Shown here piece after piece: positions 1 through 64,000 of a stretch of DNA of 64,000 nt (the stretch's first letter is position 1; every line of letters starts with the position of its first letter). Source of the stretch: Spirochaetia bacterium (lineage in GTDB: Bacteria; Spirochaetota; Spirochaetia; CAKZLE01); the NCBI GenBank assembly GCA_963677595.1, contig OY782041.1, positions 2,208,001 through 2,272,000 of the forward strand. Direction: 5' to 3'. The notes below the pieces were generated by a model. That model was given only the letters and a program-made list of their open reading frames with translations. It was not told where the DNA came from and did not search any database. A program made the translations under genes and the position numbers.

Positions 1-1119
1 GAAGATCAAGAAATTATATATGGTGAGACAGAAAATCTTAATGCAAATGTTTTAAGTAGAAAAGGATATAGTTTTTCAGGGTGGTCAACCACACCTGATG
101 GGGGAATTGAGTATACAGACCAATCTGAGTTTACCATGGGATCAGCAGATTTAACACTCTATGCACAATGGGAAGCAAATGATTATATTATTTCATTTAA
201 TCCTGAAGGGGGTTCTTTAACAACCTCAAGTACAAAGATAGTTATCTATGATAATAATTATGGAGATTTACCAGAGACTTCGAAAATAGGGTATAGTTTT
301 TTAGGTTGGTGGTCAGAACCCCTTGGCGAAGGGTATGAAATAACAAATTCAACTTTAGTAAAGATTGAAGCGAATCATGAATTCTATGCATTATGGCAAG
401 CAAATACCTTTCTGGTAAGTTTTAATCCTGATAAAGGCAGTAATACAAATCCTATAAAAATTTCGGTAGCATTTGATTCTCTTTATGGTCCTTTACCAAT
501 TACTACTAGGGACGGATATGATTTTGGTGGTTGGTGGACAGGTGTAAATGGATCTGGTCTGGAAATTACAGAAGATTCAATAGTGTTAATAACAGAGGAC
601 ACAACACTATATGCAAATTGGAGTGTTGTTGGGAATTTAGGTCCTGCAGGTGGGGTTGTTTTTTACGATAAAGGGGTTTATATAGATGGTTGGAGATATC
701 TAGAATGTGCAACTTTGGGGTGGTATAAAGGAGGTAGTGACCCCTCAGTTGTATGGGGGAAGTTTGGGGCATATGTACAAAATACACAAACTGCAATTGG
801 GTATGGTGATTATAATACACAACGGATAATCAGTACAAATCAATTAAACTTGAGTATTTTTGCAGCAAAAATATGTGATGACTATTCTGTTATTAATGAT
901 GCTATTATCTATAATGATTGGTTTCTTCCTTCTAAGGATGAATTGGAATTGATGTACATCAATAGAGCGATTATTGGGAGTTTCTCTGCAGAAGCATATT
1001 GGAGTTCTTCAGAATTTGACTGTAATAGTGCTTGGATACAGGTATGGGATAGAAATTATCAATACTATAATTATAAAGATAAATTAAACTATGGGATAAG
1101 ACCAATAAGAGCTTACTAA
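1..1119 (+). CDS. Surface protein with InlB B-repeats (Listeria-Bacteroides repeats) and C-terminal DUF1566/Lcl-type (CLec-like) domain; 5' end lies outside the window
   Basis: Frame is open from base 1 (EDQEIIYGETENLNANVLSRKGYSFSGW...). Repeated P-x-x-x-K/R-x-GY-x-F-x-GW...TLYA-x-W units, then GPAGGVVFYDKG...GWRYLE, DWFLPSKDEL, YWSSSE...AW...IRPIRAY. Confidence 0.85.
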   Translation, partial: EDQEIIYGETENLNANVLSRKGYSFSGWSTTPDGGIEYTDQSEFTMGSADLTLYAQWEANDYIISFNPEGGSLTTSSTKIVIYDNNYGDLPETSKIGYSFLGWWSEPLGEGYEITNSTLVKIEANHEFYALWQANTFLVSFNPDKGSNTNPIKISVAFDSLYGPLPITTRDGYDFGGWWTGVNGSGLEITEDSIVLITEDTTLYANWSVVGNLGPAGGVVFYDKGVYIDGWRYLECATLGWYKGGSDPSVVWGKFGAYVQNTQTAIGYGDYNTQRIISTNQLNLSIFAAKICDDYSVINDAIIYNDWFLPSKDELELMYINRAIIGSFSAEAYWSSSEFDCNSAWIQVWDRNYQYYNYKDKLNYGIRPIRAY

Positions 1120-1201
1120 AAGTGTTATCAAAATGAAGAACAAAATCTGTATCAATTACGTCCATGAAACACATCTTAAGTAGACAAAATTGATACAATT
1201 C

Positions 1202-1240
1202 AGAAAAGCCGGTTTCTCTTAGTGAAGATCGGTTTTTTCT
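1202..1240 (+). terminator. Probable intrinsic terminator
   Basis: Imperfect hairpin AAAAGCCGGTT...GATCGGTTTTTT ending in a T-run, downstream of the CDS stop. Confidence 0.55.
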
Positions 1241-1355
1241 ATATCTTTTCCGTTTGTTCTTTCCCTATCCCCCAGATTTCCTCACTGAACCAAAAAAAAG
1301 AAAGAGGCATTTTGCAGGTTACATATTAGTATTGTTCTAGGAATCTGCATATGGG

Positions 1356-1369
1356 TGAATACGTATACA
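1356..1369. promoter_or_regulatory. LacI-type operator TGAATACGTATACA
   Basis: Near-palindrome with central CG, repeated at 1455, 3448 and 5836. Confidence 0.75.
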
Positions 1370-1417
1370 AGATTGTGGTAATTTGGTTGTATTTTTAGAA
1401 AAATACAAAAAATAAGT

Positions 1418-1446
1418 TTGACAATCATGGTATTCAATGGTAATGT
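1418..1446 (+). promoter_or_regulatory. Sigma70 promoter of the TRAP operon
   Basis: TTGACA-17 bp-TAATGT, with the operator just downstream. Confidence 0.65.
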
Positions 1447-1454
1447 TCAGTTAA

Positions 1455-1468
1455 TGAATACGTATACA
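1455..1468. promoter_or_regulatory. LacI-type operator TGAATACGTATACA
   Basis: Identical to the 1356 site; lies at the expected transcription start. Confidence 0.8.
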
Positions 1469-1512
1469 TTACAAATTGCAGTTATGTATTCTGATTTCAA
1501 AAGGAGAGAGTT

Positions 1513-2121
1513 GTGATAAAAAACATATTCAAATGGTTGGATATTAACTTTGAACCTGTTTGTATGGCAGTCTTGTTCTATGCAATCACGTTACTGGTTA
1601 CCCTACAGGTTATCCTGCGATTTGTATTCTCAACCGGGTTTTCTTGGGGCGAAGAGGTTGCAAGGTTCCTGTTTGTCTGGTTGATGTATTTCAGTATTGC
1701 CTATGCCACACGCAATCAACGGCATATCAGGGTGGCGTTCCTGGTCCAGAGATTCGGGGAAAAGGGTCATAAGATCTTTCTGATTCTGGGAGACATCATC
1801 TTTTTGATTTTCTCAGTGTTTATTTTCCTTTCTGCCATCAAAGTCTGTCAGTCAGTCTTCAAGTACCAGGATATGGCAGTAACCATCAATGTGTCGCTGA
1901 ATATTGTGTACGCTGCAGGGGTAGTTGGATTCTTCCTGATCCTTATCAGGCTTGTCCAGTCTATCATCTGGAAGATCAGGCACTTCAGTGATTCCATGGA
2001 TGTGTTCGAGAACTATGCAGGTGTCTATTCCGGTGCTGACAATGTCTTCTTCTTCCAGAAAACGAAGTTGAAGGAAGCCGCTTCGACAGAACCTGCTGAA
2101 TTACAGAGGGAGGCTGAGTAA
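1513..2121 (+). CDS. dctQ: TRAP transporter small permease
   Basis: Four TM segments, LQVILRFVF, W-x-EEVARFLFVW, H-I-x-V motif; AAGGAG RBS; overlaps dctM. Confidence 0.9.
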   Translation: MIKNIFKWLDINFEPVCMAVLFYAITLLVTLQVILRFVFSTGFSWGEEVARFLFVWLMYFSIAYATRNQRHIRVAFLVQRFGEKGHKIFLILGDIIFLIFSVFIFLSAIKVCQSVFKYQDMAVTINVSLNIVYAAGVVGFFLILIRLVQSIIWKIRHFSDSMDVFENYAGVYSGADNVFFFQKTKLKEAASTEPAELQREAE

Positions 2122-3407
2122 TGGTCGGATTATTATTTGGTTCTTTGATACTGATGCTGCTGCTTTCGGTACCAATCGGTATCTCATTGGGTGCAGCTTC
2201 CATGCTCACGATTTTTACTACAGATCCTATCAGTCTTGAGTCCTTCACACAGACAATGATTCAGGGACTGAACTCATTCCCGCTCATGGCAGTACCGCTA
2301 TTTACTTTTGCCGGTGATATCATGGGTAAGGGAGGAATCTCCAAGAGACTATTGAATGTGACGGGCATCATGTTCGGTCGATTCAAGGGGGGGCTCGGCG
2401 TCGTTTCTATCGTTGCCTGTCTGTTCTTTGCTGCGATCTCAGGTACCGGTTCTGCAACAGTAGCGGCTATCGGACTGATCATGATCCCGAATATGGTGGA
2501 TAAGGGATATGACAGGACCTTCTCAGGAGCTTTGATTGCAACAGCTGGAACCGTAGGAGTTATCATCCCGCCAAGTATCTGTATGGTCATTTATGCTGTT
2601 GCTTCCGGAGTATCAGTTACCGGTATGTTCATGGCCGGGATCGGTCCTGGTATTCTTGTAGGAATTGCTTTGGCAGTCTATACCGTGATCTACTCCACAA
2701 GAAAAGGATATGAAGGGGATCCGAAAAGGTACTCAGTCAAGGAAGTAGTTACGATCTTTGTTGATGCTATCCCGGCACTGCTGGTTCCTGTTATCGTCCT
2801 GGGAGGTATCTACGGTGGAGTTTTCACTCCGACAGAGGCTGCTGCCGTTGCCGCAGTATATGGAATCATTGTAAGCGTGTTCGTCTATAAGGAAGTCAAG
2901 ATCAAGGAATTACCCCAGATCGGATTCAATTCAGCGCTCCTGTGTGCAGCAGTGCTTGTTATCATCGGTATTTCAGCAGGGTTCGGGCGAATTCTTACGA
3001 TTACCGGGATCCCTGTGACCATAGCGAACTTCATCTTGGACATTACTCAGAGCAAGTTCCTGATCCTTCTTTTCATCAATATCATGTTGCTGATCGTAGG
3101 GACATTCATGGAGACCAATGCATCTATCATCATCCTGGTCCCGATCTTGCTGCCGGTAGTGACAGCACTTGGGGTCAATCCTATCCACTTCGGTGTGATC
3201 ATGGTACTCAACCTTGCGATCGGATTCGTCACACCTCCGTTAGGGGCGAACCTCTTCATGGCATGCCAGATCGGCCGTATCAAATTCGATGATATTGCCA
3301 GATCTATCGTACCCTGGATCCTTGTCATGATCGTGGTCCTGATGTTGGTGACCTATATCCCGGTAATCACATTGGGATTACCCAAGTTGATGGGTATCCC
3401 GGTCTGA
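2121..3407 (+). CDS. dctM: TRAP transporter large permease
   Basis: FPLMAVPLF, FFAAISGTGSATVAAIG, IIPPS, GGIYGGVFTPTEAAAVA, TPPLGANLF motifs. Confidence 0.95.
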   Translation: MVGLLFGSLILMLLLSVPIGISLGAASMLTIFTTDPISLESFTQTMIQGLNSFPLMAVPLFTFAGDIMGKGGISKRLLNVTGIMFGRFKGGLGVVSIVACLFFAAISGTGSATVAAIGLIMIPNMVDKGYDRTFSGALIATAGTVGVIIPPSICMVIYAVASGVSVTGMFMAGIGPGILVGIALAVYTVIYSTRKGYEGDPKRYSVKEVVTIFVDAIPALLVPVIVLGGIYGGVFTPTEAAAVAAVYGIIVSVFVYKEVKIKELPQIGFNSALLCAAVLVIIGISAGFGRILTITGIPVTIANFILDITQSKFLILLFINIMLLIVGTFMETNASIIILVPILLPVVTALGVNPIHFGVIMVLNLAIGFVTPPLGANLFMACQIGRIKFDDIARSIVPWILVMIVVLMLVTYIPVITLGLPKLMGIPV

Positions 3408-3447
3408 CCGGGAACCGCTGATTATAATAGTGTTAATCGTCAGAACT

Positions 3448-3461
3448 TGTATACGTATACA
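3448..3461. promoter_or_regulatory. LacI-type operator TGTATACGTATACA, internal and upstream of dctP
   Basis: Perfect 14-bp palindrome; TATAAT at 3423-3428 just upstream. Confidence 0.8.
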
Positions 3462-3510
3462 TTTTCTGAAAGGACAGTATGTCCTTAGATAAAAAATGGA
3501 GGAGAGAATT

Positions 3511-4527
3511 ATGAAGAAAATGCTAGGAATCATGTTAGTACTGCTCATGGTAGCCATGACAGGGCTGGTCGCAAACGGACAGCAGGAAGGTGCAGCAGAG
3601 AAGATCGTGATCAAGTTAGGACATGATAATAATGTACAGACACCTGGACATGCAGCATTCGTCAAATTTAAAGAGATCGTAGAGACAGAATCAGAAGGTC
3701 GGATAGAAGTTAAGATCTTCCCCGGTGGACAGCTTGGATCCGTACAGGATATGTTCGAGCAAACTCGACGAGGTGACCTTGACATGAGTGTTGGGGCAAC
3801 CACACTGTTCACACAGACCATTCCTGAATTTGCTGTATGGGATTCATTCTATATGTTTGATGATGCAGCGCATGCTCACAGAGTCCTTGACGGCAAGGCT
3901 GGACAGGAGTTGATGAAACCCCTTGATAAGATGAATCTTGTTGGACTGGGGTACATGGAGATCGGATTCAGGAATTTCTCGAACTCTAAACGACCGATCG
4001 TGAATCCTGCGGATGTGAAGGGATTGAAGATTCGAGGTTACAGCCCGATGCAGATTGCAGCCTGGGAATCTGTAGGATGTTCTCTTACCAACCTCTCATG
4101 GTCGGAAGTGTTCACATCACTTCAGCAAAATCTGATCGACGGTCAGGAATGTGCCACAACAAGCTTCTACAGCGCTAAATTCTATGAAGCACAGAAATAC
4201 TGGTCTCTCACACGCCATGTATACACCAACTGGCTGTGGTATGCAAATAAAGATTTCATGAATGGTCTTTCTGAAGCTGATCGGGCACTAGTTGAGAGCG
4301 CTGCGAAGAGAGCAATCGATGAGGATAGAAAACTAATGGCTGCTGCTGAGAAAGAGACCCTTGATAAGCTCCCAGGACTTGGAATCGAAGTGCAGGAAGT
4401 ACCGCTTGAGACGAGGCTTGCAATGGGTAAAACAATGAATGCGGCAGTAGGTGATCAGATCATCGCTAAGTGCGGACAGGATATCTATGACATGGTCATG
4501 GAAGAGATCAAGAAAGAGCGACAGTAA
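3511..4527 (+). CDS. dctP: TRAP transporter substrate-binding protein
   Basis: Signal peptide, FPGGQLG, GFRNF, KGLKIR (carboxylate-binding Arg), SEVFTSLQQNLIDGQE; GGAGGAG RBS favours ATG 3511. Confidence 0.93.
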   Translation: MKKMLGIMLVLLMVAMTGLVANGQQEGAAEKIVIKLGHDNNVQTPGHAAFVKFKEIVETESEGRIEVKIFPGGQLGSVQDMFEQTRRGDLDMSVGATTLFTQTIPEFAVWDSFYMFDDAAHAHRVLDGKAGQELMKPLDKMNLVGLGYMEIGFRNFSNSKRPIVNPADVKGLKIRGYSPMQIAAWESVGCSLTNLSWSEVFTSLQQNLIDGQECATTSFYSAKFYEAQKYWSLTRHVYTNWLWYANKDFMNGLSEADRALVESAAKRAIDEDRKLMAAAEKETLDKLPGLGIEVQEVPLETRLAMGKTMNAAVGDQIIAKCGQDIYDMVMEEIKKERQ

Positions 4528-4542
4528 CGTAAAGTATGTATG

Positions 4543-4577
4543 CCCGTATCCTTTCAAGATGACAGAAGGGATACGGG
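4543..4577 (+). terminator. Stem-loop after dctP (terminator or mRNA stabiliser)
   Basis: CCCGTATCCTTTC / GAAGGGATACGGG 13-bp stem; no clear U-tract. Confidence 0.55.
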
Positions 4578-4726
4578 AAGAGAAATGGTCAGCTGAGCCT
4601 GGAATAGATGAAATTACATAGGGCTTACGGGTACAGGCTCAGTTAGTTTGAGTTAAAGGCATGAATTTTTCCTCCTACTATATAGCCGTTTTAGTGAAGA
4701 TAGTGTAGCATAGAGGTGATTTTTTG

Positions 4727-5785
4727 ATGGAAGTAAAGAGAAAGATGGTCAAAAGGAAAACCAGACAGCGTAGGGTCTCTTCAGTTGATGTTGCTAAAGA
4801 GGCTGGTGTTTCACAGGCAACAGTATCCCGTGTCTTCAACAACAAGAAGGGCACGAATGTATCGGAGGAAACTGTTGAGAAGATCATGGCTGCAGCGAAA
4901 AAACTCAATTACCGTCCATCTGTTATTGCCAGGAGTCTGCAGGAGAACTCAACCAATATCATCGGGATCATAAATCGAAGATTCGACAGCTCCTTCCATA
5001 TGAAGTCGTTGGATCTGTTCTCGCAGGAGCTTCAGAAATTAGGATATTCAACATTGCTGTTGAATCTCCCTTCAGACGGGAGCATGGATTCAGCCCTTCA
5101 TAAGGCACTAGAATACCAGGTGGATGGGATTATCCTGACTTCTGTCAAGCTCTCCTCCCATCTGGTTGAGGAATGTATTCACTACGATACGCCAGTTGTG
5201 CAGTTCAACCGATATTCAATCTATCAGGATGTTGATTCCGTATGTCTTGATAACTATAAGGCTAGTGCAGAAGTTGGCAATTATCTTGTCGAGACAGGAC
5301 ATACAAAGATCGCGTATGTTTCAGGTAATGCTGAATCCTCCACAAGTATCGATCGTAAGAAAGGGTTGGAACACAGTCTTCAGCGTGTCGACCTTCCTAT
5401 ATATTGTGAGCATATTGGAAGATTGACCCATGAATCGGGCTGTGACGCAGCTGATGTATTCTTTAAGGATAAAGACAAAGCTGATTGGCCAGATGCAGTC
5501 TTCTGTATCACGGATGATGTGGCTACTGGGTTTATTGACCAGGCCCGAAGCGTATATGGTGTGAAGATACCAGAAGATGTATCTATTGTCGGGTTCGATG
5601 ATGCTCCGATTTCCAGGTGGCCGCAATATGACCTGACAACTGTCTCACAGCCGATTGAGACGATGGTGCTTGATGCCCTGGAGATCCTTCTGGATCTGAT
5701 CCAGTTTGAGAAATCCGGAGTTATTAAGAAGATGATACCTGGTACTCTCGTAAAGAGATCTACTGTCAAAGAGAGAAATAAATAA
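4727..5785 (+). CDS. LacI-family transcriptional regulator
   Basis: SVDVAKEAGVSQATVSRVFN HTH, YRPSVIARSL hinge, IPEDVSIVGFDD, LTTVSQP. Confidence 0.95.
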   Translation: MEVKRKMVKRKTRQRRVSSVDVAKEAGVSQATVSRVFNNKKGTNVSEETVEKIMAAAKKLNYRPSVIARSLQENSTNIIGIINRRFDSSFHMKSLDLFSQELQKLGYSTLLLNLPSDGSMDSALHKALEYQVDGIILTSVKLSSHLVEECIHYDTPVVQFNRYSIYQDVDSVCLDNYKASAEVGNYLVETGHTKIAYVSGNAESSTSIDRKKGLEHSLQRVDLPIYCEHIGRLTHESGCDAADVFFKDKDKADWPDAVFCITDDVATGFIDQARSVYGVKIPEDVSIVGFDDAPISRWPQYDLTTVSQPIETMVLDALEILLDLIQFEKSGVIKKMIPGTLVKRSTVKERNK

Positions 5786-5835
5786 ATTCATGATGTGATT
5801 ATGGAACGTGGGAAAGAGAGTTTTACTAAATACGA

Positions 5836-5849
5836 TGTATACGTATACA
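5836..5849. promoter_or_regulatory. LacI-type operator TGTATACGTATACA upstream of the catabolic operon
   Basis: Perfect palindrome, extending to ATGTATACGTATACAT. Confidence 0.8.
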
Positions 5850-5881
5850 TTGTGTTGTTTGATGATTACAAGGAGAAGTAA

Positions 5882-6928
5882 ATGAAAAAGAGCTATTTTC
5901 ACCGAGTGACAGAACAGAGCCCGACACGGTTCTGGATCAATAACGTGACTCGAGAAGAGGCGGATGTGGCCCTTGAGGCAGGTGCAGTCGGCTGTACCCA
6001 GAACCCGTCATATGTCTACAAGATGCTCGTGCATGAAAAAGAGCAGGCATATGCCTACGGGAAGCTGGATGCGATCCTGGCAGAGGAATCAGACGATGAG
6101 ATGGTACAGGAGATTCTCCAGCAGCAGTTGGTAGGTGAGGTGGCCAAACACTTCCTCCCGCTGTTTGAGGCATCGAAGGGCCGGTACGGGTATGTTAGCG
6201 TACAGGGGAACCCCTTCAAGGAGGATGTCGGGAACATCATCCGTAATGCCCGGATGAACCGGGAAGCCGGGCCGAACATCATGGCGAAAGTCCCGGTGAC
6301 CGAGGATGGACTGAAAGCGATCGAGGTCCTGATCGCAGAAGGGACCCCTATCAACGCCACCGAGGTGATGGGTGTGAGACAGGCGATGGATGTCTGTGAT
6401 GTCTATGACAAGGCAGCGTCAACGATGGAGAACCCGCCGGCAGTCTTCTTCTCACATATCACGGGGATCTATGATGAGTACTTGCAGGGGTATGTGAAGG
6501 AGAAGGGCATCGAGATCAGTGAGGATGTGATGTGGCAGGCCGGGATGGTCATCGCGAAGAAGGTGTACAAACTGACGAAGGAGCGGAACAGTGGGGTCGG
6601 CTTCATCGGCGGCGGGGCCAGGGGGCTGCAGCACTTCACCGAGATGGTGGGAGCTGACTGCAATATCACGATCAACTGGAAAGGGACCGCGGACAAGCTG
6701 ATCGAGCAGGACGGCCCGGTGGTTGACCGGTTCCATACCCCGGTGGCTGAAAGCGTTCTCGATGAACTGCTTGAGAAGGTAGAGGATTTCGCGAGAGGGT
6801 GGAAGATCAACGGACTGAGCCCGGAAGAGTATGAGGAGTTCGGACCGGTCGTGCTGTTCAGGAACTCCTTCGAGAAGAACTGGAGCCAGGCTCGGGAGCT
6901 GATCAGGAAAAGAAGATCTGAGAAATAA
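5882..6928 (+). CDS. Transaldolase-family protein (atypical)
   Basis: GCTQNPS, YVSVQGNP, MAKVPVT (Schiff-base Lys), INATE. Confidence 0.8.
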   Translation: MKKSYFHRVTEQSPTRFWINNVTREEADVALEAGAVGCTQNPSYVYKMLVHEKEQAYAYGKLDAILAEESDDEMVQEILQQQLVGEVAKHFLPLFEASKGRYGYVSVQGNPFKEDVGNIIRNARMNREAGPNIMAKVPVTEDGLKAIEVLIAEGTPINATEVMGVRQAMDVCDVYDKAASTMENPPAVFFSHITGIYDEYLQGYVKEKGIEISEDVMWQAGMVIAKKVYKLTKERNSGVGFIGGGARGLQHFTEMVGADCNITINWKGTADKLIEQDGPVVDRFHTPVAESVLDELLEKVEDFARGWKINGLSPEEYEEFGPVVLFRNSFEKNWSQARELIRKRRSEK

Positions 6929-6983
6929 TATGTCACCAATGACATGAAGAAACATAAACACATAGATTTTTTAGGAGAGAAAT

Positions 6984-7895
6984 ATGAAGAAACAGAATAC
7001 ATTCAAGATGAACAAAAGAGACTCAGTCTGGTTCCAGGAGAACAGTGCCCATGTGAATGCAGCATATGCGAAAGAAGTATGTGATGTGGCGATCCTTCCA
7101 ATCGGTGCAATCGAGCAGCATGGAGCGCACTGTCCATGCGGAATGGACTCCTACAATGCAATTGGTATTGCTGAGAAGGTGGCAGAGGCAACAGGTGCTA
7201 TGTGTCTTCCCAGTCCGATGTATGGTTCACATCCACACCACCATTGGGGAATGCCAGGGACTATCCCCCTTCAGTTTGAGACACATATTGCCCTGCTGAT
7301 GGATATCATCAGGGGGGCTGCAGTATGTGGTTACAACAAGTTCATCATCATTTCGGCTCACGGTCAGGTATCATCAACGATCGTGGCAGTACATAAACTT
7401 GGGATCGAAGGACTCTTCACCATCTCATCAACATGGTATGACTTCCTGCGGGACAACAAGACTGTATTGAAGGATTATATGTGGCATGCGGATGAAGCTG
7501 AAACATCAGTCGGACTGTATCTCTACCCGGATCTGATCCAGATGGACCTTGCAGAAGCAGGTGGCGGGAAAGGACTGGTCGATTCATCATGGAAGATCGC
7601 TCCCGGTGAGGCGGCACTTCCTGGAATGCTCTACCACTTCGAGGGTACGTTTGCGCTCCCTGAAAAAGATGATCTTGAAAACGGTGTAATCGGTGACCCG
7701 ACAAATGCGACAAGGGAGAAGGGTGAGGAACTGATCGAAGGTGTCGTCTCTTACTATTCAAGACTTGTTGAGGAGATAAAGAGTAAGTATGCGGTTGGTA
7801 TCAACCCGCTCGGTTTCAGGAATCCGAATGGATACAACACAACTGCTGACATCGTGTATGACAAGGATCATGATGAGAAAGGGCAGCTGAAATAA
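6984..7895 (+). CDS. Creatininase-family amidohydrolase/hydrolase
   Basis: LPIGAIEQHGAH, D-x-x-x-A, YGSHPHHH..PGTI, SAHG, HADEAETS, GVIGDPTNATREKGEE. Confidence 0.88.
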   Translation: MKKQNTFKMNKRDSVWFQENSAHVNAAYAKEVCDVAILPIGAIEQHGAHCPCGMDSYNAIGIAEKVAEATGAMCLPSPMYGSHPHHHWGMPGTIPLQFETHIALLMDIIRGAAVCGYNKFIIISAHGQVSSTIVAVHKLGIEGLFTISSTWYDFLRDNKTVLKDYMWHADEAETSVGLYLYPDLIQMDLAEAGGGKGLVDSSWKIAPGEAALPGMLYHFEGTFALPEKDDLENGVIGDPTNATREKGEELIEGVVSYYSRLVEEIKSKYAVGINPLGFRNPNGYNTTADIVYDKDHDEKGQLK

Positions 7896-7913
7896 GTGCA
7901 GGTAATGACTGAT

Positions 7914-7950
7914 TCTCTGCTGGGCAGGAAGGATATTCTTGCTCGGTAGA
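7914..7950 (+). other. Intercistronic stem-loop
   Basis: CTCTGCTGGGCAGGAA / TTCTTGCTCGGTAGAG 16-bp stem with G-U pairs. Confidence 0.45.
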
Positions 7951-7989
7951 GACAGCTGTCGGGTTGATTCCGATGAGGAAGATGAATCA

Positions 7990-8865
7990 ATGAATCACAC
8001 TGTCTTAATTGATAAGATCATAACAGATAAACTACCGTTCTTTGCTAAACATCCTAAAATTGAAAAACTTGTCGGTGGGTTCCGGTTTGTAGAAGGGCCA
8101 GTCTGGATTGCTGAAGAGAAGAGACTTATCTTCAGTGATATACCGGGGAATGCCATCTACAGCTGGCAAGAGGAAGCAGGTCTCTCGATGCTGAAACCGA
8201 ACAGTTATCTTGCGAACGGGAATACCCTGGACCCCTACGGGAATCTGATCAGCTGTGAACATGGCACCAGCAGGATCACTGCCACGGACCTGAAGACCGG
8301 TCGGTATAGTATCCTTGCTGATTCTTTTGACGGTAAGTCGTTGAACAGTCCGAATGATGTTGTAGCCAGGTCAGACGGGAGTATGTACTTTACTGATCCG
8401 ATCCCTGGTCGACAGCCGAGAGTTGGTATTCCAAGGACTCCGGAATTACCCTTTTGCGGCATCTATCGATACGATGACAAGACTGCGTACCTCTATCTGC
8501 TTGATGACACCTTCACCACACCGAACGGGCTCTGCTTCTCGGATGATGAGAAGAGACTGTATGTGAATGACTCGGCAGACGGAAGCATCTCTGTATTCGA
8601 CGTCGATGAGAAGGGAATGCTGAAAAACAGGATAAGGTGGTCCTGTGTGCAAGGTGACGGGCCGGGATGCGCTGATGGGATGAAGTTCCATCCGAGCGGG
8701 CATATCTTCTGTACAGGACCTGGAGGGATATATCTGCTGAATCCTGGGGGGAATATTGTCTGCAGGTTGAAGATGCCGGAAGTAGCAGCGAATCTGACGT
8801 TCAATGAGGATTACTCAGCAATATACGTTACGGCAACCTCTTCAATCTACCGGATCAGACTGTAG
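7990..8865 (+). CDS. SMP-30/gluconolactonase-family lactonase
   Basis: FVEGPVW, FSDIP, ANGN, LNSPND, YFTDP, PNGLCFS, ADGM; ATG 7990 preferred start. Confidence 0.92.
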   Translation: MNHTVLIDKIITDKLPFFAKHPKIEKLVGGFRFVEGPVWIAEEKRLIFSDIPGNAIYSWQEEAGLSMLKPNSYLANGNTLDPYGNLISCEHGTSRITATDLKTGRYSILADSFDGKSLNSPNDVVARSDGSMYFTDPIPGRQPRVGIPRTPELPFCGIYRYDDKTAYLYLLDDTFTTPNGLCFSDDEKRLYVNDSADGSISVFDVDEKGMLKNRIRWSCVQGDGPGCADGMKFHPSGHIFCTGPGGIYLLNPGGNIVCRLKMPEVAANLTFNEDYSAIYVTATSSIYRIRL

Positions 8866-8887
8866 CACATAAGATAAGGAGAACGTT

Positions 8888-9955
8888 ATGACAGATAACG
8901 AAAGAAAAATCAAACCGGAAGAACTGGAAGGATATCTTTCAGAACTCTTTGCAGCAGCAGGGATGAGCAGAGCTGATGCAGCATTCAGCGCATCCTGTAT
9001 GGTCAGGACGAACCTCTGGGGAGTAGATTCTCACGGTGTGCTCAGGATGCCGATCTACCTGCAGAGGGTGCTCGGCAGGGTGATCAACCCTGAACCGGAA
9101 ATTACTGAGGTATCAGAGCTGCCTGGTCCGATGGCCCTGCTCGACGGTGATGCCGGCATGGGGTATGTCGTAGGGAAAGCAGGTATGGGTCTTGCCATCG
9201 AGAAGGCGAAAGAGTACGGGATCGGGATGGTCCTGGTACGGAACAGCAACCATTTCGGTGCAGCGGCACTGTATGCACGACAGGCAGTGGAAGCAGGGAT
9301 GATCGGTATCTCGACGACCAATGTGATCCCGAATATCGGGATGAAGGGGAATGCGAAGCCCTCAACAGGAAACAACCCGATTGCTATGGCAGCGCCATTG
9401 GAAGAAGCCTTCCCGTTCGTGCTTGATATCTCACTGTCTGCCGTAGCCGGGGGGAAACTCCTGCTGGCGGCGAAGAAGGGAGAGAAGATCCCGAAGGACT
9501 GGGCTGTCACGAAAGAGGGGAAGGAGACTGATGACCCGACACTCGGGTTTGCGGGATTCCTGCTGCCGGTAGGGTTGCATAAGGGGTTCGGACTCTCCCT
9601 GTTCGTTGACCTGATTACCGGAGTCCTGAGCGGCGGACCGTATCTGCATGGACTCAAGAGCATGTACAAGCATCCGGATGATCCATCTCTGACCTCTCAT
9701 CTGTTCATTGCCATCAACCCTGATGTTTTCCTCACAAAAGAGGAGTATGCGGAACGGGTGAAGGACTGGGCCTCCCAGGTGCATGCGACCGAGATGATTG
9801 ATCCGTCGATGAAGCAGGTGATACCGGGGGAGATCGAATATCGGAAGGAACAGGAACGAAAGGAATCAGGGATACCGGTACCGGCTGAACTGATCAGGGA
9901 CCTCGCAGCATACAGCGAACGGCTCAATGTGAAGATGCCGGCTGTACTGCAGTAG
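8888..9955 (+). CDS. Ldh_2 family oxidoreductase (ComC/AllD/DlgD-like)
   Basis: GVDSHGV, RNSNHFGAA, GNNPIA, HKGFGL, IPGE. Confidence 0.92.
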   Translation: MTDNERKIKPEELEGYLSELFAAAGMSRADAAFSASCMVRTNLWGVDSHGVLRMPIYLQRVLGRVINPEPEITEVSELPGPMALLDGDAGMGYVVGKAGMGLAIEKAKEYGIGMVLVRNSNHFGAAALYARQAVEAGMIGISTTNVIPNIGMKGNAKPSTGNNPIAMAAPLEEAFPFVLDISLSAVAGGKLLLAAKKGEKIPKDWAVTKEGKETDDPTLGFAGFLLPVGLHKGFGLSLFVDLITGVLSGGPYLHGLKSMYKHPDDPSLTSHLFIAINPDVFLTKEEYAERVKDWASQVHATEMIDPSMKQVIPGEIEYRKEQERKESGIPVPAELIRDLAAYSERLNVKMPAVLQ

Positions 9956-9976
9956 ATTGAGAGAAGGAAGAGAGTT

Positions 9977-10810
9977 ATGAAACTGAAGAACAAAGTAGCG
10001 GTAATCACCGGCGGTACGAAAGGTATCGGGTTAGGCATCGCTATCGAGTTCGCGAAGGAGGGAGCGTTAGTCGTGATCGGCGGGCGCAACCCCCAGACCG
10101 GGGAAGAGGGACTGCAGGAGCTCCTCGCGCTCGGAGGCGAAGCGATGTACGTTCCCTGTGATGTCGGGGACTTGACCAGCCTGCAGTATATCATAGACAG
10201 GACCGTGGAGCGGTTCGGGAAGATCGACATTTACGTCTCCAATGCCGGGATCAACGATTCACAGAAGACACGGTATCTGGATATCACGCCGGAACAGTAC
10301 GACCGGATCATGGACGTCAACCTCAGGGGGATGTTCTTCGGGGACCAGTATGCGGCGCGTGAGATGGTGAAGCAGGGATGCGGCGGAGCGATCATCAACA
10401 TGTCATCGGTCAATGCCTATCTGGCACTGAATTCGCAGATGGTCTACACGACGAGCAAGGGCGGCGTGCAGCAGCTGACGAAGGTTCAGGCGGTGGACCT
10501 GGCTCCCTACGGGATCAAGGTGAACGCGATGGCACCGGGACCGATCGAGACCGATCTCATGAGACGGGTAGGGTCGGACAAGCAGCTGATGAACACGATT
10601 CTCTCGAGGACCCCGTTGGGGCGTATCGGGACGCCGAAAGAGTGCGGGAGACTGGCGGTCTTCCTCGCCTGCGAGGACTCGGACTTCATCATGGGGCAGT
10701 CGATCTACAATGACGGCGGCCGGGGCTTCCAGGCATTCCCTGTTCCCGGATACAAGACCGTGACTGATGAAGAGTATGAACAGCTTCAGAATATGAAGGA
10801 GAAGAACTGA
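9977..10810 (+). CDS. SDR-family oxidoreductase
   Basis: TGGTKGIG, NAG, YTTSK catalytic motif, APGPIET. Confidence 0.93.
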   Translation: MKLKNKVAVITGGTKGIGLGIAIEFAKEGALVVIGGRNPQTGEEGLQELLALGGEAMYVPCDVGDLTSLQYIIDRTVERFGKIDIYVSNAGINDSQKTRYLDITPEQYDRIMDVNLRGMFFGDQYAAREMVKQGCGGAIINMSSVNAYLALNSQMVYTTSKGGVQQLTKVQAVDLAPYGIKVNAMAPGPIETDLMRRVGSDKQLMNTILSRTPLGRIGTPKECGRLAVFLACEDSDFIMGQSIYNDGGRGFQAFPVPGYKTVTDEEYEQLQNMKEKN

Positions 10811-12228
10811 TGAGTAACCCCAAAGTAGGATTCATCACCTTTGGTGACCACAGACCAGATATGTGGGAGAAGGTTTTCTCTCATAAAACGATCCCTCTCC
10901 ATGCAGAGGCGATCGAGACGTTAAACAAGCTTCCGATCGAATTGGTAGTTGCATCTGAGATCGCCAGGACACGAGAACAGATCAATGAAGCAGTAGATGA
11001 GCTGAAAGCTCAGCATGTAGAAGTATTAATAGCCCATATTCCGTGTTGGACATCTCCGAACCTGATCGTCCATGGTGTCCAGCGGCTGGGGCTTTTTACC
11101 ATATGTCTCGGGAACACTGATCCTGGGACCCATGGCTGTGTAGGCCTATTGGGTGCCTCAGGTGCTTTGGCGCAGATTGATTATCCTCATAAGAATATAC
11201 GCGATGCATATGATGCGGCAGCCTATGAGAAGAAGCTGCTTCCTCTGATCAGGGCAGCGGCAGTGAAAGAGCAACTCAAGGGATCGGTCTTCGGGCTTTT
11301 CGGTGGTCGTTCGATCGGGATTGATACCGGTCTCTTTGACCCGATGCAGTGGAGAAGCCAGTTCGGTATCGATACGGAGCATCTTGCCCAGATCGAAATA
11401 ATACGGCTTGCAGAGAAGATGCCCCAAGAGCGTATTGATACGTTACGGACCTGGATGGAGGATAATGCCCTGGCTGTCGATTACAATGATGACAAGTTCA
11501 CCAAGGCGAAATTCGATTTCCAGCTTGCATGCTATCTGGCGACCAAGGATCTGGTCAGGGATTACGGTATGGACTTCATCGCGATCAAGTGTATGCATGA
11601 ACTCTCAAACTCCTATGTCCCACAGTGTATGACGCAGGCGCTGCTTGCCAACCATGAGGATGCTGAAGGAAGGAAGGAGACTACGCCTATTGCCTGTGAG
11701 GCAGATGCTGACGGTGCATTGACACAGCAGATACTTAAAATCCTATCAGGCGGGAAGCCGACATTTTTCGCTGATGTCAGTCATATCGATGCGGAGAGGG
11801 AGATGGTCTACTGCGTGAACTGCGGGGCGATCTGTGTCTACTATGCCGGAAGGAATGAAGATACAAAAGAGAATCTCAAACAGATCAGGTTCAAACAGTC
11901 AGTTCGTCCTGCAGGCGGGGGGATCACCTATTTCAATGCATCTCCGGGGCCTATGCAGCTTGCTCGATTGTATCGAAAAGGCGGGAAGTACAAGATGGCG
12001 ATCATCCCCTGCAATTCGGAGACTCCGACGCAGGAGATGGTTGATGAATTCGTGGAAGCACGGGGACCGCATCAGCTGCCGACGCTTTTTGCGAAGGTCA
12101 GTTTTGACCTTGACCGTTTCATCAATGAATATGGTTCAAACCATATCTCCGGTGTTGTCGGGAATTACCTTCCAGAACTCCTGGAAGTCTGTGATCTGCT
12201 TGATATCGAAGCAGAAGTATTCGTTTAA
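10810..12228 (+). CDS. L-fucose/L-arabinose isomerase-family protein
   Basis: FGGRSIG, CEADADG, FFAD, NCG, YGSNH metal-ligand motifs. Confidence 0.82.
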   Translation: MSNPKVGFITFGDHRPDMWEKVFSHKTIPLHAEAIETLNKLPIELVVASEIARTREQINEAVDELKAQHVEVLIAHIPCWTSPNLIVHGVQRLGLFTICLGNTDPGTHGCVGLLGASGALAQIDYPHKNIRDAYDAAAYEKKLLPLIRAAAVKEQLKGSVFGLFGGRSIGIDTGLFDPMQWRSQFGIDTEHLAQIEIIRLAEKMPQERIDTLRTWMEDNALAVDYNDDKFTKAKFDFQLACYLATKDLVRDYGMDFIAIKCMHELSNSYVPQCMTQALLANHEDAEGRKETTPIACEADADGALTQQILKILSGGKPTFFADVSHIDAEREMVYCVNCGAICVYYAGRNEDTKENLKQIRFKQSVRPAGGGITYFNASPGPMQLARLYRKGGKYKMAIIPCNSETPTQEMVDEFVEARGPHQLPTLFAKVSFDLDRFINEYGSNHISGVVGNYLPELLEVCDLLDIEAEVFV

Positions 12229-12252
12229 GCGATATACGAAGAGGATAATAAG

Positions 12253-13032
12253 ATGATAGAGAAAAACAGAAACTGGGTACGAGCTGCCCTGCAAGAAGGA
12301 AAGAAGATTTCAGGGGCATGGCTGCAGTCAGGGAGCCCGATAACCGCCGAGATCATGGCTGAAGCTGGCTATGATGCGCTTATGGTAGACCTGGAGCATG
12401 GTCCCGGGGATATCATGTCAACAATCCTGCAGATCCACGCAATGAAGGGGGAGATTGCAGTTCCCTTCTCACGGGCACCATGGAATGACTTCGTACAGAT
12501 CAAGCGGATACTTGATGCCGGAGTCTATGGTCTTCTTGTCCCATATGTAAACACGAAGGAAGAAGTGGAAGCAGCGGTATCTGCTGTATCCTATCCGAAA
12601 GAGGGTATCAGAGGTGTTGCCGGTTCTCCACGGGCAGCTCATTACGGGAACAAGTCTATGGAGTATCTCTCAACTGCGAATGATGAAGTGTACCTCATGA
12701 CAGCTGTCGAGACACCGGACGCAGTTGCCAATCTTGATGCGATCCTGACCGTTGACCGACTTGATGGGATCTTCATCGGTCCGATGGATCTGGCTACCAA
12801 TATGGGACACTTCGGAAACCCGAAGCATCCGGAAGTCCAGGCAGCCATCAAGACTGTGGAAGAGAAGGTGTTTGCTGCAGGGAAAGTCCTCTCAACGGTT
12901 GCGGGAACCTGGGAAGATGCAAAGGCAAAATATGATAAAGGGTACCAGATGGTATTCTTCTTCTCTGATACGACTGCTCTTGGAGCTGCCGCTAGAACCA
13001 GGCTTGCAGAGTTCAAGTCGTATATAGAATAA
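12253..13032 (+). CDS. HpcH/HpaI-family (GarL/RhmA-like) pyruvate aldolase
   Basis: VDLEHGP, IKRILDAG, GIRG, VET, FIGPMDL. Confidence 0.92.
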   Translation: MIEKNRNWVRAALQEGKKISGAWLQSGSPITAEIMAEAGYDALMVDLEHGPGDIMSTILQIHAMKGEIAVPFSRAPWNDFVQIKRILDAGVYGLLVPYVNTKEEVEAAVSAVSYPKEGIRGVAGSPRAAHYGNKSMEYLSTANDEVYLMTAVETPDAVANLDAILTVDRLDGIFIGPMDLATNMGHFGNPKHPEVQAAIKTVEEKVFAAGKVLSTVAGTWEDAKAKYDKGYQMVFFFSDTTALGAAARTRLAEFKSYIE

Positions 13033-13067
13033 GTAAAGAAACTAATTACCTAGAGGTTTGGTGCGAT

Positions 13068-13259
13068 ATGGATATTCCAGAATATCAAGTGAGTACCTGG
13101 GAAAAAGTAGATCAGTATAACAGGCAGTATCCAAGACAACCTTTGGATACATTGAATTTACATCCGTATCTCAAAGAGGATACTCTTGTTCGATGTCTTA
13201 ATGAGGCGTTAATGAATACTAGACCTATCAGTTTTGATGATTATCGAGTGTATAGATAA
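13068..13259 (+). CDS. Small hypothetical protein (63 aa)
   Basis: ATG with GAGGT RBS, directly after the operon; no family recognised. Confidence 0.45.
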   Translation: MDIPEYQVSTWEKVDQYNRQYPRQPLDTLNLHPYLKEDTLVRCLNEALMNTRPISFDDYRVYR

Positions 13260-13437
13260 AAGGGATTGCAGGAAAATTCTTGATGGTAATCCAGGGATGA
13301 GAGCTCTCGAGATCATGGATGTTCGAATCTTCTTTCGGGCATCTTTGTGAGATGAAATTGATACAATGGTTATGAAATTATTACAGAGACGTTCCTGATC
13401 AATCAGTGGTGAGCGTACATTATTGGAGGTGCATACA

Positions 13438-14481
13438 ATGTCAACATTACGAGAGAGGAATTTTCGACGTCTTAAGCAGAGTATAGCTGGAGAGAAATCA
13501 GATAAACATGCAGTTTTTCATTACTACACCTATCCCTTCTTTCAGTCGATGACGGGAGTGGACCTGGATGATTTCTTTCATAATCCAGAGGTTACTCTGA
13601 AATGCGAAATTGAGACCTTTGAACAGATCGAGGGGATAGGGAATCCCCTCCCCGATATGGGCTCTGTGCCAGTTGCCAGTGGACTGGGTGGAGTGGTGAA
13701 ATTCGATGATGCTGGTTTTATATCAGTGCATCCGAATCCTGATATCGCTTCTGCCGAATCGGTAGAGGATCTGAAATGGCTTGAACCGGGTGACCCCTAT
13801 GGTGACAATTATATGGGTAAGGCTCTGGAGTCTCTCCAGTATATGGTAGATAACTGTCCTGAAGATTACCAGATCAACCCCCACCCCATACAGGGAGCAT
13901 ATACCACCGGAGCGAACATTCGGGGGATCAGTGAGTTTTGTATTGATACGCTCATTCAGCCTGAATTCGTAAGAAGGATCCTCGATGTTGTTGTTAAAAC
14001 TCAAATCCGTTTCCTCAAGGCTCAGGAGAAGGTCCTTGGTTCTCTGTCACATATCCTGGTTGGTGATGACCTTTCTGCCTTCCTGAGTGAACCGGTATAC
14101 AGGGAGTTCATACTGCCTACCTACTCAGCACTGTTCAAGGCGTTCCCTGACACGCCATTCTGGCTCCACAATGATTCGACTGCAAGACACGTAGCACCGG
14201 CTATTGGGGATTCCGGGATGAAGGCATGGCATTATCATCCAGATATCGCTCCTCAGGATGCTTTGGAATTGACTGGAGGCAGAGTGACTCTCTTAGGAGG
14301 ATTGAGTCCGCTAGATCTGCAAAAATGGACTGCCGAGGAGACCTATGATAAAAGTATTGAGGTGCTGAAATCCTTCGGCGGGAATAGCAAGTTCGTTCTG
14401 GCTGCCGGTGGATCGGTGAATCAGGTGCCGGTTGAGAATATCATGGCCATGTTCAGAGCTGCAGATGATTTTGAGATCTAG
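13438..14481 (+). CDS. Uroporphyrinogen decarboxylase/MtaA-like family protein
   Basis: GAYTTGANIRG, VGDD...LS...YREFILP, LLGGLSP, FVLAAG...VPVENI; GGAGGT RBS before ATG 13438. Confidence 0.8.
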   Translation: MSTLRERNFRRLKQSIAGEKSDKHAVFHYYTYPFFQSMTGVDLDDFFHNPEVTLKCEIETFEQIEGIGNPLPDMGSVPVASGLGGVVKFDDAGFISVHPNPDIASAESVEDLKWLEPGDPYGDNYMGKALESLQYMVDNCPEDYQINPHPIQGAYTTGANIRGISEFCIDTLIQPEFVRRILDVVVKTQIRFLKAQEKVLGSLSHILVGDDLSAFLSEPVYREFILPTYSALFKAFPDTPFWLHNDSTARHVAPAIGDSGMKAWHYHPDIAPQDALELTGGRVTLLGGLSPLDLQKWTAEETYDKSIEVLKSFGGNSKFVLAAGGSVNQVPVENIMAMFRAADDFEI

Positions 14482-14803
14482 CAATCCTCTAAACTGATCT
14501 GAAAAGTAAGTATTGGCTTGCTTGAAACACGCCAGGATTTATCTATATCAAAATCATTCATGAGACAGAAATAAGCTCCAGTTACTTTGGTAATGGGAGC
14601 TCATCTCAATTCTTGCTACTCGTGAGAAAGGGGAAAAATACTGCAAAATCATTGTTGGTTATATGGTGGAACTGAGTGAGGTTGTTCTGGTAGAACACCC
14701 GGTAGGCGCTGAGATCATAATAAGCACCTGGAATAAATAAGTATCGGATTCCTGAGAAACTTCAAAGGTTCCGACGGGAATCCTTACTGTACAAGGAATA
14801 CGA

Positions 14804-15406
14804 ATGGAACTTAAAGAGTTGAAGAAACAGGTACTCGAGGTCTGCAAGAAACTGCCTGAATACCAGCTTGTGACGGGAACCGCTGGGAATGTCAGTGCCC
14901 GTGATCCTGAGACAGGACTCGTGGCGATCAAACCCAGTGGGGTACCCTATCAGACTATGGATATCGATGACATCGTGGTACTTGACTTGAACGGTGTGAT
15001 CATTGAGCAGAAAGCCGGAAGGAAATCCAGTTTCGAAACCCCCACCCATCTGGAGATCTACAGACGATACCCCGAGATAAACGGCGTGATCCATACACAT
15101 GCAAGATATGTCAATATTCTCAGTGCCGTAAAGGATTCGATCCCATGCGGGACTACGCCTACAGGCAGGCGTTTGCTGAAAGAGGATATTGTCGTCATTG
15201 GGTTCATCAATAATGGAACTCAGGAAATGGCAGATACGGTAGCCCCCGCTCTTGATGGTAAAACTGCTGTGGCAATTCAGAATCATGGTCCGTTTACCGT
15301 TGGTGAAACGGTACAGTTAGCCCTGGAACGGGCAGTCGCTCTTGAAGATACCAGTCAGATCTACTATATGGCATCCCTCCTGGGTACTCCTTCGCTCATC
15401 TGCTAG
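14804..15406 (+). CDS. Class II aldolase/adducin family (fuculose-1-P aldolase or ribulose-5-P 4-epimerase-like)
   Basis: GNVSARD, IKPSG, SSFETPTH, IHTH, NHG zinc ligands. Confidence 0.88.
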   Translation: MELKELKKQVLEVCKKLPEYQLVTGTAGNVSARDPETGLVAIKPSGVPYQTMDIDDIVVLDLNGVIIEQKAGRKSSFETPTHLEIYRRYPEINGVIHTHARYVNILSAVKDSIPCGTTPTGRRLLKEDIVVIGFINNGTQEMADTVAPALDGKTAVAIQNHGPFTVGETVQLALERAVALEDTSQIYYMASLLGTPSLIC

Positions 15407-15431
15407 CTATAGAGGGGATATGGGATAGATC

Positions 15432-16946
15432 ATGAAGCATGTACAGAATTATTTAGCAGTTGATATAGGAGGATCGGGAGGCCGCTGTGTGGCAGGCAGA
15501 TTTGACGGAAACACACTGTCGCTTGAAAATCTTGGATCATTCCCCAATGATTACGTTCGTCTAGCAGGTGTCTTTTACAGCAGTTTTCTGCAATTAATGT
15601 CCGGTGTACAGGAGGGGATGCGAAAAGCCTCCAGTATCTATGGCCCTGATTTTGCTGGTATCGGAATAGACAGCATGGGGGTAAGCTTCGGTACGCTTGA
15701 TCAGAATGGTCATCTTCTTTCAAATCCACTGTATACCCGCACTCCCCAGGAAAAAGAAATTGTCAGTGCGATATTCGATAGTGTCGGCAGGGAAGAACTG
15801 TATGGTATTACAGGCCTGCAGCTCACCAAGCTGAACTCTCTCTATCATCTGATGCGATTACTACGGATGGATTCCCCTGTCATACGTAATGCCCGTACAT
15901 TCATGATGATGCCTGATCTGATCAACTATTTTCTTACTGGCAGGATTACCTCTGAATATACCATATCCACTACATCCCATCTGATGAATGCAGCATCAAT
16001 GACATGGGATGCTGGTCTGATTGAGCGACTGGGCCTGGATCCCGATATATTCCCTGCGATATGCCCTGCTGGATCTGTTGTTGGTAAGCTCAAAACCTCT
16101 CTTTCTGAAGAAAGCGGTCTGGCTCGAGTGCCGGTCATTTCCACCGCATCCCATGATACGGCTGCCGCTCTTGCTTTTGTCCCTTCACAGGGGGGGAGGT
16201 CTGTATACATCAGTTCAGGCACCTGGGGAATGATGGGGGTGGATCAGGAATCTCCGATCATCTGCGGCGAAGGAATGAAAGAGAACTTTGCCAATGAAGG
16301 GGGTGCCTTCGGTAATATACGGTATATCCATAACTCCCTGAATCTCTGGATCCTGAAAGAGTGTCGTATTCACTGGGAAGGAGAGGGACTTGAGATGACT
16401 TGGGATGAACTTTCCGTGGCTGCTGAGAAGGCCCCACCGTTTCAGTCGTTCATCGATCCAGGTGACCCCGTATTTCTCCTGAGTCGGGATATGCCTGATA
16501 CTATCAGAGCCTGGTGTCACCGGACTGGACAGAAGGTCCCTGGATCAGTAGGGGAGATCGTCCGCTGCATATATGAGAGTCTGGCACTGAAGTTTCGTTA
16601 CACCTATGATTCCCTCTGCTCCATCCTGGACTGGAAACCCGAATCACTGAACATTGTCGGAGGAGGAGGAAAGGATCCTCTGTTAAGTCAGATGACTGCC
16701 AATGCCGTGGGTATCCCGGTTGTGTGTGGACCCTATGATGCGACCGCCATGGGGAATATCCTGATGCAGATGATAGCCAAAGGTGAGATTTCCAACCGGG
16801 ATGAAGGTCTGGAGATCCTTATGAGGTCCTGTGTCTTGAAAAACTATGAACCGATAAACCGGGACAGGTGGGAAGATACGTTTGCTGAATATAAAAGAAT
16901 GATCAGTCAGAGAAAGATAGAGGAGGAAGATAGGATTGTAGATTGA
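15432..16946 (+). CDS. rhaB: Rhamnulokinase-like FGGY carbohydrate kinase
   Basis: LAVDIGGSGGR, SHDTAAA, YISSGTWG, FANEGG, ESLALK, IVGGG. Confidence 0.82.
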   Translation: MKHVQNYLAVDIGGSGGRCVAGRFDGNTLSLENLGSFPNDYVRLAGVFYSSFLQLMSGVQEGMRKASSIYGPDFAGIGIDSMGVSFGTLDQNGHLLSNPLYTRTPQEKEIVSAIFDSVGREELYGITGLQLTKLNSLYHLMRLLRMDSPVIRNARTFMMMPDLINYFLTGRITSEYTISTTSHLMNAASMTWDAGLIERLGLDPDIFPAICPAGSVVGKLKTSLSEESGLARVPVISTASHDTAAALAFVPSQGGRSVYISSGTWGMMGVDQESPIICGEGMKENFANEGGAFGNIRYIHNSLNLWILKECRIHWEGEGLEMTWDELSVAAEKAPPFQSFIDPGDPVFLLSRDMPDTIRAWCHRTGQKVPGSVGEIVRCIYESLALKFRYTYDSLCSILDWKPESLNIVGGGGKDPLLSQMTANAVGIPVVCGPYDATAMGNILMQMIAKGEISNRDEGLEILMRSCVLKNYEPINRDRWEDTFAEYKRMISQRKIEEEDRIVD

Positions 16947-17038
16947 TGGGAATAGGCAGTTACACAGTTAACTTTCCAGACTCAATCCTGCGCTTCTTGG
17001 TGGATTTCCGATACATTCAATTCTGCAGAATCTGCCTC

Positions 17039-19546
17039 TCATGAATTCAACACCTCAACCAGCCCAGTTTCTCCATCAACACGGGCTCTTTGGCCATCTT
17101 TAAGAATCGAAGTTGCTGAGGGTATTCCTACCACAGCAGGAATGCCGTACTCCCGGGCTACAATTCCTCCATGACTAACAGGTCCCCCATACTCCATTAT
17201 CAGGGCACCCGCTATGGCGAACAGTGGTGTCCATGCTGGATTTGTGCTCTCAGTCACCATGATTTCGCCTTTTTTAAGCTGGGCACTCTTTGGATCAAAT
17301 ACAATCTTTATAACACCTTCGTAAGAACCTGGGGATAATGGCATGCCCTGTACATGATCTGCATCGGGGTCAATCACTGTAGAGTTGTAATAGGCGGCAC
17401 CATTGTTCAGTACTATCCTCGGGATTGCTGTCCTTTTCATCTCCTTCTCATATTGTTGTCTATTCCTGATGACCAGTGACTTGAGATCCTGATCAGTCAA
17501 GATATCCTTCATGTAAAGAAAGAAGATGTCATCTCTTTGCTGCAGTCTTCCCTCTTTTTCCAATCGCTCCCCAATTACCAGCAGGGCTTTCCTTGCCAGA
17601 AACATGAATTTCACAACACATGATTTTGGGTATTCCCGCATGGCAAGAGCGAACCTGTAATTGACCATCAGGTTCTTCAATCTGGCAGCAGCTCGTTCGC
17701 CCTTTTTCTCTCTCAGGTGCATATAGACATCTTCGATCAGGGTTTCAGCTTTCTCTCGTTTATCAGCATGGTCATTAAGATTCCTCTGATACATCTTCCC
17801 GTTCACGAATGATTTCGTTAACTCGAGAAGATAGCTAGGATCTTCTCGCCATCGGGGTGTTCCAATATCCAATTCTATGTTGCCCCTGTGACCAAAGTCT
17901 TCAAGGATCTTACGGAACTCAGGGTCATGTATGTCTGGTTGCTTTCCCAAGATATCGAGATGTTCTGCATACTCATTCAAGCGGAGCATCAATGATTGCG
18001 TGACACAATCCTCGAGCGAATGCACAAGTATCTCTGCATCGTAGGTATCAGCAAAATATTTTTTTAGAGCTTTTTCGATCTTTTGCCGGTTATTCACAGC
18101 GAGTGGGTACATCGCCTGTTCCTGAGTCAGGATGAATGCGTTTTCCAATACCGTAACAGCGAAGGCGAGACGCTCTTCATCGCTCTGTAGTGAATAATAC
18201 ATCGATATCTGCTTTTCATAGGCAGTATCACTGAGTTGCCGCAAGGCGTCATACCGTTTATCGTAGGGGATCTTATTGATCGAACGCGACTTACCGGCTA
18301 AGGATAATGAATACTTCACAATACCAAAGGGAAATCTGAAATGGATTCCCTGATGCCGAAAAGTTCTTCCGTATTCATCAATGACCTTGTACATCACACC
18401 CTTCATCGGTAGATCGTTGTTGGAAAAGACATTGGCAAACTGTTTGGAAATCATCTTACTGGCCATAAGGTATGTGATGTCCATATAGATTCGAGAACCA
18501 GCGTGTTTTACAAAACTGTTGGTCAGAGGTTTCTTTTTTCGGGCTGTCATTATATTAACGGTTATCGGGTAAAGATTGCTCAGGATATCAAAGCCCAGGG
18601 GGGTGAAGGGTTCCTTCATGCCCAGAAGGATCGTGCTGGAGCAGAGATACGCTCTCAGCTTGCTGTCCTGGATCAGTTCTTCAATAGGAAACAGGGTTGT
18701 GATATCCCGGGTCTGGAGGATTTTAAGCTCACCACTTTGGGTAAAGGCAAACTCCATATCCTGAGGTGAACCAAATTCCTGTTCAGCCATTCTCCCTGTT
18801 TGTAAGAGCTTGCTAAGCATCTCATCTGACAGCACAGGGGTATTAATGCACTGACTATCTACAACCGAACCAGTTTCCTTGTTGATCACTATCTGATTCG
18901 GCTGGACTTCACCGCTGACGATTGCATCACCGAGACCAGGTGCAGCATTGATAAGCATTTCGTTGCGTATTCCACTGAGGGGATTGGCAGTGAATAGGAT
19001 TCCGGCTGACGATGCATTCACCATAGTCTGTACGATGATCGCCTGAGCATCCTCTCCTGTAACAGTATTTCTCAGCCGGTATTCCATGGCCCGTTCATTC
19101 CACAGTGACTGCCAGCAGAGCATGATTTTCTCAAATAATGCTGCCTCCGTCACATGCAAGTAGGATGAATACTGTCCTGCAAAGCTCATCCCTGGCAGGT
19201 CTTCATGAGTAGCGCTGCTTCTTACAGCCACGTTGACTGCATTCAACTGCTTAAACGCCTTTACAATCGCTGATATTACTTCACTATCTACTTTCTCAGT
19301 GACGAAGAAAGCCTGGATCTCTTTTGACTGCTCAGCCACAGTCTTACCGGAATGCTGAATACTGTTGATTCTTTCCCTCAGTCCGTCTCTGTTGAGATAG
19401 GCACCATACATATCTGTTGTTATGACAAATCCTCTGGGAACATCGAATCCGTATCGTGTTAGTCGCGCCAAATTGACGGCCTTGCCGCCAACGAACTGGA
19501 TATCATCTGGTTCGATTTCATGTAACCACTTAATCATGTCTTCCAT
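17039..19546 (-). CDS. PEP-utilising enzyme with ATP-grasp, central and C-terminal His-swivel domains (rifampin phosphotransferase-like architecture)
   Basis: VGGKAVNL, VAVRSSATHEDLPGMSFAGQ, PQDMEF, LQTRDIT, TNPAWTPLF, SHGGIVAREYGIPAV at the extreme C-terminus; no pyruvate-binding TIM barrel. Confidence 0.85.
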   Translation of the reverse strand: MEDMIKWLHEIEPDDIQFVGGKAVNLARLTRYGFDVPRGFVITTDMYGAYLNRDGLRERINSIQHSGKTVAEQSKEIQAFFVTEKVDSEVISAIVKAFKQLNAVNVAVRSSATHEDLPGMSFAGQYSSYLHVTEAALFEKIMLCWQSLWNERAMEYRLRNTVTGEDAQAIIVQTMVNASSAGILFTANPLSGIRNEMLINAAPGLGDAIVSGEVQPNQIVINKETGSVVDSQCINTPVLSDEMLSKLLQTGRMAEQEFGSPQDMEFAFTQSGELKILQTRDITTLFPIEELIQDSKLRAYLCSSTILLGMKEPFTPLGFDILSNLYPITVNIMTARKKKPLTNSFVKHAGSRIYMDITYLMASKMISKQFANVFSNNDLPMKGVMYKVIDEYGRTFRHQGIHFRFPFGIVKYSLSLAGKSRSINKIPYDKRYDALRQLSDTAYEKQISMYYSLQSDEERLAFAVTVLENAFILTQEQAMYPLAVNNRQKIEKALKKYFADTYDAEILVHSLEDCVTQSLMLRLNEYAEHLDILGKQPDIHDPEFRKILEDFGHRGNIELDIGTPRWREDPSYLLELTKSFVNGKMYQRNLNDHADKREKAETLIEDVYMHLREKKGERAAARLKNLMVNYRFALAMREYPKSCVVKFMFLARKALLVIGERLEKEGRLQQRDDIFFLYMKDILTDQDLKSLVIRNRQQYEKEMKRTAIPRIVLNNGAAYYNSTVIDPDADHVQGMPLSPGSYEGVIKIVFDPKSAQLKKGEIMVTESTNPAWTPLFAIAGALIMEYGGPVSHGGIVAREYGIPAVVGIPSATSILKDGQRARVDGETGLVEVLNS

Positions 19547-20210
19547 CCCTCTCTGCCACAGCTCGCTTCATGCTTGCAAGATATTTCCTACCCATTGCCT
19601 CGAGCGGTATCTCTTTTTCTGGAAGGTTCAGTTGTCTGTTTATCAATTGTTCATTGAAACGCAGGGTCCTCTCGAACAGAACCTCATCAGCTATCCTCCC
19701 ACTGATTATCTTCCTGGATATCCTGTAGAATCTTATGACCTCTCTGCTCCACATACTGGCCAGTTCCTCCGGGAATGCTGTATGGAAGATTCCCTCTTCG
19801 ATTCCCTGTTTGAACAATTCACTGAAAAAGCATGTGGTCGCATCTTCAAACGCTTCTCCCATTTTCTGATACAGATGATGATTGCCTTCGTAACTGAAGG
19901 TATGCTGTATCCGCTCAGAATCTCTGATAGCATTCTTTTTGTGCTCTCCAATCTCGAAATAGGAATCTATGAATTTATCAATAACGTTCTGATCTGTGTC
20001 ATCAAGAATTCTCTGGTATTCCGACTTGGCTTGAGAAATGAAGGCCATGATCAACTCTTCTAAGATCTCATCTTTACAACCAAAGTGATGATAGAAGCCA
20101 CCTTTCGAAACACCTGCTGTCTCTATGATGTCAGCTATCGTTGTATGCTGAAAGCCTTTTGATGCAAACAACTCCTCGGCTGTCTCCACAATCCTTTCTC
20201 GTAGCGTCAT
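19530..20210 (-). CDS. TetR-family transcriptional regulator
   Basis: LFASKGFQHTTIADIIETAGVSKGGFYHHFGCKDE; overlaps the kinase start. Confidence 0.95.
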   Translation of the reverse strand: MTLRERIVETAEELFASKGFQHTTIADIIETAGVSKGGFYHHFGCKDEILEELIMAFISQAKSEYQRILDDTDQNVIDKFIDSYFEIGEHKKNAIRDSERIQHTFSYEGNHHLYQKMGEAFEDATTCFFSELFKQGIEEGIFHTAFPEELASMWSREVIRFYRISRKIISGRIADEVLFERTLRFNEQLINRQLNLPEKEIPLEAMGRKYLASMKRAVAERDGRHD

Positions 20211-20233
20211 TGGCTATTACCTCAATCTATAAA

Positions 20234-20266
20234 CTGAATACAGACCGACCGTCGGTCTGTATTCAG
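20234..20266. promoter_or_regulatory. TetR operator (16-bp perfect inverted repeat)
   Basis: CTGAATACAGACCGAC-C-GTCGGTCTGTATTCAG directly downstream of the tetR -10 box. Confidence 0.85.
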
Positions 20267-20293
20267 AATAGAACTACCTGAGTTGTTTGTCAA
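20265..20293 (-). promoter_or_regulatory. Sigma70 promoter of tetR-kinase operon
   Basis: Minus strand TTGACA-17 bp-TATTCT. Confidence 0.7.
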
Positions 20294-20340
20294 ATCAAAA
20301 GACTAGCTCTGTTGGTTCTTATGATTGACTAAGAACAATC

Positions 20341-20417
20341 CACAAAGAAGATTCTTGTTTGGTACAGGGAGCTTGTATACAGCTGTCCTCCCAGGAGCCC
20401 GGATCCTAACTGAATAT
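20341..20417 (+). repeat. Degenerate direct repeat, copy A
   Basis: Manual alignment to 36560-36644 gives about 66 of 77 identical columns plus two gaps. Confidence 0.8.
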
Positions 20418-20438
20418 CATGGAACATATAGAAAATAT

Positions 20439-20462
20439 CAGACATATTATATAATATGTCTG
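20439..20462. promoter_or_regulatory. 24-bp perfect palindrome CAGACATATTATATAATATGTCTG (probable FadR/GntR operator)
   Basis: Perfect palindrome; second copy 63 bp downstream. Confidence 0.78.
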
Positions 20463-20501
20463 TTTATATCAAACTAGAATGGATAAAACTTGATAAATAA
20501 T

Positions 20502-20525
20502 CAGACATATTATATAATATATCCG
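20502..20525. promoter_or_regulatory. Second operator copy CAGACATATTATATAATATATCCG
   Basis: 22/24 identity to the 20439 site. Confidence 0.75.
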
Positions 20526-20702
20526 TATGTTGTACGATTATACAAGTTGCATGAAGACAAAAAAGAAATAACCATACTCATGAGAAGAGCCATGTACTAT
20601 GATATAGAGAACATAGGCTGAGTATCAAGGTACATGCTGCGTGGTTGATCAATCGATTTGCCGTCTGTGCAAGATATATGCTTTATGAGGGGGAGGAGTA
20701 TC

Positions 20703-20963
20703 ATGAATGTTACAGTCAAGATGGAATATTATGCATGGTACTCTACAAAGACAGGACTAAAGTCGGAAGAGATCAGTGTGAGCCCTGATGTAGAACTGGC
20801 TTATGAATCTATAGTCACATACCTGGAAGAGACGTATGGGATCACTACCCCCTTCATATTGATGCTGGGTAATACGCATATCATACGTGCATTAAAACAA
20901 AAGACCGTACTGAAAGACGGTGACGTATTCAAACTGGTGCCGACGGTGATATCCGGAGGTTAG
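20703..20963 (+). CDS. moaD: MoaD/ThiS-family sulfur carrier
   Basis: 86 aa, LKDGD...P...ISGG C-terminal Gly-Gly; GGAGGAG RBS; next to the AOR gene. Confidence 0.8.
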   Translation: MNVTVKMEYYAWYSTKTGLKSEEISVSPDVELAYESIVTYLEETYGITTPFILMLGNTHIIRALKQKTVLKDGDVFKLVPTVISGG

Positions 20964-21023
20964 GGCTTTGGGAAATATTGAATTGATAACAGAATGCTAT
21001 TTGAGTGAATAAGGAGAGATGCT

Positions 21024-22910
21024 ATGTTCGGGTATGCAGGAAAAATATTACATGTTGATCTTACGACTGGACAGCTTGAAGTGGAAACCCCAGATGAAAG
21101 CTTCTACAGGATGTATGTGGGAGGAAGCTGTCTAGGCGCCTACTATGTGATGAATGGAATGAAAGGTGGAGTTGATCCGCTCTCCCCTGAGAGTGTCATG
21201 GTCTTTTCCATAGGACCTATTACCGGTGCGAACATGAGTGGTGCCTGCAGGCATGCGATCACTGGGAAATCCCCTATGACAGGCGGCATCATGGCCACCG
21301 AGGCTGGTGGGTACTGGGCACATGAGCTGAGACTCTCAGGGTTCGATGCTATCGTACTGAAGGGTAAAGCGGAGAAGCCTGCCTATCTTTGGATCAATGA
21401 CGGTGAAGTTGAGCTGCGTGACGGGTCCCGGATCTGGGGTAAGACAACCAAGGAAGCCCAGCAGGTAATCAGGGATGAACTTGGAGATCCCAAGATCAGG
21501 GTCGCCCAGATCGGTATTTCCGGTGAGAACCTCTGCAATTATGCGAATGTGGTCAATGAACTGGCGCACTTTAACGGACGCGGCGGGATGGGTGCCGTGA
21601 TGGGTTCGAAGAACCTGCGGGCCATAGCCGTTCGGGGTACACAGAAGCCGGAGTTCTATGACCCAGAAGGCATGAAAGGGTTTATCAGGAGACTCATTTC
21701 CGATATCCGCAACTCCGAGCAGTGGCAGGCATTCAAACAGAACGGAACGCTTGGTGAGATCGAGGCGCAGTCGCTGATCGGCGGGCTTCCCACAAGAAAT
21801 ATGACATCAGGGAATTTCGAGGGAGCTGAAGCCCTCTATACCGAATCATTCAATGAGACGCTCATCAAGCCCGGGACCTGCCATGCCTGTGCATTAAGCT
21901 GCAAACGCCATGTTGACGGCAGTAGAACGACTGAGATCGATCCGGCTTACGGCGGACCAGAGTATGAGACAGTCGGGATGGTCGGTTCCAACCTGGGTAT
22001 CTCAGATAAAGTTGCTGTCTGCAAGCTTAATGAGATATCGGCAAAATATGCCTACGATACCATATCGTTCGGGGCGACAGCAAGTTTCATCATGGAATGC
22101 TATGAGAACGGCATCATCACCAAAGAGGACATAGGCGGACTGGACCTGAGATTCGGCAATGCTGAGGCTTCCATAGAGCTTGCAGAGATGATCGGCAAAG
22201 GTGAAGGGTTCGGTAAGCTGGCAGCGAAGGGATCGGAACTGCTGGCCAAGCATTTTGGCAGGGGGAGTGAGAAGTATCTCCTGACGGTAAAAGGGAAGGA
22301 GTTCCCTGCACATATGCCGCAGGCAAAAGGGTCCCTTGCAATATCATATGCAGTCATCCCGTATGGTGCCGATCACTGTGCGGTTGAGATGGATACCAGT
22401 ATTACCGTTGCCCCGATACCTCCCAGGTTGGCTGCTGTCGGTGTTGACCGGCCGGAAGATCCTGCAGCATTGAATATCGAGAAATCCAAGCTCAAATGGA
22501 GAACCCAGCAGGCATACAGCCTGGATGATACTGCCTGTGTCTGTATGGTGATCTTCGGGTTCGGCCCGGTGAAGGGCCATGAAGACTTGGTAGAGGCCAT
22601 AAACTATGCAACCGGATGGCAGACCTCCCTCGTGGAGATGCTGATGGCTGGAGAACGCAGGGTCCAGATGATGCGTGCGTTCAATGTCAGGGAAGGGTTT
22701 ACAAATGAGGATGATGTGCTCCCTGAGAAAATGTACGTACCGCTTGAAGGCGGGGTGCATGATGGGGAAGCCATTGACAGAGGCGCGTTCTACGAAACAA
22801 GGGATTTCTATTATGAACTGGCAGGCTGGACCGGCAAGAACGGTGCCCCATCTACAGCAAAACTGTTGTCCCTGAATTTAGATTGGGTCGTTGATTTCCT
22901 GAAGCAGTAA
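21024..22910 (+). CDS. aor: Aldehyde:ferredoxin oxidoreductase (tungstopterin AOR/WOR family)
   Basis: GYAGKILHVDLT, KSPMTG, GRGGMGAVMGSKNLRAI, CHACALSC, GPEYET, DTIS, GADH, FNVREG. Confidence 0.93.
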   Translation: MFGYAGKILHVDLTTGQLEVETPDESFYRMYVGGSCLGAYYVMNGMKGGVDPLSPESVMVFSIGPITGANMSGACRHAITGKSPMTGGIMATEAGGYWAHELRLSGFDAIVLKGKAEKPAYLWINDGEVELRDGSRIWGKTTKEAQQVIRDELGDPKIRVAQIGISGENLCNYANVVNELAHFNGRGGMGAVMGSKNLRAIAVRGTQKPEFYDPEGMKGFIRRLISDIRNSEQWQAFKQNGTLGEIEAQSLIGGLPTRNMTSGNFEGAEALYTESFNETLIKPGTCHACALSCKRHVDGSRTTEIDPAYGGPEYETVGMVGSNLGISDKVAVCKLNEISAKYAYDTISFGATASFIMECYENGIITKEDIGGLDLRFGNAEASIELAEMIGKGEGFGKLAAKGSELLAKHFGRGSEKYLLTVKGKEFPAHMPQAKGSLAISYAVIPYGADHCAVEMDTSITVAPIPPRLAAVGVDRPEDPAALNIEKSKLKWRTQQAYSLDDTACVCMVIFGFGPVKGHEDLVEAINYATGWQTSLVEMLMAGERRVQMMRAFNVREGFTNEDDVLPEKMYVPLEGGVHDGEAIDRGAFYETRDFYYELAGWTGKNGAPSTAKLLSLNLDWVVDFLKQ

Positions 22911-23057
22911 GATGTCAGGTAGATAAACAGGAAATCAGCGCAATAGACATTATGAGTAGATCCTCTAGATGGGTACAGCTATCTAGGGGATTTTCCTCTA
23001 TTCAGGGGCGCTGAAAAGGACATTATCCTTGTTTGGGCAAGAACCTTGAGGTAGGTC

Positions 23058-24242
23058 ATGGACAGATTCATCCTTGTTTCCATATATGGAGCATTCCTGC
23101 TCTTCGGACTTCCGTATACACTGCTTGGTGCAGGATGGCCTGTCATCCAGGCTGAGCTTGGTATCCCCTTGGGGTATGTCGGCATCATACAGATGCTGAT
23201 CTCAGCAGGCCCAGTAGTCTCAAGCATGTTCTCAAGCATGTTCCTGGAGCGCTATGGGATCCGCAGGCTGCTGGTCATAGGATTCGGGGTCATTGCAGTG
23301 ACGCTTCTTGGGTTCTCAGCCGCAGCGTCTCTTCTCTGGCTGATCCTTGCAGCTATACCGTTCGGCATTGGCTATGGGTTCATCAATACAGGGATCAACA
23401 GTTATGTTGCTCACCATTATAAATCACAGCACATGAGCTGGCTTCATGCGTTATTTGGGATAGGAGCCCTGGGAGGCCCATTACTGCTCTCAGTCCTGCT
23501 CCTTCATGGGCATTCCTGGCGACTGAGTTATCAAGGTGTCGTCATCCTGCAGCTTATGGCGATCATCATACTCATCGTCTCAAAACCCATATGGGATCGT
23601 GCAGAGAAGGATGACATGGACATGGACTCTGATGTGGGACAGAAGCCGGTCCGTCTCCATAAGGTATTCAGGATCCCCGGGGTCCGTCCTGCGCTCCTGG
23701 TCTTTTTCTTCTACGGAGGTACGGAGGCAAGTGTCGGGTTATGGGGTGCATCCTACCTGTTCAAGACCAAAGGGATGACAGCAGCCGCCGCAGCTGTTTG
23801 GGTATCCGTGTTCTTTGCCAGTGTGACAGCAGGCCGGATCATCGTAGGGTTCTTATCAGGCAGGCTGACAAATAATGCCAAGATCCTGCTGGGGGCGATC
23901 ATTGTATTCTCAGGCCTGCTGCTTATGATACTCCCCCTGCCGATACCGGCAGTTCTCGCAGGAATCATCCTGATAGGACTGGGGTATGCACCGATTATCC
24001 CCTCAATGCTGCATGAGACCCCTGTCCGGTTCGGGAAGGTCAATTCGCCATCTATCCTGGGTATCCAGATGGTAATGGTAGCAATCGGGGCAACCCTGCT
24101 TCCCTTTCTGTTCGGATTCATAGCAGGCATGAATACCTCTGCCAGACTTTCATTACTGCCTTGGTTCATTCTTCTTTGCCACCTGCTTGTCTGTATGAGT
24201 TTTATACGGCTTACCCTCATCACCAGAAAAGAAGCTGTTTAG
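23058..24242 (+). CDS. MFS transporter (fucose-permease-like)
   Basis: About 12 TM segments, GLP..LLGAGWP, MSWLHALFGIGA, ETPVRFG. Confidence 0.9.
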   Translation: MDRFILVSIYGAFLLFGLPYTLLGAGWPVIQAELGIPLGYVGIIQMLISAGPVVSSMFSSMFLERYGIRRLLVIGFGVIAVTLLGFSAAASLLWLILAAIPFGIGYGFINTGINSYVAHHYKSQHMSWLHALFGIGALGGPLLLSVLLLHGHSWRLSYQGVVILQLMAIIILIVSKPIWDRAEKDDMDMDSDVGQKPVRLHKVFRIPGVRPALLVFFFYGGTEASVGLWGASYLFKTKGMTAAAAAVWVSVFFASVTAGRIIVGFLSGRLTNNAKILLGAIIVFSGLLLMILPLPIPAVLAGIILIGLGYAPIIPSMLHETPVRFGKVNSPSILGIQMVMVAIGATLLPFLFGFIAGMNTSARLSLLPWFILLCHLLVCMSFIRLTLITRKEAV

Positions 24243-24330
24243 CTCTACTGCCAGTACGGATAAGATATCAAAGAGGTGATGAGAAGAGGTGGGTTGAAAT
24301 GCTGCCGGATAGCAGGGTGTAGCCGGCAGA

Positions 24331-25014
24331 TCAGTCTTCTTCGGACTCCATCAAGGCGCTGACGATCTTGAAACGTGCCTCAACGAACTGCTTGTTCATA
24401 AGCTCCGTTACTGCAGGAAGGTCCTGCTTGGCAAATGCGTTGAGGATCTTCTCATGCTGGATCGCTACTTCCATCAGGTTCGTTGGTGGTGGATGGATCT
24501 TGGCCATCTCATACAAGTCCCAGAAAGCTGTCAGAAGCTGTTCCAGCAGAATATTCCCTGTGCTGCCGAACAGAATCCTGTGGAACTCCCGATCCTCATG
24601 TACAAAATCCTCGCTGATCTCGGCCTTAGCTTTCATACTTGTGACTTGCTTGTTCATTTCGAGTATCTGGTCCATATTGGTCCGCTGGATAGCCTGCGGG
24701 AGGGAATTGATCTCAAGGATACTGCGGATCTCCATCAATTCCAACAGCATCCTTGGCTTTGCCTTGAGCATGATCGACCAAGTGTCTATGATCTGGACCC
24801 CGATATTGGGAACGTGGACGAACCGTCCCCTTCCCTGATAGGAACGTATGATACCACTGGATTCAAAGATGCTGAGCGTTTCCCTCAATGATGAGCGACT
24901 GACGTTGAATTCGCTTATCATCTCCTTCTCCGTGGGTAATTTCTCGCCAGAATCCATACGGTCGACTATAAGGTCAATCAGTTTTTCTTCGAGTGTCTTC
25001 TCTTTACTGCTCAT
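24331..25014 (-). CDS. GntR/FadR-family regulator
   Basis: KLPTEKEMISEFNVSRSSLRE, QGRGRFV; FCD domain DREFH...GN..L, H..I. Confidence 0.93.
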   Translation of the reverse strand: MSSKEKTLEEKLIDLIVDRMDSGEKLPTEKEMISEFNVSRSSLRETLSIFESSGIIRSYQGRGRFVHVPNIGVQIIDTWSIMLKAKPRMLLELMEIRSILEINSLPQAIQRTNMDQILEMNKQVTSMKAKAEISEDFVHEDREFHRILFGSTGNILLEQLLTAFWDLYEMAKIHPPPTNLMEVAIQHEKILNAFAKQDLPAVTELMNKQFVEARFKIVSALMESEED

Positions 25015-25329
25015 GACTGTCAAACTCCATATTCTCTGATATTTCCTTATCAATAAACAAGTAGCTGATTATTCACGCAAATATGGACTTGTTTTTGAAA
25101 ACAAATATTATTTATATTGTAAAATTTGTCTGATAAATTATCAAGCATTATTTTCATGATCCAAGGTTTTCAACGATTTTCCTCGAGATACGGTCTCAAG
25201 CCACCGGCCAGAGGGCAATGGGCAGGAACATGTATTGCCTCTCAAACGCTTCCTAGTATATCCATAGGAGATGGATTGTCTTGATCAACACGCAAGGAAT
25301 AACCCATTGTGTGGGTGATACGATCCAAT

Positions 25330-25373
25330 CCTTGCTGCAGCCATATATCATCAAGATGAAGGCTGCAGCAAGG
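25330..25373 (-). terminator. Stem-loop after the aldolase gene
   Basis: CCTTGCTGCAGCC / GGCTGCAGCAAGG perfect 13-bp stem. Confidence 0.6.
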
Positions 25374-25393
25374 AGTCCCACTCACTAGGGGAG

Positions 25394-26245
25394 TTACAGC
25401 CTATTCCCGGACATGCATAATTCAATGGAATTAGCTAATGCCCCTTCCATCGCTCTTGACCCAGTTGCCATGATATCCATCAGCCCCAGGTCGTCCGGCT
25501 TCTCAGCTAGATGTGACTTGATACCATTGATAAAGGCACTTCGCAATGCTGTGCTGAAATTGATCTTGGCGATTCCCATTTTAACAGCCTGCTGGATCTG
25601 GTCTCCGGGGATCCCAGTGCCACCATGCAGTACCAGGGGGATCGATACTTTCTCCGTGATCTCCTCCAGTCTGTTGAAATCGAGCTGGGGAGATTCCCGG
25701 TAGAACCCATGGGCGTTCCCGATAGCGACCGCCAGGCAGTCGATCCCGGTCTCATTCGCAAGGCGCTCGGCAGAACCTGCATCAGCGAGATAGGCATTCT
25801 CGATCTTCTCACCCATCTCTGTTGTCTGGCCGATGGTGCCGATCTCGCCTTCTACTGTTACACCAGCTGCATGGGCAAACTCGACGACCTTCCTGGTGTT
25901 TGCTATGTTCTCTTCCAGAGGCAGGGGAGAGCCGTCATACATGACACTGGTGAAGCCGCCCTGGATACTTCTCATCACATTCTCGATCGATTCGCCGTGG
26001 TCAAGGTGCACTGCCACTTCAAGGTCCATATCGGCACCGACATCCCTGACCATGTCGACCAGCGTCTTTGCCCCGGCATAGTATACTTCAAGGAAGTGTG
26101 CCTGAATGATGACTGGGGACCTTTTTTCGTTTGCCACTTTCAATACACTCTGGATGTTCTCAAGGTTGCAGACGTTGAAAGCCGGGACTGCATAATTGTT
26201 CTTGTATGCTTTTACCAGTAAGTCCTTCATAGGGTATAGAATCAT
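25394..26245 (-). CDS. Class II fructose/tagatose-bisphosphate aldolase family (YdjI/GatY-like)
   Basis: AFNV, HLDHG, SVMYDGS, EGEIG, AVAIGNAHG, LVLHGGTG, KINF. Confidence 0.92.
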   Translation of the reverse strand: MILYPMKDLLVKAYKNNYAVPAFNVCNLENIQSVLKVANEKRSPVIIQAHFLEVYYAGAKTLVDMVRDVGADMDLEVAVHLDHGESIENVMRSIQGGFTSVMYDGSPLPLEENIANTRKVVEFAHAAGVTVEGEIGTIGQTTEMGEKIENAYLADAGSAERLANETGIDCLAVAIGNAHGFYRESPQLDFNRLEEITEKVSIPLVLHGGTGIPGDQIQQAVKMGIAKINFSTALRSAFINGIKSHLAEKPDDLGLMDIMATGSRAMEGALANSIELCMSGNRL

Positions 26246-26270
26246 GTTATTTCCACCTTTATATAGTTAG

Positions 26271-27140
26271 TTAAAGTAAATCCATCACCCCTTCCAAGTC
26301 TGCCAATGCTTCTTTGGAAAGAGGCTGAAATGGCTTCCTACATGTCCCGCACGGCACACCAAGCATCTCAAGGGCTGCTTTCACACCTTTGAAGACACCG
26401 ATCTTCACCAGGACCTGGATGATCTGATTCGCCTCTGATTGAAGCTTGAGCGCTGAATCCAACTCACCAGCCTGGAAGTGTTTCTGTATGCGTATGAATT
26501 TTTCTGCCATGAAATTGAATGTGCTGCCGATAGCAGCTTCAGCACCAATGGAGAGTGCACTGAGGTATATCTCATCATGCCCGATGAACAGTGACTTCTC
26601 AGGGAACTTCCCGATGATCTGCTGGAGCTGGAACAGGTCGTACGAGGTGTGCTTCATCCCGATGATGCGTTCTTCTGAGAGGAACTTCTCAATATCCTGG
26701 TCTGAGAAGGATATCCCTGACATAGCCGGTACGTTATAAACGATCATAGGGACCGAGACCTCGTTCGCGATGTCCAGGTAGTACCGATAGTACTCATCGA
26801 TAGTGAATTTGAAGTAAAAGGGCGGTACTGAAGAGATGGCATCTACCTTGAGTGCATCTGCATGTTTAGCCAGTGCTATCCCATCCCTTGTAGAGAAGGA
26901 ACCGATATTGACGATGACATCCGCTTCGTTATTGACCGTTTCGACTACCATCTCCAGTATGGCCTTTCTTTCCTCCAGCGAGAGGAGATACGATTCTCCC
27001 GTACTCCCTCCGACATAGAACCCGGATACTCCTTTATCCATATTCCACGTAATCAGCTTCTTGAGTGCTGTTCTATCAAAGTCTCCCTCTTTATTGAAGG
27101 GAGTGACGAGAGCCGGGAATATCCCTTTGAATGATCTCAT
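26271..27140 (-). CDS. nanA: N-acetylneuraminate lyase-like (DHDPS family) aldolase
   Basis: PALVTPF, YVGGSTGE, PPFYF, YNVP, GMKHTS (Schiff-base Lys), GHDE, IGSTFN. Confidence 0.75.
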   Translation of the reverse strand: MRSFKGIFPALVTPFNKEGDFDRTALKKLITWNMDKGVSGFYVGGSTGESYLLSLEERKAILEMVVETVNNEADVIVNIGSFSTRDGIALAKHADALKVDAISSVPPFYFKFTIDEYYRYYLDIANEVSVPMIVYNVPAMSGISFSDQDIEKFLSEERIIGMKHTSYDLFQLQQIIGKFPEKSLFIGHDEIYLSALSIGAEAAIGSTFNFMAEKFIRIQKHFQAGELDSALKLQSEANQIIQVLVKIGVFKGVKAALEMLGVPCGTCRKPFQPLSKEALADLEGVMDLL

Positions 27141-27190
27141 AGCAGTTCTCCAGATTCTTTAAAATAATATGTATGATAAATAATATGAAA

Positions 27191-27219
27191 ATATTATTAT
27201 ATATACAACAAATTGTCAA
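27191..27219 (-). promoter_or_regulatory. Sigma70 promoter of the nanA-like/aldolase operon
   Basis: Minus strand TTGACA-17 bp-TAATAT; operator half-site at 27164-27177 just downstream. Confidence 0.65.
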
Positions 27220-27489
27220 TAAATACTTTATTAAGTCTTATATGTTGGCTTGTTCGAAATACCATTGGGAGCCAGCCATAAGCGATTACCTGTATCTGAC
27301 CCTGTTGTGAGGGCTAAAATTTTAATTTGATGCCATATTGACCCTTTGGTATGAACCGATGAAACTGTTTAGGGGAGCTTGTCAGTCGGAACAGATCCGG
27401 CTTTTAAGCTGGTTTACTACAGGTTTTGTAGTATTTGTAGATGTATATCCGATAAAACTTATAAAAGGTAATACATTTAAAGAAAAAAA

Positions 27490-27518
27490 TTGACAATAGG
27501 TTCAACCTATGGTAGCCT
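27490..27518 (+). promoter_or_regulatory. Sigma70 promoter with a palindrome in the spacer
   Basis: TTGACA-17 bp-TAGCCT; ATAGGTT-C-AACCTAT at 27496-27510. Confidence 0.6.
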
Positions 27519-27577
27519 ATATTCATAAATGGTATGAGTATTGCCTATTGTCATGATGAAATTGGAGAAGCTTGATA

Positions 27578-28615
27578 ATGAGGAATTTAGCTGCATATGT
27601 TGTAGAGAACAGGAAGATTGAGATCAGGGAAAGCGAGATGCCGGTATGCGGTGACCATGATGTCATGGTCAAGATCGAGTATTGCGGTGTCTGCGGATCT
27701 GATGTGCATTTCTACCAACATGGAGAACCAGCGTTCCCCGATGTCTATCCATTCATCCTTGGTCATGAATGTGCCGGGAAAGTGGTTGCGGTAGGAAGCA
27801 AGGTGACATCACACAAGATCGGGGACCGGGTAGCACTTGAACCCGGGATCACCTGCGGCTCCTGTGAGTGGTGTAAAGGTGGGAAGTATAACCTATGCCC
27901 GAATGTGAGATTTCTCTCTGCACCAACATATCAGGGGGCAATGAGGGAATTCGTCGTACATCCTGCGGAATTGTGCTTCATACTACCTGAGAACATCACC
28001 TCAATGGAGGGAGCCCTGATTGAGCCACTCGCTGTCGGGCTCAATGCAGCGACTAAATCAGGTATTACCATAGGAAAGAAGGCAGTCGTCCTCGGGGCAG
28101 GCTGCATAGGGCTTGTCACCTTACTGTCACTGAAGGCTATGGGGATCGATGACATCGCTGTAGTGGATCTGTTCGACATCAGGTTGGAGAAAGCGAAGGC
28201 TCTTGGGGCTGCCCATGTGGTGAATGCATCGGAGACCGATCCGATAGAGGCGGTTCGTTCGATCTTCGGCGGGATCGGTCCGGATTATGTGTTCGAGACA
28301 GCCGGCAGCATCCATACCGCGGAGCAGACCGTCTATATGGTGAAACGAGGCGGAACGATCGTGATGATCGGGAACACGGTCGGGAAGACGCCGTTCAATT
28401 TCCAGCTCTTCGTAGATAAAGAGGTCCAGATGCAGTCAGTCTTCAGGTACAGGAATATCTACCCCACCGCAATCGAGGCATTGAGGACGGGGAAGATCGA
28501 CCTGAGCCAGATCGTATCAAAGGTATTTGACTTTGAAGACACGATGGAAGCCTTTGAGGCGTCGATCCTTGAGAAACAGACGATGGTCAAGGCCGTTATC
28601 AAGATTAACGGATAG
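27578..28615 (+). CDS. ydjJ: Zn-dependent polyol/sorbitol dehydrogenase, YdjJ-like
   Basis: CGSDVH, GHE, C-x2-C-x2-C-x7-C, GAGCIG, VFRY; resembles E. coli YdjJ as recalled. Confidence 0.8.
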   Translation: MRNLAAYVVENRKIEIRESEMPVCGDHDVMVKIEYCGVCGSDVHFYQHGEPAFPDVYPFILGHECAGKVVAVGSKVTSHKIGDRVALEPGITCGSCEWCKGGKYNLCPNVRFLSAPTYQGAMREFVVHPAELCFILPENITSMEGALIEPLAVGLNAATKSGITIGKKAVVLGAGCIGLVTLLSLKAMGIDDIAVVDLFDIRLEKAKALGAAHVVNASETDPIEAVRSIFGGIGPDYVFETAGSIHTAEQTVYMVKRGGTIVMIGNTVGKTPFNFQLFVDKEVQMQSVFRYRNIYPTAIEALRTGKIDLSQIVSKVFDFEDTMEAFEASILEKQTMVKAVIKING

Positions 28616-28624
28616 GTGAAGTAC

Positions 28625-29572
28625 ATGGGTGAAGTCAAGGACGTAGTATGTGTTGGATTCGTGACTACCGATATCATGGCCAACGGGGTCGAGAAGATCG
28701 AGTTCGGTGGTGTGACCAATATCGTTGATTCAGTGAGTATGCATGTTGGCGGGGATGCGTTGAATGAGGCATTCACCCTGGCCCATCTTGGCCATAAAAC
28801 CGGCCTCATGTCACTGGTCGGCAGGGATGCACAAGGTGAGTTCGTCGCTGCTGAATGCAGGAAGGCCGGTGTTGATACTGAAGGGGTTGCAATCAGTGAT
28901 ACATACCCAACCTCCACGAGTGTGGTTCTCGTTGGGAGGGATGGACAGAGAAGTTTCATATCACAGCATGGAGGCTGTGCCGATGAATACTCCCTCGATG
29001 ATATCGACCTCTCGCTGATACAGCCGGGGACCCGGGTCGTCTCCATCGGGAGTATCTTCTGCAGTAAGAGCTTTGACCAGGGAGCACTTCGTGCTGTCCT
29101 GGAGAAGGCAAAGTCGGTCGGGGCTGTCACCATCGCGGATTTTGTGCCTAACCGCAATGAAGCGAATATCGAGGAGTTGAAGGAAGTCCTCCCCCTGCTT
29201 GATTATGTGGTCCCGAGTATCGAGGAAGCGGTACTGTATACCGGGTTATCGGACCTTGATGAGATAGCAGAGGCATTCCTGAAGGCTGGAGCCGGGACCG
29301 TTCTGATTAAGATGGGAAAGAAGGGCTCCTTCGCGAAGAATGAGCACGAGAGGCTTGAACTCCCGATATATGATGCGAAAGTCATCGATACGACTGGCGC
29401 CGGAGATAATTTTGTCGCAGGGTTCATATCCGGGTTGTTGAGGGATTACTCGCTGGAGGGGTGCCTGCAGGTTGGAACAGCGACTGCCGCTGTCTCTGTA
29501 GGTTCTATCGGGGCAACAACTGGCGTTCGCAGCTTTGCCCAAGTTCAGGAAGTCATACATAAGAATTCATAA
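28625..29572 (+). CDS. ydjH: PfkB-family sugar kinase, YdjH-like
   Basis: GGDALNEA, SIFCS..FDQGAL, LDEIAEAFL, DTTGAGDNFVAGFI, IGATTGV closely resemble E. coli YdjH as recalled; alternative GTG start at 28616. Confidence 0.82.
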   Translation: MGEVKDVVCVGFVTTDIMANGVEKIEFGGVTNIVDSVSMHVGGDALNEAFTLAHLGHKTGLMSLVGRDAQGEFVAAECRKAGVDTEGVAISDTYPTSTSVVLVGRDGQRSFISQHGGCADEYSLDDIDLSLIQPGTRVVSIGSIFCSKSFDQGALRAVLEKAKSVGAVTIADFVPNRNEANIEELKEVLPLLDYVVPSIEEAVLYTGLSDLDEIAEAFLKAGAGTVLIKMGKKGSFAKNEHERLELPIYDAKVIDTTGAGDNFVAGFISGLLRDYSLEGCLQVGTATAAVSVGSIGATTGVRSFAQVQEVIHKNS

Positions 29573-29584
29573 GGGAGTTATGTC

Positions 29585-30691
29585 ATGGATCATAAGATAG
29601 CGAAAGTAAGTGTTCATCTTGTGTCATACCCGATCAATGAAGGGTATCAGGATGCTACAAGAACAGTAGAGACGATTGGGTTCACTATAGTTCGTATTGT
29701 CACCGACCAGGGACTGGAAGGGTTCGGGGTAACCTACCACGAGGTTGGCGGAGAAGCGATCAAGACACTTATCGAGAAGAACATGGTCCATAAGCTTATC
29801 GGGCGGGACCCCTTCCAGACTGAGGTTATTTGGCAGGAATTCTTCCATTACCTGCGGGGAGTAGGACGGAAAGGGTTAACCTTCTGTGCGATCAGTGCCA
29901 TCGATATAGCGTTGTGGGACTTGAAGGGGAAGATCCTGGGTATGCCGCTCTATAAACTGTTTGGCGGTGTAGAGACGAAGATCCCCGTGTATGGGAGCGG
30001 CGGCTGGGTCTCGTTCTCTGATGATGACCTGGTAGCTGAGATGAAAGGTATCGTTGACCAGGGATACTCCATGATCAAGTTCAAAGTCGGGTACGACGGC
30101 GGGACCAAACCCGGCCGGGACCTGGAACGTGTACGGAAGGTCAGGGAGGCTGTAGGGCCCGATATCGGGATCATGCTGGATGCCAACAACTGCTGGGATG
30201 CCGGTACGAGTGTCTATTTTGCCAATCGGGTCAAGGAATATGACATCATGTTCTTAGAGGAACCGGTCTTTGCGGACGATATTCCGGGCCTTGCCAGATA
30301 CAAACATGGCACAGACCTGCCCCTGGCTACCGGGGAGCATGAGTATACCAAGTTTGGGGTTCGCGACCTGGTCCTCAACAATGCCGCTGATATCATCCAG
30401 GTCGATGGTACCCGCGCAGGTGGGTTCACCGAGATGCTGAAGATCGCTGCGATAACACAGGCCTGGAACCTCAAGTTCGCGCCGCACGCGATGGAGAACT
30501 TACAGATCCACCTGGTGAGTGCAGCTTATAATTCACTTTTCCTGGAACGCCTGCTGATGTTCGAGGAAGTAACCTCTCTTGTCTTTGATAATCCACCCAT
30601 GCCCGAGAATGGCTATATGCATATTCCTGACCTTCCTGGTTTGGGGCTGAAGCTGGATTTGGATTTCATCAAAGAGCATGATGAAGCGTAA
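29585..30691 (+). CDS. Mandelate racemase/enolase-superfamily enzyme (probable acid-sugar dehydratase)
   Basis: SAIDIALWDLKGK, KFK, DANN, EEP, GEH, APH, PGLG. Confidence 0.92.
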   Translation: MDHKIAKVSVHLVSYPINEGYQDATRTVETIGFTIVRIVTDQGLEGFGVTYHEVGGEAIKTLIEKNMVHKLIGRDPFQTEVIWQEFFHYLRGVGRKGLTFCAISAIDIALWDLKGKILGMPLYKLFGGVETKIPVYGSGGWVSFSDDDLVAEMKGIVDQGYSMIKFKVGYDGGTKPGRDLERVRKVREAVGPDIGIMLDANNCWDAGTSVYFANRVKEYDIMFLEEPVFADDIPGLARYKHGTDLPLATGEHEYTKFGVRDLVLNNAADIIQVDGTRAGGFTEMLKIAAITQAWNLKFAPHAMENLQIHLVSAAYNSLFLERLLMFEEVTSLVFDNPPMPENGYMHIPDLPGLGLKLDLDFIKEHDEA

Positions 30692-30974
30692 AGCATAATC
30701 CGCTGTTGATCGAATCAGTCATGGTTTCGGGGCTTGTGTTGAGACTGAGACCCGAACGTCAATCTTACTCATCATAGCAGCTTTGGATGAATAGCGATCC
30801 ATGTACGGATAGTAACAGGAGGTATTCAGGACAAAGAGACATTGCATGCGGTTTGTAGTTTGGAGGGGTAGGGTTTTATACAGTCTCTGAGGCGTGAGAC
30901 TGTCCATTGCTCTATATGATCTATGTAATCAACCCTTAACCATTGATTAAGGTTGAAAAGGATAAAAGGAGAAA

Positions 30975-32477
30975 ATGATTATGAAGAAACTAATCGTTTC
31001 CGTGCTTCTTCTCAGCGTACTGCTGACTGGAGCGTTCGCAGGTGGTGCAGCTGAGAAAGCTACCACGTCTGACAGCGGGCTTCCCTATGAGGAGCTGGTA
31101 ATCTACTGGCTCAAGATCGGTGAAGCTTCTGACATGCCGAGAATACAGGCAAAGGTTAATGAGATCCTGATGGATAAGCTCAACTGTGAGGTAAGGTTCG
31201 AAGTGATCGATACCGCTGAGTTCTCACAGCAGTTCACCCTGGCTATGGCTTCCGGTGAGCAGGTCGACCTGGCAATCTCCGGGGACTGGATCAACTATTC
31301 CACCAACGTGGCTAGTGAGATGTACGTTCCTATCGATGATCTCCTGGCAAAATACGGTTCAGACCTTAAGAAATATGTCCCCGAGGATATCATTGCATGT
31401 TCGAACTATAAAGGGAAACCCTATGGTGTAGCTTCTATCCGTGAATGGGCAACTGACTTCGGCTGGACAGGTAGAACAGATATCCTGGACAAATACAACA
31501 TCGACCGAGCAGCGATCAAGACTTGGGAAGACCTTACCCCCGTTTTCAAGACTATCGTTGACGGCGAAGGCGTCCCTGTCGTCATCTATGAATCAGCTGG
31601 TGACTCCGTCATTTCCGGTTTCTATTCTGGTTACTTCGATTCCCTTTCTGACTTCAACGGCGTACTTGACTTCAGCGTTGACAATATGACAAGTACGAAG
31701 GTCGTGAACATGTTCGAGACTCCTTCATACCTGAGGTTCGCGAAACTGGTCAAGACGTGGAATGATATTGGCGCTATCCCCCCTAACGCATCAACCATGA
31801 CAGAAGCACATAATACGCTCCTGAGGGCAGGTTCTGTTCTCGGATATATCTCCAAGATGAAACCTGGATATGACAACAAGGAATCGATCTCCAATGGCTA
31901 TGACGTAGAGTCTATCCACCTGTCAGATATCGTCCAGTCAACTGGTACGGTTGCCAACATCATGTACTCGATTCCTTATACCACGGTCGACGCAGACCGA
32001 GCTATGATGGTCATGAATGAGATGTACAGCAATCCTGAGATCGTCAACCTCCTCTCTTATGGTGAAGAGGGTGTAGACTACAAGGTAGGAAGTGACGGTA
32101 TCGCAATGTTCGCTGACGGCGTGACCTCGCAGAATGCGACCTATAACCCAACCTGGAGCTGGATGGTCGGTAACCAGTTCCTTGCTCACCCATGGGTACC
32201 GGATGCCAATACTATCTGGGATGAGACTGCGGCATTCAATGACCTTGGTCAGAAATCACCTGCTTTCGGGTTCATCTTCGATCCTACACCGGTATCTGCT
32301 GAGACCGCTGCAGTTGAGAACGTGAAGGCACAGTATGAGGACGCGATCGGTAATGGTGAAGTGGCAAATGTTGAAGCAGCTATCGCTGAATTCAATGACG
32401 CCCTGTACAAAGCCGGTCTCCAGAAGATCATGGATGAGAAGACAAAGCAGCTCAATGCATATCTCTCATCAAACTAA
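30975..32477 (+). CDS. Carbohydrate ABC transporter substrate-binding protein (DUF3502 type)
   Basis: Signal peptide FAGGAAE, LAMASGEQVDL, YGEEGVDY, SPAFGFIFDPTPV, LYKAGLQKI...QL. Confidence 0.9.
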   Translation: MIMKKLIVSVLLLSVLLTGAFAGGAAEKATTSDSGLPYEELVIYWLKIGEASDMPRIQAKVNEILMDKLNCEVRFEVIDTAEFSQQFTLAMASGEQVDLAISGDWINYSTNVASEMYVPIDDLLAKYGSDLKKYVPEDIIACSNYKGKPYGVASIREWATDFGWTGRTDILDKYNIDRAAIKTWEDLTPVFKTIVDGEGVPVVIYESAGDSVISGFYSGYFDSLSDFNGVLDFSVDNMTSTKVVNMFETPSYLRFAKLVKTWNDIGAIPPNASTMTEAHNTLLRAGSVLGYISKMKPGYDNKESISNGYDVESIHLSDIVQSTGTVANIMYSIPYTTVDADRAMMVMNEMYSNPEIVNLLSYGEEGVDYKVGSDGIAMFADGVTSQNATYNPTWSWMVGNQFLAHPWVPDANTIWDETAAFNDLGQKSPAFGFIFDPTPVSAETAAVENVKAQYEDAIGNGEVANVEAAIAEFNDALYKAGLQKIMDEKTKQLNAYLSSN

Positions 32478-32510
32478 TGATCCAACAGTAGTTGGAATCT
32501 GATGTTCACG

Positions 32511-32531
32511 CGGGGGAGGGTTCCTCCCCCG
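32511..32531 (+). other. GC-rich stem-loop after the SBP gene
   Basis: CGGGGGAGG-GTT-CCTCCCCCG. Confidence 0.55.
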
Positions 32532-32565
32532 TTGTGATCTAGCTTTAGAATACGTAACGAGTGCT

Positions 32566-33390
32566 ATGCAGAGAGATACCTTCCAGCTGAGTTTCTGCCA
32601 GCCCTGCTTTCAGGGTGAGGGACTGGAAACCAGTCTAAAAAGATTGAAGCGACTTGGGTATGATGGGGTTGAGCTTTCCGGCGATCTGGCTGAGACTGTA
32701 CCAGTACTGGAGCTGCTCAAACGGTATGATCTGACTTGCTTCTCGATTAACGGGCTCTATACAGAGGATCGTGATCTTTCTTCGAAAGATGCTTCTGTAC
32801 GGAGCAATGCAGTAACATACTGCAGGACCTGCATCGATACGGCTGCCCAGCTTGATGCAAAGGTCGTGATCATCGTCCCGACCTTCATCGGCAAGCTGGG
32901 ACCGGAGACAACGGTCGAAGCTGAGTGGGCACATGTGGTTTCAGGCTTGAAACAGGTTGCCGAGTATGCTGAAGATGCAGGCATATGGATTGTCGTGGAA
33001 TCGGTGAATCGATATGAGTCCTATCTGGTCAACAGGCTGGGGACTCAATATGAGTTGCTGCGTGAAGTAGACAACCCGGCAGTGAGGATGATGGGAGACC
33101 TGTTCCACATGAACATTGAAGAGGCGGATATCTGCGAAAGTATCAAGCGATATGCTCCCTGGTTGAAGCATATGCATATTGCAGATAATCATCGCCGGCC
33201 GATAGGGATGGGCAGCTTGCCCATGAAAGAGATCATACAGTCATTACATCAGGCAGGCTGGGATATGCCCCTGACTATGGAGTATGATCATTTGGTACCG
33301 GGTACGAACGGTATCATCTCGAGAGTGAATGAACCTGAGATCTACGATAGATATGCCGGGGTTGCGGCAGAGACTATCAGACGACTGTGA
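32566..33390 (+). CDS. Sugar phosphate isomerase/epimerase (ketose 3-epimerase-like TIM barrel)
   Basis: GYDGVEL, ESVNRYE, DLFHMNIEE, HMHIADNHR..G.G, E ligands. Confidence 0.88.
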   Translation: MQRDTFQLSFCQPCFQGEGLETSLKRLKRLGYDGVELSGDLAETVPVLELLKRYDLTCFSINGLYTEDRDLSSKDASVRSNAVTYCRTCIDTAAQLDAKVVIIVPTFIGKLGPETTVEAEWAHVVSGLKQVAEYAEDAGIWIVVESVNRYESYLVNRLGTQYELLREVDNPAVRMMGDLFHMNIEEADICESIKRYAPWLKHMHIADNHRRPIGMGSLPMKEIIQSLHQAGWDMPLTMEYDHLVPGTNGIISRVNEPEIYDRYAGVAAETIRRL

Positions 33391-33459
33391 ATGTAGCTGT
33401 CATGGAACCTGATGGTAAGGGGACATGGATTACTATACTAAACAACATAGAGGTGTGAA

Positions 33460-34533
33460 ATGAAAGCGGTAATTAAGAAAGGGTATGAAGATCATCTTAT
33501 TGAATATACGGATATCCCGAAACCTGAGGTAGGGGAATTCGATGTCCTGGTAAAAGTCAAGGCAGCAGGTATCTGCGGATCTGATCTATCCCTGTTATAC
33601 GGCAAAGTCGAAGGGAAGACCGTTGATTACCCAATAGTCATCGGGCATGAGTTTTCCGGTGAGATCGTTGAAGTAGGGGAGAAAGTCACTGCATGGAAAG
33701 TCGGTGACCGGGTCATCTCTGATAATACCGGATATGTCTGCGGGAAGTGCCATGCCTGTGCGAGCGGCCAATACCTGTTCTGTGCTGATAGAAAGGGCAT
33801 GGGCAATGATATGGACGGTGGGTTTGCCCAGTACGTGAAGATACCGGGCCAAGTCCTCAACGTCTTCCCCAACTGTCTCCAAGAAGTCCCTGAAGGGGTT
33901 TCCTTTGAATATGCAGCTGCTATCGAACCGTTCTGCAACGCCTACAAGGCCGTAATCCAGGAAGCCAGGCTTCTTCCTGGCCAGACTATCGTTGTGTTCG
34001 GGGCTGGGGCTCTCGGCCTGTTCAGCATCCAGGCTGCCAATATCGGCAGTGCGGGCAAGATCATCGTCGTCGGTACGAGTGATGATGAGGAAGTCAGGTT
34101 CAAGAAGGCTGCGATCCTGGGAGCAACAGATTTTGTCGTAGCCGACAAGGATGATGTTGTGACCAAGATCAAGGAGATTGCGGGACCGGAAGGTGTAGCT
34201 GTCGCTGTAGATTGTGCCGGGCCTGGTATTGTCCTCAAGCAGTCCATCGATATCGTTCGTAATGGAGGTATCATCGTAAAGATCGGATACAGCCACAAGC
34301 CTCTTGATTTCTCACTCGACACCATGGCATTGAAGGGAATCACTCTTATCGGGCACATGGGGTATGACACCGCATCGTGGAAGAATAGCCTGGTACTCCT
34401 GAAGGACGGAAGGGTGAACATGGATGCGATCATCTCCCACACCCTGCCGCTTGAAAAGTGGGAGGAGGGGTTCACCCTCGTGAAAGAGCGAAAGGCAACG
34501 AAGGTCCTGTTGATCCCACCTGCTGAAGCATAA
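33460..34533 (+). CDS. ydjL: Zn-dependent dehydrogenase, YdjL-like
   Basis: GHEF, WKVGDRVISDNTGYVCG, CNAYKA..Q..LLPGQ, KPLDFS, IGHMGYDTASWKN closely resemble E. coli YdjL as recalled. Confidence 0.85.
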   Translation: MKAVIKKGYEDHLIEYTDIPKPEVGEFDVLVKVKAAGICGSDLSLLYGKVEGKTVDYPIVIGHEFSGEIVEVGEKVTAWKVGDRVISDNTGYVCGKCHACASGQYLFCADRKGMGNDMDGGFAQYVKIPGQVLNVFPNCLQEVPEGVSFEYAAAIEPFCNAYKAVIQEARLLPGQTIVVFGAGALGLFSIQAANIGSAGKIIVVGTSDDEEVRFKKAAILGATDFVVADKDDVVTKIKEIAGPEGVAVAVDCAGPGIVLKQSIDIVRNGGIIVKIGYSHKPLDFSLDTMALKGITLIGHMGYDTASWKNSLVLLKDGRVNMDAIISHTLPLEKWEEGFTLVKERKATKVLLIPPAEA

Positions 34534-34609
34534 GATACGGGATTATATGAACATGAGTCCTATGGTAAGCGATACGATTTTTAAGCGAAAGGAATAATCG
34601 AGGTATTCT

Positions 34610-35572
34610 ATGAAGAAAGACATTTCAACAAGTGGGAGGGGTAACGGTCTCACAGCCGGTAAGAAGTACTGGCGTATCCGTCGGGTGATTCCATTATTCC
34701 TCATGATGGCACCCGGGCTCTTATACCTCTTCGTGAACAATTATCTGCCGTTGAGTTATCTCTGGGTAGCTTTCAAGAATGTCCACTTTGCCAAGGGGCT
34801 GTGGGCAAGTCCCTGGTCTGGTCTGGATAACTTCCTGTATCTGTTCAAGACACATGATGCATGGGTGATCACCCGGAACACCGTCGGATACAATCTCTGT
34901 TTCATCACCGCGAACACCGTGTTCCCCATTGCCCTTGCCCTGATGCTGAATGAGGTTCGGAGGACATCATTGAAGAAATTCTTCCAGACGACTATCCTGA
35001 TCCCATACCTGCTCTCGATGGTAATCGTCGGATACCTGGTCTATGCCCTGTTGGCTGATGATACCGGTGTTATCAACAACTCGGTAATGGGCTGGTTCAA
35101 TCTTGAACCGGTGAAATGGTACAGTACCCCCAATAAGTGGGTAGGAATCCTTAATATCGTGAATATCTGGAAGAATGCCGGGTATTATACCATCATCTAT
35201 TATGCTGCCATCATCGGTATCGGGCCGGAGTATTATGAAGCAGCCGCTATCGATGGTGCGAACCTCTGGCAGAGACTTACCAAAGTCACGCTGCCAATGA
35301 TCAGTACGGTGATCATCACACTGGTATTCCTCCAGGTCGGGAAGATATTCTATTCAGACTTCGGGATGTTCTATCAGGTACCGTTGAACACCGGGGCCCT
35401 GCTGCCTACCACCAATGTCATTGATACCTATGTATATCGTGCCCTGCTGCAATTAGGGAATATCGGCATGTCGGCTGCAGCATGTATCTATCAGTCCGTC
35501 GTGGGATTCCTCATCATCATCAGTGCGAATGCGGTCGTTCGGCGAACAAGTCCTGAAAATGCGATTTTCTAA
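34610..35572 (+). CDS. Carbohydrate ABC permease (LplB-like)
   Basis: SPWSGLDNF, YEAAAIDGA EAA motif, VIDTYVYR. Confidence 0.93.
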   Translation: MKKDISTSGRGNGLTAGKKYWRIRRVIPLFLMMAPGLLYLFVNNYLPLSYLWVAFKNVHFAKGLWASPWSGLDNFLYLFKTHDAWVITRNTVGYNLCFITANTVFPIALALMLNEVRRTSLKKFFQTTILIPYLLSMVIVGYLVYALLADDTGVINNSVMGWFNLEPVKWYSTPNKWVGILNIVNIWKNAGYYTIIYYAAIIGIGPEYYEAAAIDGANLWQRLTKVTLPMISTVIITLVFLQVGKIFYSDFGMFYQVPLNTGALLPTTNVIDTYVYRALLQLGNIGMSAAACIYQSVVGFLIIISANAVVRRTSPENAIF

Positions 35573-35582
35573 GGTGAAGCAA

Positions 35583-36473
35583 ATGAAAAAGAAACGAAGT
35601 ATACAGCAAATAGTCCTTGTGGCGATGTTCACGATTATATCTTTGATGTGCGTGATCCCCCTTGTGATCATCATCTCTGCATCGTTCACCGACAACCTGG
35701 TGATCGTGCGGGAAGGATACTCCTTGCTCCCACGATCATTCAGCCTGGATGCATATAACTATCTCGGCACCCAGTTCGATCGAATCCTGAGAGCCTATTC
35801 TGTCACGATCGTGCTCACCGTCGTTGGTGTCGCCATCGGAATTACCATAACATCCTTGCTGGCCTATCCGTTATCGAGGCCGAACCTCCCGTTCAGGAGA
35901 GGGCTCATGTTCTTCGTGTTCTTCACCATGCTCTTCAATTCAGGACTGGTCCCGACCTATATGGTGTATATCAAGATCTTCAATATCAAGAACACCTGGT
36001 TCGCCCTGCTCATCCCCTGGCTGCTTACTAACGGGTTCAATGTCCTGTTGATGCGGACGTTCTTCGCAGGGATCCCTGAATCTCTGATCGAGTCCGCACG
36101 GATCGACGGGTATGGTGAATTCTCGATTTTCCGTCTGATCGTCGTCCCGTTATCGAAGCCTATTGTTTCTACCATGGGAGTCCTCTATATGATCGTCTAC
36201 TGGAATGACTGGTATAATGGAATGATCTTCATCACCGACCCTTCAAAATACAGTCTCCAGAACCTGCTGAACCGAATACTGCAGAATGCACAGTTCATCG
36301 CAAACAATGCAAGCCTGAGCTCCAATGTTACATCCAGTGTGATGGACAGTCTCCCGTTGGCTTCAGTACGGATGGCGATGGCTGTCCTTGGAGCCATGCC
36401 CCTGCTCATCTTCTACCCGTTCTTCCAGAAGTATCTGGTAAAGGGACTGGTCGTTGGTGCGGTAAAGGGGTAA
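35583..36473 (+). CDS. Carbohydrate ABC permease (LplC-like)
   Basis: LIESARIDG EAA motif, YWNDWY, YPFFQKY..KG...GAVKG. Confidence 0.93.
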   Translation: MKKKRSIQQIVLVAMFTIISLMCVIPLVIIISASFTDNLVIVREGYSLLPRSFSLDAYNYLGTQFDRILRAYSVTIVLTVVGVAIGITITSLLAYPLSRPNLPFRRGLMFFVFFTMLFNSGLVPTYMVYIKIFNIKNTWFALLIPWLLTNGFNVLLMRTFFAGIPESLIESARIDGYGEFSIFRLIVVPLSKPIVSTMGVLYMIVYWNDWYNGMIFITDPSKYSLQNLLNRILQNAQFIANNASLSSNVTSSVMDSLPLASVRMAMAVLGAMPLLIFYPFFQKYLVKGLVVGAVKG

Positions 36474-36559
36474 TCAGCACCTGTGACACATGCAGGGAGG
36501 AGAGACTATGGGCAACTGTGGTGACCCATCGGTCGTAAAGGTGTAGATCCTGTTTCGGG

Positions 36560-36644
36560 CACAACGAAGCTTCTTGTACTTTTGTACAGGGAGCTTCACT
36601 TGTATACAGTTGTCTTCCCAGGGTTCCTGATACTAACTGGATAT
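36560..36644 (+). repeat. Degenerate direct repeat, copy B
   Basis: CACAACGAAGCTTCTTGT..GTACAGGGAGCTT..GTATACAGTTGTCTTCCCAGG..CTAACTGGATAT matches 20341-20417. Confidence 0.8.
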
Positions 36645-36793
36645 AGCCCAAAGAAAGGGCAGATCCCCCTTTTCAAGATCAGAAACAGCTTTCTCCTTGC
36701 GCCCAGCTAGTGATTGAATTATACTTTTTACAAGAAGAACAATTAAATTAGTCAGGTTATGTATCAGCTTTTCTTGATGTGGTGGGGGATGCA

Positions 36794-37840
36794 GTGAAGA
36801 AAGTTCTTGTTGTTGATGATGAAAAGAGTATTCGATTGACGTTAAAAGCCTTTCTCCAGAATGACGGGTATCAGGTGAGGATCGCAGAAGATGCTGATTC
36901 TGCCCTCGAGCAGATCAGGCAGGATCCGGCAGATATCGTCATCTCCGATATCATCCTTCCCAGAGTCACGGGAGTCGAACTGCTCAAGTCCATACATGCG
37001 ATCCACCCTGACACGCAGGTCATCATGATCACCGGAGAGCCTACCCTCGAATCTGCTTCAGAAGCAGTACGAAGCGGGGCCTGTGACTACCTGTTCAAGC
37101 CTGTCAGTAAGGTCAACCTTCTGCGGGCGGTGGCGACTGCCTCAAGGATCAAGGACCTGGAAGACCAGAACCATGCCTACCAGGAGAATCTGGAGAAGAT
37201 GGTTGCAGAACGTACCCGCCAGCTCCATGAGGCGATGGAGAGCGTCAAGCAGGCCTCCTTCGACACGGTGCTGAGACTTTCGAGAGCAGCGGAGTTCAAG
37301 GATGAGAATACCTTCAGCCACCTGATCCGCATGAGTGAGTACACTGCATTGCTTGCAGAAGTCAGCAACTGCTGTTCAGAGAATCTCGAAGCGGTAAAAT
37401 TCGCAGCATTGCTCCATGACATCGGGAAGATTGGGATCCCTGACCACATTCTATTGAAACCCGGGAAGCTGGATGCCGAGGAATGGCATATCATGAAGAA
37501 ACATGCAGAGTATGGTGACCATATCCTGGAAGGCGCAGACAGTGAGGTCTTGAAGATCGGCAGGGAGATCGCGCTAACGCACCACGAGAAATGGGATGGC
37601 ACGGGCTATCCGAAGGGATTGGCTGGTGAGGAGATCCCTGTCTTCGGGAGGATCGCGGCAATCGCGGATGTCTTCGATGCCCTTTCAACGAAACGTGTCT
37701 ATAAAGATGCGTTCAGTATTGAACAGTCCTTTGAGATACTCAAAGAGGGGCGGGGACAGCATTTCGATCCCCAGCTCGTTGATGCGTTCTTGCTATTACA
37801 GGACAGAGTCATTCAGATTTGGGAGGCCAATAAAGAATAA
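36794..37840 (+). CDS. Response regulator with HD-GYP c-di-GMP phosphodiesterase domain (RpfG-like)
   Basis: REC (VVDDE, ISDI..P, KP), HDIGKIGIPD, HHEKWDGTGYP; start uncertain (36779 or 36794). Confidence 0.93.
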   Translation: MKKVLVVDDEKSIRLTLKAFLQNDGYQVRIAEDADSALEQIRQDPADIVISDIILPRVTGVELLKSIHAIHPDTQVIMITGEPTLESASEAVRSGACDYLFKPVSKVNLLRAVATASRIKDLEDQNHAYQENLEKMVAERTRQLHEAMESVKQASFDTVLRLSRAAEFKDENTFSHLIRMSEYTALLAEVSNCCSENLEAVKFAALLHDIGKIGIPDHILLKPGKLDAEEWHIMKKHAEYGDHILEGADSEVLKIGREIALTHHEKWDGTGYPKGLAGEEIPVFGRIAAIADVFDALSTKRVYKDAFSIEQSFEILKEGRGQHFDPQLVDAFLLLQDRVIQIWEANKE

Positions 37841-37926
37841 CCTGACTGTATGAGGAAGCATGAGAAAGAACGATTCCATACGATAGGATTATACAGTTAA
37901 AGCATACTTTGTGGGGAGGTCATGCA

Positions 37927-39078
37927 ATGGAACGAAATTATATCAATCGAAACGAGTACGATGCAGACAGACAGAGAGGATCCAGACATCAGTTTGTCCG
38001 GATCGTCCTGGTCGTTCTGATTCTCTCTATGGTTTTAATGAGCTTCACCAGCTGCAAGGAAGAGGATCCTATAAAGATCGGCGTCATCATCTCCCAGAGC
38101 GGGGCAGGGGGACACCTCTCAGCTGCCCTGGATGCGATCAAGCTTGCAGCGGAAGAGATCAATGAGTCCGGGGGGATCCAGCAGCGGCTGATCGAGGTGT
38201 ACAGTACCGATAACGAGACTGACCCGGAGTTGGCGGTAAAGCAGTTCCAGGAGATGGAGAAGGACATCGCCCCCGATATCTATATCACGGGCTTGAGTTC
38301 CATCTCGACTCAGCTCATTCCCCTTGCAGAGGCGGCAGAGGTCCCGATCTTATGCATCGTGACGGCAATGGAGGATCTCACCAAATCCAAGGAATGGGCT
38401 TTTCGATTCTATTCCATGGCGAGCAATGAAGTAGCTCCCATCATGGACTCTTTGAGGGAATACAACATCAAGGACCTGGGAATAGTCCACTCGGATGACG
38501 AGTATGGGATGTCTGTCTTCAACCTGCTCTCTGCAGCTTGCGAGGAAGAAGGGATCTCTGTCGCTGACGAGTCCTTCAAGAACGGGGCTACCGACCTCTC
38601 CGAGCAGGTGGGGAATCTCGCTGATAAGGAAGGTATCTATGTGATAGGCCTTGTCTCGGCTATGCCTGTGGCGGTCGACGCATTCACGGAGACCGGGTAC
38701 CAGGGGTACCGGCTGGCGACAAGTGCCGCCTGCAGCCCGGGCCTGCTCTCGCTGCCGGCTGCAGAAGGGATGATCGTTGCTGCGCCCGTCATCTATAATA
38801 AGAATTTCTCACTTGCAGAGACACTCAATGAGAAATATATGCAGGCATATGGGGCAAAGCCGACTCAACAGGTAGCCACAGGCTATGAAGCGATCAAGAT
38901 CCTTGCAGGGCTCCTGCAGGACGGGGAGATCACACGGGAATCAATCAAGGAGAAACTTGCATTGGGGTTCGTCTATACCGGGGCTTTGGGCAGTATCTCA
39001 GTCAAGAGAGGTGAGCATGATTTCACCTTCCCGCTCTACCCGGCCCGAATCGAGGAAGGAGTCATCGTATATGAATAG
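37927..39078 (+). CDS. Periplasmic binding protein (branched-chain amino acid/LivJ type), probable lipoprotein
   Basis: Hydrophobic stretch plus FTSC lipobox-like motif, IKIGVI..SG, A.EEIN..GGI, DEYG; overlaps the kinase start by 8 nt. Confidence 0.85.
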   Translation: MERNYINRNEYDADRQRGSRHQFVRIVLVVLILSMVLMSFTSCKEEDPIKIGVIISQSGAGGHLSAALDAIKLAAEEINESGGIQQRLIEVYSTDNETDPELAVKQFQEMEKDIAPDIYITGLSSISTQLIPLAEAAEVPILCIVTAMEDLTKSKEWAFRFYSMASNEVAPIMDSLREYNIKDLGIVHSDDEYGMSVFNLLSAACEEEGISVADESFKNGATDLSEQVGNLADKEGIYVIGLVSAMPVAVDAFTETGYQGYRLATSAACSPGLLSLPAAEGMIVAAPVIYNKNFSLAETLNEKYMQAYGAKPTQQVATGYEAIKILAGLLQDGEITRESIKEKLALGFVYTGALGSISVKRGEHDFTFPLYPARIEEGVIVYE

Positions 39079-42000
39079 GAAAAAGACCTGGAATATAAAT
39101 GTGAGACTCTTTTCCGGATTTCTCCTTTTCTGCATCCTGCTCGCAGGCATAGGGTACTATACGACGAGAGTCGCGATGTCCACGCTGGCTCATCATGTTG
39201 ATGAAAACTCCCTATTCCTGGTCGAGAAGATACATTCAGACTTTTCCTACGAGATTGAGAGAAAGCGACGGATGCTGTTCCTGTATGTTGAAGGTTCTAA
39301 GATCTGGGAAGCAGCAGACCCCGGGGCAAGGCTGAACGAAGAGCTCCTGGATGGTGTGGAGAAAGAGTTTGGACTCAGGATCTTCGACCGGGCGATCCTC
39401 ACCGACAGCGAAGGGAACTGTATCGCCGACACGAGAGGTGAGATCAACGGCAACCTGTCTGCTGAGGACTGGTGGCAGGAAACTAAGCGGCTGGGCTACT
39501 ATGAAGATGTCGTTCAGGAGAATCTGAATGACATGAATGTCTATTTCCCTCTTTCTGTCAGCATGCATGATGAGAACAATCTATTCGTAGGGAACCTCAT
39601 GGTAAGTATCGACCTGAGTGTGTTCACCCAGCAGATGGCCTCCTCGAATCTCCCACACAAGACGAGCCAGATCCGGATCATCAACTCTTCGGGGGAACTC
39701 CTGTTCTCGACGAACCCCTATGCTCCGTTTACCGATATAACCCAGAAGGACCTCTGGACAGGATTGCAGGTGGACGATGGGGGCTCCTTTATCGAAGAGG
39801 AATCAGGCTTCACAAAGTCTTTTGCCTACTCGAGACTTGATACTACCCACAGGGCCGAGTCCTGGTACTTCCTGGTGGACAGCCATATGGATGAGGTCTT
39901 CAAGTCAGCACAGGACCTCCAGAGGACGAACTACATCATTCTGGGGATCGTGATCTTCCTCGGGCTGGTCATGGCCTACTTCATCTCCAGGTCAATCACG
40001 AAACCGTTATCAAGGTTGAAGGACATCGTCCAGGAGGTCGGGACGGAGAACCTCCACATACGGACGGGTATCCAGCGCAGTGATGAAGTCGGGCTCATCG
40101 CGGAGTCCTTCGATTCGATGATGGGGATCCTCGAGGAACAGACGGAATCCCTGAAGAGCCAGAACTGGAAGGAGAACGGCCAGAACAGGCTTGGTAAAGT
40201 CATGCGCGATGCTCCTGACATGGGGACACTCTGCACAAAGACGCTCTCAGAGCTTGCAGGGCTCCTCGATGCATCGATCGGGGCAGCCTTCATATTGGAG
40301 CAGGATGTGCTGAGGCAGGCAGGGACCTATGCCTACTTGAAAGGAGCGGATACTCCGGAGGCCTGGGCCCTCGGTGAAGGGTTCGTCGGTCAGGCTGCCC
40401 GCCAGAAGGAGCTCATCGTTATTGAGGACCTGCCGTCTGATTACCTGTTCGTCGGATCGTCGGTCGGAAAGGGGACGCCTGCCTGCGTCATAGAGGTCCC
40501 GGTCGTGTTCAATGACGAGCTGAAGGGAGTCCTGGAGCTTGGTTTCAATGAGCCCGTGGATGAACTTAAGAGACAGCTTCTCATGCTTGCGGCCAAGGAC
40601 CTGGCGATCGCGATCGACAACCTGCAGCGGATAGAGACCGAACGGGAACTGCTGAGGATGACAGAGGACCAGAGACAGGAACTGCTTACCCAGCAGGAGG
40701 AGCTCCGGGTCACGAACGAGGAACTCGAGGAGCAGACTGAGCGGCTGAGGATATCGGAAGAACACCTGCGGAAGCAGCAGTCAGAACTTGAAGTTGCCAA
40801 TACCGAACTTGAGGAGAAGAATTTCGCCCTGAATGAGAAGCAGAAGATCGTCGAGCATGCCAGTCATGAACTCGAGAGGAAGGCAGAGGAACTCGTGCAG
40901 GCCAGTAAATATAAATCAGAGTTCCTGTCCAATATGTCCCACGAGCTGAGGACCCCGCTCAACAGCCTCCTCCTGCTCGCGCAGGAGCTGATGAACAACG
41001 AGGAGAAGAATCTTTCCGAGGAACAGATCGAATCTGCCGGGATCATCTACCATGGCGGCAGGGAGCTGCTCTCCCTCATCAACCAGATCCTCGATCTGTC
41101 AAAGATAGAGGCAGGGAAGATGGAGGTCTATCCCGAGACGATCATCGTCGAGGACTTCAAGAGGATCCTGAAGAATGACTTCGAGTTAACCACGAAGAAT
41201 AAGGAGATCGATTTCATCGTTGACGTAAAAAGGAATGCCCCGAAGAAGATCCATAATGATCATCTGAAGATCGAGCAGATTCTGAGGAACCTGGTTGGGA
41301 ATGCGATCAAGTTCACGAAGGATGGTGAGATCCGGGTGACCTTCTCAGGCAGACAGCAGGGGGGTGATAAGATGCTTGTCATCGATGTATCCGATACCGG
41401 TATCGGTATCCCCGAAACACTGCAGGAGGAGATTTTCTCAGCCTTCCATCAGGGTTCCAGCGGAACATCCCGCCAGTATGGGGGGACCGGTCTCGGGCTG
41501 ACCATCACCAGGGAGCTGGTCACCCTGATCGGCGGGACGATCACGATGGAGAGCCTCCCGGAAGAGGGGACCACGTTCACGGTCTGTATACCCGTCACCC
41601 TGCACAATGCAGAGGATGCAGGCGTCAAGAGCGTCCAAAATGAGATAGAACAGCCAGCTGAACAGGGGTCCTCCCCCACATCTCCGGGTCAGGCTGTGAG
41701 TATTGCCGATGACCTGCTGGATGATGTCAGGGCTTTCGATACCACCGCACCGGTACAGGACGACAGGGATTCCCTGAATCCTGATGTACAGACGATCCTG
41801 GTGGTGGAGGATGACCTGGATTTCCTCAAGACTGTCATGAAGAACTGCAGGGCGAAGGGCTACAACTGCATAGGAGAGACCTCGGGGAACCGGGTGCTCG
41901 AATGTGTCAGGACCTATAAGCCTGACGGGATCATCCTGGACCTTCATCTTCCGGGGATGAGCGGGTATGAGATCCTCGACCTGCTGAAGGAGGATACCGA

Positions 42001-42961
42001 CCTTCGTCATATCCCCGTCCATATCATGTCGGTCGATCAACCTTCCCTGCAGGTGTTCAAGCAGGGAGCGATCGGGTTCCTCTCAAAACCGGTAAGCAAG
42101 GAGAGCCTCGATGATGCGATACAGAAGGTCGTCTCATACACCGATGATAAGAAGCGACGGATCCTCATCATCGAGGATGACAGGGAGACCGCTTCACATC
42201 TCGTCTCCCTGCTCACAAGCAGCAATGTCGATGCTGATACTGCCTGTACCGGTGCTGCTGCGGTTCAGATGGCTTCTACTCATGACTATGACTGTCTTGT
42301 CCTCGATCTTGGCCTTCCCGATATGGATGGGCTCGAGGTGATCACGCGAATCGAGGAGTTGAAGAGCAGACAGGATATACCTCCTGTCATCATCTATACA
42401 GCCCAGGATGTCACCGACAAGGAGCTGCTGAGCCTGACAGAATCCCCGCAGTCAGTGATCATCAAGGATGCCCATTCAGAGGAGCGGCTCCTTGATGAGG
42501 TGACACTGTTCCTCCACCAGGTCGTTGAGAGCCTCGAACCCAAGAAACGCCAGGTGATCACGGACCTGCACAATCAGGATTCGATCTTCATGGACCGGAG
42601 GATTCTCGTGACCGATGATGATATGAGGACCCTCTTCGCAATCTCGAAACTGCTGAGGAAGCATGGCATGGATGTCACGAAGGCAGAGTCTGGGAAGAAG
42701 GCTCTGTCACTGCTTGAAGCTGACCATGATTACGACTTGGTCCTCATGGATATCATGATGCCGGAGATGGATGGGATCGAGACGATACACAGGATACGGG
42801 GATTGGAACACTGTAAGGGACTTCCGATTATCGCCTTGACAGCAAAGGCCATGAAAGGGGATCGGGAGAAGTGCATCCAGGCCGGGGCCAGTGATTACCT
42901 GTCAAAGCCGGTCGATATGAAGCGGCTCCTGTCGCTCATGAAGGTCTGGCTCTATCGCTGA
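39071..42961 (+). CDS. Hybrid sensor histidine kinase: TM-Cache-like-TM-HAMP-GAF-coiled coil-HisKA-HATPase-3xREC
   Basis: FLSNMSHELRTPLN, NAIKFT, DTGIG, GGTGLGL, three REC domains (VEDD/DLHLP, IEDD/DLGLP, TDDD/DIMMP); real start probably ATG 39071. Confidence 0.93.
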   Translation: MNRKKTWNINVRLFSGFLLFCILLAGIGYYTTRVAMSTLAHHVDENSLFLVEKIHSDFSYEIERKRRMLFLYVEGSKIWEAADPGARLNEELLDGVEKEFGLRIFDRAILTDSEGNCIADTRGEINGNLSAEDWWQETKRLGYYEDVVQENLNDMNVYFPLSVSMHDENNLFVGNLMVSIDLSVFTQQMASSNLPHKTSQIRIINSSGELLFSTNPYAPFTDITQKDLWTGLQVDDGGSFIEEESGFTKSFAYSRLDTTHRAESWYFLVDSHMDEVFKSAQDLQRTNYIILGIVIFLGLVMAYFISRSITKPLSRLKDIVQEVGTENLHIRTGIQRSDEVGLIAESFDSMMGILEEQTESLKSQNWKENGQNRLGKVMRDAPDMGTLCTKTLSELAGLLDASIGAAFILEQDVLRQAGTYAYLKGADTPEAWALGEGFVGQAARQKELIVIEDLPSDYLFVGSSVGKGTPACVIEVPVVFNDELKGVLELGFNEPVDELKRQLLMLAAKDLAIAIDNLQRIETERELLRMTEDQRQELLTQQEELRVTNEELEEQTERLRISEEHLRKQQSELEVANTELEEKNFALNEKQKIVEHASHELERKAEELVQASKYKSEFLSNMSHELRTPLNSLLLLAQELMNNEEKNLSEEQIESAGIIYHGGRELLSLINQILDLSKIEAGKMEVYPETIIVEDFKRILKNDFELTTKNKEIDFIVDVKRNAPKKIHNDHLKIEQILRNLVGNAIKFTKDGEIRVTFSGRQQGGDKMLVIDVSDTGIGIPETLQEEIFSAFHQGSSGTSRQYGGTGLGLTITRELVTLIGGTITMESLPEEGTTFTVCIPVTLHNAEDAGVKSVQNEIEQPAEQGSSPTSPGQAVSIADDLLDDVRAFDTTAPVQDDRDSLNPDVQTILVVEDDLDFLKTVMKNCRAKGYNCIGETSGNRVLECVRTYKPDGIILDLHLPGMSGYEILDLLKEDTDLRHIPVHIMSVDQPSLQVFKQGAIGFLSKPVSKESLDDAIQKVVSYTDDKKRRILIIEDDRETASHLVSLLTSSNVDADTACTGAAAVQMASTHDYDCLVLDLGLPDMDGLEVITRIEELKSRQDIPPVIIYTAQDVTDKELLSLTESPQSVIIKDAHSEERLLDEVTLFLHQVVESLEPKKRQVITDLHNQDSIFMDRRILVTDDDMRTLFAISKLLRKHGMDVTKAESGKKALSLLEADHDYDLVLMDIMMPEMDGIETIHRIRGLEHCKGLPIIALTAKAMKGDREKCIQAGASDYLSKPVDMKRLLSLMKVWLYR

Positions 42962-42999
42962 CGGACATCCCGGGGTGACCGGGACCAGGAGAATGGGAT

Positions 43000-43848
43000 T
43001 TGCAGAAGAGTAAGCACGATCAGGAAGAGATGGAACTCAAGCTTCTCCTCAATGGGGTATACGAACAGTATGGCTATGACTTCCGCTCCTATACCCAGGC
43101 CTCGATCATGCGCAGGGTCAAGAACTTCATGCAGGACCGCGGGTTCCTCCATATCTCAGAATGCATCCCTTCGGTCCTCCATGATGATGAGGCCCTCTCG
43201 GATTTCGTCCAGTATATATCGGTCCCTGTTTCCGAGATGTTCCGGGACCCAGCCGTCTATCGGGAACTTCGGGAGAACATCTTCCCTCGCCTGAGGACTT
43301 ATCCCCATATTAAGATCTGGTCAGCCGGCTGTGCGACGGGGGAAGAGGCGTATTCCCTTGCGATCATGGCGGTGGAAGAAGGCCTGGAGCAGAAGGTGAC
43401 GATCTATGGGACGGATTTCAATGACAAGGTGCTTGATACCGCAAGAAAAGGCATCTTCAACATCTCGCGGGTGAAGGAGTTCACCCAGAACTATATACAG
43501 TCAGGAGGAATGGAGGAGTTCTCCCGATACTACCATTCTGCCTACAACTCAGTCGTGATGAATGACAGGCTGAAGAAGCTCATCTTCTTCTCGAACCATA
43601 ACCTGGTGAGTGACTCAGCCTTCGGTGAGATGCAGCTGGTCCTCTGCCGGAATGTGCTCATCTATCTCAACCATGACCTGCAGGTAAAGGTGCTGCACCT
43701 GCTGACAGAGAGTCTCAACCATTGGGGATTCTTGTGTATCGGGACACATGAGAGCCTGAGGTTCAATTCCTACAGTGAATTTTACTCAATCATCGATGAG
43801 AAGAAGAAGATATTCCAGCGGGATAACTACCGGGGGATAGGCTCATGA
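43000..43848 (+). CDS. cheR: Protein-glutamate methyltransferase
   Basis: YGYDF, SEMFRDP, IWSAGCATGEEAYS, GTD, CRNVLIY. Confidence 0.93.
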   Translation: MQKSKHDQEEMELKLLLNGVYEQYGYDFRSYTQASIMRRVKNFMQDRGFLHISECIPSVLHDDEALSDFVQYISVPVSEMFRDPAVYRELRENIFPRLRTYPHIKIWSAGCATGEEAYSLAIMAVEEGLEQKVTIYGTDFNDKVLDTARKGIFNISRVKEFTQNYIQSGGMEEFSRYYHSAYNSVVMNDRLKKLIFFSNHNLVSDSAFGEMQLVLCRNVLIYLNHDLQVKVLHLLTESLNHWGFLCIGTHESLRFNSYSEFYSIIDEKKKIFQRDNYRGIGS

Positions 43849-44417
43849 GGCTCGTCGTGGTCGGGACTTCGATGGGAGGGATCGAGACTCTGTCTACCCT
43901 CCTTGGATCACTGCAGGCTGACTTTCCCCTGCCAGTCGCCGTCGTGCAGCATATGGGCAAAGGTGTGCAGGTGTCGTTGGCTGACCTGTTCAGGAGCAGG
44001 ACGAAGCTTCGGGTGTATGAGGGTGAGCCCCTACAGCCCCTGCAGCCTGGGTCAGTCTATCTGGCACCGGTCGATTACCATATGCTTATCGAGAAGGATA
44101 TGACGATCTCCCTCTCACTCGATGAGAAGGTGAACTATTCGAGGCCATCCATAGATGTCCTGTTCGAGAGTGCTGCATACTCGGTCGGGGCTGGCGTTAT
44201 CGGGGTTCTCCTGACGGGTGCAAGCAGGGACGGGGCTTTAGGTGTCAGGGCGATCAAGGAAGCCGGCGGGTTCGTGATCGTGGAATCGCCTGAGACCGCT
44301 ATCTGTTCCTTCATGCCCCGGAAGGCCCTTGAAGTGGTGAAAGCAGATTATGTACTGCCGGTCAACGAGATCGGCTCGCTTCTCTGCAGCCTGACAGGAG
44401 TGACTCATGAGCCGTGA
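43845..44417 (+). CDS. cheB: CheB methylesterase domain only (no REC)
   Basis: GTSMGG, VQH, YHM, RPSIDVLFES, LTGASRDG. Confidence 0.92.
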   Translation: MRLVVVGTSMGGIETLSTLLGSLQADFPLPVAVVQHMGKGVQVSLADLFRSRTKLRVYEGEPLQPLQPGSVYLAPVDYHMLIEKDMTISLSLDEKVNYSRPSIDVLFESAAYSVGAGVIGVLLTGASRDGALGVRAIKEAGGFVIVESPETAICSFMPRKALEVVKADYVLPVNEIGSLLCSLTGVTHEP

Positions 44418-46113
44418 CCAGAACATACTTATCGTTGATGATACTGTGGAGAACTTGGTGATCCTTGAACGGGTACTGAGAAGACTGCCGGTACAGATCA
44501 TAAAAGCATCGAGCGGGGAAGATGCCCTTAAAGCGGCTTTGAACAATAAGATTGCCCTTGCCCTCCTTGATGTGCAGATGCCGGGGATGGACGGCTATGA
44601 ACTTGCGAATCTCCTGCGTGACCAGGAGGAGTTCGCCAACCTTCCGATCATCTTCATCTCGGCGGTGTTCTCTGACGAGGAACATATATTCAAGGGGTAT
44701 GAATCAGGGGCGGTGGATTTCATCGTGAAGCCGTTCAACCCCGCGCATCTGTTAGCCAAGGTGCAGGTATTCCTGGACCTGAATGAGATGACCCTCGAGC
44801 TGGAGAATAAGGTACGGGAGCTCCAGGCCTCCGAGAACAGGTTCCAAACCCTCGTGAGGACCATCCCTGATATCGTGTACCGAATCAACCCGCAGGGAGA
44901 GTTTATCTTCGTCAATAAGGCGGTATCAATCCTCGGCTATGTGCCGGAAGAGCTGCTGGGAAAGCACTTCAGTACCATCATCCATCCTGATGATGTGATG
45001 AACGTAAGTCGAGACCTGGTCCTGGAACGGATGAAACGGGATTCACTTCCCGGCATCCCGTCACCCAAGCTCTTCGATGAGCGAAGGAATGGGAATCGGG
45101 CTACCTATGAGCTTGAGCTGCGCCTGGTAGGCAGGCAGCAGGCTGCCAGGGAGGAGATCTTCGTTGAGGTAAGCAGCTCCGGGATCCATCACTATACGTT
45201 CAAGGGGAAGCATCTTTCCTTCCTCGGGTCTGTAGGGGTCATCCGTGATATCTCAGCCAGGAAGAGGACTGAAGACGAACTGAACAACTACCGTGAGAAC
45301 CTTGAACTGCTCGTGGAAGAACGCACCCGGAAGCTGGAGATCGAGACGAAAGAGCATTATGAATCAGATCAGGAACGGCAACGGTTAGAGGCTATGCTCA
45401 TGCAGCAGCAGAGGCTGGAATCCATCGGTACGCTGGCCGGCGGAGTAGCCCATGAGATCAACAACCCGATAAACGGCATCATGAACTATGCCCAGCTGAT
45501 CGTCGATATGGTGGATGACGAGGAAGGGACCGAGTTCGCCAGAGCGATCATCGAGGAGACAGAACGGGTCGCCAAGATCGTACGGAACCTCCTGCAGTTT
45601 GCCAGGGCTGACAACAAGAGCATCATGGAGCAAACGCCTCCTTCTGAGATGATCAACTATGTGGTGACCCTGGTGAAGACGATCATGCGCCATGACCAGA
45701 TCACGCTGGTCATCGATGACGTTCACGGGGACCTGCCCGAGATCTCCTGCCAGCGCAACGAGATCGAGCAGGTCCTGATGAATCTCATGACGAATGCCTG
45801 CGATGCACTCAACAGCCGGTATCCCGGTTATGACGAGAACAAGGTGATCCGTGTGTCGGCTGAGGAGGGGGTCCTGGACGGGAAGCCTTCGATGGTGTTC
45901 TGCATCGAGGACCATGGTACCGGTATCACGGAGAATGCGCTCCAGCATATCTTCGAACCGTTCTTCACCACGAAGGACCGTACCAAGGGGACAGGCCTGG
46001 GGCTTTCCATCAGCCATGGGATAGTCAAGAAGCATCATGGGGAGCTGCGGGTCGAGACAGAACTGGGGAATTATACCAGGTTCCTCTTGGAATTGCCTGT
46101 AGAGCAGGGATAA
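44407..46113 (+). CDS. Cytoplasmic REC-PAS-histidine kinase
   Basis: IVDD/DVQMP REC, PAS (IHPDD), AHEINNP, NACDA, PFFTTK..GTGLGL. Confidence 0.92.
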   Translation: MSRDQNILIVDDTVENLVILERVLRRLPVQIIKASSGEDALKAALNNKIALALLDVQMPGMDGYELANLLRDQEEFANLPIIFISAVFSDEEHIFKGYESGAVDFIVKPFNPAHLLAKVQVFLDLNEMTLELENKVRELQASENRFQTLVRTIPDIVYRINPQGEFIFVNKAVSILGYVPEELLGKHFSTIIHPDDVMNVSRDLVLERMKRDSLPGIPSPKLFDERRNGNRATYELELRLVGRQQAAREEIFVEVSSSGIHHYTFKGKHLSFLGSVGVIRDISARKRTEDELNNYRENLELLVEERTRKLEIETKEHYESDQERQRLEAMLMQQQRLESIGTLAGGVAHEINNPINGIMNYAQLIVDMVDDEEGTEFARAIIEETERVAKIVRNLLQFARADNKSIMEQTPPSEMINYVVTLVKTIMRHDQITLVIDDVHGDLPEISCQRNEIEQVLMNLMTNACDALNSRYPGYDENKVIRVSAEEGVLDGKPSMVFCIEDHGTGITENALQHIFEPFFTTKDRTKGTGLGLSISHGIVKKHHGELRVETELGNYTRFLLELPVEQG

Positions 46114-46189
46114 GACTATATCGGTGCAGCAGAAAAAATGCTGATGTGTGCAGTGATGTGAATGAACAGGCAAGAAGGAGAAAGATCCT

Positions 46190-46720
46190 ATGATCTTGAG
46201 AAAATGCAGTATTTGCCAGGCTGAACTTGGCCCGCCGTTGGAACCGGAGGTCCCTGAAATACATATCTCCCATGGGATCTGCCGGGATTGCCTGGATGGG
46301 TATCTTAAGGGGGCGGGGATGCCTATGGAAGAGTTCCTTAATGAGCTTCCTGTCCCGATCTTCGTCGTGGATGGGGACGGCAGGGTCCAGGGAGCGAACC
46401 TGCTCGGCAGAGAGACCGTCTCGAAGGACCTCGACCAGATAGCAGGATATCTTGGCGGCGAGGTGTTCCAATGCCATTATGCGACGCTTCCCGGTGGATG
46501 CGGCCAAACACTTCACTGTAAGAGCTGTGTGATCAGGAATACGGTCATGAAGACCTATGAGACGGGGGAGGCCTGTATCAGGGTACCGGCCTGCCAGGAT
46601 CTGGATACGTTCGAAGGCCCAAGAACGATCCGGTTTCTTATCTCTTCTGAGAAGGCCGAGGATGTGGTACTCCTGTTCATAGACGACATGAAGCCGCTTG
46701 CTGACCAGGAAGGGTCATAG
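46190..46720 (+). CDS. Small Cys-rich PAS-like protein
   Basis: CSIC...SHGICRDC, P.PIFVVD..GRV..AN, C..A....GCG....C..C.IR; AAGGAG RBS. Confidence 0.75.
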   Translation: MILRKCSICQAELGPPLEPEVPEIHISHGICRDCLDGYLKGAGMPMEEFLNELPVPIFVVDGDGRVQGANLLGRETVSKDLDQIAGYLGGEVFQCHYATLPGGCGQTLHCKSCVIRNTVMKTYETGEACIRVPACQDLDTFEGPRTIRFLISSEKAEDVVLLFIDDMKPLADQEGS

Positions 46721-46804
46721 GGACCCTACAAGCAATCAACATCTACCAGGGAACCATGAGAATAAGTACAGACTGCCAATTCCATAGTACGATTGAGGTG
46801 ATGC

Positions 46805-49582
46805 ATGAGAGATGCCAAGTCAGGGAAGCACAAACACAGCAGGTTAAATCGCCAGTTCACGGTCGTCATCTCCATCTTCGTAAGTATTACCATCCTGATA
46901 TTCCTCCTGAGTATGCTTTCCTCGGCCCTCCTGAACTCAGCCCGGATATTCGTCCATGGGGAAGCACTCTGGGCAAAGGCCCAGAAAGATGCCTTCATCA
47001 GTCTCTATCGATATACCTACTCGGGTGACCCGGCTGATTACATGTCATACGAGGAGTCCATGGAGATCATCCTCAATGACCGCATCGCCAGGGATGCGCT
47101 TCTGGGCAGACGAGCTGACTGGGAAACTGCTTGGCAGGGATTCATCGCCGGCGGGTTCGAACCGGAAGACTTGCGGTATTCGCTCCCGACACTGCATTAT
47201 TTCCACTCACTGCCGTACCTGCGGGATGCCGTGGCGATCTGGCAGGGGACAGACAGCCTGGTCATGGAGATCCGCAGCCTGGCTGAAGAGGTCCAGTGTG
47301 AGTGCAGCATCGAGGAGATGTCGTCCGATGCCCTGGCTGCGCTTCGGGTACGGCTGTTTGACATGAACAGGGACTTATCAGCACTGGAGCGGGAGTTCTC
47401 CCTCTCCGTTCGGGAAGCGGCCACGTGGATCATGCGCATGTTCTCGAGACTCACCATCAGCATCCTCCTCGGGGCCCTCGGGATCGGCCTGTTCATTTCA
47501 AGGAAGATCATCCACGGTATCAACATGACACTCGATAACGAGCGTGATGCCCTGATCAAGTCTGCCGAACTCGAACGTGAGGCCAATGCCGCCAAGTCGA
47601 TCTTCATCGCCACGATGAGCCATGAGATACGTACTCCCATGAACGCGATCCTGGGGATGGCGGACCTCCTGCAGGATGCTGACATTTCAGCGGAACAGAG
47701 GGGGTATGTCGATACGATCCATTCTTCCGGTGTCGTCCTCCTCGATCTCATCAATGATATCCTCGATTTCTCGAAGGTCGAGTCCGGCCGACTTGACCTC
47801 GAATACATCAGCTTCGATATCGAGTACCTGGTCAACGAGATCGTGACGCTCCTTGATGTGAAAGCTGCTGAGAAGGGCCTTGAACTGATCGTGGACTTCG
47901 GGCCTGAGTGTCCCCGGTATGTGAAGAGTGACCCCGGGAGGATCCGGCAGATCCTGATCAACCTGCTCGGGAATGCCATCAAGTTCACAGAGAAGGGACA
48001 TGTCCTGCTGCGGGTGCGGCAGGCGGCTGCTGAAGGGATGAACACCACGCTGCAGTTCTCAGTCGAGGATACCGGTATCGGGATAGCAGAAGCTGACCAG
48101 GTACGGCTCTTTGACGCCTTCGTCCAGGTCGATACCGGTACCGACCGTCAGTACGAGGGCACCGGGCTTGGGCTTGCCATCAGCAGGCGGCTGGTCGATC
48201 TCTTCAAGGGGAGTATCGAGGTAGAGAGTGAAACGGGTGTCGGTTCTCGCTTTATGGTGAAGATCCCGATGGAAATCACCGAGAAACAGGAAAGACTGGC
48301 TGAAGCCGATCTCATGGGCGTTCGGATCCTCGTGGTCGATGACTATGAGGCGAACCGAACCGTCTTCGAGGGGCAGCTCCAAGCCTTCGGCATGGACGTG
48401 GAAACTATTCCTGGAGGACAGGCTGCGCTTGATCTCCTGCACGAATCTGCTGCCCAGGGGAAGCTCTTCGATATCATATTGACGGACCAGAACATGCCGG
48501 GAATGGACGGCCTCTCCCTCACGAAGAGGATCAAGTCTGATCCGGAGATCTCCCCTGCAGTGGTTGTCGTCACCTCTTCAGGCCATCGGGGCGATGTGAC
48601 GACCTTCCTCAATGCCGGGGCAGCCGGGTACCTGATCAAACCGGTAGAGCGGCAGAAACTCTATGAACTCCTGGCAAAGGTGCTCGGGGGCAGGGGAAAG
48701 CCCGATGTACCGTTCATCACGTACCACCAGCTCTCTGAAGGGGCCCGGAGTGCCTATCTGACAAGGAGAAGACGGTTCTCAGGACGGGTCCTCGTTGCAG
48801 AGGACACTCCTGCGAATGTGGTGCTCCTGAGGACCCTCCTCCACCGATTGGGCTTGAGTATCGTCGTTGCCAATGATGGGAAAGAAGCTGTCGATATCTA
48901 TCATCGGGAGGCGCTGGATCTCATCTTCATGGACCTCCGCATGCCGAACATGGACGGTCTCGAGGCAGCCGGGATCATCAGGGAAGAGGAGAGGGAGACG
49001 GGGAAACACCTCCCGATCATCGCGGTGACTGCTGACGTGGTACCGCAGACGAGGGTGGAGACCGAACAGGCCGGGCTTGACGGGTTCATCATCAAACCCT
49101 TCAGGAGGGAAGACATCATCGAAGTAGTGGCGACGTACCTCCCTGAGTATACAGAGTCGGGCCCGGAGTCCTTGAGATCTCCCGGTGCAGGAGGATCGTC
49201 AGCGGCTCTCCCGGCAGGGGAGGCGGTATCGATGGAACAGATAGGGTTGATGCAGGAAGAACTCGGAGAGGAATTCCCCATATTCCTGCAGGCCTATCTT
49301 GACGGTACCCGGGATTCGATCTCCGAGATGCGTGAGAGCTATGAGAACAAAGACCTGAGGACCCTGCTGCGGGCAGCCCACAGCATCAAGTCCTCGAGCC
49401 TCAATGCAGGGGCTGTACGTTTGTCAACCCTTGCAAAAGCACTGGAAAATGAGGTAAAAGAGAATCAGCTTGGTGATGTCATGACTCGGATCGATGAGCT
49501 GGAACGAGAGTTCGAGCGGGTCATGCATGCACTGGATCAGCAACACGGAGGAGCCTGCGATAATGAATATACTCATAGCTGA
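46805..49582 (+). CDS. Membrane hybrid histidine kinase with 2 REC and Hpt domains
   Basis: MSHEIRTPMN, NAIKFT, GTGLGL, two REC domains, AHSIKSSS Hpt. Confidence 0.93.
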   Translation: MRDAKSGKHKHSRLNRQFTVVISIFVSITILIFLLSMLSSALLNSARIFVHGEALWAKAQKDAFISLYRYTYSGDPADYMSYEESMEIILNDRIARDALLGRRADWETAWQGFIAGGFEPEDLRYSLPTLHYFHSLPYLRDAVAIWQGTDSLVMEIRSLAEEVQCECSIEEMSSDALAALRVRLFDMNRDLSALEREFSLSVREAATWIMRMFSRLTISILLGALGIGLFISRKIIHGINMTLDNERDALIKSAELEREANAAKSIFIATMSHEIRTPMNAILGMADLLQDADISAEQRGYVDTIHSSGVVLLDLINDILDFSKVESGRLDLEYISFDIEYLVNEIVTLLDVKAAEKGLELIVDFGPECPRYVKSDPGRIRQILINLLGNAIKFTEKGHVLLRVRQAAAEGMNTTLQFSVEDTGIGIAEADQVRLFDAFVQVDTGTDRQYEGTGLGLAISRRLVDLFKGSIEVESETGVGSRFMVKIPMEITEKQERLAEADLMGVRILVVDDYEANRTVFEGQLQAFGMDVETIPGGQAALDLLHESAAQGKLFDIILTDQNMPGMDGLSLTKRIKSDPEISPAVVVVTSSGHRGDVTTFLNAGAAGYLIKPVERQKLYELLAKVLGGRGKPDVPFITYHQLSEGARSAYLTRRRRFSGRVLVAEDTPANVVLLRTLLHRLGLSIVVANDGKEAVDIYHREALDLIFMDLRMPNMDGLEAAGIIREEERETGKHLPIIAVTADVVPQTRVETEQAGLDGFIIKPFRREDIIEVVATYLPEYTESGPESLRSPGAGGSSAALPAGEAVSMEQIGLMQEELGEEFPIFLQAYLDGTRDSISEMRESYENKDLRTLLRAAHSIKSSSLNAGAVRLSTLAKALENEVKENQLGDVMTRIDELEREFERVMHALDQQHGGACDNEYTHS

Positions 49583-50480
49583 TGATACGGTAAGTGACAG
49601 GATACTGCTCAGGTCCTACCTGAAGAAGATGGGTCATGAGGTCATCGATTTCGGGAATGGTGAGGATGTGGTAGATCATGTCAGTGAGAACTACGCCTCA
49701 CTTGACCTTGTCATCATGGATGTGATGATGCCGGGAATCGACGGGCAGGAAGCGGCACGGCGAATACGGGCACTTGAGGATGAGGAATGGCTGCCTATCA
49801 TATTCTTAAGCGGGCAGACTGAGGACAAGGACCTTGCCGCAGGTATCGATGCAGGTGGGGATGACTATCTTTTCAAGCCGGTCAACAAGACGGTACTGAT
49901 CGCCAAGATGCATGCCATGCAGCGGATCTCGGTCCTGAGGAAGAACCTCTCGGAGAACAAGAGGAGGCTCGAGCGGCTTGTCAACCAGGACGGATTGACC
50001 GGTGCCGCCAACCGCAGGTATCTTGATCTGAGCCTTGATCATGAGCTGCACCGAGCTCGTCGGGAGAAGCTGCCGCTGTCCGTATGCATGATCGATGTGG
50101 ATCACTTCAAACGGTTCAACGACTCCTATGGTCATCTTGCCGGAGATGAGTGTCTCAAGCGGATCGTATCCACCATCTCCACCGTGGTAAGGCGTTCAAG
50201 TGACCTGGTGGCCCGCTATGGAGGGGAGGAGTTCTGCTGTATCCTGCCGAACACTCCGCATCAGGCTGCATTCGAGCTGGCGGAGAAGATACGCTCTGCG
50301 ATCGAGAGCTGTTATATTACCAGGCAGGTCGCAGGGAAGCCTGCTTCGGTGACGGTAAGCATCGGTGTCGCTACGATCGTGCCGGATGGGGATACTACGG
50401 TACGAACCTTGATGGCAAGAGCTGATAAGGCTCTCTACTCGGCTAAGGCATCAGGCCGTAACCAGGTCCAGCAGCAGTAG
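49563..50480 (+). CDS. Response-regulator diguanylate cyclase (REC-GGDEF)
   Basis: IADD/DVMMP REC, DGLTG, D.DHFK.FND.YGH.GD, RSSD I-site, RYGGEEF. Confidence 0.94.
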   Translation: MNILIADDTVSDRILLRSYLKKMGHEVIDFGNGEDVVDHVSENYASLDLVIMDVMMPGIDGQEAARRIRALEDEEWLPIIFLSGQTEDKDLAAGIDAGGDDYLFKPVNKTVLIAKMHAMQRISVLRKNLSENKRRLERLVNQDGLTGAANRRYLDLSLDHELHRARREKLPLSVCMIDVDHFKRFNDSYGHLAGDECLKRIVSTISTVVRRSSDLVARYGGEEFCCILPNTPHQAAFELAEKIRSAIESCYITRQVAGKPASVTVSIGVATIVPDGDTTVRTLMARADKALYSAKASGRNQVQQQ

Positions 50481-50486
50481 GCAGGA

Positions 50487-51698
50487 TCACCCCAGGAGGA
50501 AGTCCCTGATGTTCTTATGGATGATGCCGTTCCTGCTGAAATCGAACTTGTCGAGACTCAGCACATATTTGGGATAGTTATCACGGATGCCTTCCAGGAC
50601 GGAGAACTCCCTCTTGATGACATCCTCAGAGGCAAGCAGGTAACAGACCTGGTAATATGCCTTCATGGATCCCTTCTCTGCGACGAAATCTATCTCCTTA
50701 TCCTGGTATTTCCCTATGGTTATCTTGTATCCCCTACGCAGCAGTTCAGTGAAGATGACGTTCTCCAGGACCTTGTCTATATGCTGTAGGTTCTTCCCGT
50801 AGATTGCCTGCCGTAACCCATGGTCAGTGATGAATATCTTCTCCTGGATCTTAAGCAGCTTCTTGCCGACCAGGTCCTGGCGCGGGACTTTGTGGAGCAG
50901 GTATGCCTGTTCACAGGCTGTGATATAATTATATACCGTTTCAGGAGCCACCTTCCTCTGTTCGCTCTTCAGGTAGTCGGAGATGTTCTTGGCAGAGAAA
51001 GTCCTCCCGATATTCGATATGATGTAGACCAGAATTCGTTCCAGGAGTTCCACATCACGGATCCTGTTCCGTTCGATGACATCCTTGAGCAGTACCGATC
51101 CGTAAAGATCTCTCAAGTACTGGATACCAGGGACTTCTTCCAGTGCAAGGTGACCTAAGAACGGCATCCCTCCCAACCGTATGTACCGGGAGAACAGTTC
51201 CTCATCATTTCCTGGGAGACCCAGGGTTGCAGCCTGCTGTGAGAATTCCTTGAACGAGAAAGGGTATACCGCGATCTCTATATACCGCCCTGCCAGGTAC
51301 GTGGCGAGTTCGCCGGAGAGGAGGCTGGCATTCGAACCGGTAATATAGATATCAACGTTGTGATCCACTCGCAGGGAGTTGATGACTTTCTCCCAGCCCT
51401 CCACCTCCTGGATCTCATCGAAGAACAGGTAGTACCGTTCTGTCGGGTCGGTTATCCGGGAATGGATCTCCTCGTACAACCTGTCTGCTGTCCTGAAGCC
51501 AATGGTCTGGTAGGATTCGAAGTTATAGGATAACACTCGGGCCCCGTCCACCCCTCCATTAACGATGTGCTCTTGTATCTGTTCCAGCAGCACCGATTTC
51601 CCGGTTCTTCGCATGCCGACCAGGACTTTGATGATATCCTTATCGATGAATGGAAGGATCCTCTCTACATACTGATCCCTGTATATGATGGTATTCAT
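50487..51698 (-). CDS. AAA_14 ATPase with DUF4143 C-terminal domain
   Basis: GMRRTGKS Walker A, FFDEIQ Walker B, ITGSNA, LAGR, GGMP, EN...ELLRRG, EIDFVA...YYQV. Confidence 0.92.
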   Translation of the reverse strand: MNTIIYRDQYVERILPFIDKDIIKVLVGMRRTGKSVLLEQIQEHIVNGGVDGARVLSYNFESYQTIGFRTADRLYEEIHSRITDPTERYYLFFDEIQEVEGWEKVINSLRVDHNVDIYITGSNASLLSGELATYLAGRYIEIAVYPFSFKEFSQQAATLGLPGNDEELFSRYIRLGGMPFLGHLALEEVPGIQYLRDLYGSVLLKDVIERNRIRDVELLERILVYIISNIGRTFSAKNISDYLKSEQRKVAPETVYNYITACEQAYLLHKVPRQDLVGKKLLKIQEKIFITDHGLRQAIYGKNLQHIDKVLENVIFTELLRRGYKITIGKYQDKEIDFVAEKGSMKAYYQVCYLLASEDVIKREFSVLEGIRDNYPKYVLSLDKFDFSRNGIIHKNIRDFLLG

Positions 51699-51762
51699 AG
51701 TATACCCCTCTTGACAGGTCATAGTATAACACAGTTATATCTTAAAATATATGAATCATAGA

Positions 51763-51792
51763 TAAAAGTTTCAGTTATAACTGAAACTTTTA
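51763..51792. promoter_or_regulatory. 30-bp perfect palindrome upstream of the AAA/DUF4143 gene
   Basis: TAAAAGTTTCAGTTA|TAACTGAAACTTTTA. Confidence 0.7.
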
Positions 51793-51867
51793 GATGAGAT
51801 ACAAAACCTGCCTGGTATATGAGAACCTGCCTCCCAGAAATCACCTGTGGAAATGAGACCTGATCGC

Positions 51868-52818
51868 CTATCCCTGGTTGCTGATATAGGTCCCCGTCAA
51901 TCCTGCAATAGCATCCGAGAGGTGTGCCGGGTCAGTGATGATCCCGTCCTTCCCGGTAGCCTCGACGAAGTCTATGATCGCCTCGATCTTGGGGAGCATG
52001 CTTCCCGGGGCGAAATGGCCCTGTGAGGAGAGCTCCTTCAGCTGTGCGGTCGTCACCCGGTCGAGGGACTGCTGGTCAGGCTTCCCGTAGTTCGTGTACA
52101 CCTTCTCGACCCCGGTCGAGATGATCATCAGGTCGGCATCAAGGGACCTGGCCAGGAGCGCGGCAGCATAGTCCTTGTCGATGACCGCTTCCTTCGCTAC
52201 CAGCCCATCTTCGGCTTCCACCACCGGGATCCCGCCGCCTCCGGCGGCGATGACCAGGGTGCCCTGGTCAAGCAGCCCGCGGATGGAATCGAGCTCGATG
52301 ATCTCCTTCGGGCGGGGGGAGGGGACAACACGACGATAGCCGCGACCGGCATCCTCCACGATATGCCAGCCCTCTTCGGCCTGCAGCTTATGTGCTTCCG
52401 CCTCATCCATGAAGGAACCGATCGGTTTCGTCGGGTTCCTGAAGGAGGGATCATCCTCATCGACCCTGACCTGGGTGACCACGGTTGCCACGGGGTACTT
52501 CATCCCGACGGTCCTGAACTCATTGTAGAGCCCGATCTGCAGGTTGTAGCCGATAGCACCCTGCGTGTCCGCCACGCAGCAGTCGAGGGGTACGGCATGG
52601 AGGATAGGCCTCGCGTATTCAGCCCTCCTGAGGATGAACCCCACCTGGGGGCCGTTCCCATGGACGATCACGACCCTATGTCCCTGCTGTATGAGCCGCA
52701 CGATATGGGAAGCGGTCTTCCTGGCAGCATCGAACTGGGCTGCTACCGTGATGTGTCTCGAGTCCTCGATGAGCGAGTTACCGCCTATGGCGATGACGAT
52801 GCAGGCTTTCTGTTCCAT
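51868..52818 (-). CDS. arcC: Carbamate kinase
   Basis: AIGGNSL, HGNGPQVG, PTKPIG, EDAGRGYRRVVPSP, GGGGIP, AVIDKD, GSMLPK. Confidence 0.96.
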   Translation of the reverse strand: MEQKACIVIAIGGNSLIEDSRHITVAAQFDAARKTASHIVRLIQQGHRVVIVHGNGPQVGFILRRAEYARPILHAVPLDCCVADTQGAIGYNLQIGLYNEFRTVGMKYPVATVVTQVRVDEDDPSFRNPTKPIGSFMDEAEAHKLQAEEGWHIVEDAGRGYRRVVPSPRPKEIIELDSIRGLLDQGTLVIAAGGGGIPVVEAEDGLVAKEAVIDKDYAAALLARSLDADLMIISTGVEKVYTNYGKPDQQSLDRVTTAQLKELSSQGHFAPGSMLPKIEAIIDFVEATGKDGIITDPAHLSDAIAGLTGTYISNQG

Positions 52819-52840
52819 GGGTGCCTCCCGTATATGCGAA

Positions 52841-52856
52841 ATACTTGTATATACAA
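52841..52856. promoter_or_regulatory. GntR/HutC-type operator TTGTATATACAA upstream of arcC
   Basis: Palindrome; 14/15 match (ATACTTGTATRTACA) to the site at 56902. Confidence 0.6.
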
Positions 52857-53010
52857 CTACCTATTGTATGCGGGAACACGGAAGAGTTCAAGTAGGGATT
52901 GAACACGTGTTAAGCTTTTTCCCCAGTGACATGTGTAGATTTTGTAACTTATTATAGCAAAACAAAAAGGAATATGGTGTGACGTGCCTGCCAGTCTGGT
53001 ATGGCATAGA

Positions 53011-54061
53011 TTAGATGAAGAATTCCAGGTTCCCCTCATAGACCACGTCTAGTTTGGTCTTCAGCATCGGCTGGGCTTCACTGCCGGGATGGAGGAGTGA
53101 GTGGAACAGGTGCTTGACCCCCTGGTAGCCCTGGGAGACCATATCCTGGAATATGACGGCATCGATACTGTGGCTGAGCATGTTGTCCCTGATCGTGTCG
53201 CACAGGTCGAACCCGACGAGCCTGACAGAGTTGTCGTGCTTCTGCACGATAGTGCTCACAAAGTCGAGTTCATAGGTGAGATCGAAGATGCCGCCAAGTC
53301 TTGGGATTGGTGGCGAACAGCTCCTCGACAAACTGCTGCAGGGAATCCAGGGATGTATCCTGCAGCAAGAATGGGTCGAGCAGGGTCACGTCCGGGAACC
53401 GCTCCATCTTCTTCAACAGCCCCTGATAACGATCGGTAACGTCCTGGTGCTCTGGGCCCTCTCCCCCGAGCAGTACTGCGATCTCCCTGCCGGGAGGAAC
53501 CATCCGTGCCAGGACCTCAGCCGCGAGGACACCGCTCTGGTAGTAGTCGCACCCGATATATCCGCTGCGCGATGATTCAGGTACATCCTTGTTGATCGTG
53601 AAGACCTGCTTGCCCATGCCGACCAGAGTGTCGATGCATTCCTCCATGGGCCCGACCCGGTTGGGGTAGACCGCGAACGCATCGACCCCCTCCTCAGCAA
53701 GCCGGTAGAGCTCGCTGACCTGCTTCTCGGGTTCTGTGAGATCGGTCAGGGAACAGGTAACGCTCAGGCCGTAGTCTCCGAGTTCTTTTGCAGCCCAGCG
53801 GATCCCCCGCAGCAGGTTGTTCAGGGTGTAGGGGGTCCTGGGATTGCTGTAGCCGCTGAAGGCGATCACGTACTGGTTGTTCAGTGCCAGGTTCTTGGCA
53901 GCGAGATTGGGCTTGTAATCATAGACCTGAACCGCTTCGAGTATTCGTTCCCGTGTCGAGGTCCGTACCGTACCTTTGTTGTTCAGGGCCTTGTAGATGG
54001 TCGTCCGTGATATACCGATCTTCTCAGAGAGTTCTTTCAAGGTCACCCTGTCTTTCTTCAT
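53011..54061 (-). pseudogene. LacI-family regulator split by a single-base frameshift near 53301
   Basis: HTH TLKELSEKIGISRTTIYKALN, YKPNLAAKNL; the C-terminal LVGFDL...AVIFQD..SQGY is in another frame; removing one A in AATCCCAAGACTT restores NPRLGGIFD. Confidence 0.8.
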
Positions 54062-54112
54062 CCTTGCATTATACCCGTTCGATGGGGATTGGCAATATGA
54101 CGGCGGACGATC

Positions 54113-56866
54113 TCAAGCCCGGTCCTGCAGCACCTTTCTGATATCATCGGCGGTGACCGGCAGGCGTGAGAACTCTACCCCGGTGGCATGGCTGATCGCG
54201 TTCACGATCGCTGGGGCTACCCCCGAGGTCGTTGCCTCCCCGATGCTCTTCGCACCGAACGGGCCCGGTTCCTCCTTCTCATCGAGGAAGATGCTCTCCA
54301 CTACCGGCATGTCCGTTGACCGGAGGAACCCGTACTTCCTGAAGTTCCCGTTGCTCACGATCCCGGTCTTGGGATCGACCTCAAGCTGTTCGGTGAGGGC
54401 GAACCCCATCCCCATATGGAGACCGCCTTCCACCTGTCCCTCGATCATCACCGGGTTGATCGGGGTACCCGAATTGTGGACAGCGAGGAACTTCGTCACC
54501 CTGATCTCCCCACTCTCGCGTGAGATCTCCACTTCGGCGAAGTTCGCGAAGTAGGCACCCGGGTCGAAGGGGGAGGACACGCTCTCGATGACCGCGATAT
54601 CCCGGAAGGGGAAGGTCGTCTGGGCATGACGGACAAGGTCTGCCCGGCTGAGCTGCTTCCGGGGTTCCTGCGTATGGACGACAGCCCCGTCACGGTAGGT
54701 AAGATCCCTTGGGTCTGCAGACCAGATGCCTGCTGCTTCCTCAATGAGGAGGTGCTTTACATGAAGTGCCGCCTTCTCGACAGCTTGCCCGCAGACCCAG
54801 GTCTCTCGGCTCGCGTAGCTTCCGTTATCATAGTAGGTGACCTTGGTATCGGTCTCAGCCAGGCTGATGTGGTCTTCGGGGATATCGAGGGAGGAGGAGA
54901 GGATCTTCTTCATGATGATACTGCTTCCCTGCCCGTTCTCATGGGCGGAGATCGAGAGTACCGCCGAACCGTCAGGGAAGAGCTTCAGCCCTGCTGTGGA
55001 GTAATCGACACAGACCGGGTGTATCCCCGCGCCATGGACCCCGCAGGCAACACCGAGGCCTTTGAGGACCGTCACTCCCGGCCGGGCATTCTCCCTCTCG
55101 AACCGGGCCCTCCGTCTCTCCCAGTCTATATGTTCTGCCCCGGCCTGGAGGCACGCCCTCGGGTGGCAGGCTCCCAGGGACTGGCCGTTCAACGGGTTGG
55201 TATCACCCGGCTCCACGAGGTTCTTCAGCCGGAAGGTTACCGGGTCCCACTGGTTGTCCCGGCAGATCCGGTCGATGAGGACCTCTCTGGGGAATGATAT
55301 CTGGGGATTCCCGTAGCCGCGCATGGCTCCTGAGTTCTGGTTGTTCGTGTAGGCCAGCCGGACATGGTTCGCGATATACCCTGCACGGTAGAGCCGTGAG
55401 GATTTATCCATGAAGGCATAGCCGAGGTCATAGCCGCTGCCGAAGTAGGCACCGCGATCTAAGACCGCATCGTAGCTGTGGGACTGGAAGAACCCGTCAG
55501 CATCCACGGTAAAGCGAGCCTTCACCTCCGCCGGGGTCCTCGTCCTCGTCGAGCTGAATACCTCAGGTCTCGTCATGGTGAGCTTCACCGGCCGGCCCGT
55601 CCTGAGGGCAAGCAGGAAGGCCACTGGTTCTAAGACCATCTCTGACTTCCCGCCGAAGGCTCCTCCTACAGCGGGCTTGATGACCCTGACCTTGTTGAAG
55701 GGAAGGTCGAAGAGCTCGGAGAGCATCGCCTGGTAGCAGAAGACATTCTGGCAGCTGGTGTACACCGTCATCTCATCCTCGTCCGGGACGGCTGTCACGG
55801 CATGGGGTTCCATGGCGGCATGGGTCACCCTGCCGGTATGGAATACCCCTTCATAGACTTTCAGTGAACCGTCTGCCGAAGGATCGGCACTGTCGGTGAC
55901 GGATGAGAGTTCTGCCGGGGCATTGCCCTCCCCATGGATGGGATAGGCCCCGTCAGCGAGACTCTGCGCCGGTGTCTGCAGGAAGGGGAGTTCTTCCCAG
56001 GTCAGGGAGATGAGGGATACGGCTTTCCTGGCGGTCTTCTCATCGACAGCCGCCACGGCAGCGATCCTGTCGCCGCGGTAGCGGAAGTGCTTGTTGAAGA
56101 TTCGTTCATTCTTGGGGACATCCTGGTAGGGGACGGTGACATGGCTGTTGAAGAGCTTCTCCGGGCTGTCTTCGAAGGTCACGATATCGACGACACCTGG
56201 CAGCTTCAGCGCTTCGGAGATGTCTATTGCCGTGATGATCCCGTGGGGTGCCGGTGCATAGAGGATCTTCCCGTACAGGGTGCCCGGGAAACTCAGGTCA
56301 TCGGTGTACTTGAGCAGCCCGGTGACCTTCGAACGGCCCTGTGTGACGGGGGAGTAGCCGCTGACCCCGTCCTTACGCTCAGGTGGTGCCATCTGTGAGG
56401 AAGCGATCTTCACCGCATCGATGATCTTCGCGTACCCCGTGCAGCGGCACAGGTTGTCCTTGAACGCATACCGTATGGTCTCCTCGTCCGGGCAGGGATC
56501 GCGATGCAGCAGGTCCACTGCCGTCATGATCATGCCTGGGGTGCAGAACCCGCATTGGACGGCTCCTGCATCAAGGAATGCCTGCTGCACGGGATGAAGC
56601 GGGCCTCCCTTGACGGAGAGCGGGGTGAGCCCCTCGATCGTGATGATCTCGGCACCCTCGAGCCTGGAGAGGGGCAGGTTGCACGATGTCCGTACCAGCC
56701 CGTTGACCAGTACCTTGCAGGACCCGCAGGTACCTGCCCCGCAGCCGCATTTGGTCCCCGTAAGGCCGAGGTGCTCCCTGAGGTAACGCATCAGGGTCAG
56801 CCCCTGCTCGGGGACAGCTGAGTACGGTGTCCCGTTGATGGTCAATGACACGGCTCCATCCTGCAT
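54113..56866 (-). CDS. Xanthine dehydrogenase-family molybdoenzyme with fused [2Fe-2S] domains (XdhD/Mop-like)
   Basis: GTKCGCGAGTCGSC, QCGFCTPG, NLCRCTGY, AMEP, VGGAFGGK, AMRGYGNPQ, GQG, GQVEGG, GPFGAKSIGE. Confidence 0.92.
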   Translation of the reverse strand: MQDGAVSLTINGTPYSAVPEQGLTLMRYLREHLGLTGTKCGCGAGTCGSCKVLVNGLVRTSCNLPLSRLEGAEIITIEGLTPLSVKGGPLHPVQQAFLDAGAVQCGFCTPGMIMTAVDLLHRDPCPDEETIRYAFKDNLCRCTGYAKIIDAVKIASSQMAPPERKDGVSGYSPVTQGRSKVTGLLKYTDDLSFPGTLYGKILYAPAPHGIITAIDISEALKLPGVVDIVTFEDSPEKLFNSHVTVPYQDVPKNERIFNKHFRYRGDRIAAVAAVDEKTARKAVSLISLTWEELPFLQTPAQSLADGAYPIHGEGNAPAELSSVTDSADPSADGSLKVYEGVFHTGRVTHAAMEPHAVTAVPDEDEMTVYTSCQNVFCYQAMLSELFDLPFNKVRVIKPAVGGAFGGKSEMVLEPVAFLLALRTGRPVKLTMTRPEVFSSTRTRTPAEVKARFTVDADGFFQSHSYDAVLDRGAYFGSGYDLGYAFMDKSSRLYRAGYIANHVRLAYTNNQNSGAMRGYGNPQISFPREVLIDRICRDNQWDPVTFRLKNLVEPGDTNPLNGQSLGACHPRACLQAGAEHIDWERRRARFERENARPGVTVLKGLGVACGVHGAGIHPVCVDYSTAGLKLFPDGSAVLSISAHENGQGSSIIMKKILSSSLDIPEDHISLAETDTKVTYYDNGSYASRETWVCGQAVEKAALHVKHLLIEEAAGIWSADPRDLTYRDGAVVHTQEPRKQLSRADLVRHAQTTFPFRDIAVIESVSSPFDPGAYFANFAEVEISRESGEIRVTKFLAVHNSGTPINPVMIEGQVEGGLHMGMGFALTEQLEVDPKTGIVSNGNFRKYGFLRSTDMPVVESIFLDEKEEPGPFGAKSIGEATTSGVAPAIVNAISHATGVEFSRLPVTADDIRKVLQDRA

Positions 56867-56901
56867 CGGCTATGTATCTCCTTCAGATATCTATAATCAA
56901 T

Positions 56902-56917
56902 ATACTTGTATGTACAT
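56902..56917. promoter_or_regulatory. GntR/HutC-type operator upstream of the xdh-like gene
   Basis: ATACTTGTATGTACA; a minus-strand TTGACA lies at 56945-56950. Confidence 0.6.
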
Positions 56918-57075
56918 GTCAGGGTAGCATGGGGTATTCCCACTTGTCAAGCTTGAGCCGCACTCAAGCAGGTCCAAACAATTCAGGGACACATTACTTT
57001 CACTGCCCATTATCGAGCAAAGGATTTCTTTCTTTTTTTGAAGCTACAATGGGGAATTCTCAAATTCATATATTT

Positions 57076-57092
57076 TTTTGGTCGAACCAATT
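57076..57092. promoter_or_regulatory. FadR/PdhR-type box TTTTGGTCGAACCAATT
   Basis: Matches AATTGGTnnnACCAATT; one of four copies. Confidence 0.6.
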
Positions 57093-57269
57093 AGATAGTT
57101 CTAATATTATTAGTAATTTTGAATTCGGCTGGTTTGATTGTTATAAATAGCAAAAGCTAAGAAAAAGTCTGTAAAATCTTCAAATTGCAATGTTTAGATG
57201 GGGTTATAAATTATCGAAGACGATTAATAAGGCACTTGCATTATGAAGGATGATGGTATATAAATAGAT

Positions 57270-57286
57270 AATTGGTCCAACCAAAA
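57270..57286. promoter_or_regulatory. FadR/PdhR-type box AATTGGTCCAACCAAAA
   Basis: Lies between a putative promoter and the RBS of the PRC-barrel gene. Confidence 0.62.
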
Positions 57287-57306
57287 ATGCTGTAAGGAGA
57301 GATGTC

Positions 57307-57942
57307 ATGATAGTGATCCCTATTGAGGTGCATGTGAGATGTAACGATGGTATTTGCGGTAAATCTGTTCATCTCATTGTGAATCCTGTTTCACAGGAGG
57401 TAACGCACTTTGTTGTTGATATCAAGGAGATGAAACTGCATACCCAGCGTTTGGTTTCGGTACAATACATAGACAAGGTGGCTCATGACTCAATCCATCT
57501 GGACTGTGCAAGGGAAGATATAAAAAGGATGGATTCATTCGTTGCTGCCCGATTCATCTCACCTGCGATAGACCTCTTACCTACGGACAAGTATTGGCGG
57601 GATATGGACCCGTATATGCATCCATGGGTGGTTCCCAACCTTGAAGAACCAATGATCATCTCGGAAGAACATATTCCTGCAGGGGAGTGGAATATCTATC
57701 GGGGAATGGATGTAGAGGCTTCCGATGGGAGAATCGGCCAGGTGGATGAGTTGATGGTAGAAATTGGGAGTTGGCGCATAACCCATGTGATTCTTAGGCA
57801 TGGACATCTTTTAGGTAAAAGGGAACTGACTATATCCCTTATAGATATCGATCGGGTTGAGGCGGATGTAGTCTATCTGAACATAGATAAAGATACCGTG
57901 AAATCGCGATCTTCTATCCCTGTGAAACGACTGTTCTCATGA
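57307..57942 (+). CDS. PRC-barrel domain protein (tandem barrels)
   Basis: Two similar units: V.C.DG..G....IV.P....VTH.VV and V.ASDG.IG.V....V......ITH..LR.GH; AAGGAG RBS. Confidence 0.75.
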   Translation: MIVIPIEVHVRCNDGICGKSVHLIVNPVSQEVTHFVVDIKEMKLHTQRLVSVQYIDKVAHDSIHLDCAREDIKRMDSFVAARFISPAIDLLPTDKYWRDMDPYMHPWVVPNLEEPMIISEEHIPAGEWNIYRGMDVEASDGRIGQVDELMVEIGSWRITHVILRHGHLLGKRELTISLIDIDRVEADVVYLNIDKDTVKSRSSIPVKRLFS

Positions 57943-57968
57943 TCACATAAATCATATTGGGGGAAAGT

Positions 57969-59009
57969 ATGGAACAGAAGATATCTTTGTTAGGATTAGC
58001 TGCAAATGTTTTTCTAGGGGCAACAAAAATAGGTATTGGTCTTTTGTCACGATCGACCGCTATTCTTGCTGAAGGCATCCATTCGGGGATGGATGTCCTC
58101 TCATCGATTATTAACTATGTTGGAGTAAAGAACAGCAAAAAGCCTGCTGATAAAGAACACCCCTATGGTCACCATAAAGTCGAAGTGTTATCTGGTTTTT
58201 TGATAACCATAATCCTATTCCTGACTGGCCTCTGGATCATCTATGAAGCCATCTGCTCCTTTATTTCACCGGAAGTTGTTGAAGTGACATTTCTTTCTGT
58301 GGGAATCATGATCCTTTCAACAGTTATCAATGCTGTGATGTCCCATATAAAGATACGGTATGGGAAGAAGTACAGCAGCATCAGTCTAGTAACGGATGGC
58401 GTTCATAGTAAAGTCGATGTATTGACGTCGTTTGCTGTAATAGTAGGTTTGTTTTTCTCAAGATATTTCATATATACAGATTCTCTGATCGCGGTTTTTA
58501 TTGGTGTGTATATCATTAAAGAATCACTTAGCTTAGGGAAAGAAGCCACTGATTCTCTGCTTGACACATCAGCAGGAGAAGAGATCGAAGATGCAATCAG
58601 CACTGTTGTTAAAAAGAAGGGGATAACGATCACCGGGTTAAAGACTCAAAAAAGAGGACCGAGAATATCAGCAAACATCGTAATTGATCTGCCAAAGCAG
58701 CTTACAGTCGATAAGGGTGCAATGATCACAAGACAACTTGAAGCAGACTTGACTGGCTCGATAGAGAATCTTGATTATATTTCCATTCAGATCGAATCCC
58801 AGGGAATCAGCAGTAATTATTACAGACCAAATTTCGGGAAGCACATTCATTGGCAAAAAGGTAATGAAGGTCACGGTTATGGCGCAGAGGGGTATTGTAT
58901 TTGTCCTAATTGTGACTACAGGGTAAAGCATGAAAGAGGTAAGCCCTGTGCACATTTGATATGCCCAAATTGTCATATTGAATTGAAGAGAGAACCTAAA
59001 CATGCCTGA
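57969..59009 (+). CDS. Cation diffusion facilitator with C-terminal Cys-rich zinc-ribbon extension
   Basis: EGIHSGMD, PAD.EHPYGH.K.E, DGVHSKVD; tail YCICPNC...HERGKPC...CPNC. Confidence 0.88.
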   Translation: MEQKISLLGLAANVFLGATKIGIGLLSRSTAILAEGIHSGMDVLSSIINYVGVKNSKKPADKEHPYGHHKVEVLSGFLITIILFLTGLWIIYEAICSFISPEVVEVTFLSVGIMILSTVINAVMSHIKIRYGKKYSSISLVTDGVHSKVDVLTSFAVIVGLFFSRYFIYTDSLIAVFIGVYIIKESLSLGKEATDSLLDTSAGEEIEDAISTVVKKKGITITGLKTQKRGPRISANIVIDLPKQLTVDKGAMITRQLEADLTGSIENLDYISIQIESQGISSNYYRPNFGKHIHWQKGNEGHGYGAEGYCICPNCDYRVKHERGKPCAHLICPNCHIELKREPKHA

Positions 59010-59082
59010 GGATTAGGTTTCTCTGAAGGGGCATGGAGTGTCTGGTAAAAATACGTAGAACAAACTTGTAATGGAGTAAAAG

Positions 59083-59934
59083 ATGGCAACGAAAGAACGG
59101 ATTGGCTATATTGAAGGGATTCTGTCTTCAATACTGAATGTAATATTATTTGGAATGAAACTCATCGTAGGGGTAAGTGTAGGGTCTGTATCAATGATTG
59201 CTGACGCCTGGCATACTCTTTCAGATACACTGACATCACTGATCGTGATTTTGGGATTCTGGTTTTCATCACAACCTGAAGACAAAGAACACCCCTTTGG
59301 GCATGGAAGGGCTGAACCCATTGCCGGAATAATCATCGGAGTCCTGATGGGCCTTGTAGGATTCAGATTCATCAGCGAGTCTGTGGTGAATCTTCGAGGG
59401 CATGCAGCAGCGGTATTTGATTCACGTTCAATTATAGTCTTTGCTGTTTCCGTATTACTGAAAGAGGCAATGGCACAGTTCGCTATCCGAGCAGGAAAGA
59501 AAGTGAACTCATCCTCCTTGATCGCTGATGGCTGGCACCATCGTAGTGATGCCATTGCCAGTGCTATCATTGTGGTTGGAGCATTCTTCTCGCATAAGAT
59601 CTGGTGGATTGATAGTGTGCTTGGGATAATTGTTTCGCTGTTCATTCTATTCTTCACTTATGAGGTTATACGTCATGCGGCGAACCAATTGCTGGGAGAG
59701 GCCGCGAGTGATTCAGAAATCAAGGAATTAAATTCTCTGTTATCAGAGACTGGTGCCACAAATATCCACCATGTGCACATACATCGTTATGGGGATCATG
59801 TAGAGATGACACTTCATGTTGAATTGCCGAAGGATACTTTGCTGGAGGATGCACATGCAACCGGTACAAAAATCGAAGCTTTGATTCGCAAGACACTCAA
59901 CTACGAACCCACTGTTCATATAGAGCCATATTGA
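59083..59934 (+). CDS. Cation diffusion facilitator (FieF-like)
   Basis: DAWHTLSD, EHPFGHGRAE, DGWHHRSD, VHIEP. Confidence 0.92.
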   Translation: MATKERIGYIEGILSSILNVILFGMKLIVGVSVGSVSMIADAWHTLSDTLTSLIVILGFWFSSQPEDKEHPFGHGRAEPIAGIIIGVLMGLVGFRFISESVVNLRGHAAAVFDSRSIIVFAVSVLLKEAMAQFAIRAGKKVNSSSLIADGWHHRSDAIASAIIVVGAFFSHKIWWIDSVLGIIVSLFILFFTYEVIRHAANQLLGEAASDSEIKELNSLLSETGATNIHHVHIHRYGDHVEMTLHVELPKDTLLEDAHATGTKIEALIRKTLNYEPTVHIEPY

Positions 59935-60030
59935 AGCTGCTGGTAACAGAACAGATTTTCTTTCTAAAGTATCTGTCAGTTTCATGCGCTGCACAGCATA
60001 GAATGTATTAGTAAAATTCCTAGTTGTGTA

Positions 60031-60047
60031 AATTGGTCCTACTAGTT
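60031..60047. promoter_or_regulatory. FadR/PdhR-type box AATTGGTCCTACTAGTT
   Basis: Counterpart of the 57076 box. Confidence 0.5.
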
Positions 60048-60237
60048 AGATTGGTCTAATTTATGAAATACTGATATATCCCTGTGGTTTTCAATATTAC
60101 CCTGTATTGGATGTGTGAGTTAAACCTCCAAAAAACCGGAAATTTGCACCAATAAGTGCAAATATGTAATTTTTTTCGAAATATAACTAATTCTTAATTT
60201 TCCACTTGCTTTATGCAGAGAAATAGTATTAAATAAT

Positions 60238-60254
60238 AACTGGTCGTACCAATT
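60238..60254. promoter_or_regulatory. FadR/PdhR-type box AACTGGTCGTACCAATT upstream of the peptide ABC operon
   Basis: Counterpart of the 57270 box. Confidence 0.65.
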
Positions 60255-60438
60255 AGTGTAAGTGTGTATTATGAATCGGAGTAAAGAAGAATTAGAAGAA
60301 AGTTATGGCTCATGGGTAAGCGCATAACAGATCGATAGCTGAGATAGGTTATGCACTTTTCTGTTTGAATCTGTATTTAGCAGTCGTAAAGAGGATAAAA
60401 CCGAGGCTGTCTAAAAAATATTATTTGAGGAGACGGGT

Positions 60439-61962
60439 ATGAGGAAACTTTTAGTAAGTTGTGTGGTTGCTCTTTTACTGCTGTCGGGTATTGTATATGC
60501 CGGTGGTAGTCAGGAAGCAGAGACTCCAGAAGTAAAGGACACATTGATCATTGCAGTTGGATATGACTCAAGTGACCAGAATCCGCATGGAAAGAATAGT
60601 ACAAGTCTTTCCCGTGTTAAGGCTCAGGTCTATGAGACTCTTTTCTTGCTCACCTATGAAAATGAACTGAAACCATGGTTGGCTACAGGTTACAAGTGGG
60701 AAAATGATGTTACTCTTGTGATCAACCTTCGTAAAGGGGTTAAGTTCCATAATGGCGAGGAGATGAAAGCCAGTGATGTGCTGTTCTCCCTCGAATGTGT
60801 TCAGGACTCTGCGAACAGCATGACAGTCGATAAGATTGACTTTGCAAAAAGTTCTGTCGTCGACGATTATACTGTCAAGTTAGTAACGAAAGAACCGTAT
60901 AGCCCCTTGCTGACCAACCTCTCTTATTTACCAACGGCAATTTTCAGTGAAAAAGGATATAAAGAAGTAGATGGGGATTTCTTTAAAGCTGATCTTGGTA
61001 CCGGACCATTTATCTGGGGAGAATGGGTGCCCGGGAGTTCACAGGAACTGTTTGCTTATGACGGCTATTGGGGACAGCATGCAGGTGTGAATAAAGTTGA
61101 ATTCCATGTAATCGCAGAAAGTGCTGTTCGGGTAATTGAGCTGGAAACCGGCGGTTGTGATATCGCTTATGACGTGTCGGCAAATGATATCGATCGTATT
61201 GAGGACTCTGAGGATATGGTCATGTCCCGGTGGTCGTCCAATGATACGATAATTTTAGGGTTCAACTGTAGTGAGCCGCCCTTCAATGATTATAGAGTTC
61301 GTAAAGCTGTCAGTATGGCTTTTGACAGAAAAGCAATTTGGCAGGTCTCTTACAACGGAACAGGTGCGTTACCTGTTGGTTTTATTGAAAAGTCGACTCG
61401 TGGTGCGGTAAGTGATATTCCCCTCTCAACTCTCGACATCGAGGGAGCAAAAGCACTGCTGGCAGAGGCAGGTTATCCTAACGGATTCAGTACTTCCATT
61501 GTTAACAATACTACTTCGGAACGAATGGCCATATCAGAATATCTGCAGAATGCACTGAAGAAAATCAATATCGACCTGCATATCGATGCGCTTGATGCTG
61601 CATCTACAAGTGATAAGATCAAAACCACAACTGACTTTGGGATGTATACTTGGAGTATCTGGCCTGCTACCGGAGATATCGATTATGCGTTAAGGAGCTT
61701 CTATGGTGATACACCTCCCAGTCTGAATATCGAACGCTACAGCAATCCTAAATTTGATGCACTGATTGATCAGGCAGCTGGTGAGTTGGATGATGCTAAG
61801 AGGTTTGCACTGCAGCGCCAGGCACAGGAAATCCTGTTTGAAGAATACCCGGTTATTCCACTGGTAGTGCGTGAACGACTGTATTCTCACACTCCGGATG
61901 TTGTAGGGTTTGCAGAAGGGTCTTCACAGACTCCTCTCCTTTATACAGTATCGTTTAAATAA
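60439..61962 (+). CDS. Peptide/nickel ABC transporter substrate-binding protein (family 5)
   Basis: YAGGSQE signal, LRKGVKFHNG, GTGPF, PFND.RVR.A, AKALLAEAGYPNG, YSNP. Confidence 0.93.
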   Translation: MRKLLVSCVVALLLLSGIVYAGGSQEAETPEVKDTLIIAVGYDSSDQNPHGKNSTSLSRVKAQVYETLFLLTYENELKPWLATGYKWENDVTLVINLRKGVKFHNGEEMKASDVLFSLECVQDSANSMTVDKIDFAKSSVVDDYTVKLVTKEPYSPLLTNLSYLPTAIFSEKGYKEVDGDFFKADLGTGPFIWGEWVPGSSQELFAYDGYWGQHAGVNKVEFHVIAESAVRVIELETGGCDIAYDVSANDIDRIEDSEDMVMSRWSSNDTIILGFNCSEPPFNDYRVRKAVSMAFDRKAIWQVSYNGTGALPVGFIEKSTRGAVSDIPLSTLDIEGAKALLAEAGYPNGFSTSIVNNTTSERMAISEYLQNALKKINIDLHIDALDAASTSDKIKTTTDFGMYTWSIWPATGDIDYALRSFYGDTPPSLNIERYSNPKFDALIDQAAGELDDAKRFALQRQAQEILFEEYPVIPLVVRERLYSHTPDVVGFAEGSSQTPLLYTVSFK

Positions 61963-62003
61963 TGGGGTTATGATGGTAACTGGTTAGTTGCATAACTGAA
62001 TCA

Positions 62004-62048
62004 GGTATGGGAGGGGAGATGGACTGGTTCCAGCTTTTCTCCCATACC
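62004..62048 (+). other. Stem-loop after the SBP gene
   Basis: GGTATGGGAG / CTCCCATACC arms. Confidence 0.5.
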
Positions 62049-62097
62049 ATCACCGGGAACTTTCTAACTGACTAAACAGTTATGACAAGGAGTTATT

Positions 62098-63051
62098 ATG
62101 TTGCTGCGATATATTCTGAAAAGACTGTTGATGATCATTCCTGTCTTGATTGGCGTGACAATTATCATCTTCACTATCCTGTATTTTGCTCCGGGAGACC
62201 CAGTTAGTATGGCATTGGGTGTTGACGCTTCACCCCAGGCTATAGAAAAGTATCGCGTAGATATGGGGTTGAACGGAACATATTTTGAACGCTTGTTTCG
62301 ATATATCGGAGGGGTAGTCCACGGGGACCTTGGCCGTTCCTTTGTCTCGGGGAAACCGGTTCTCGAGGAGATCCTACTGCGGGTTCCCAATACGGTAACA
62401 TTGGCAGTATGGGGAATCATCATCGCATCAGTATTGGGGATAACACTCGGGATCATATCCGCTGTTAAGCAATATTCCTTCTGGGATACAGCTGTTACCG
62501 CGGGGGCACTGTTTGGTGTCTCAATGCCGATGTTCTGGCAAGGATTGATGATGATTCTTGTATTTGCAGTATTCCTTGGCTGGTTCCCTGCTTCAGGATT
62601 TAAGGGCCTAGAGTACAAGATCATGCCTATTACCGCTTTAGGGGTTCAGATCTCTGCTCATATCATGCGGAATACCAGGTCCAGTATGCTTGAAGTCTTA
62701 CGTCAGGATTATATTCGAACCGCACGGGCTAAAGGGCAGAAAGAGTCAAAAGTCATCTTCCACCATGCACTCAAGAATGCTCTGATTCCTGTAGTAACAG
62801 TTATCGGTATAGATTTCGGGAAAATGCTTGCAGGTTCGGTAATCATAGAGACCATTTTCTCAATACCTGGTATTGGGAAATATATGATCGATGCAATCAA
62901 TGCAAGAAATTATGCCTCAGTCCAGGGCACTGTCCTGGTCATAGCTTTTGCCGGATGCATTATAAACCTTGGTGTTGATGTCTTGTACACATTCATAGAT
63001 CCACGATTAAAGACTATGTTCGGGGCGAAAAAGCAGAGAAGGAAGGTGTAG
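62098..63051 (+). CDS. Peptide ABC permease (DppB/OppB family)
   Basis: PGDP, GDLGRSF, RSSMLEVL.QDYIRTARAKG, HALKNALIP, IDPR. Confidence 0.95.
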   Translation: MLLRYILKRLLMIIPVLIGVTIIIFTILYFAPGDPVSMALGVDASPQAIEKYRVDMGLNGTYFERLFRYIGGVVHGDLGRSFVSGKPVLEEILLRVPNTVTLAVWGIIIASVLGITLGIISAVKQYSFWDTAVTAGALFGVSMPMFWQGLMMILVFAVFLGWFPASGFKGLEYKIMPITALGVQISAHIMRNTRSSMLEVLRQDYIRTARAKGQKESKVIFHHALKNALIPVVTVIGIDFGKMLAGSVIIETIFSIPGIGKYMIDAINARNYASVQGTVLVIAFAGCIINLGVDVLYTFIDPRLKTMFGAKKQRRKV

Positions 63052-63055
63052 GCAT

Positions 63056-63913
63056 ATGAATACCCGAAAAAAACAAAATAACATGTATGCTGATATATGG
63101 CATCGACTACGGAAAAACAAGATGGCTATGGTTGGCTTAGTCATCTTGACTCTGATCATTCTGATGGCGATTTTTGCTCCGCTCATAGCGCCATACGGCT
63201 ATGATGATCAGGATCTTGACAAGCGCCTGCAGTTCCCCTCGAAAGAATATCCTTTCGGAACTGATAATTTCGGACGTGATCAGCTGAGCCGAATAATCTA
63301 TGGAAGCCGGATCTCCATGCAGGTAGGCCTGATATCAGTGAGCATCGGGTTGCTCATCGGAGGATTCCTGGGGGCTATTGCGGCTTACTTCTCACGTACA
63401 GATAATATCATAATGCGGACTATCGATGTATTCATGGCAATCCCCCCGATGCTTCTTGCAATTGCGATTGCGGTGTCGTTGGGAGCAGGTCTGCGTAATC
63501 TTATGGTAGCTGTGGGAATATCCAATGTACCTCTGTTTGCCCGTGTGGTGAGGGCTGCAGTATTGACAGTCAAGGAAAAAGAATTTGTCGAGGCTGCAAG
63601 ATCGATCGGATCAAACAATTTTCGCATCATCACTACGGATATCCTGCCCAATTGCCTTTCCCCAATCATCGTGCAGGCGACTTTGAGCGTAGCAAGTGCA
63701 ATCATCATGGGTTCCTCGCTCTGCTTCCTGGGGTTCGGTGTCCAGGCCCCCATCCCTGATTGGGGCGGTATGCTTTCAGCGGGCAGGGTTTATATCCGTT
63801 CACATTGGTATATGACTGTATTCCCGGGGCTGGCAATCATGCTTGCAGTATACTCGCTGAATGTAGTGGGTGACGGCTTACGAGATGCTCTTGACCCGAG
63901 ACTCAAGAAATAG
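63056..63913 (+). CDS. Peptide ABC permease (DppC/OppC family)
   Basis: FGTDNFGRD.LSR.IYG, EFVEAARSIG, ILPN, GDGLRDALDPR. Confidence 0.95.
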   Translation: MNTRKKQNNMYADIWHRLRKNKMAMVGLVILTLIILMAIFAPLIAPYGYDDQDLDKRLQFPSKEYPFGTDNFGRDQLSRIIYGSRISMQVGLISVSIGLLIGGFLGAIAAYFSRTDNIIMRTIDVFMAIPPMLLAIAIAVSLGAGLRNLMVAVGISNVPLFARVVRAAVLTVKEKEFVEAARSIGSNNFRIITTDILPNCLSPIIVQATLSVASAIIMGSSLCFLGFGVQAPIPDWGGMLSAGRVYIRSHWYMTVFPGLAIMLAVYSLNVVGDGLRDALDPRLKK

Positions 63914-63927
63914 GATGGAAAGAATAA

Positions 63928-64000
63928 ATGAGTGAGAATCTACTTGAGGTAAAAGATCTTGAGATTCAGTATAAGACGGATTTCGAGGTAGTTCGGGCAG
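63928..64000 (+). CDS. Peptide ABC ATP-binding subunit (DppD/OppD), truncated by the window edge
   Basis: MSENLLEVKDLEIQYKTDFEVVRA, typical DppD N-terminus and operon position. Confidence 0.8.
   Translation, partial: MSENLLEVKDLEIQYKTDFEVVRA

Follow-up and report, generated by a model that had tools for sequence, protein, structure and literature searches.

Does the gene of a probable tungsten enzyme that lies beside a group of sugar-acid genes in a Spirochaetia bacterium belong to their pathway, and what would such a pathway break down? The window analyzed here is a stretch of 64,000 nucleotides of the GCA_963677595.1 assembly (contig OY782041.1; genome G000, 4.3 Mb, 95% complete), and all coordinates refer to it. 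The block of interest occupies about 16 kb. All 14 genes listed in the earlier note were found intact in their places, and each belongs to the family proposed for it. The genes moaD, aor, and MFS lie on the plus strand; they are followed on the minus strand by gntR and the genes of a class II aldolase and a NanA-type lyase, and then on the plus strand by the right-hand operon encoding the dehydrogenase MDR1, a PfkB kinase, an enolase, a solute-binding protein (SBP), a TIM-barrel epimerase, the dehydrogenase MDR2, and two permeases. A single short-read contig of 19,669 nt covers positions 18500–36610 with no differences; it is probably derived from the source sample and thus does not confirm the assembly independently. 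The block is bracketed by degenerate direct repeats (20341..20417 and 36560..36644; 77.6% over an 85-column alignment), which have no match in Rfam. These are the only two copies in the whole genome, and both aor and the cluster are enclosed by them. In an empty-site comparison, none of the genes flanking the block was found in five relatives.

The earlier note interpreted the block as an expanded ydj pathway. The block does resemble the ydjEFGHIJKL cluster of E. coli K-12 in its YdjH-, YdjJ-, and YdjL-like enzymes (38–45% identity) and in the presence of a class II aldolase. The Zn-dependent dehydrogenases MDR1 (27572..28615, plus strand) and MDR2 (33460..34533, plus strand) are 45% and 41.5% identical to YdjJ and YdjL, and the PfkB kinase (28616..29572, plus strand) is 38% identical to YdjH. 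YdjH, YdjJ, and YdjL are the best matches of the three proteins among the 26 E. coli proteins compared, and this part of the interpretation stands. A second YdjJ-like paralog (46%) is encoded elsewhere in the genome. The top PDB match of the kinase is 3h49 (YdjH; E-value 5e-64, the next one 3e-23), and R108 and R175 of YdjH are retained in it. When metagenomes were scanned with the kinase as the only query, no relative was found. The modest identity of the kinase to YdjH, the loss of R114, K120, and R130, and the distinct nature of the aldolase were counted against the reading that we prefer below.

The class II ketose-phosphate aldolase (25394..26245, minus strand) is not an ortholog of YdjI: 6ofu ranks only 17th of 20 matches, KbaY and GatY score higher, and the protein falls into a separate clade of the tree. 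Its structure matches include 8q57/8q58, which we take to be an SFP aldolase. Sulfoglycolysis (sulfo-EMP/EMP2) was ruled out, as no sulfoquinovosidase, isomerase, or SF kinase is encoded in the block and the identity to YihV is only 24%. Among the 14 block genes, there are no matches to YdjG, YdjE/YdjK, or the DeoR-type regulator YdjF. Because the aldolase is not YdjI and ydjE, ydjF, ydjG, and ydjK are missing, the block does not represent an expanded ydj operon, and the conserved core consists of the enolase and the lyase. What the block has in addition to the E. coli cluster is the dehydratase, lyase, epimerase, ABC uptake, a FadR-type regulator, and the AOR.

The enolase-superfamily protein (29585..30691, plus strand) is a predicted acid-sugar dehydratase of an uncharacterized clade of the mandelate racemase subgroup. 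The KxK motif (K165-x-K167), three metal-binding carboxylates (D199/E225/E251), and the His-Asp dyad (D274/H301) of this subgroup are invariant, and the fold is also that of the subgroup (2ovl: Z 47.8, rmsd 1.7, 350 residues aligned). There are 119 homologs with 68–77% identity, and the nearest structures show 30–34%. No single function stood out in the fold search, and the Atlas search returned generic enolase clusters only. The lyase (26271..27140, minus strand) is a NanA-type pyruvate aldolase/lyase, 38% identical to E. coli NanA, in which S47, T48, Y110, Y137, K165, G189, D191, E192, and S208 are retained. In NanA, D191, E192, and S208 bind the polyol tail; they are kept in the block lyase, unlike in YagE and YjhH. 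Unlike in NanA, Y190 is replaced by His throughout the clade. The KD(P)G aldolase model NF040954 gave 148.5 against a cut-off of 390. The TIM barrel (32566..33390, plus strand) is similar to ketose 3-epimerases, with matches to IolO and D-psicose 3-epimerase below the cut-off. The SBP (30975..32477, plus strand) contains DUF3502 and is of the oligosaccharide-binding type; its structure matches are 5swa/5mlt/5suo, presumably a pneumococcal N-glycan binder. Together with the permeases (34610..35572 and 35523..36473, both plus strand, PF00528), it represents the sugar ABC system of the earlier note; the block contains no ATPase gene for it.

Among the close counterparts of the block are two clusters of Blautia schinkii DSM 10518 (L177 and L016) and their kin L210, L212, L173, L176, and L180, in which the enolases are 61–76% and the lyases 46–60% identical to those of the block. 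The L177, L210, and L212 loci also encode YdjL-like (71–73%) and YdjJ-like (58–59%) dehydrogenases, kinase, aldolase, and TIM barrel, that is, the same enzyme set plus two aldehyde dehydrogenases (ALDHs). The clusters of these gut Blautia-type bacteria differ from the block in having NAD-dependent ALDHs, XylF-type uptake, and no AOR, and some contain a ketose module of two RpiB, RhaB, and FucA. No paper on these clusters was found. The lyase accompanies the dehydratase in 11 of 19 homologous loci. Of 80 loci from a GTDB scan with the enolase that covered 2 of 64 parts, six were close homologs; no new locus was found among 399 genomes of the B. schinkii class (two were unscored) or among five of the spirochaete's own order. 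The block belongs to an uncharacterized cluster family that is separate from ydj and built on the conserved dehydratase and NanA-type lyase.

All seven loci with the kinase and class II aldolase module carry the lyase and one or two NAD-ALDHs, whereas none of the remaining 12 has an ALDH ortholog. All seven derive from the family of one Blautia genome or from its relative samples and therefore are not independent. Five of the six genomes holding ALDH-bearing loci have no AOR match. In turn, orthologs of the cluster ALDHs are absent from the spirochaete genome, where the best matches show 30–37% identity compared with 64–82% within each ALDH clade. This comparison shows the AOR in the slot that NAD-ALDHs occupy in homologous clusters, an ALDH/AOR exchange in gene content, which agrees with the earlier idea that the AOR oxidizes the pathway aldehyde. 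One AOR would then need to cover two ALDHs, and this was also counted against our preferred reading. The exchange occurs in this genome only. The conservation of aor next to the cluster, named in the earlier note as a check, was not found: aor is present beside none of 19 homologous enolase loci, and a cluster of this family lies beside none of 80 metagenomic AOR loci and none of the three loci of the tight AOR clade.

The AOR/WOR-family aldehyde:ferredoxin oxidoreductase (21024..22910, plus strand, 628 aa) contains the AFOR_N and AFOR_C domains, and its top PDB match is 1aor (E-value 4e-99). As in the AOR of Pyrococcus furiosus (1aor) and the WOR family, the four cluster cysteines (C286/C289/C293/C507) and the catalytic Glu and His (E313 and H451) are present; these residues are invariant in the separate clade of the enzyme, whose 37 members are 56–68% identical. 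Its first DxxGL-type motif is KYAYD, the locus encodes no ferredoxin subunit, and no characterized member of the clade was found. The enzyme is probably tungsten-dependent. The genome encodes a TupA-like tungstate binder (218 bits, cut-off 400) with a permease, and also a ModA-family match. The preceding gene (20703..20963, plus strand) encodes a MoaD-like sulfur carrier of 86 aa with a C-terminal GG (ThiS, PF02597; TIGR01687 weakly), and moaD precedes two of three close AOR homologs as well. Close homologs with known context are located in sugar-type catabolic loci; a GTDB scan with the AOR (8 of 64 parts) gave one locus of the tight clade. The AORs of the G783, G1493, and G425 genomes are distant (29–31%) and have unrelated contexts. 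The MFS transporter (23058..24242, plus strand, PF07690) reaches no curated NCBIfam family, and its role as a demonstrated acid exporter was rejected.

There are nine AOR-family genes in the genome, several of them adjoining catabolic clusters, so adjacency alone has little meaning. A functional link is supported instead by the promoters and by the ALDH comparison above. A sigma70-like promoter TTGATA-17-TATAAT (20490..20518, plus strand; 11 of 12 consensus positions) precedes moaD-aor and carries an operator-like site within its spacer; another such site, with the core TCAGACA, lies upstream (20433..20451, plus strand). The same motif occupies the spacer of the gntR promoter TTGATA-17-TACAAT (25113..25151, minus strand), and a copy with the core TCATACA lies downstream of TTGACA at 27219 in the nanA-fba promoter (27164..27219, minus strand). 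One operator-like motif is thus common to the three promoters. The best genome-wide match of the 39-mer of the gntR promoter is the moaD promoter (32 of 39; the runner-up has 27), and a match of at least 32 within 20 kb was obtained for none of 300 AT-rich control 39-mers. The pattern WWWWTCAKACAWATW, which was fitted after the sites had been seen, occurs five times in 4.3 Mb, four of them inside the moaD, gntR, and nanA-fba promoters. When a position weight matrix was trained without the moaD sites, these ranked 4th and 7th genome-wide, with ranks of 4 or 6 obtained for the upstream one; the other top matches lie inside AT-rich ORFs or ahead of unrelated genes. With a matrix built from Lachnospiraceae sites alone, the moaD sites fell outside the top 25.

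The regulator gene (24331..25053, minus strand) encodes a GntR/FadR-type protein with GntR and FCD domains, which is 50–52% identical to the regulators of the homologous clusters L173 and L182, where sites related to the motif flank the gntR orthologs. An operator-like motif shared among promoters and overlapping them, characteristic of FadR-type regulons, is seen here at the sequence level. The regulatory tie of aor to the sugar-acid cluster, the "wiring" assumed in the earlier note, therefore appears to be real in the form of a shared promoter and operator-like motif. No strong copy was found near the promoter of the right-hand operon itself; a perfect palindrome adjoining TTGACA (27496..27510) precedes this operon and is a candidate site for a second regulator. 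Its core occurs four times in the genome.

Our leading reading, which we hold tentatively and at somewhat less than even confidence, is that the block breaks down a sugar acid of seven to nine carbons to pyruvate, DHAP, and a small aldehyde, with a probably tungsten-dependent AOR in place of NAD-ALDHs. The acid would enter by ABC uptake, and the enolase would dehydrate its acid end to a 2-keto-3-deoxy acid, which the NanA-type lyase would split into pyruvate and an aldose. The YdjJ-/YdjL-like pair may then convert the aldose through an alditol to a ketose, a step for which other clusters have two RpiB isomerases. The epimerase would set C3 of the ketose, the YdjH-like kinase would yield the ketose 1-phosphate, and the class II aldolase would release DHAP and an aldehyde to be oxidized by the AOR, reducing ferredoxin instead of NAD. 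The linear order, metal, electron acceptor, and length of the chain are our inferences; a linear route that releases a C3 unit in each of two cleavages needs a substrate of seven or more carbons. Sugar-acid catabolism with two aldolases, as proposed earlier, is supported. YdjH and YdjI are described as preferring long carboxylated sugars (PMC9602453). In the archaeal non-phosphorylative Entner–Doudoroff pathway, as presented in PMC2063504, a dehydratase and an aldolase of the DHDPS family likewise yield an aldehyde, for whose oxidation there are two alternatives, an NAD(P) dehydrogenase and a ferredoxin-dependent oxidoreductase. That pathway differs in that it starts from a C6 substrate, uses a KD(P)G aldolase and a glycerate kinase, and lacks a kinase and class II aldolase module; none of the 14 block genes encodes a glycerate kinase. 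NAD- and ferredoxin-linked oxidation are thus already known as alternatives from archaea.

Less probable, but the strongest of the other explanations, is a branched or two-substrate use of ordinary C5/C6 sugar acids, with the AOR still oxidizing aldehydes. One branch would be non-phosphorylative, with the dehydratase and lyase giving pyruvate and glyceraldehyde or glycolaldehyde; in the other, the penultimate carbon would be oxidized, and the product epimerized, phosphorylated, and cleaved to DHAP and a semialdehyde. Two distinct ALDH clades (52–59% between them) in five of the seven module-bearing loci suggest two aldehydes, in four loci an SDR or a split transketolase accompanies the enolase and lyase and the kinase module is absent, and the top NCBIfam matches of the kinase and epimerase are IolC-like and IolO-like. 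However, the lyase residues are of the NanA type and not of the YagE/YjhH type, the modules are interleaved in the gene order of L177, and a regulon serving two routes in parallel is the less parsimonious assumption.

The reverse linear order, as for E. coli YdjH/YdjI, is improbable. A keto-uronate would be converted through its 1-phosphate to DHAP and a uronate, the AOR would oxidize the latter to an aldarate, and the enolase and lyase would end the route at pyruvate and glyoxylate or tartronate semialdehyde. YdjI is reported in PMC11194214 to yield L-arabinuronate. The top NCBIfam match of the enolase is the L-talarate/galactarate dehydratase NF047820, with 228.8 bits, well below the cut-off of 500; its top PDB sequence match, 3ozm, was solved with xylarate and L-lyxarate, and R26, R91, R95, and K96 are invariant. 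Nevertheless, the structural neighbors are only about 31% identical and tied with cycloisomerases, the aldolase is not YdjI, and the NanA-type tail residues suit an acceptor longer than glyoxylate. The presence of aldarate dehydratases among the nearest enolase relatives, which fits a different step order, was counted against our leading reading.

To the same low degree, it is conceivable that aor belongs to the regulon in a side role, serving as an electron sink or clearing reactive by-products such as methylglyoxal and glyoxal. The pathway aldehyde itself would then be reduced by an MDR or oxidized by a general ALDH. In favor of this, WOR enzymes scavenge a broad range of aldehydes, two other ALDHs are encoded in the genome, and YdjG, the methylglyoxal reductase of E. 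coli ydj, is missing here; against it, what the block lacks in comparison with L177, L210, and L212 is precisely the two ALDHs. It is very improbable that moaD-aor-MFS is an unrelated neighbor: the synteny is not conserved, the genome is rich in AORs, and the strand is opposite to that of gntR, but the promoter is shared and the two-copy repeat encloses aor with the cluster. Canonical Neu5Ac (sialic acid) catabolism with extra genes is equally improbable and was rejected: the lyase exceeds the PRK04147 cut-off (313 bits against 281) and keeps the NanA residues, but it remains below that of TIGR00683 (272 against 382) and is partnered by a dehydratase, and tblastn with the E. coli NanE and NanK proteins found no match in the genome at E ≤ 1e-10.

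The physiological substrate of the ydj cluster is unresolved, and the best substrate of YdjI is reported in PMC9602453 to be absent from nature. It is possible, though rather doubtful, that the cluster family provides anaerobes with the missing route by which natural higher-carbon sugars or their acids are broken down, joined here by a dedicated tungsten AOR clade. If so, the substrates would be heptose-, Kdo/Ko-, or Kdn-like sugars of the cell envelope, with one molecule trimmed to pyruvate and DHAP, and this would hint at what the ydj enzymes act on in nature; bacterial sugar fermentation would gain reduced ferredoxin from the leftover aldehyde. The uncharacterized WOR clade would have a candidate role as a sugar-catabolic enzyme replacing NAD-ALDH rather than as a general detoxifier, with the AOR link present in one genome. 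The modular family, in which YdjH/J/L-like enzymes stand beside the dehydratase, lyase, binding proteins, and regulator, is represented in B. schinkii DSM 10518. This strain has been cultured, which makes a direct screen for the substrate of the cluster possible.

All 14 genes attributed to the block by the earlier note were found intact. They lie in a left arm of moaD-aor-MFS (20703–24242, + strand), a middle arm of gntR and nanA-fba (24331–27140, − strand), and a right arm of MDR1, kinase, enolase, SBP, epimerase, MDR2 and two permeases (27572–36473, + strand). The SBP is of the oligosaccharide-binding type, despite which no glycosidase is present in the block. The host genome is a single contig of 4.3 Mb (completeness 95.4%, contamination 6.28%). 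One short-read contig, from reads that probably derive from the source sample, spans 18500–36610 with 0 differences; thus, the block junction is not an assembly artefact. In the short-read run X1, two sequence variants were seen to the right of the block (36585–38000) and one across it. The region from moaD to the last permease is bracketed by a degenerate repeat (20341–20417 and 36560–36644) with only two copies genome-wide, which suggests one acquired unit; the repeat gave no match in an Rfam search.

The likeness of three enzymes to the E. coli ydj proteins was confirmed. Among 26 E. coli proteins compared, YdjJ, YdjL and YdjH are the best matches for MDR1 (45% identity), MDR2 (41.5%) and the kinase (38%), respectively, and YdjH leads the PDB matches of the kinase by 41 orders of magnitude. 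The class II aldolase cannot be assigned to YdjI: 6ofu is only 17th of 20 PDB matches, and KbaY and GatY outscore YdjI. In a tree of 36 rows, made up of reference proteins and one in five of the 119 homologs, the aldolase falls with moderate support in a clade separate from YdjI, shared with a Blautia schinkii enzyme (locus L016). Since, in addition, no counterparts of YdjE, YdjF, YdjG and YdjK are found among the genes of the block, its description as an expanded ydj pathway does not hold. True ydj operons occur in the same phylum: two genomes (G184 and G259) carry near-complete E. coli-type ydjL-K-J-I-H-G-F operons, 55–82% to E. coli and likely obtained by horizontal transfer, which makes the distance of the block from ydj evident. 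In published work, ydj function is determined only in part and the best substrate is reported not to occur in nature (PMC9602453), the YdjI reaction is described (PMC11194214), and a KdgK-like kinase goes by the name YdjH as well (PMC13390454). The block gives a testable route toward the ydj substrate question.

The block is a variant of known sugar-acid catabolism. Its enolase carries the complete MR-subgroup catalytic set and belongs to a tight clade (homologs at 68–77% identity, n = 119 among the matches listed); it has no solved ortholog, and the closest structures are 30–34% identical. All collected loci with an enolase of at least 50% identity were compared (19 loci in 18 genomes, read across 8–60 kb, some ending at contig ends). 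A NanA-type lyase is near the enolase in 11 of the 19, one being a fragment, and seven combine the lyase with a kinase/class II aldolase module. This module has two forms, YdjH/J/L-like enzymes with Fba, or two RpiB, an epimerase, RhaB and a fused FucA. Three loci (L177 of B. schinkii, L210 and L212) contain the enzyme set of the block; other enolase loci include a split transketolase (three) or an SDR (two). The family is rare in three large samples (5/351, 6/301 and 1/399 genomes) and was not found in the five closest relatives of the host. A literature search, barely covering subscription journals, found neither the family nor an AOR within it described.

Both aldolases acting in one linear route would imply a substrate of at least seven carbons. 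The lyase retains G189, D191, E192 and S208 of NanA, at which YagE and YjhH differ, and this favours a long 2-keto-3-deoxy acid, the product of the adjoining dehydratase. The missing nanE and nanK argue against Neu5Ac. The replacement of two RpiB by two MDRs among the cluster variants suggests that both pairs convert the released aldose into a ketose. The order that we tentatively favour would begin with dehydration by the enolase-family enzyme to the long 2-keto-3-deoxy acid, from which the NanA-type lyase would release pyruvate, leaving an aldose; the two MDRs would turn it into a ketose, which would be epimerised, phosphorylated at position 1 and cleaved to release DHAP, and the leftover aldehyde would be oxidised by AOR in the place of an ALDH. 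Its chief alternatives are a branched use of C5/C6 acids, which is less likely, and the reverse order, via an aldarate, which is less likely still.

The earlier note also wired the AOR to the cluster. Against this, AOR is present in 0 of the 19 enolase loci, so that it is not conserved beside the cluster; no such cluster occurs in 80 metagenomic AOR loci or beside AORs of the tight clade (0/3 placeable loci). The nine AOR-family genes of the host also count against it. In its favour, AORs of the tight clade have sugar ABC systems, MDR/SDR enzymes, DeoC or glycyl-radical enzymes nearby. One or two NAD-ALDHs are encoded in each of the seven module-bearing loci; these loci are not independent, all having been sampled around a single Blautia genome. 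Orthologs of these ALDHs are absent from the 12 enolase loci without the module (L013 has an ALDH of 33%) and from the host genome, and an AOR match is lacking in five of six ALDH-bearing genomes, the sixth having a distant AOR at another location. The simplest reading of these sequences is that the AOR would be a non-orthologous replacement of ALDH in an AOR-rich genome with TupA-like uptake. Glyceraldehyde oxidation in the npED pathway is NAD- or ferredoxin-linked (PMC2063504).

The best genome-wide match to a 39-mer of the gntR promoter is the moaD promoter (32/39; the runner-up has 27), and none of 300 AT-rich control 39-mers reached such a match within 20 kb. Both promoters have the form TTGATA-17-TA(T/C)AAT, and the spacer of each contains a TCAGACA core. 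At moaD, this operator-like site is preceded by a second copy 63 nt upstream, and a further copy is located downstream of the nanA promoter; four of the five genomic matches to the fitted operator pattern are in the block. The moaD sites rank 4th and 7th with a PWM built without them; if an AT-rich background is assumed, the ranks are 6th and 7th. A Lachnospiraceae-only PWM recovers the gntR and nanA sites, with the moaD sites outside its top 25. The core by which training sites were chosen had first been noticed in the window itself. Because of the promoter evidence and the ALDH/AOR exchange, a functional link of the AOR to the cluster is probable, despite the neighbourhood not being conserved.

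Several related loci were observed. A second YdjJ-like cluster near Tup genes (contig positions 994083–1018683: MDRs, TIM barrel, split transketolase, RpiB, MFS) likewise has an AOR at its end, together with a MoeB-like gene; a sugar cluster ending in AOR recurs in this genome. Close AOR homologs (61–63%) at L093 and at L191 and L193–L194 (genome G846) either adjoin glycyl-radical enzymes together with sugar ABC genes or form part of a B12-mutase-like/hydantoinase-like/IolB-like locus that recurs (labels by eye). A second NanA-like lyase (42%) belongs to a GntR/two-DHDPS/transporter/SDR cluster without nanE or nanK (contig 2037608–2045623). Window positions 1513–13032 encode TRAP, LacI, transaldolase, creatininase-like, SMP-30-like, Ldh_2-like, SDR, fucose-isomerase-like and HpcH proteins (several labels by eye); six of these genes have a duplicate, 49–91% identical, in a second copy of the cluster (contig 2745773–2755901). 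URO-D-like, AraD/FucA-like and rhamnulokinase-like genes follow (13423–16946); this kinase is only 35–38% to RhaB of the homologous clusters, so the region is probably a separate unit. A PEP-utilising enzyme like rifamycin phosphotransferase (below the cut-off) and a TetR occupy 17039–20263, with a near-perfect palindrome immediately upstream of tetR. Positions 1–2000 are AT-rich (GC 0.36) and contain a 327-aa ORF with repeats.
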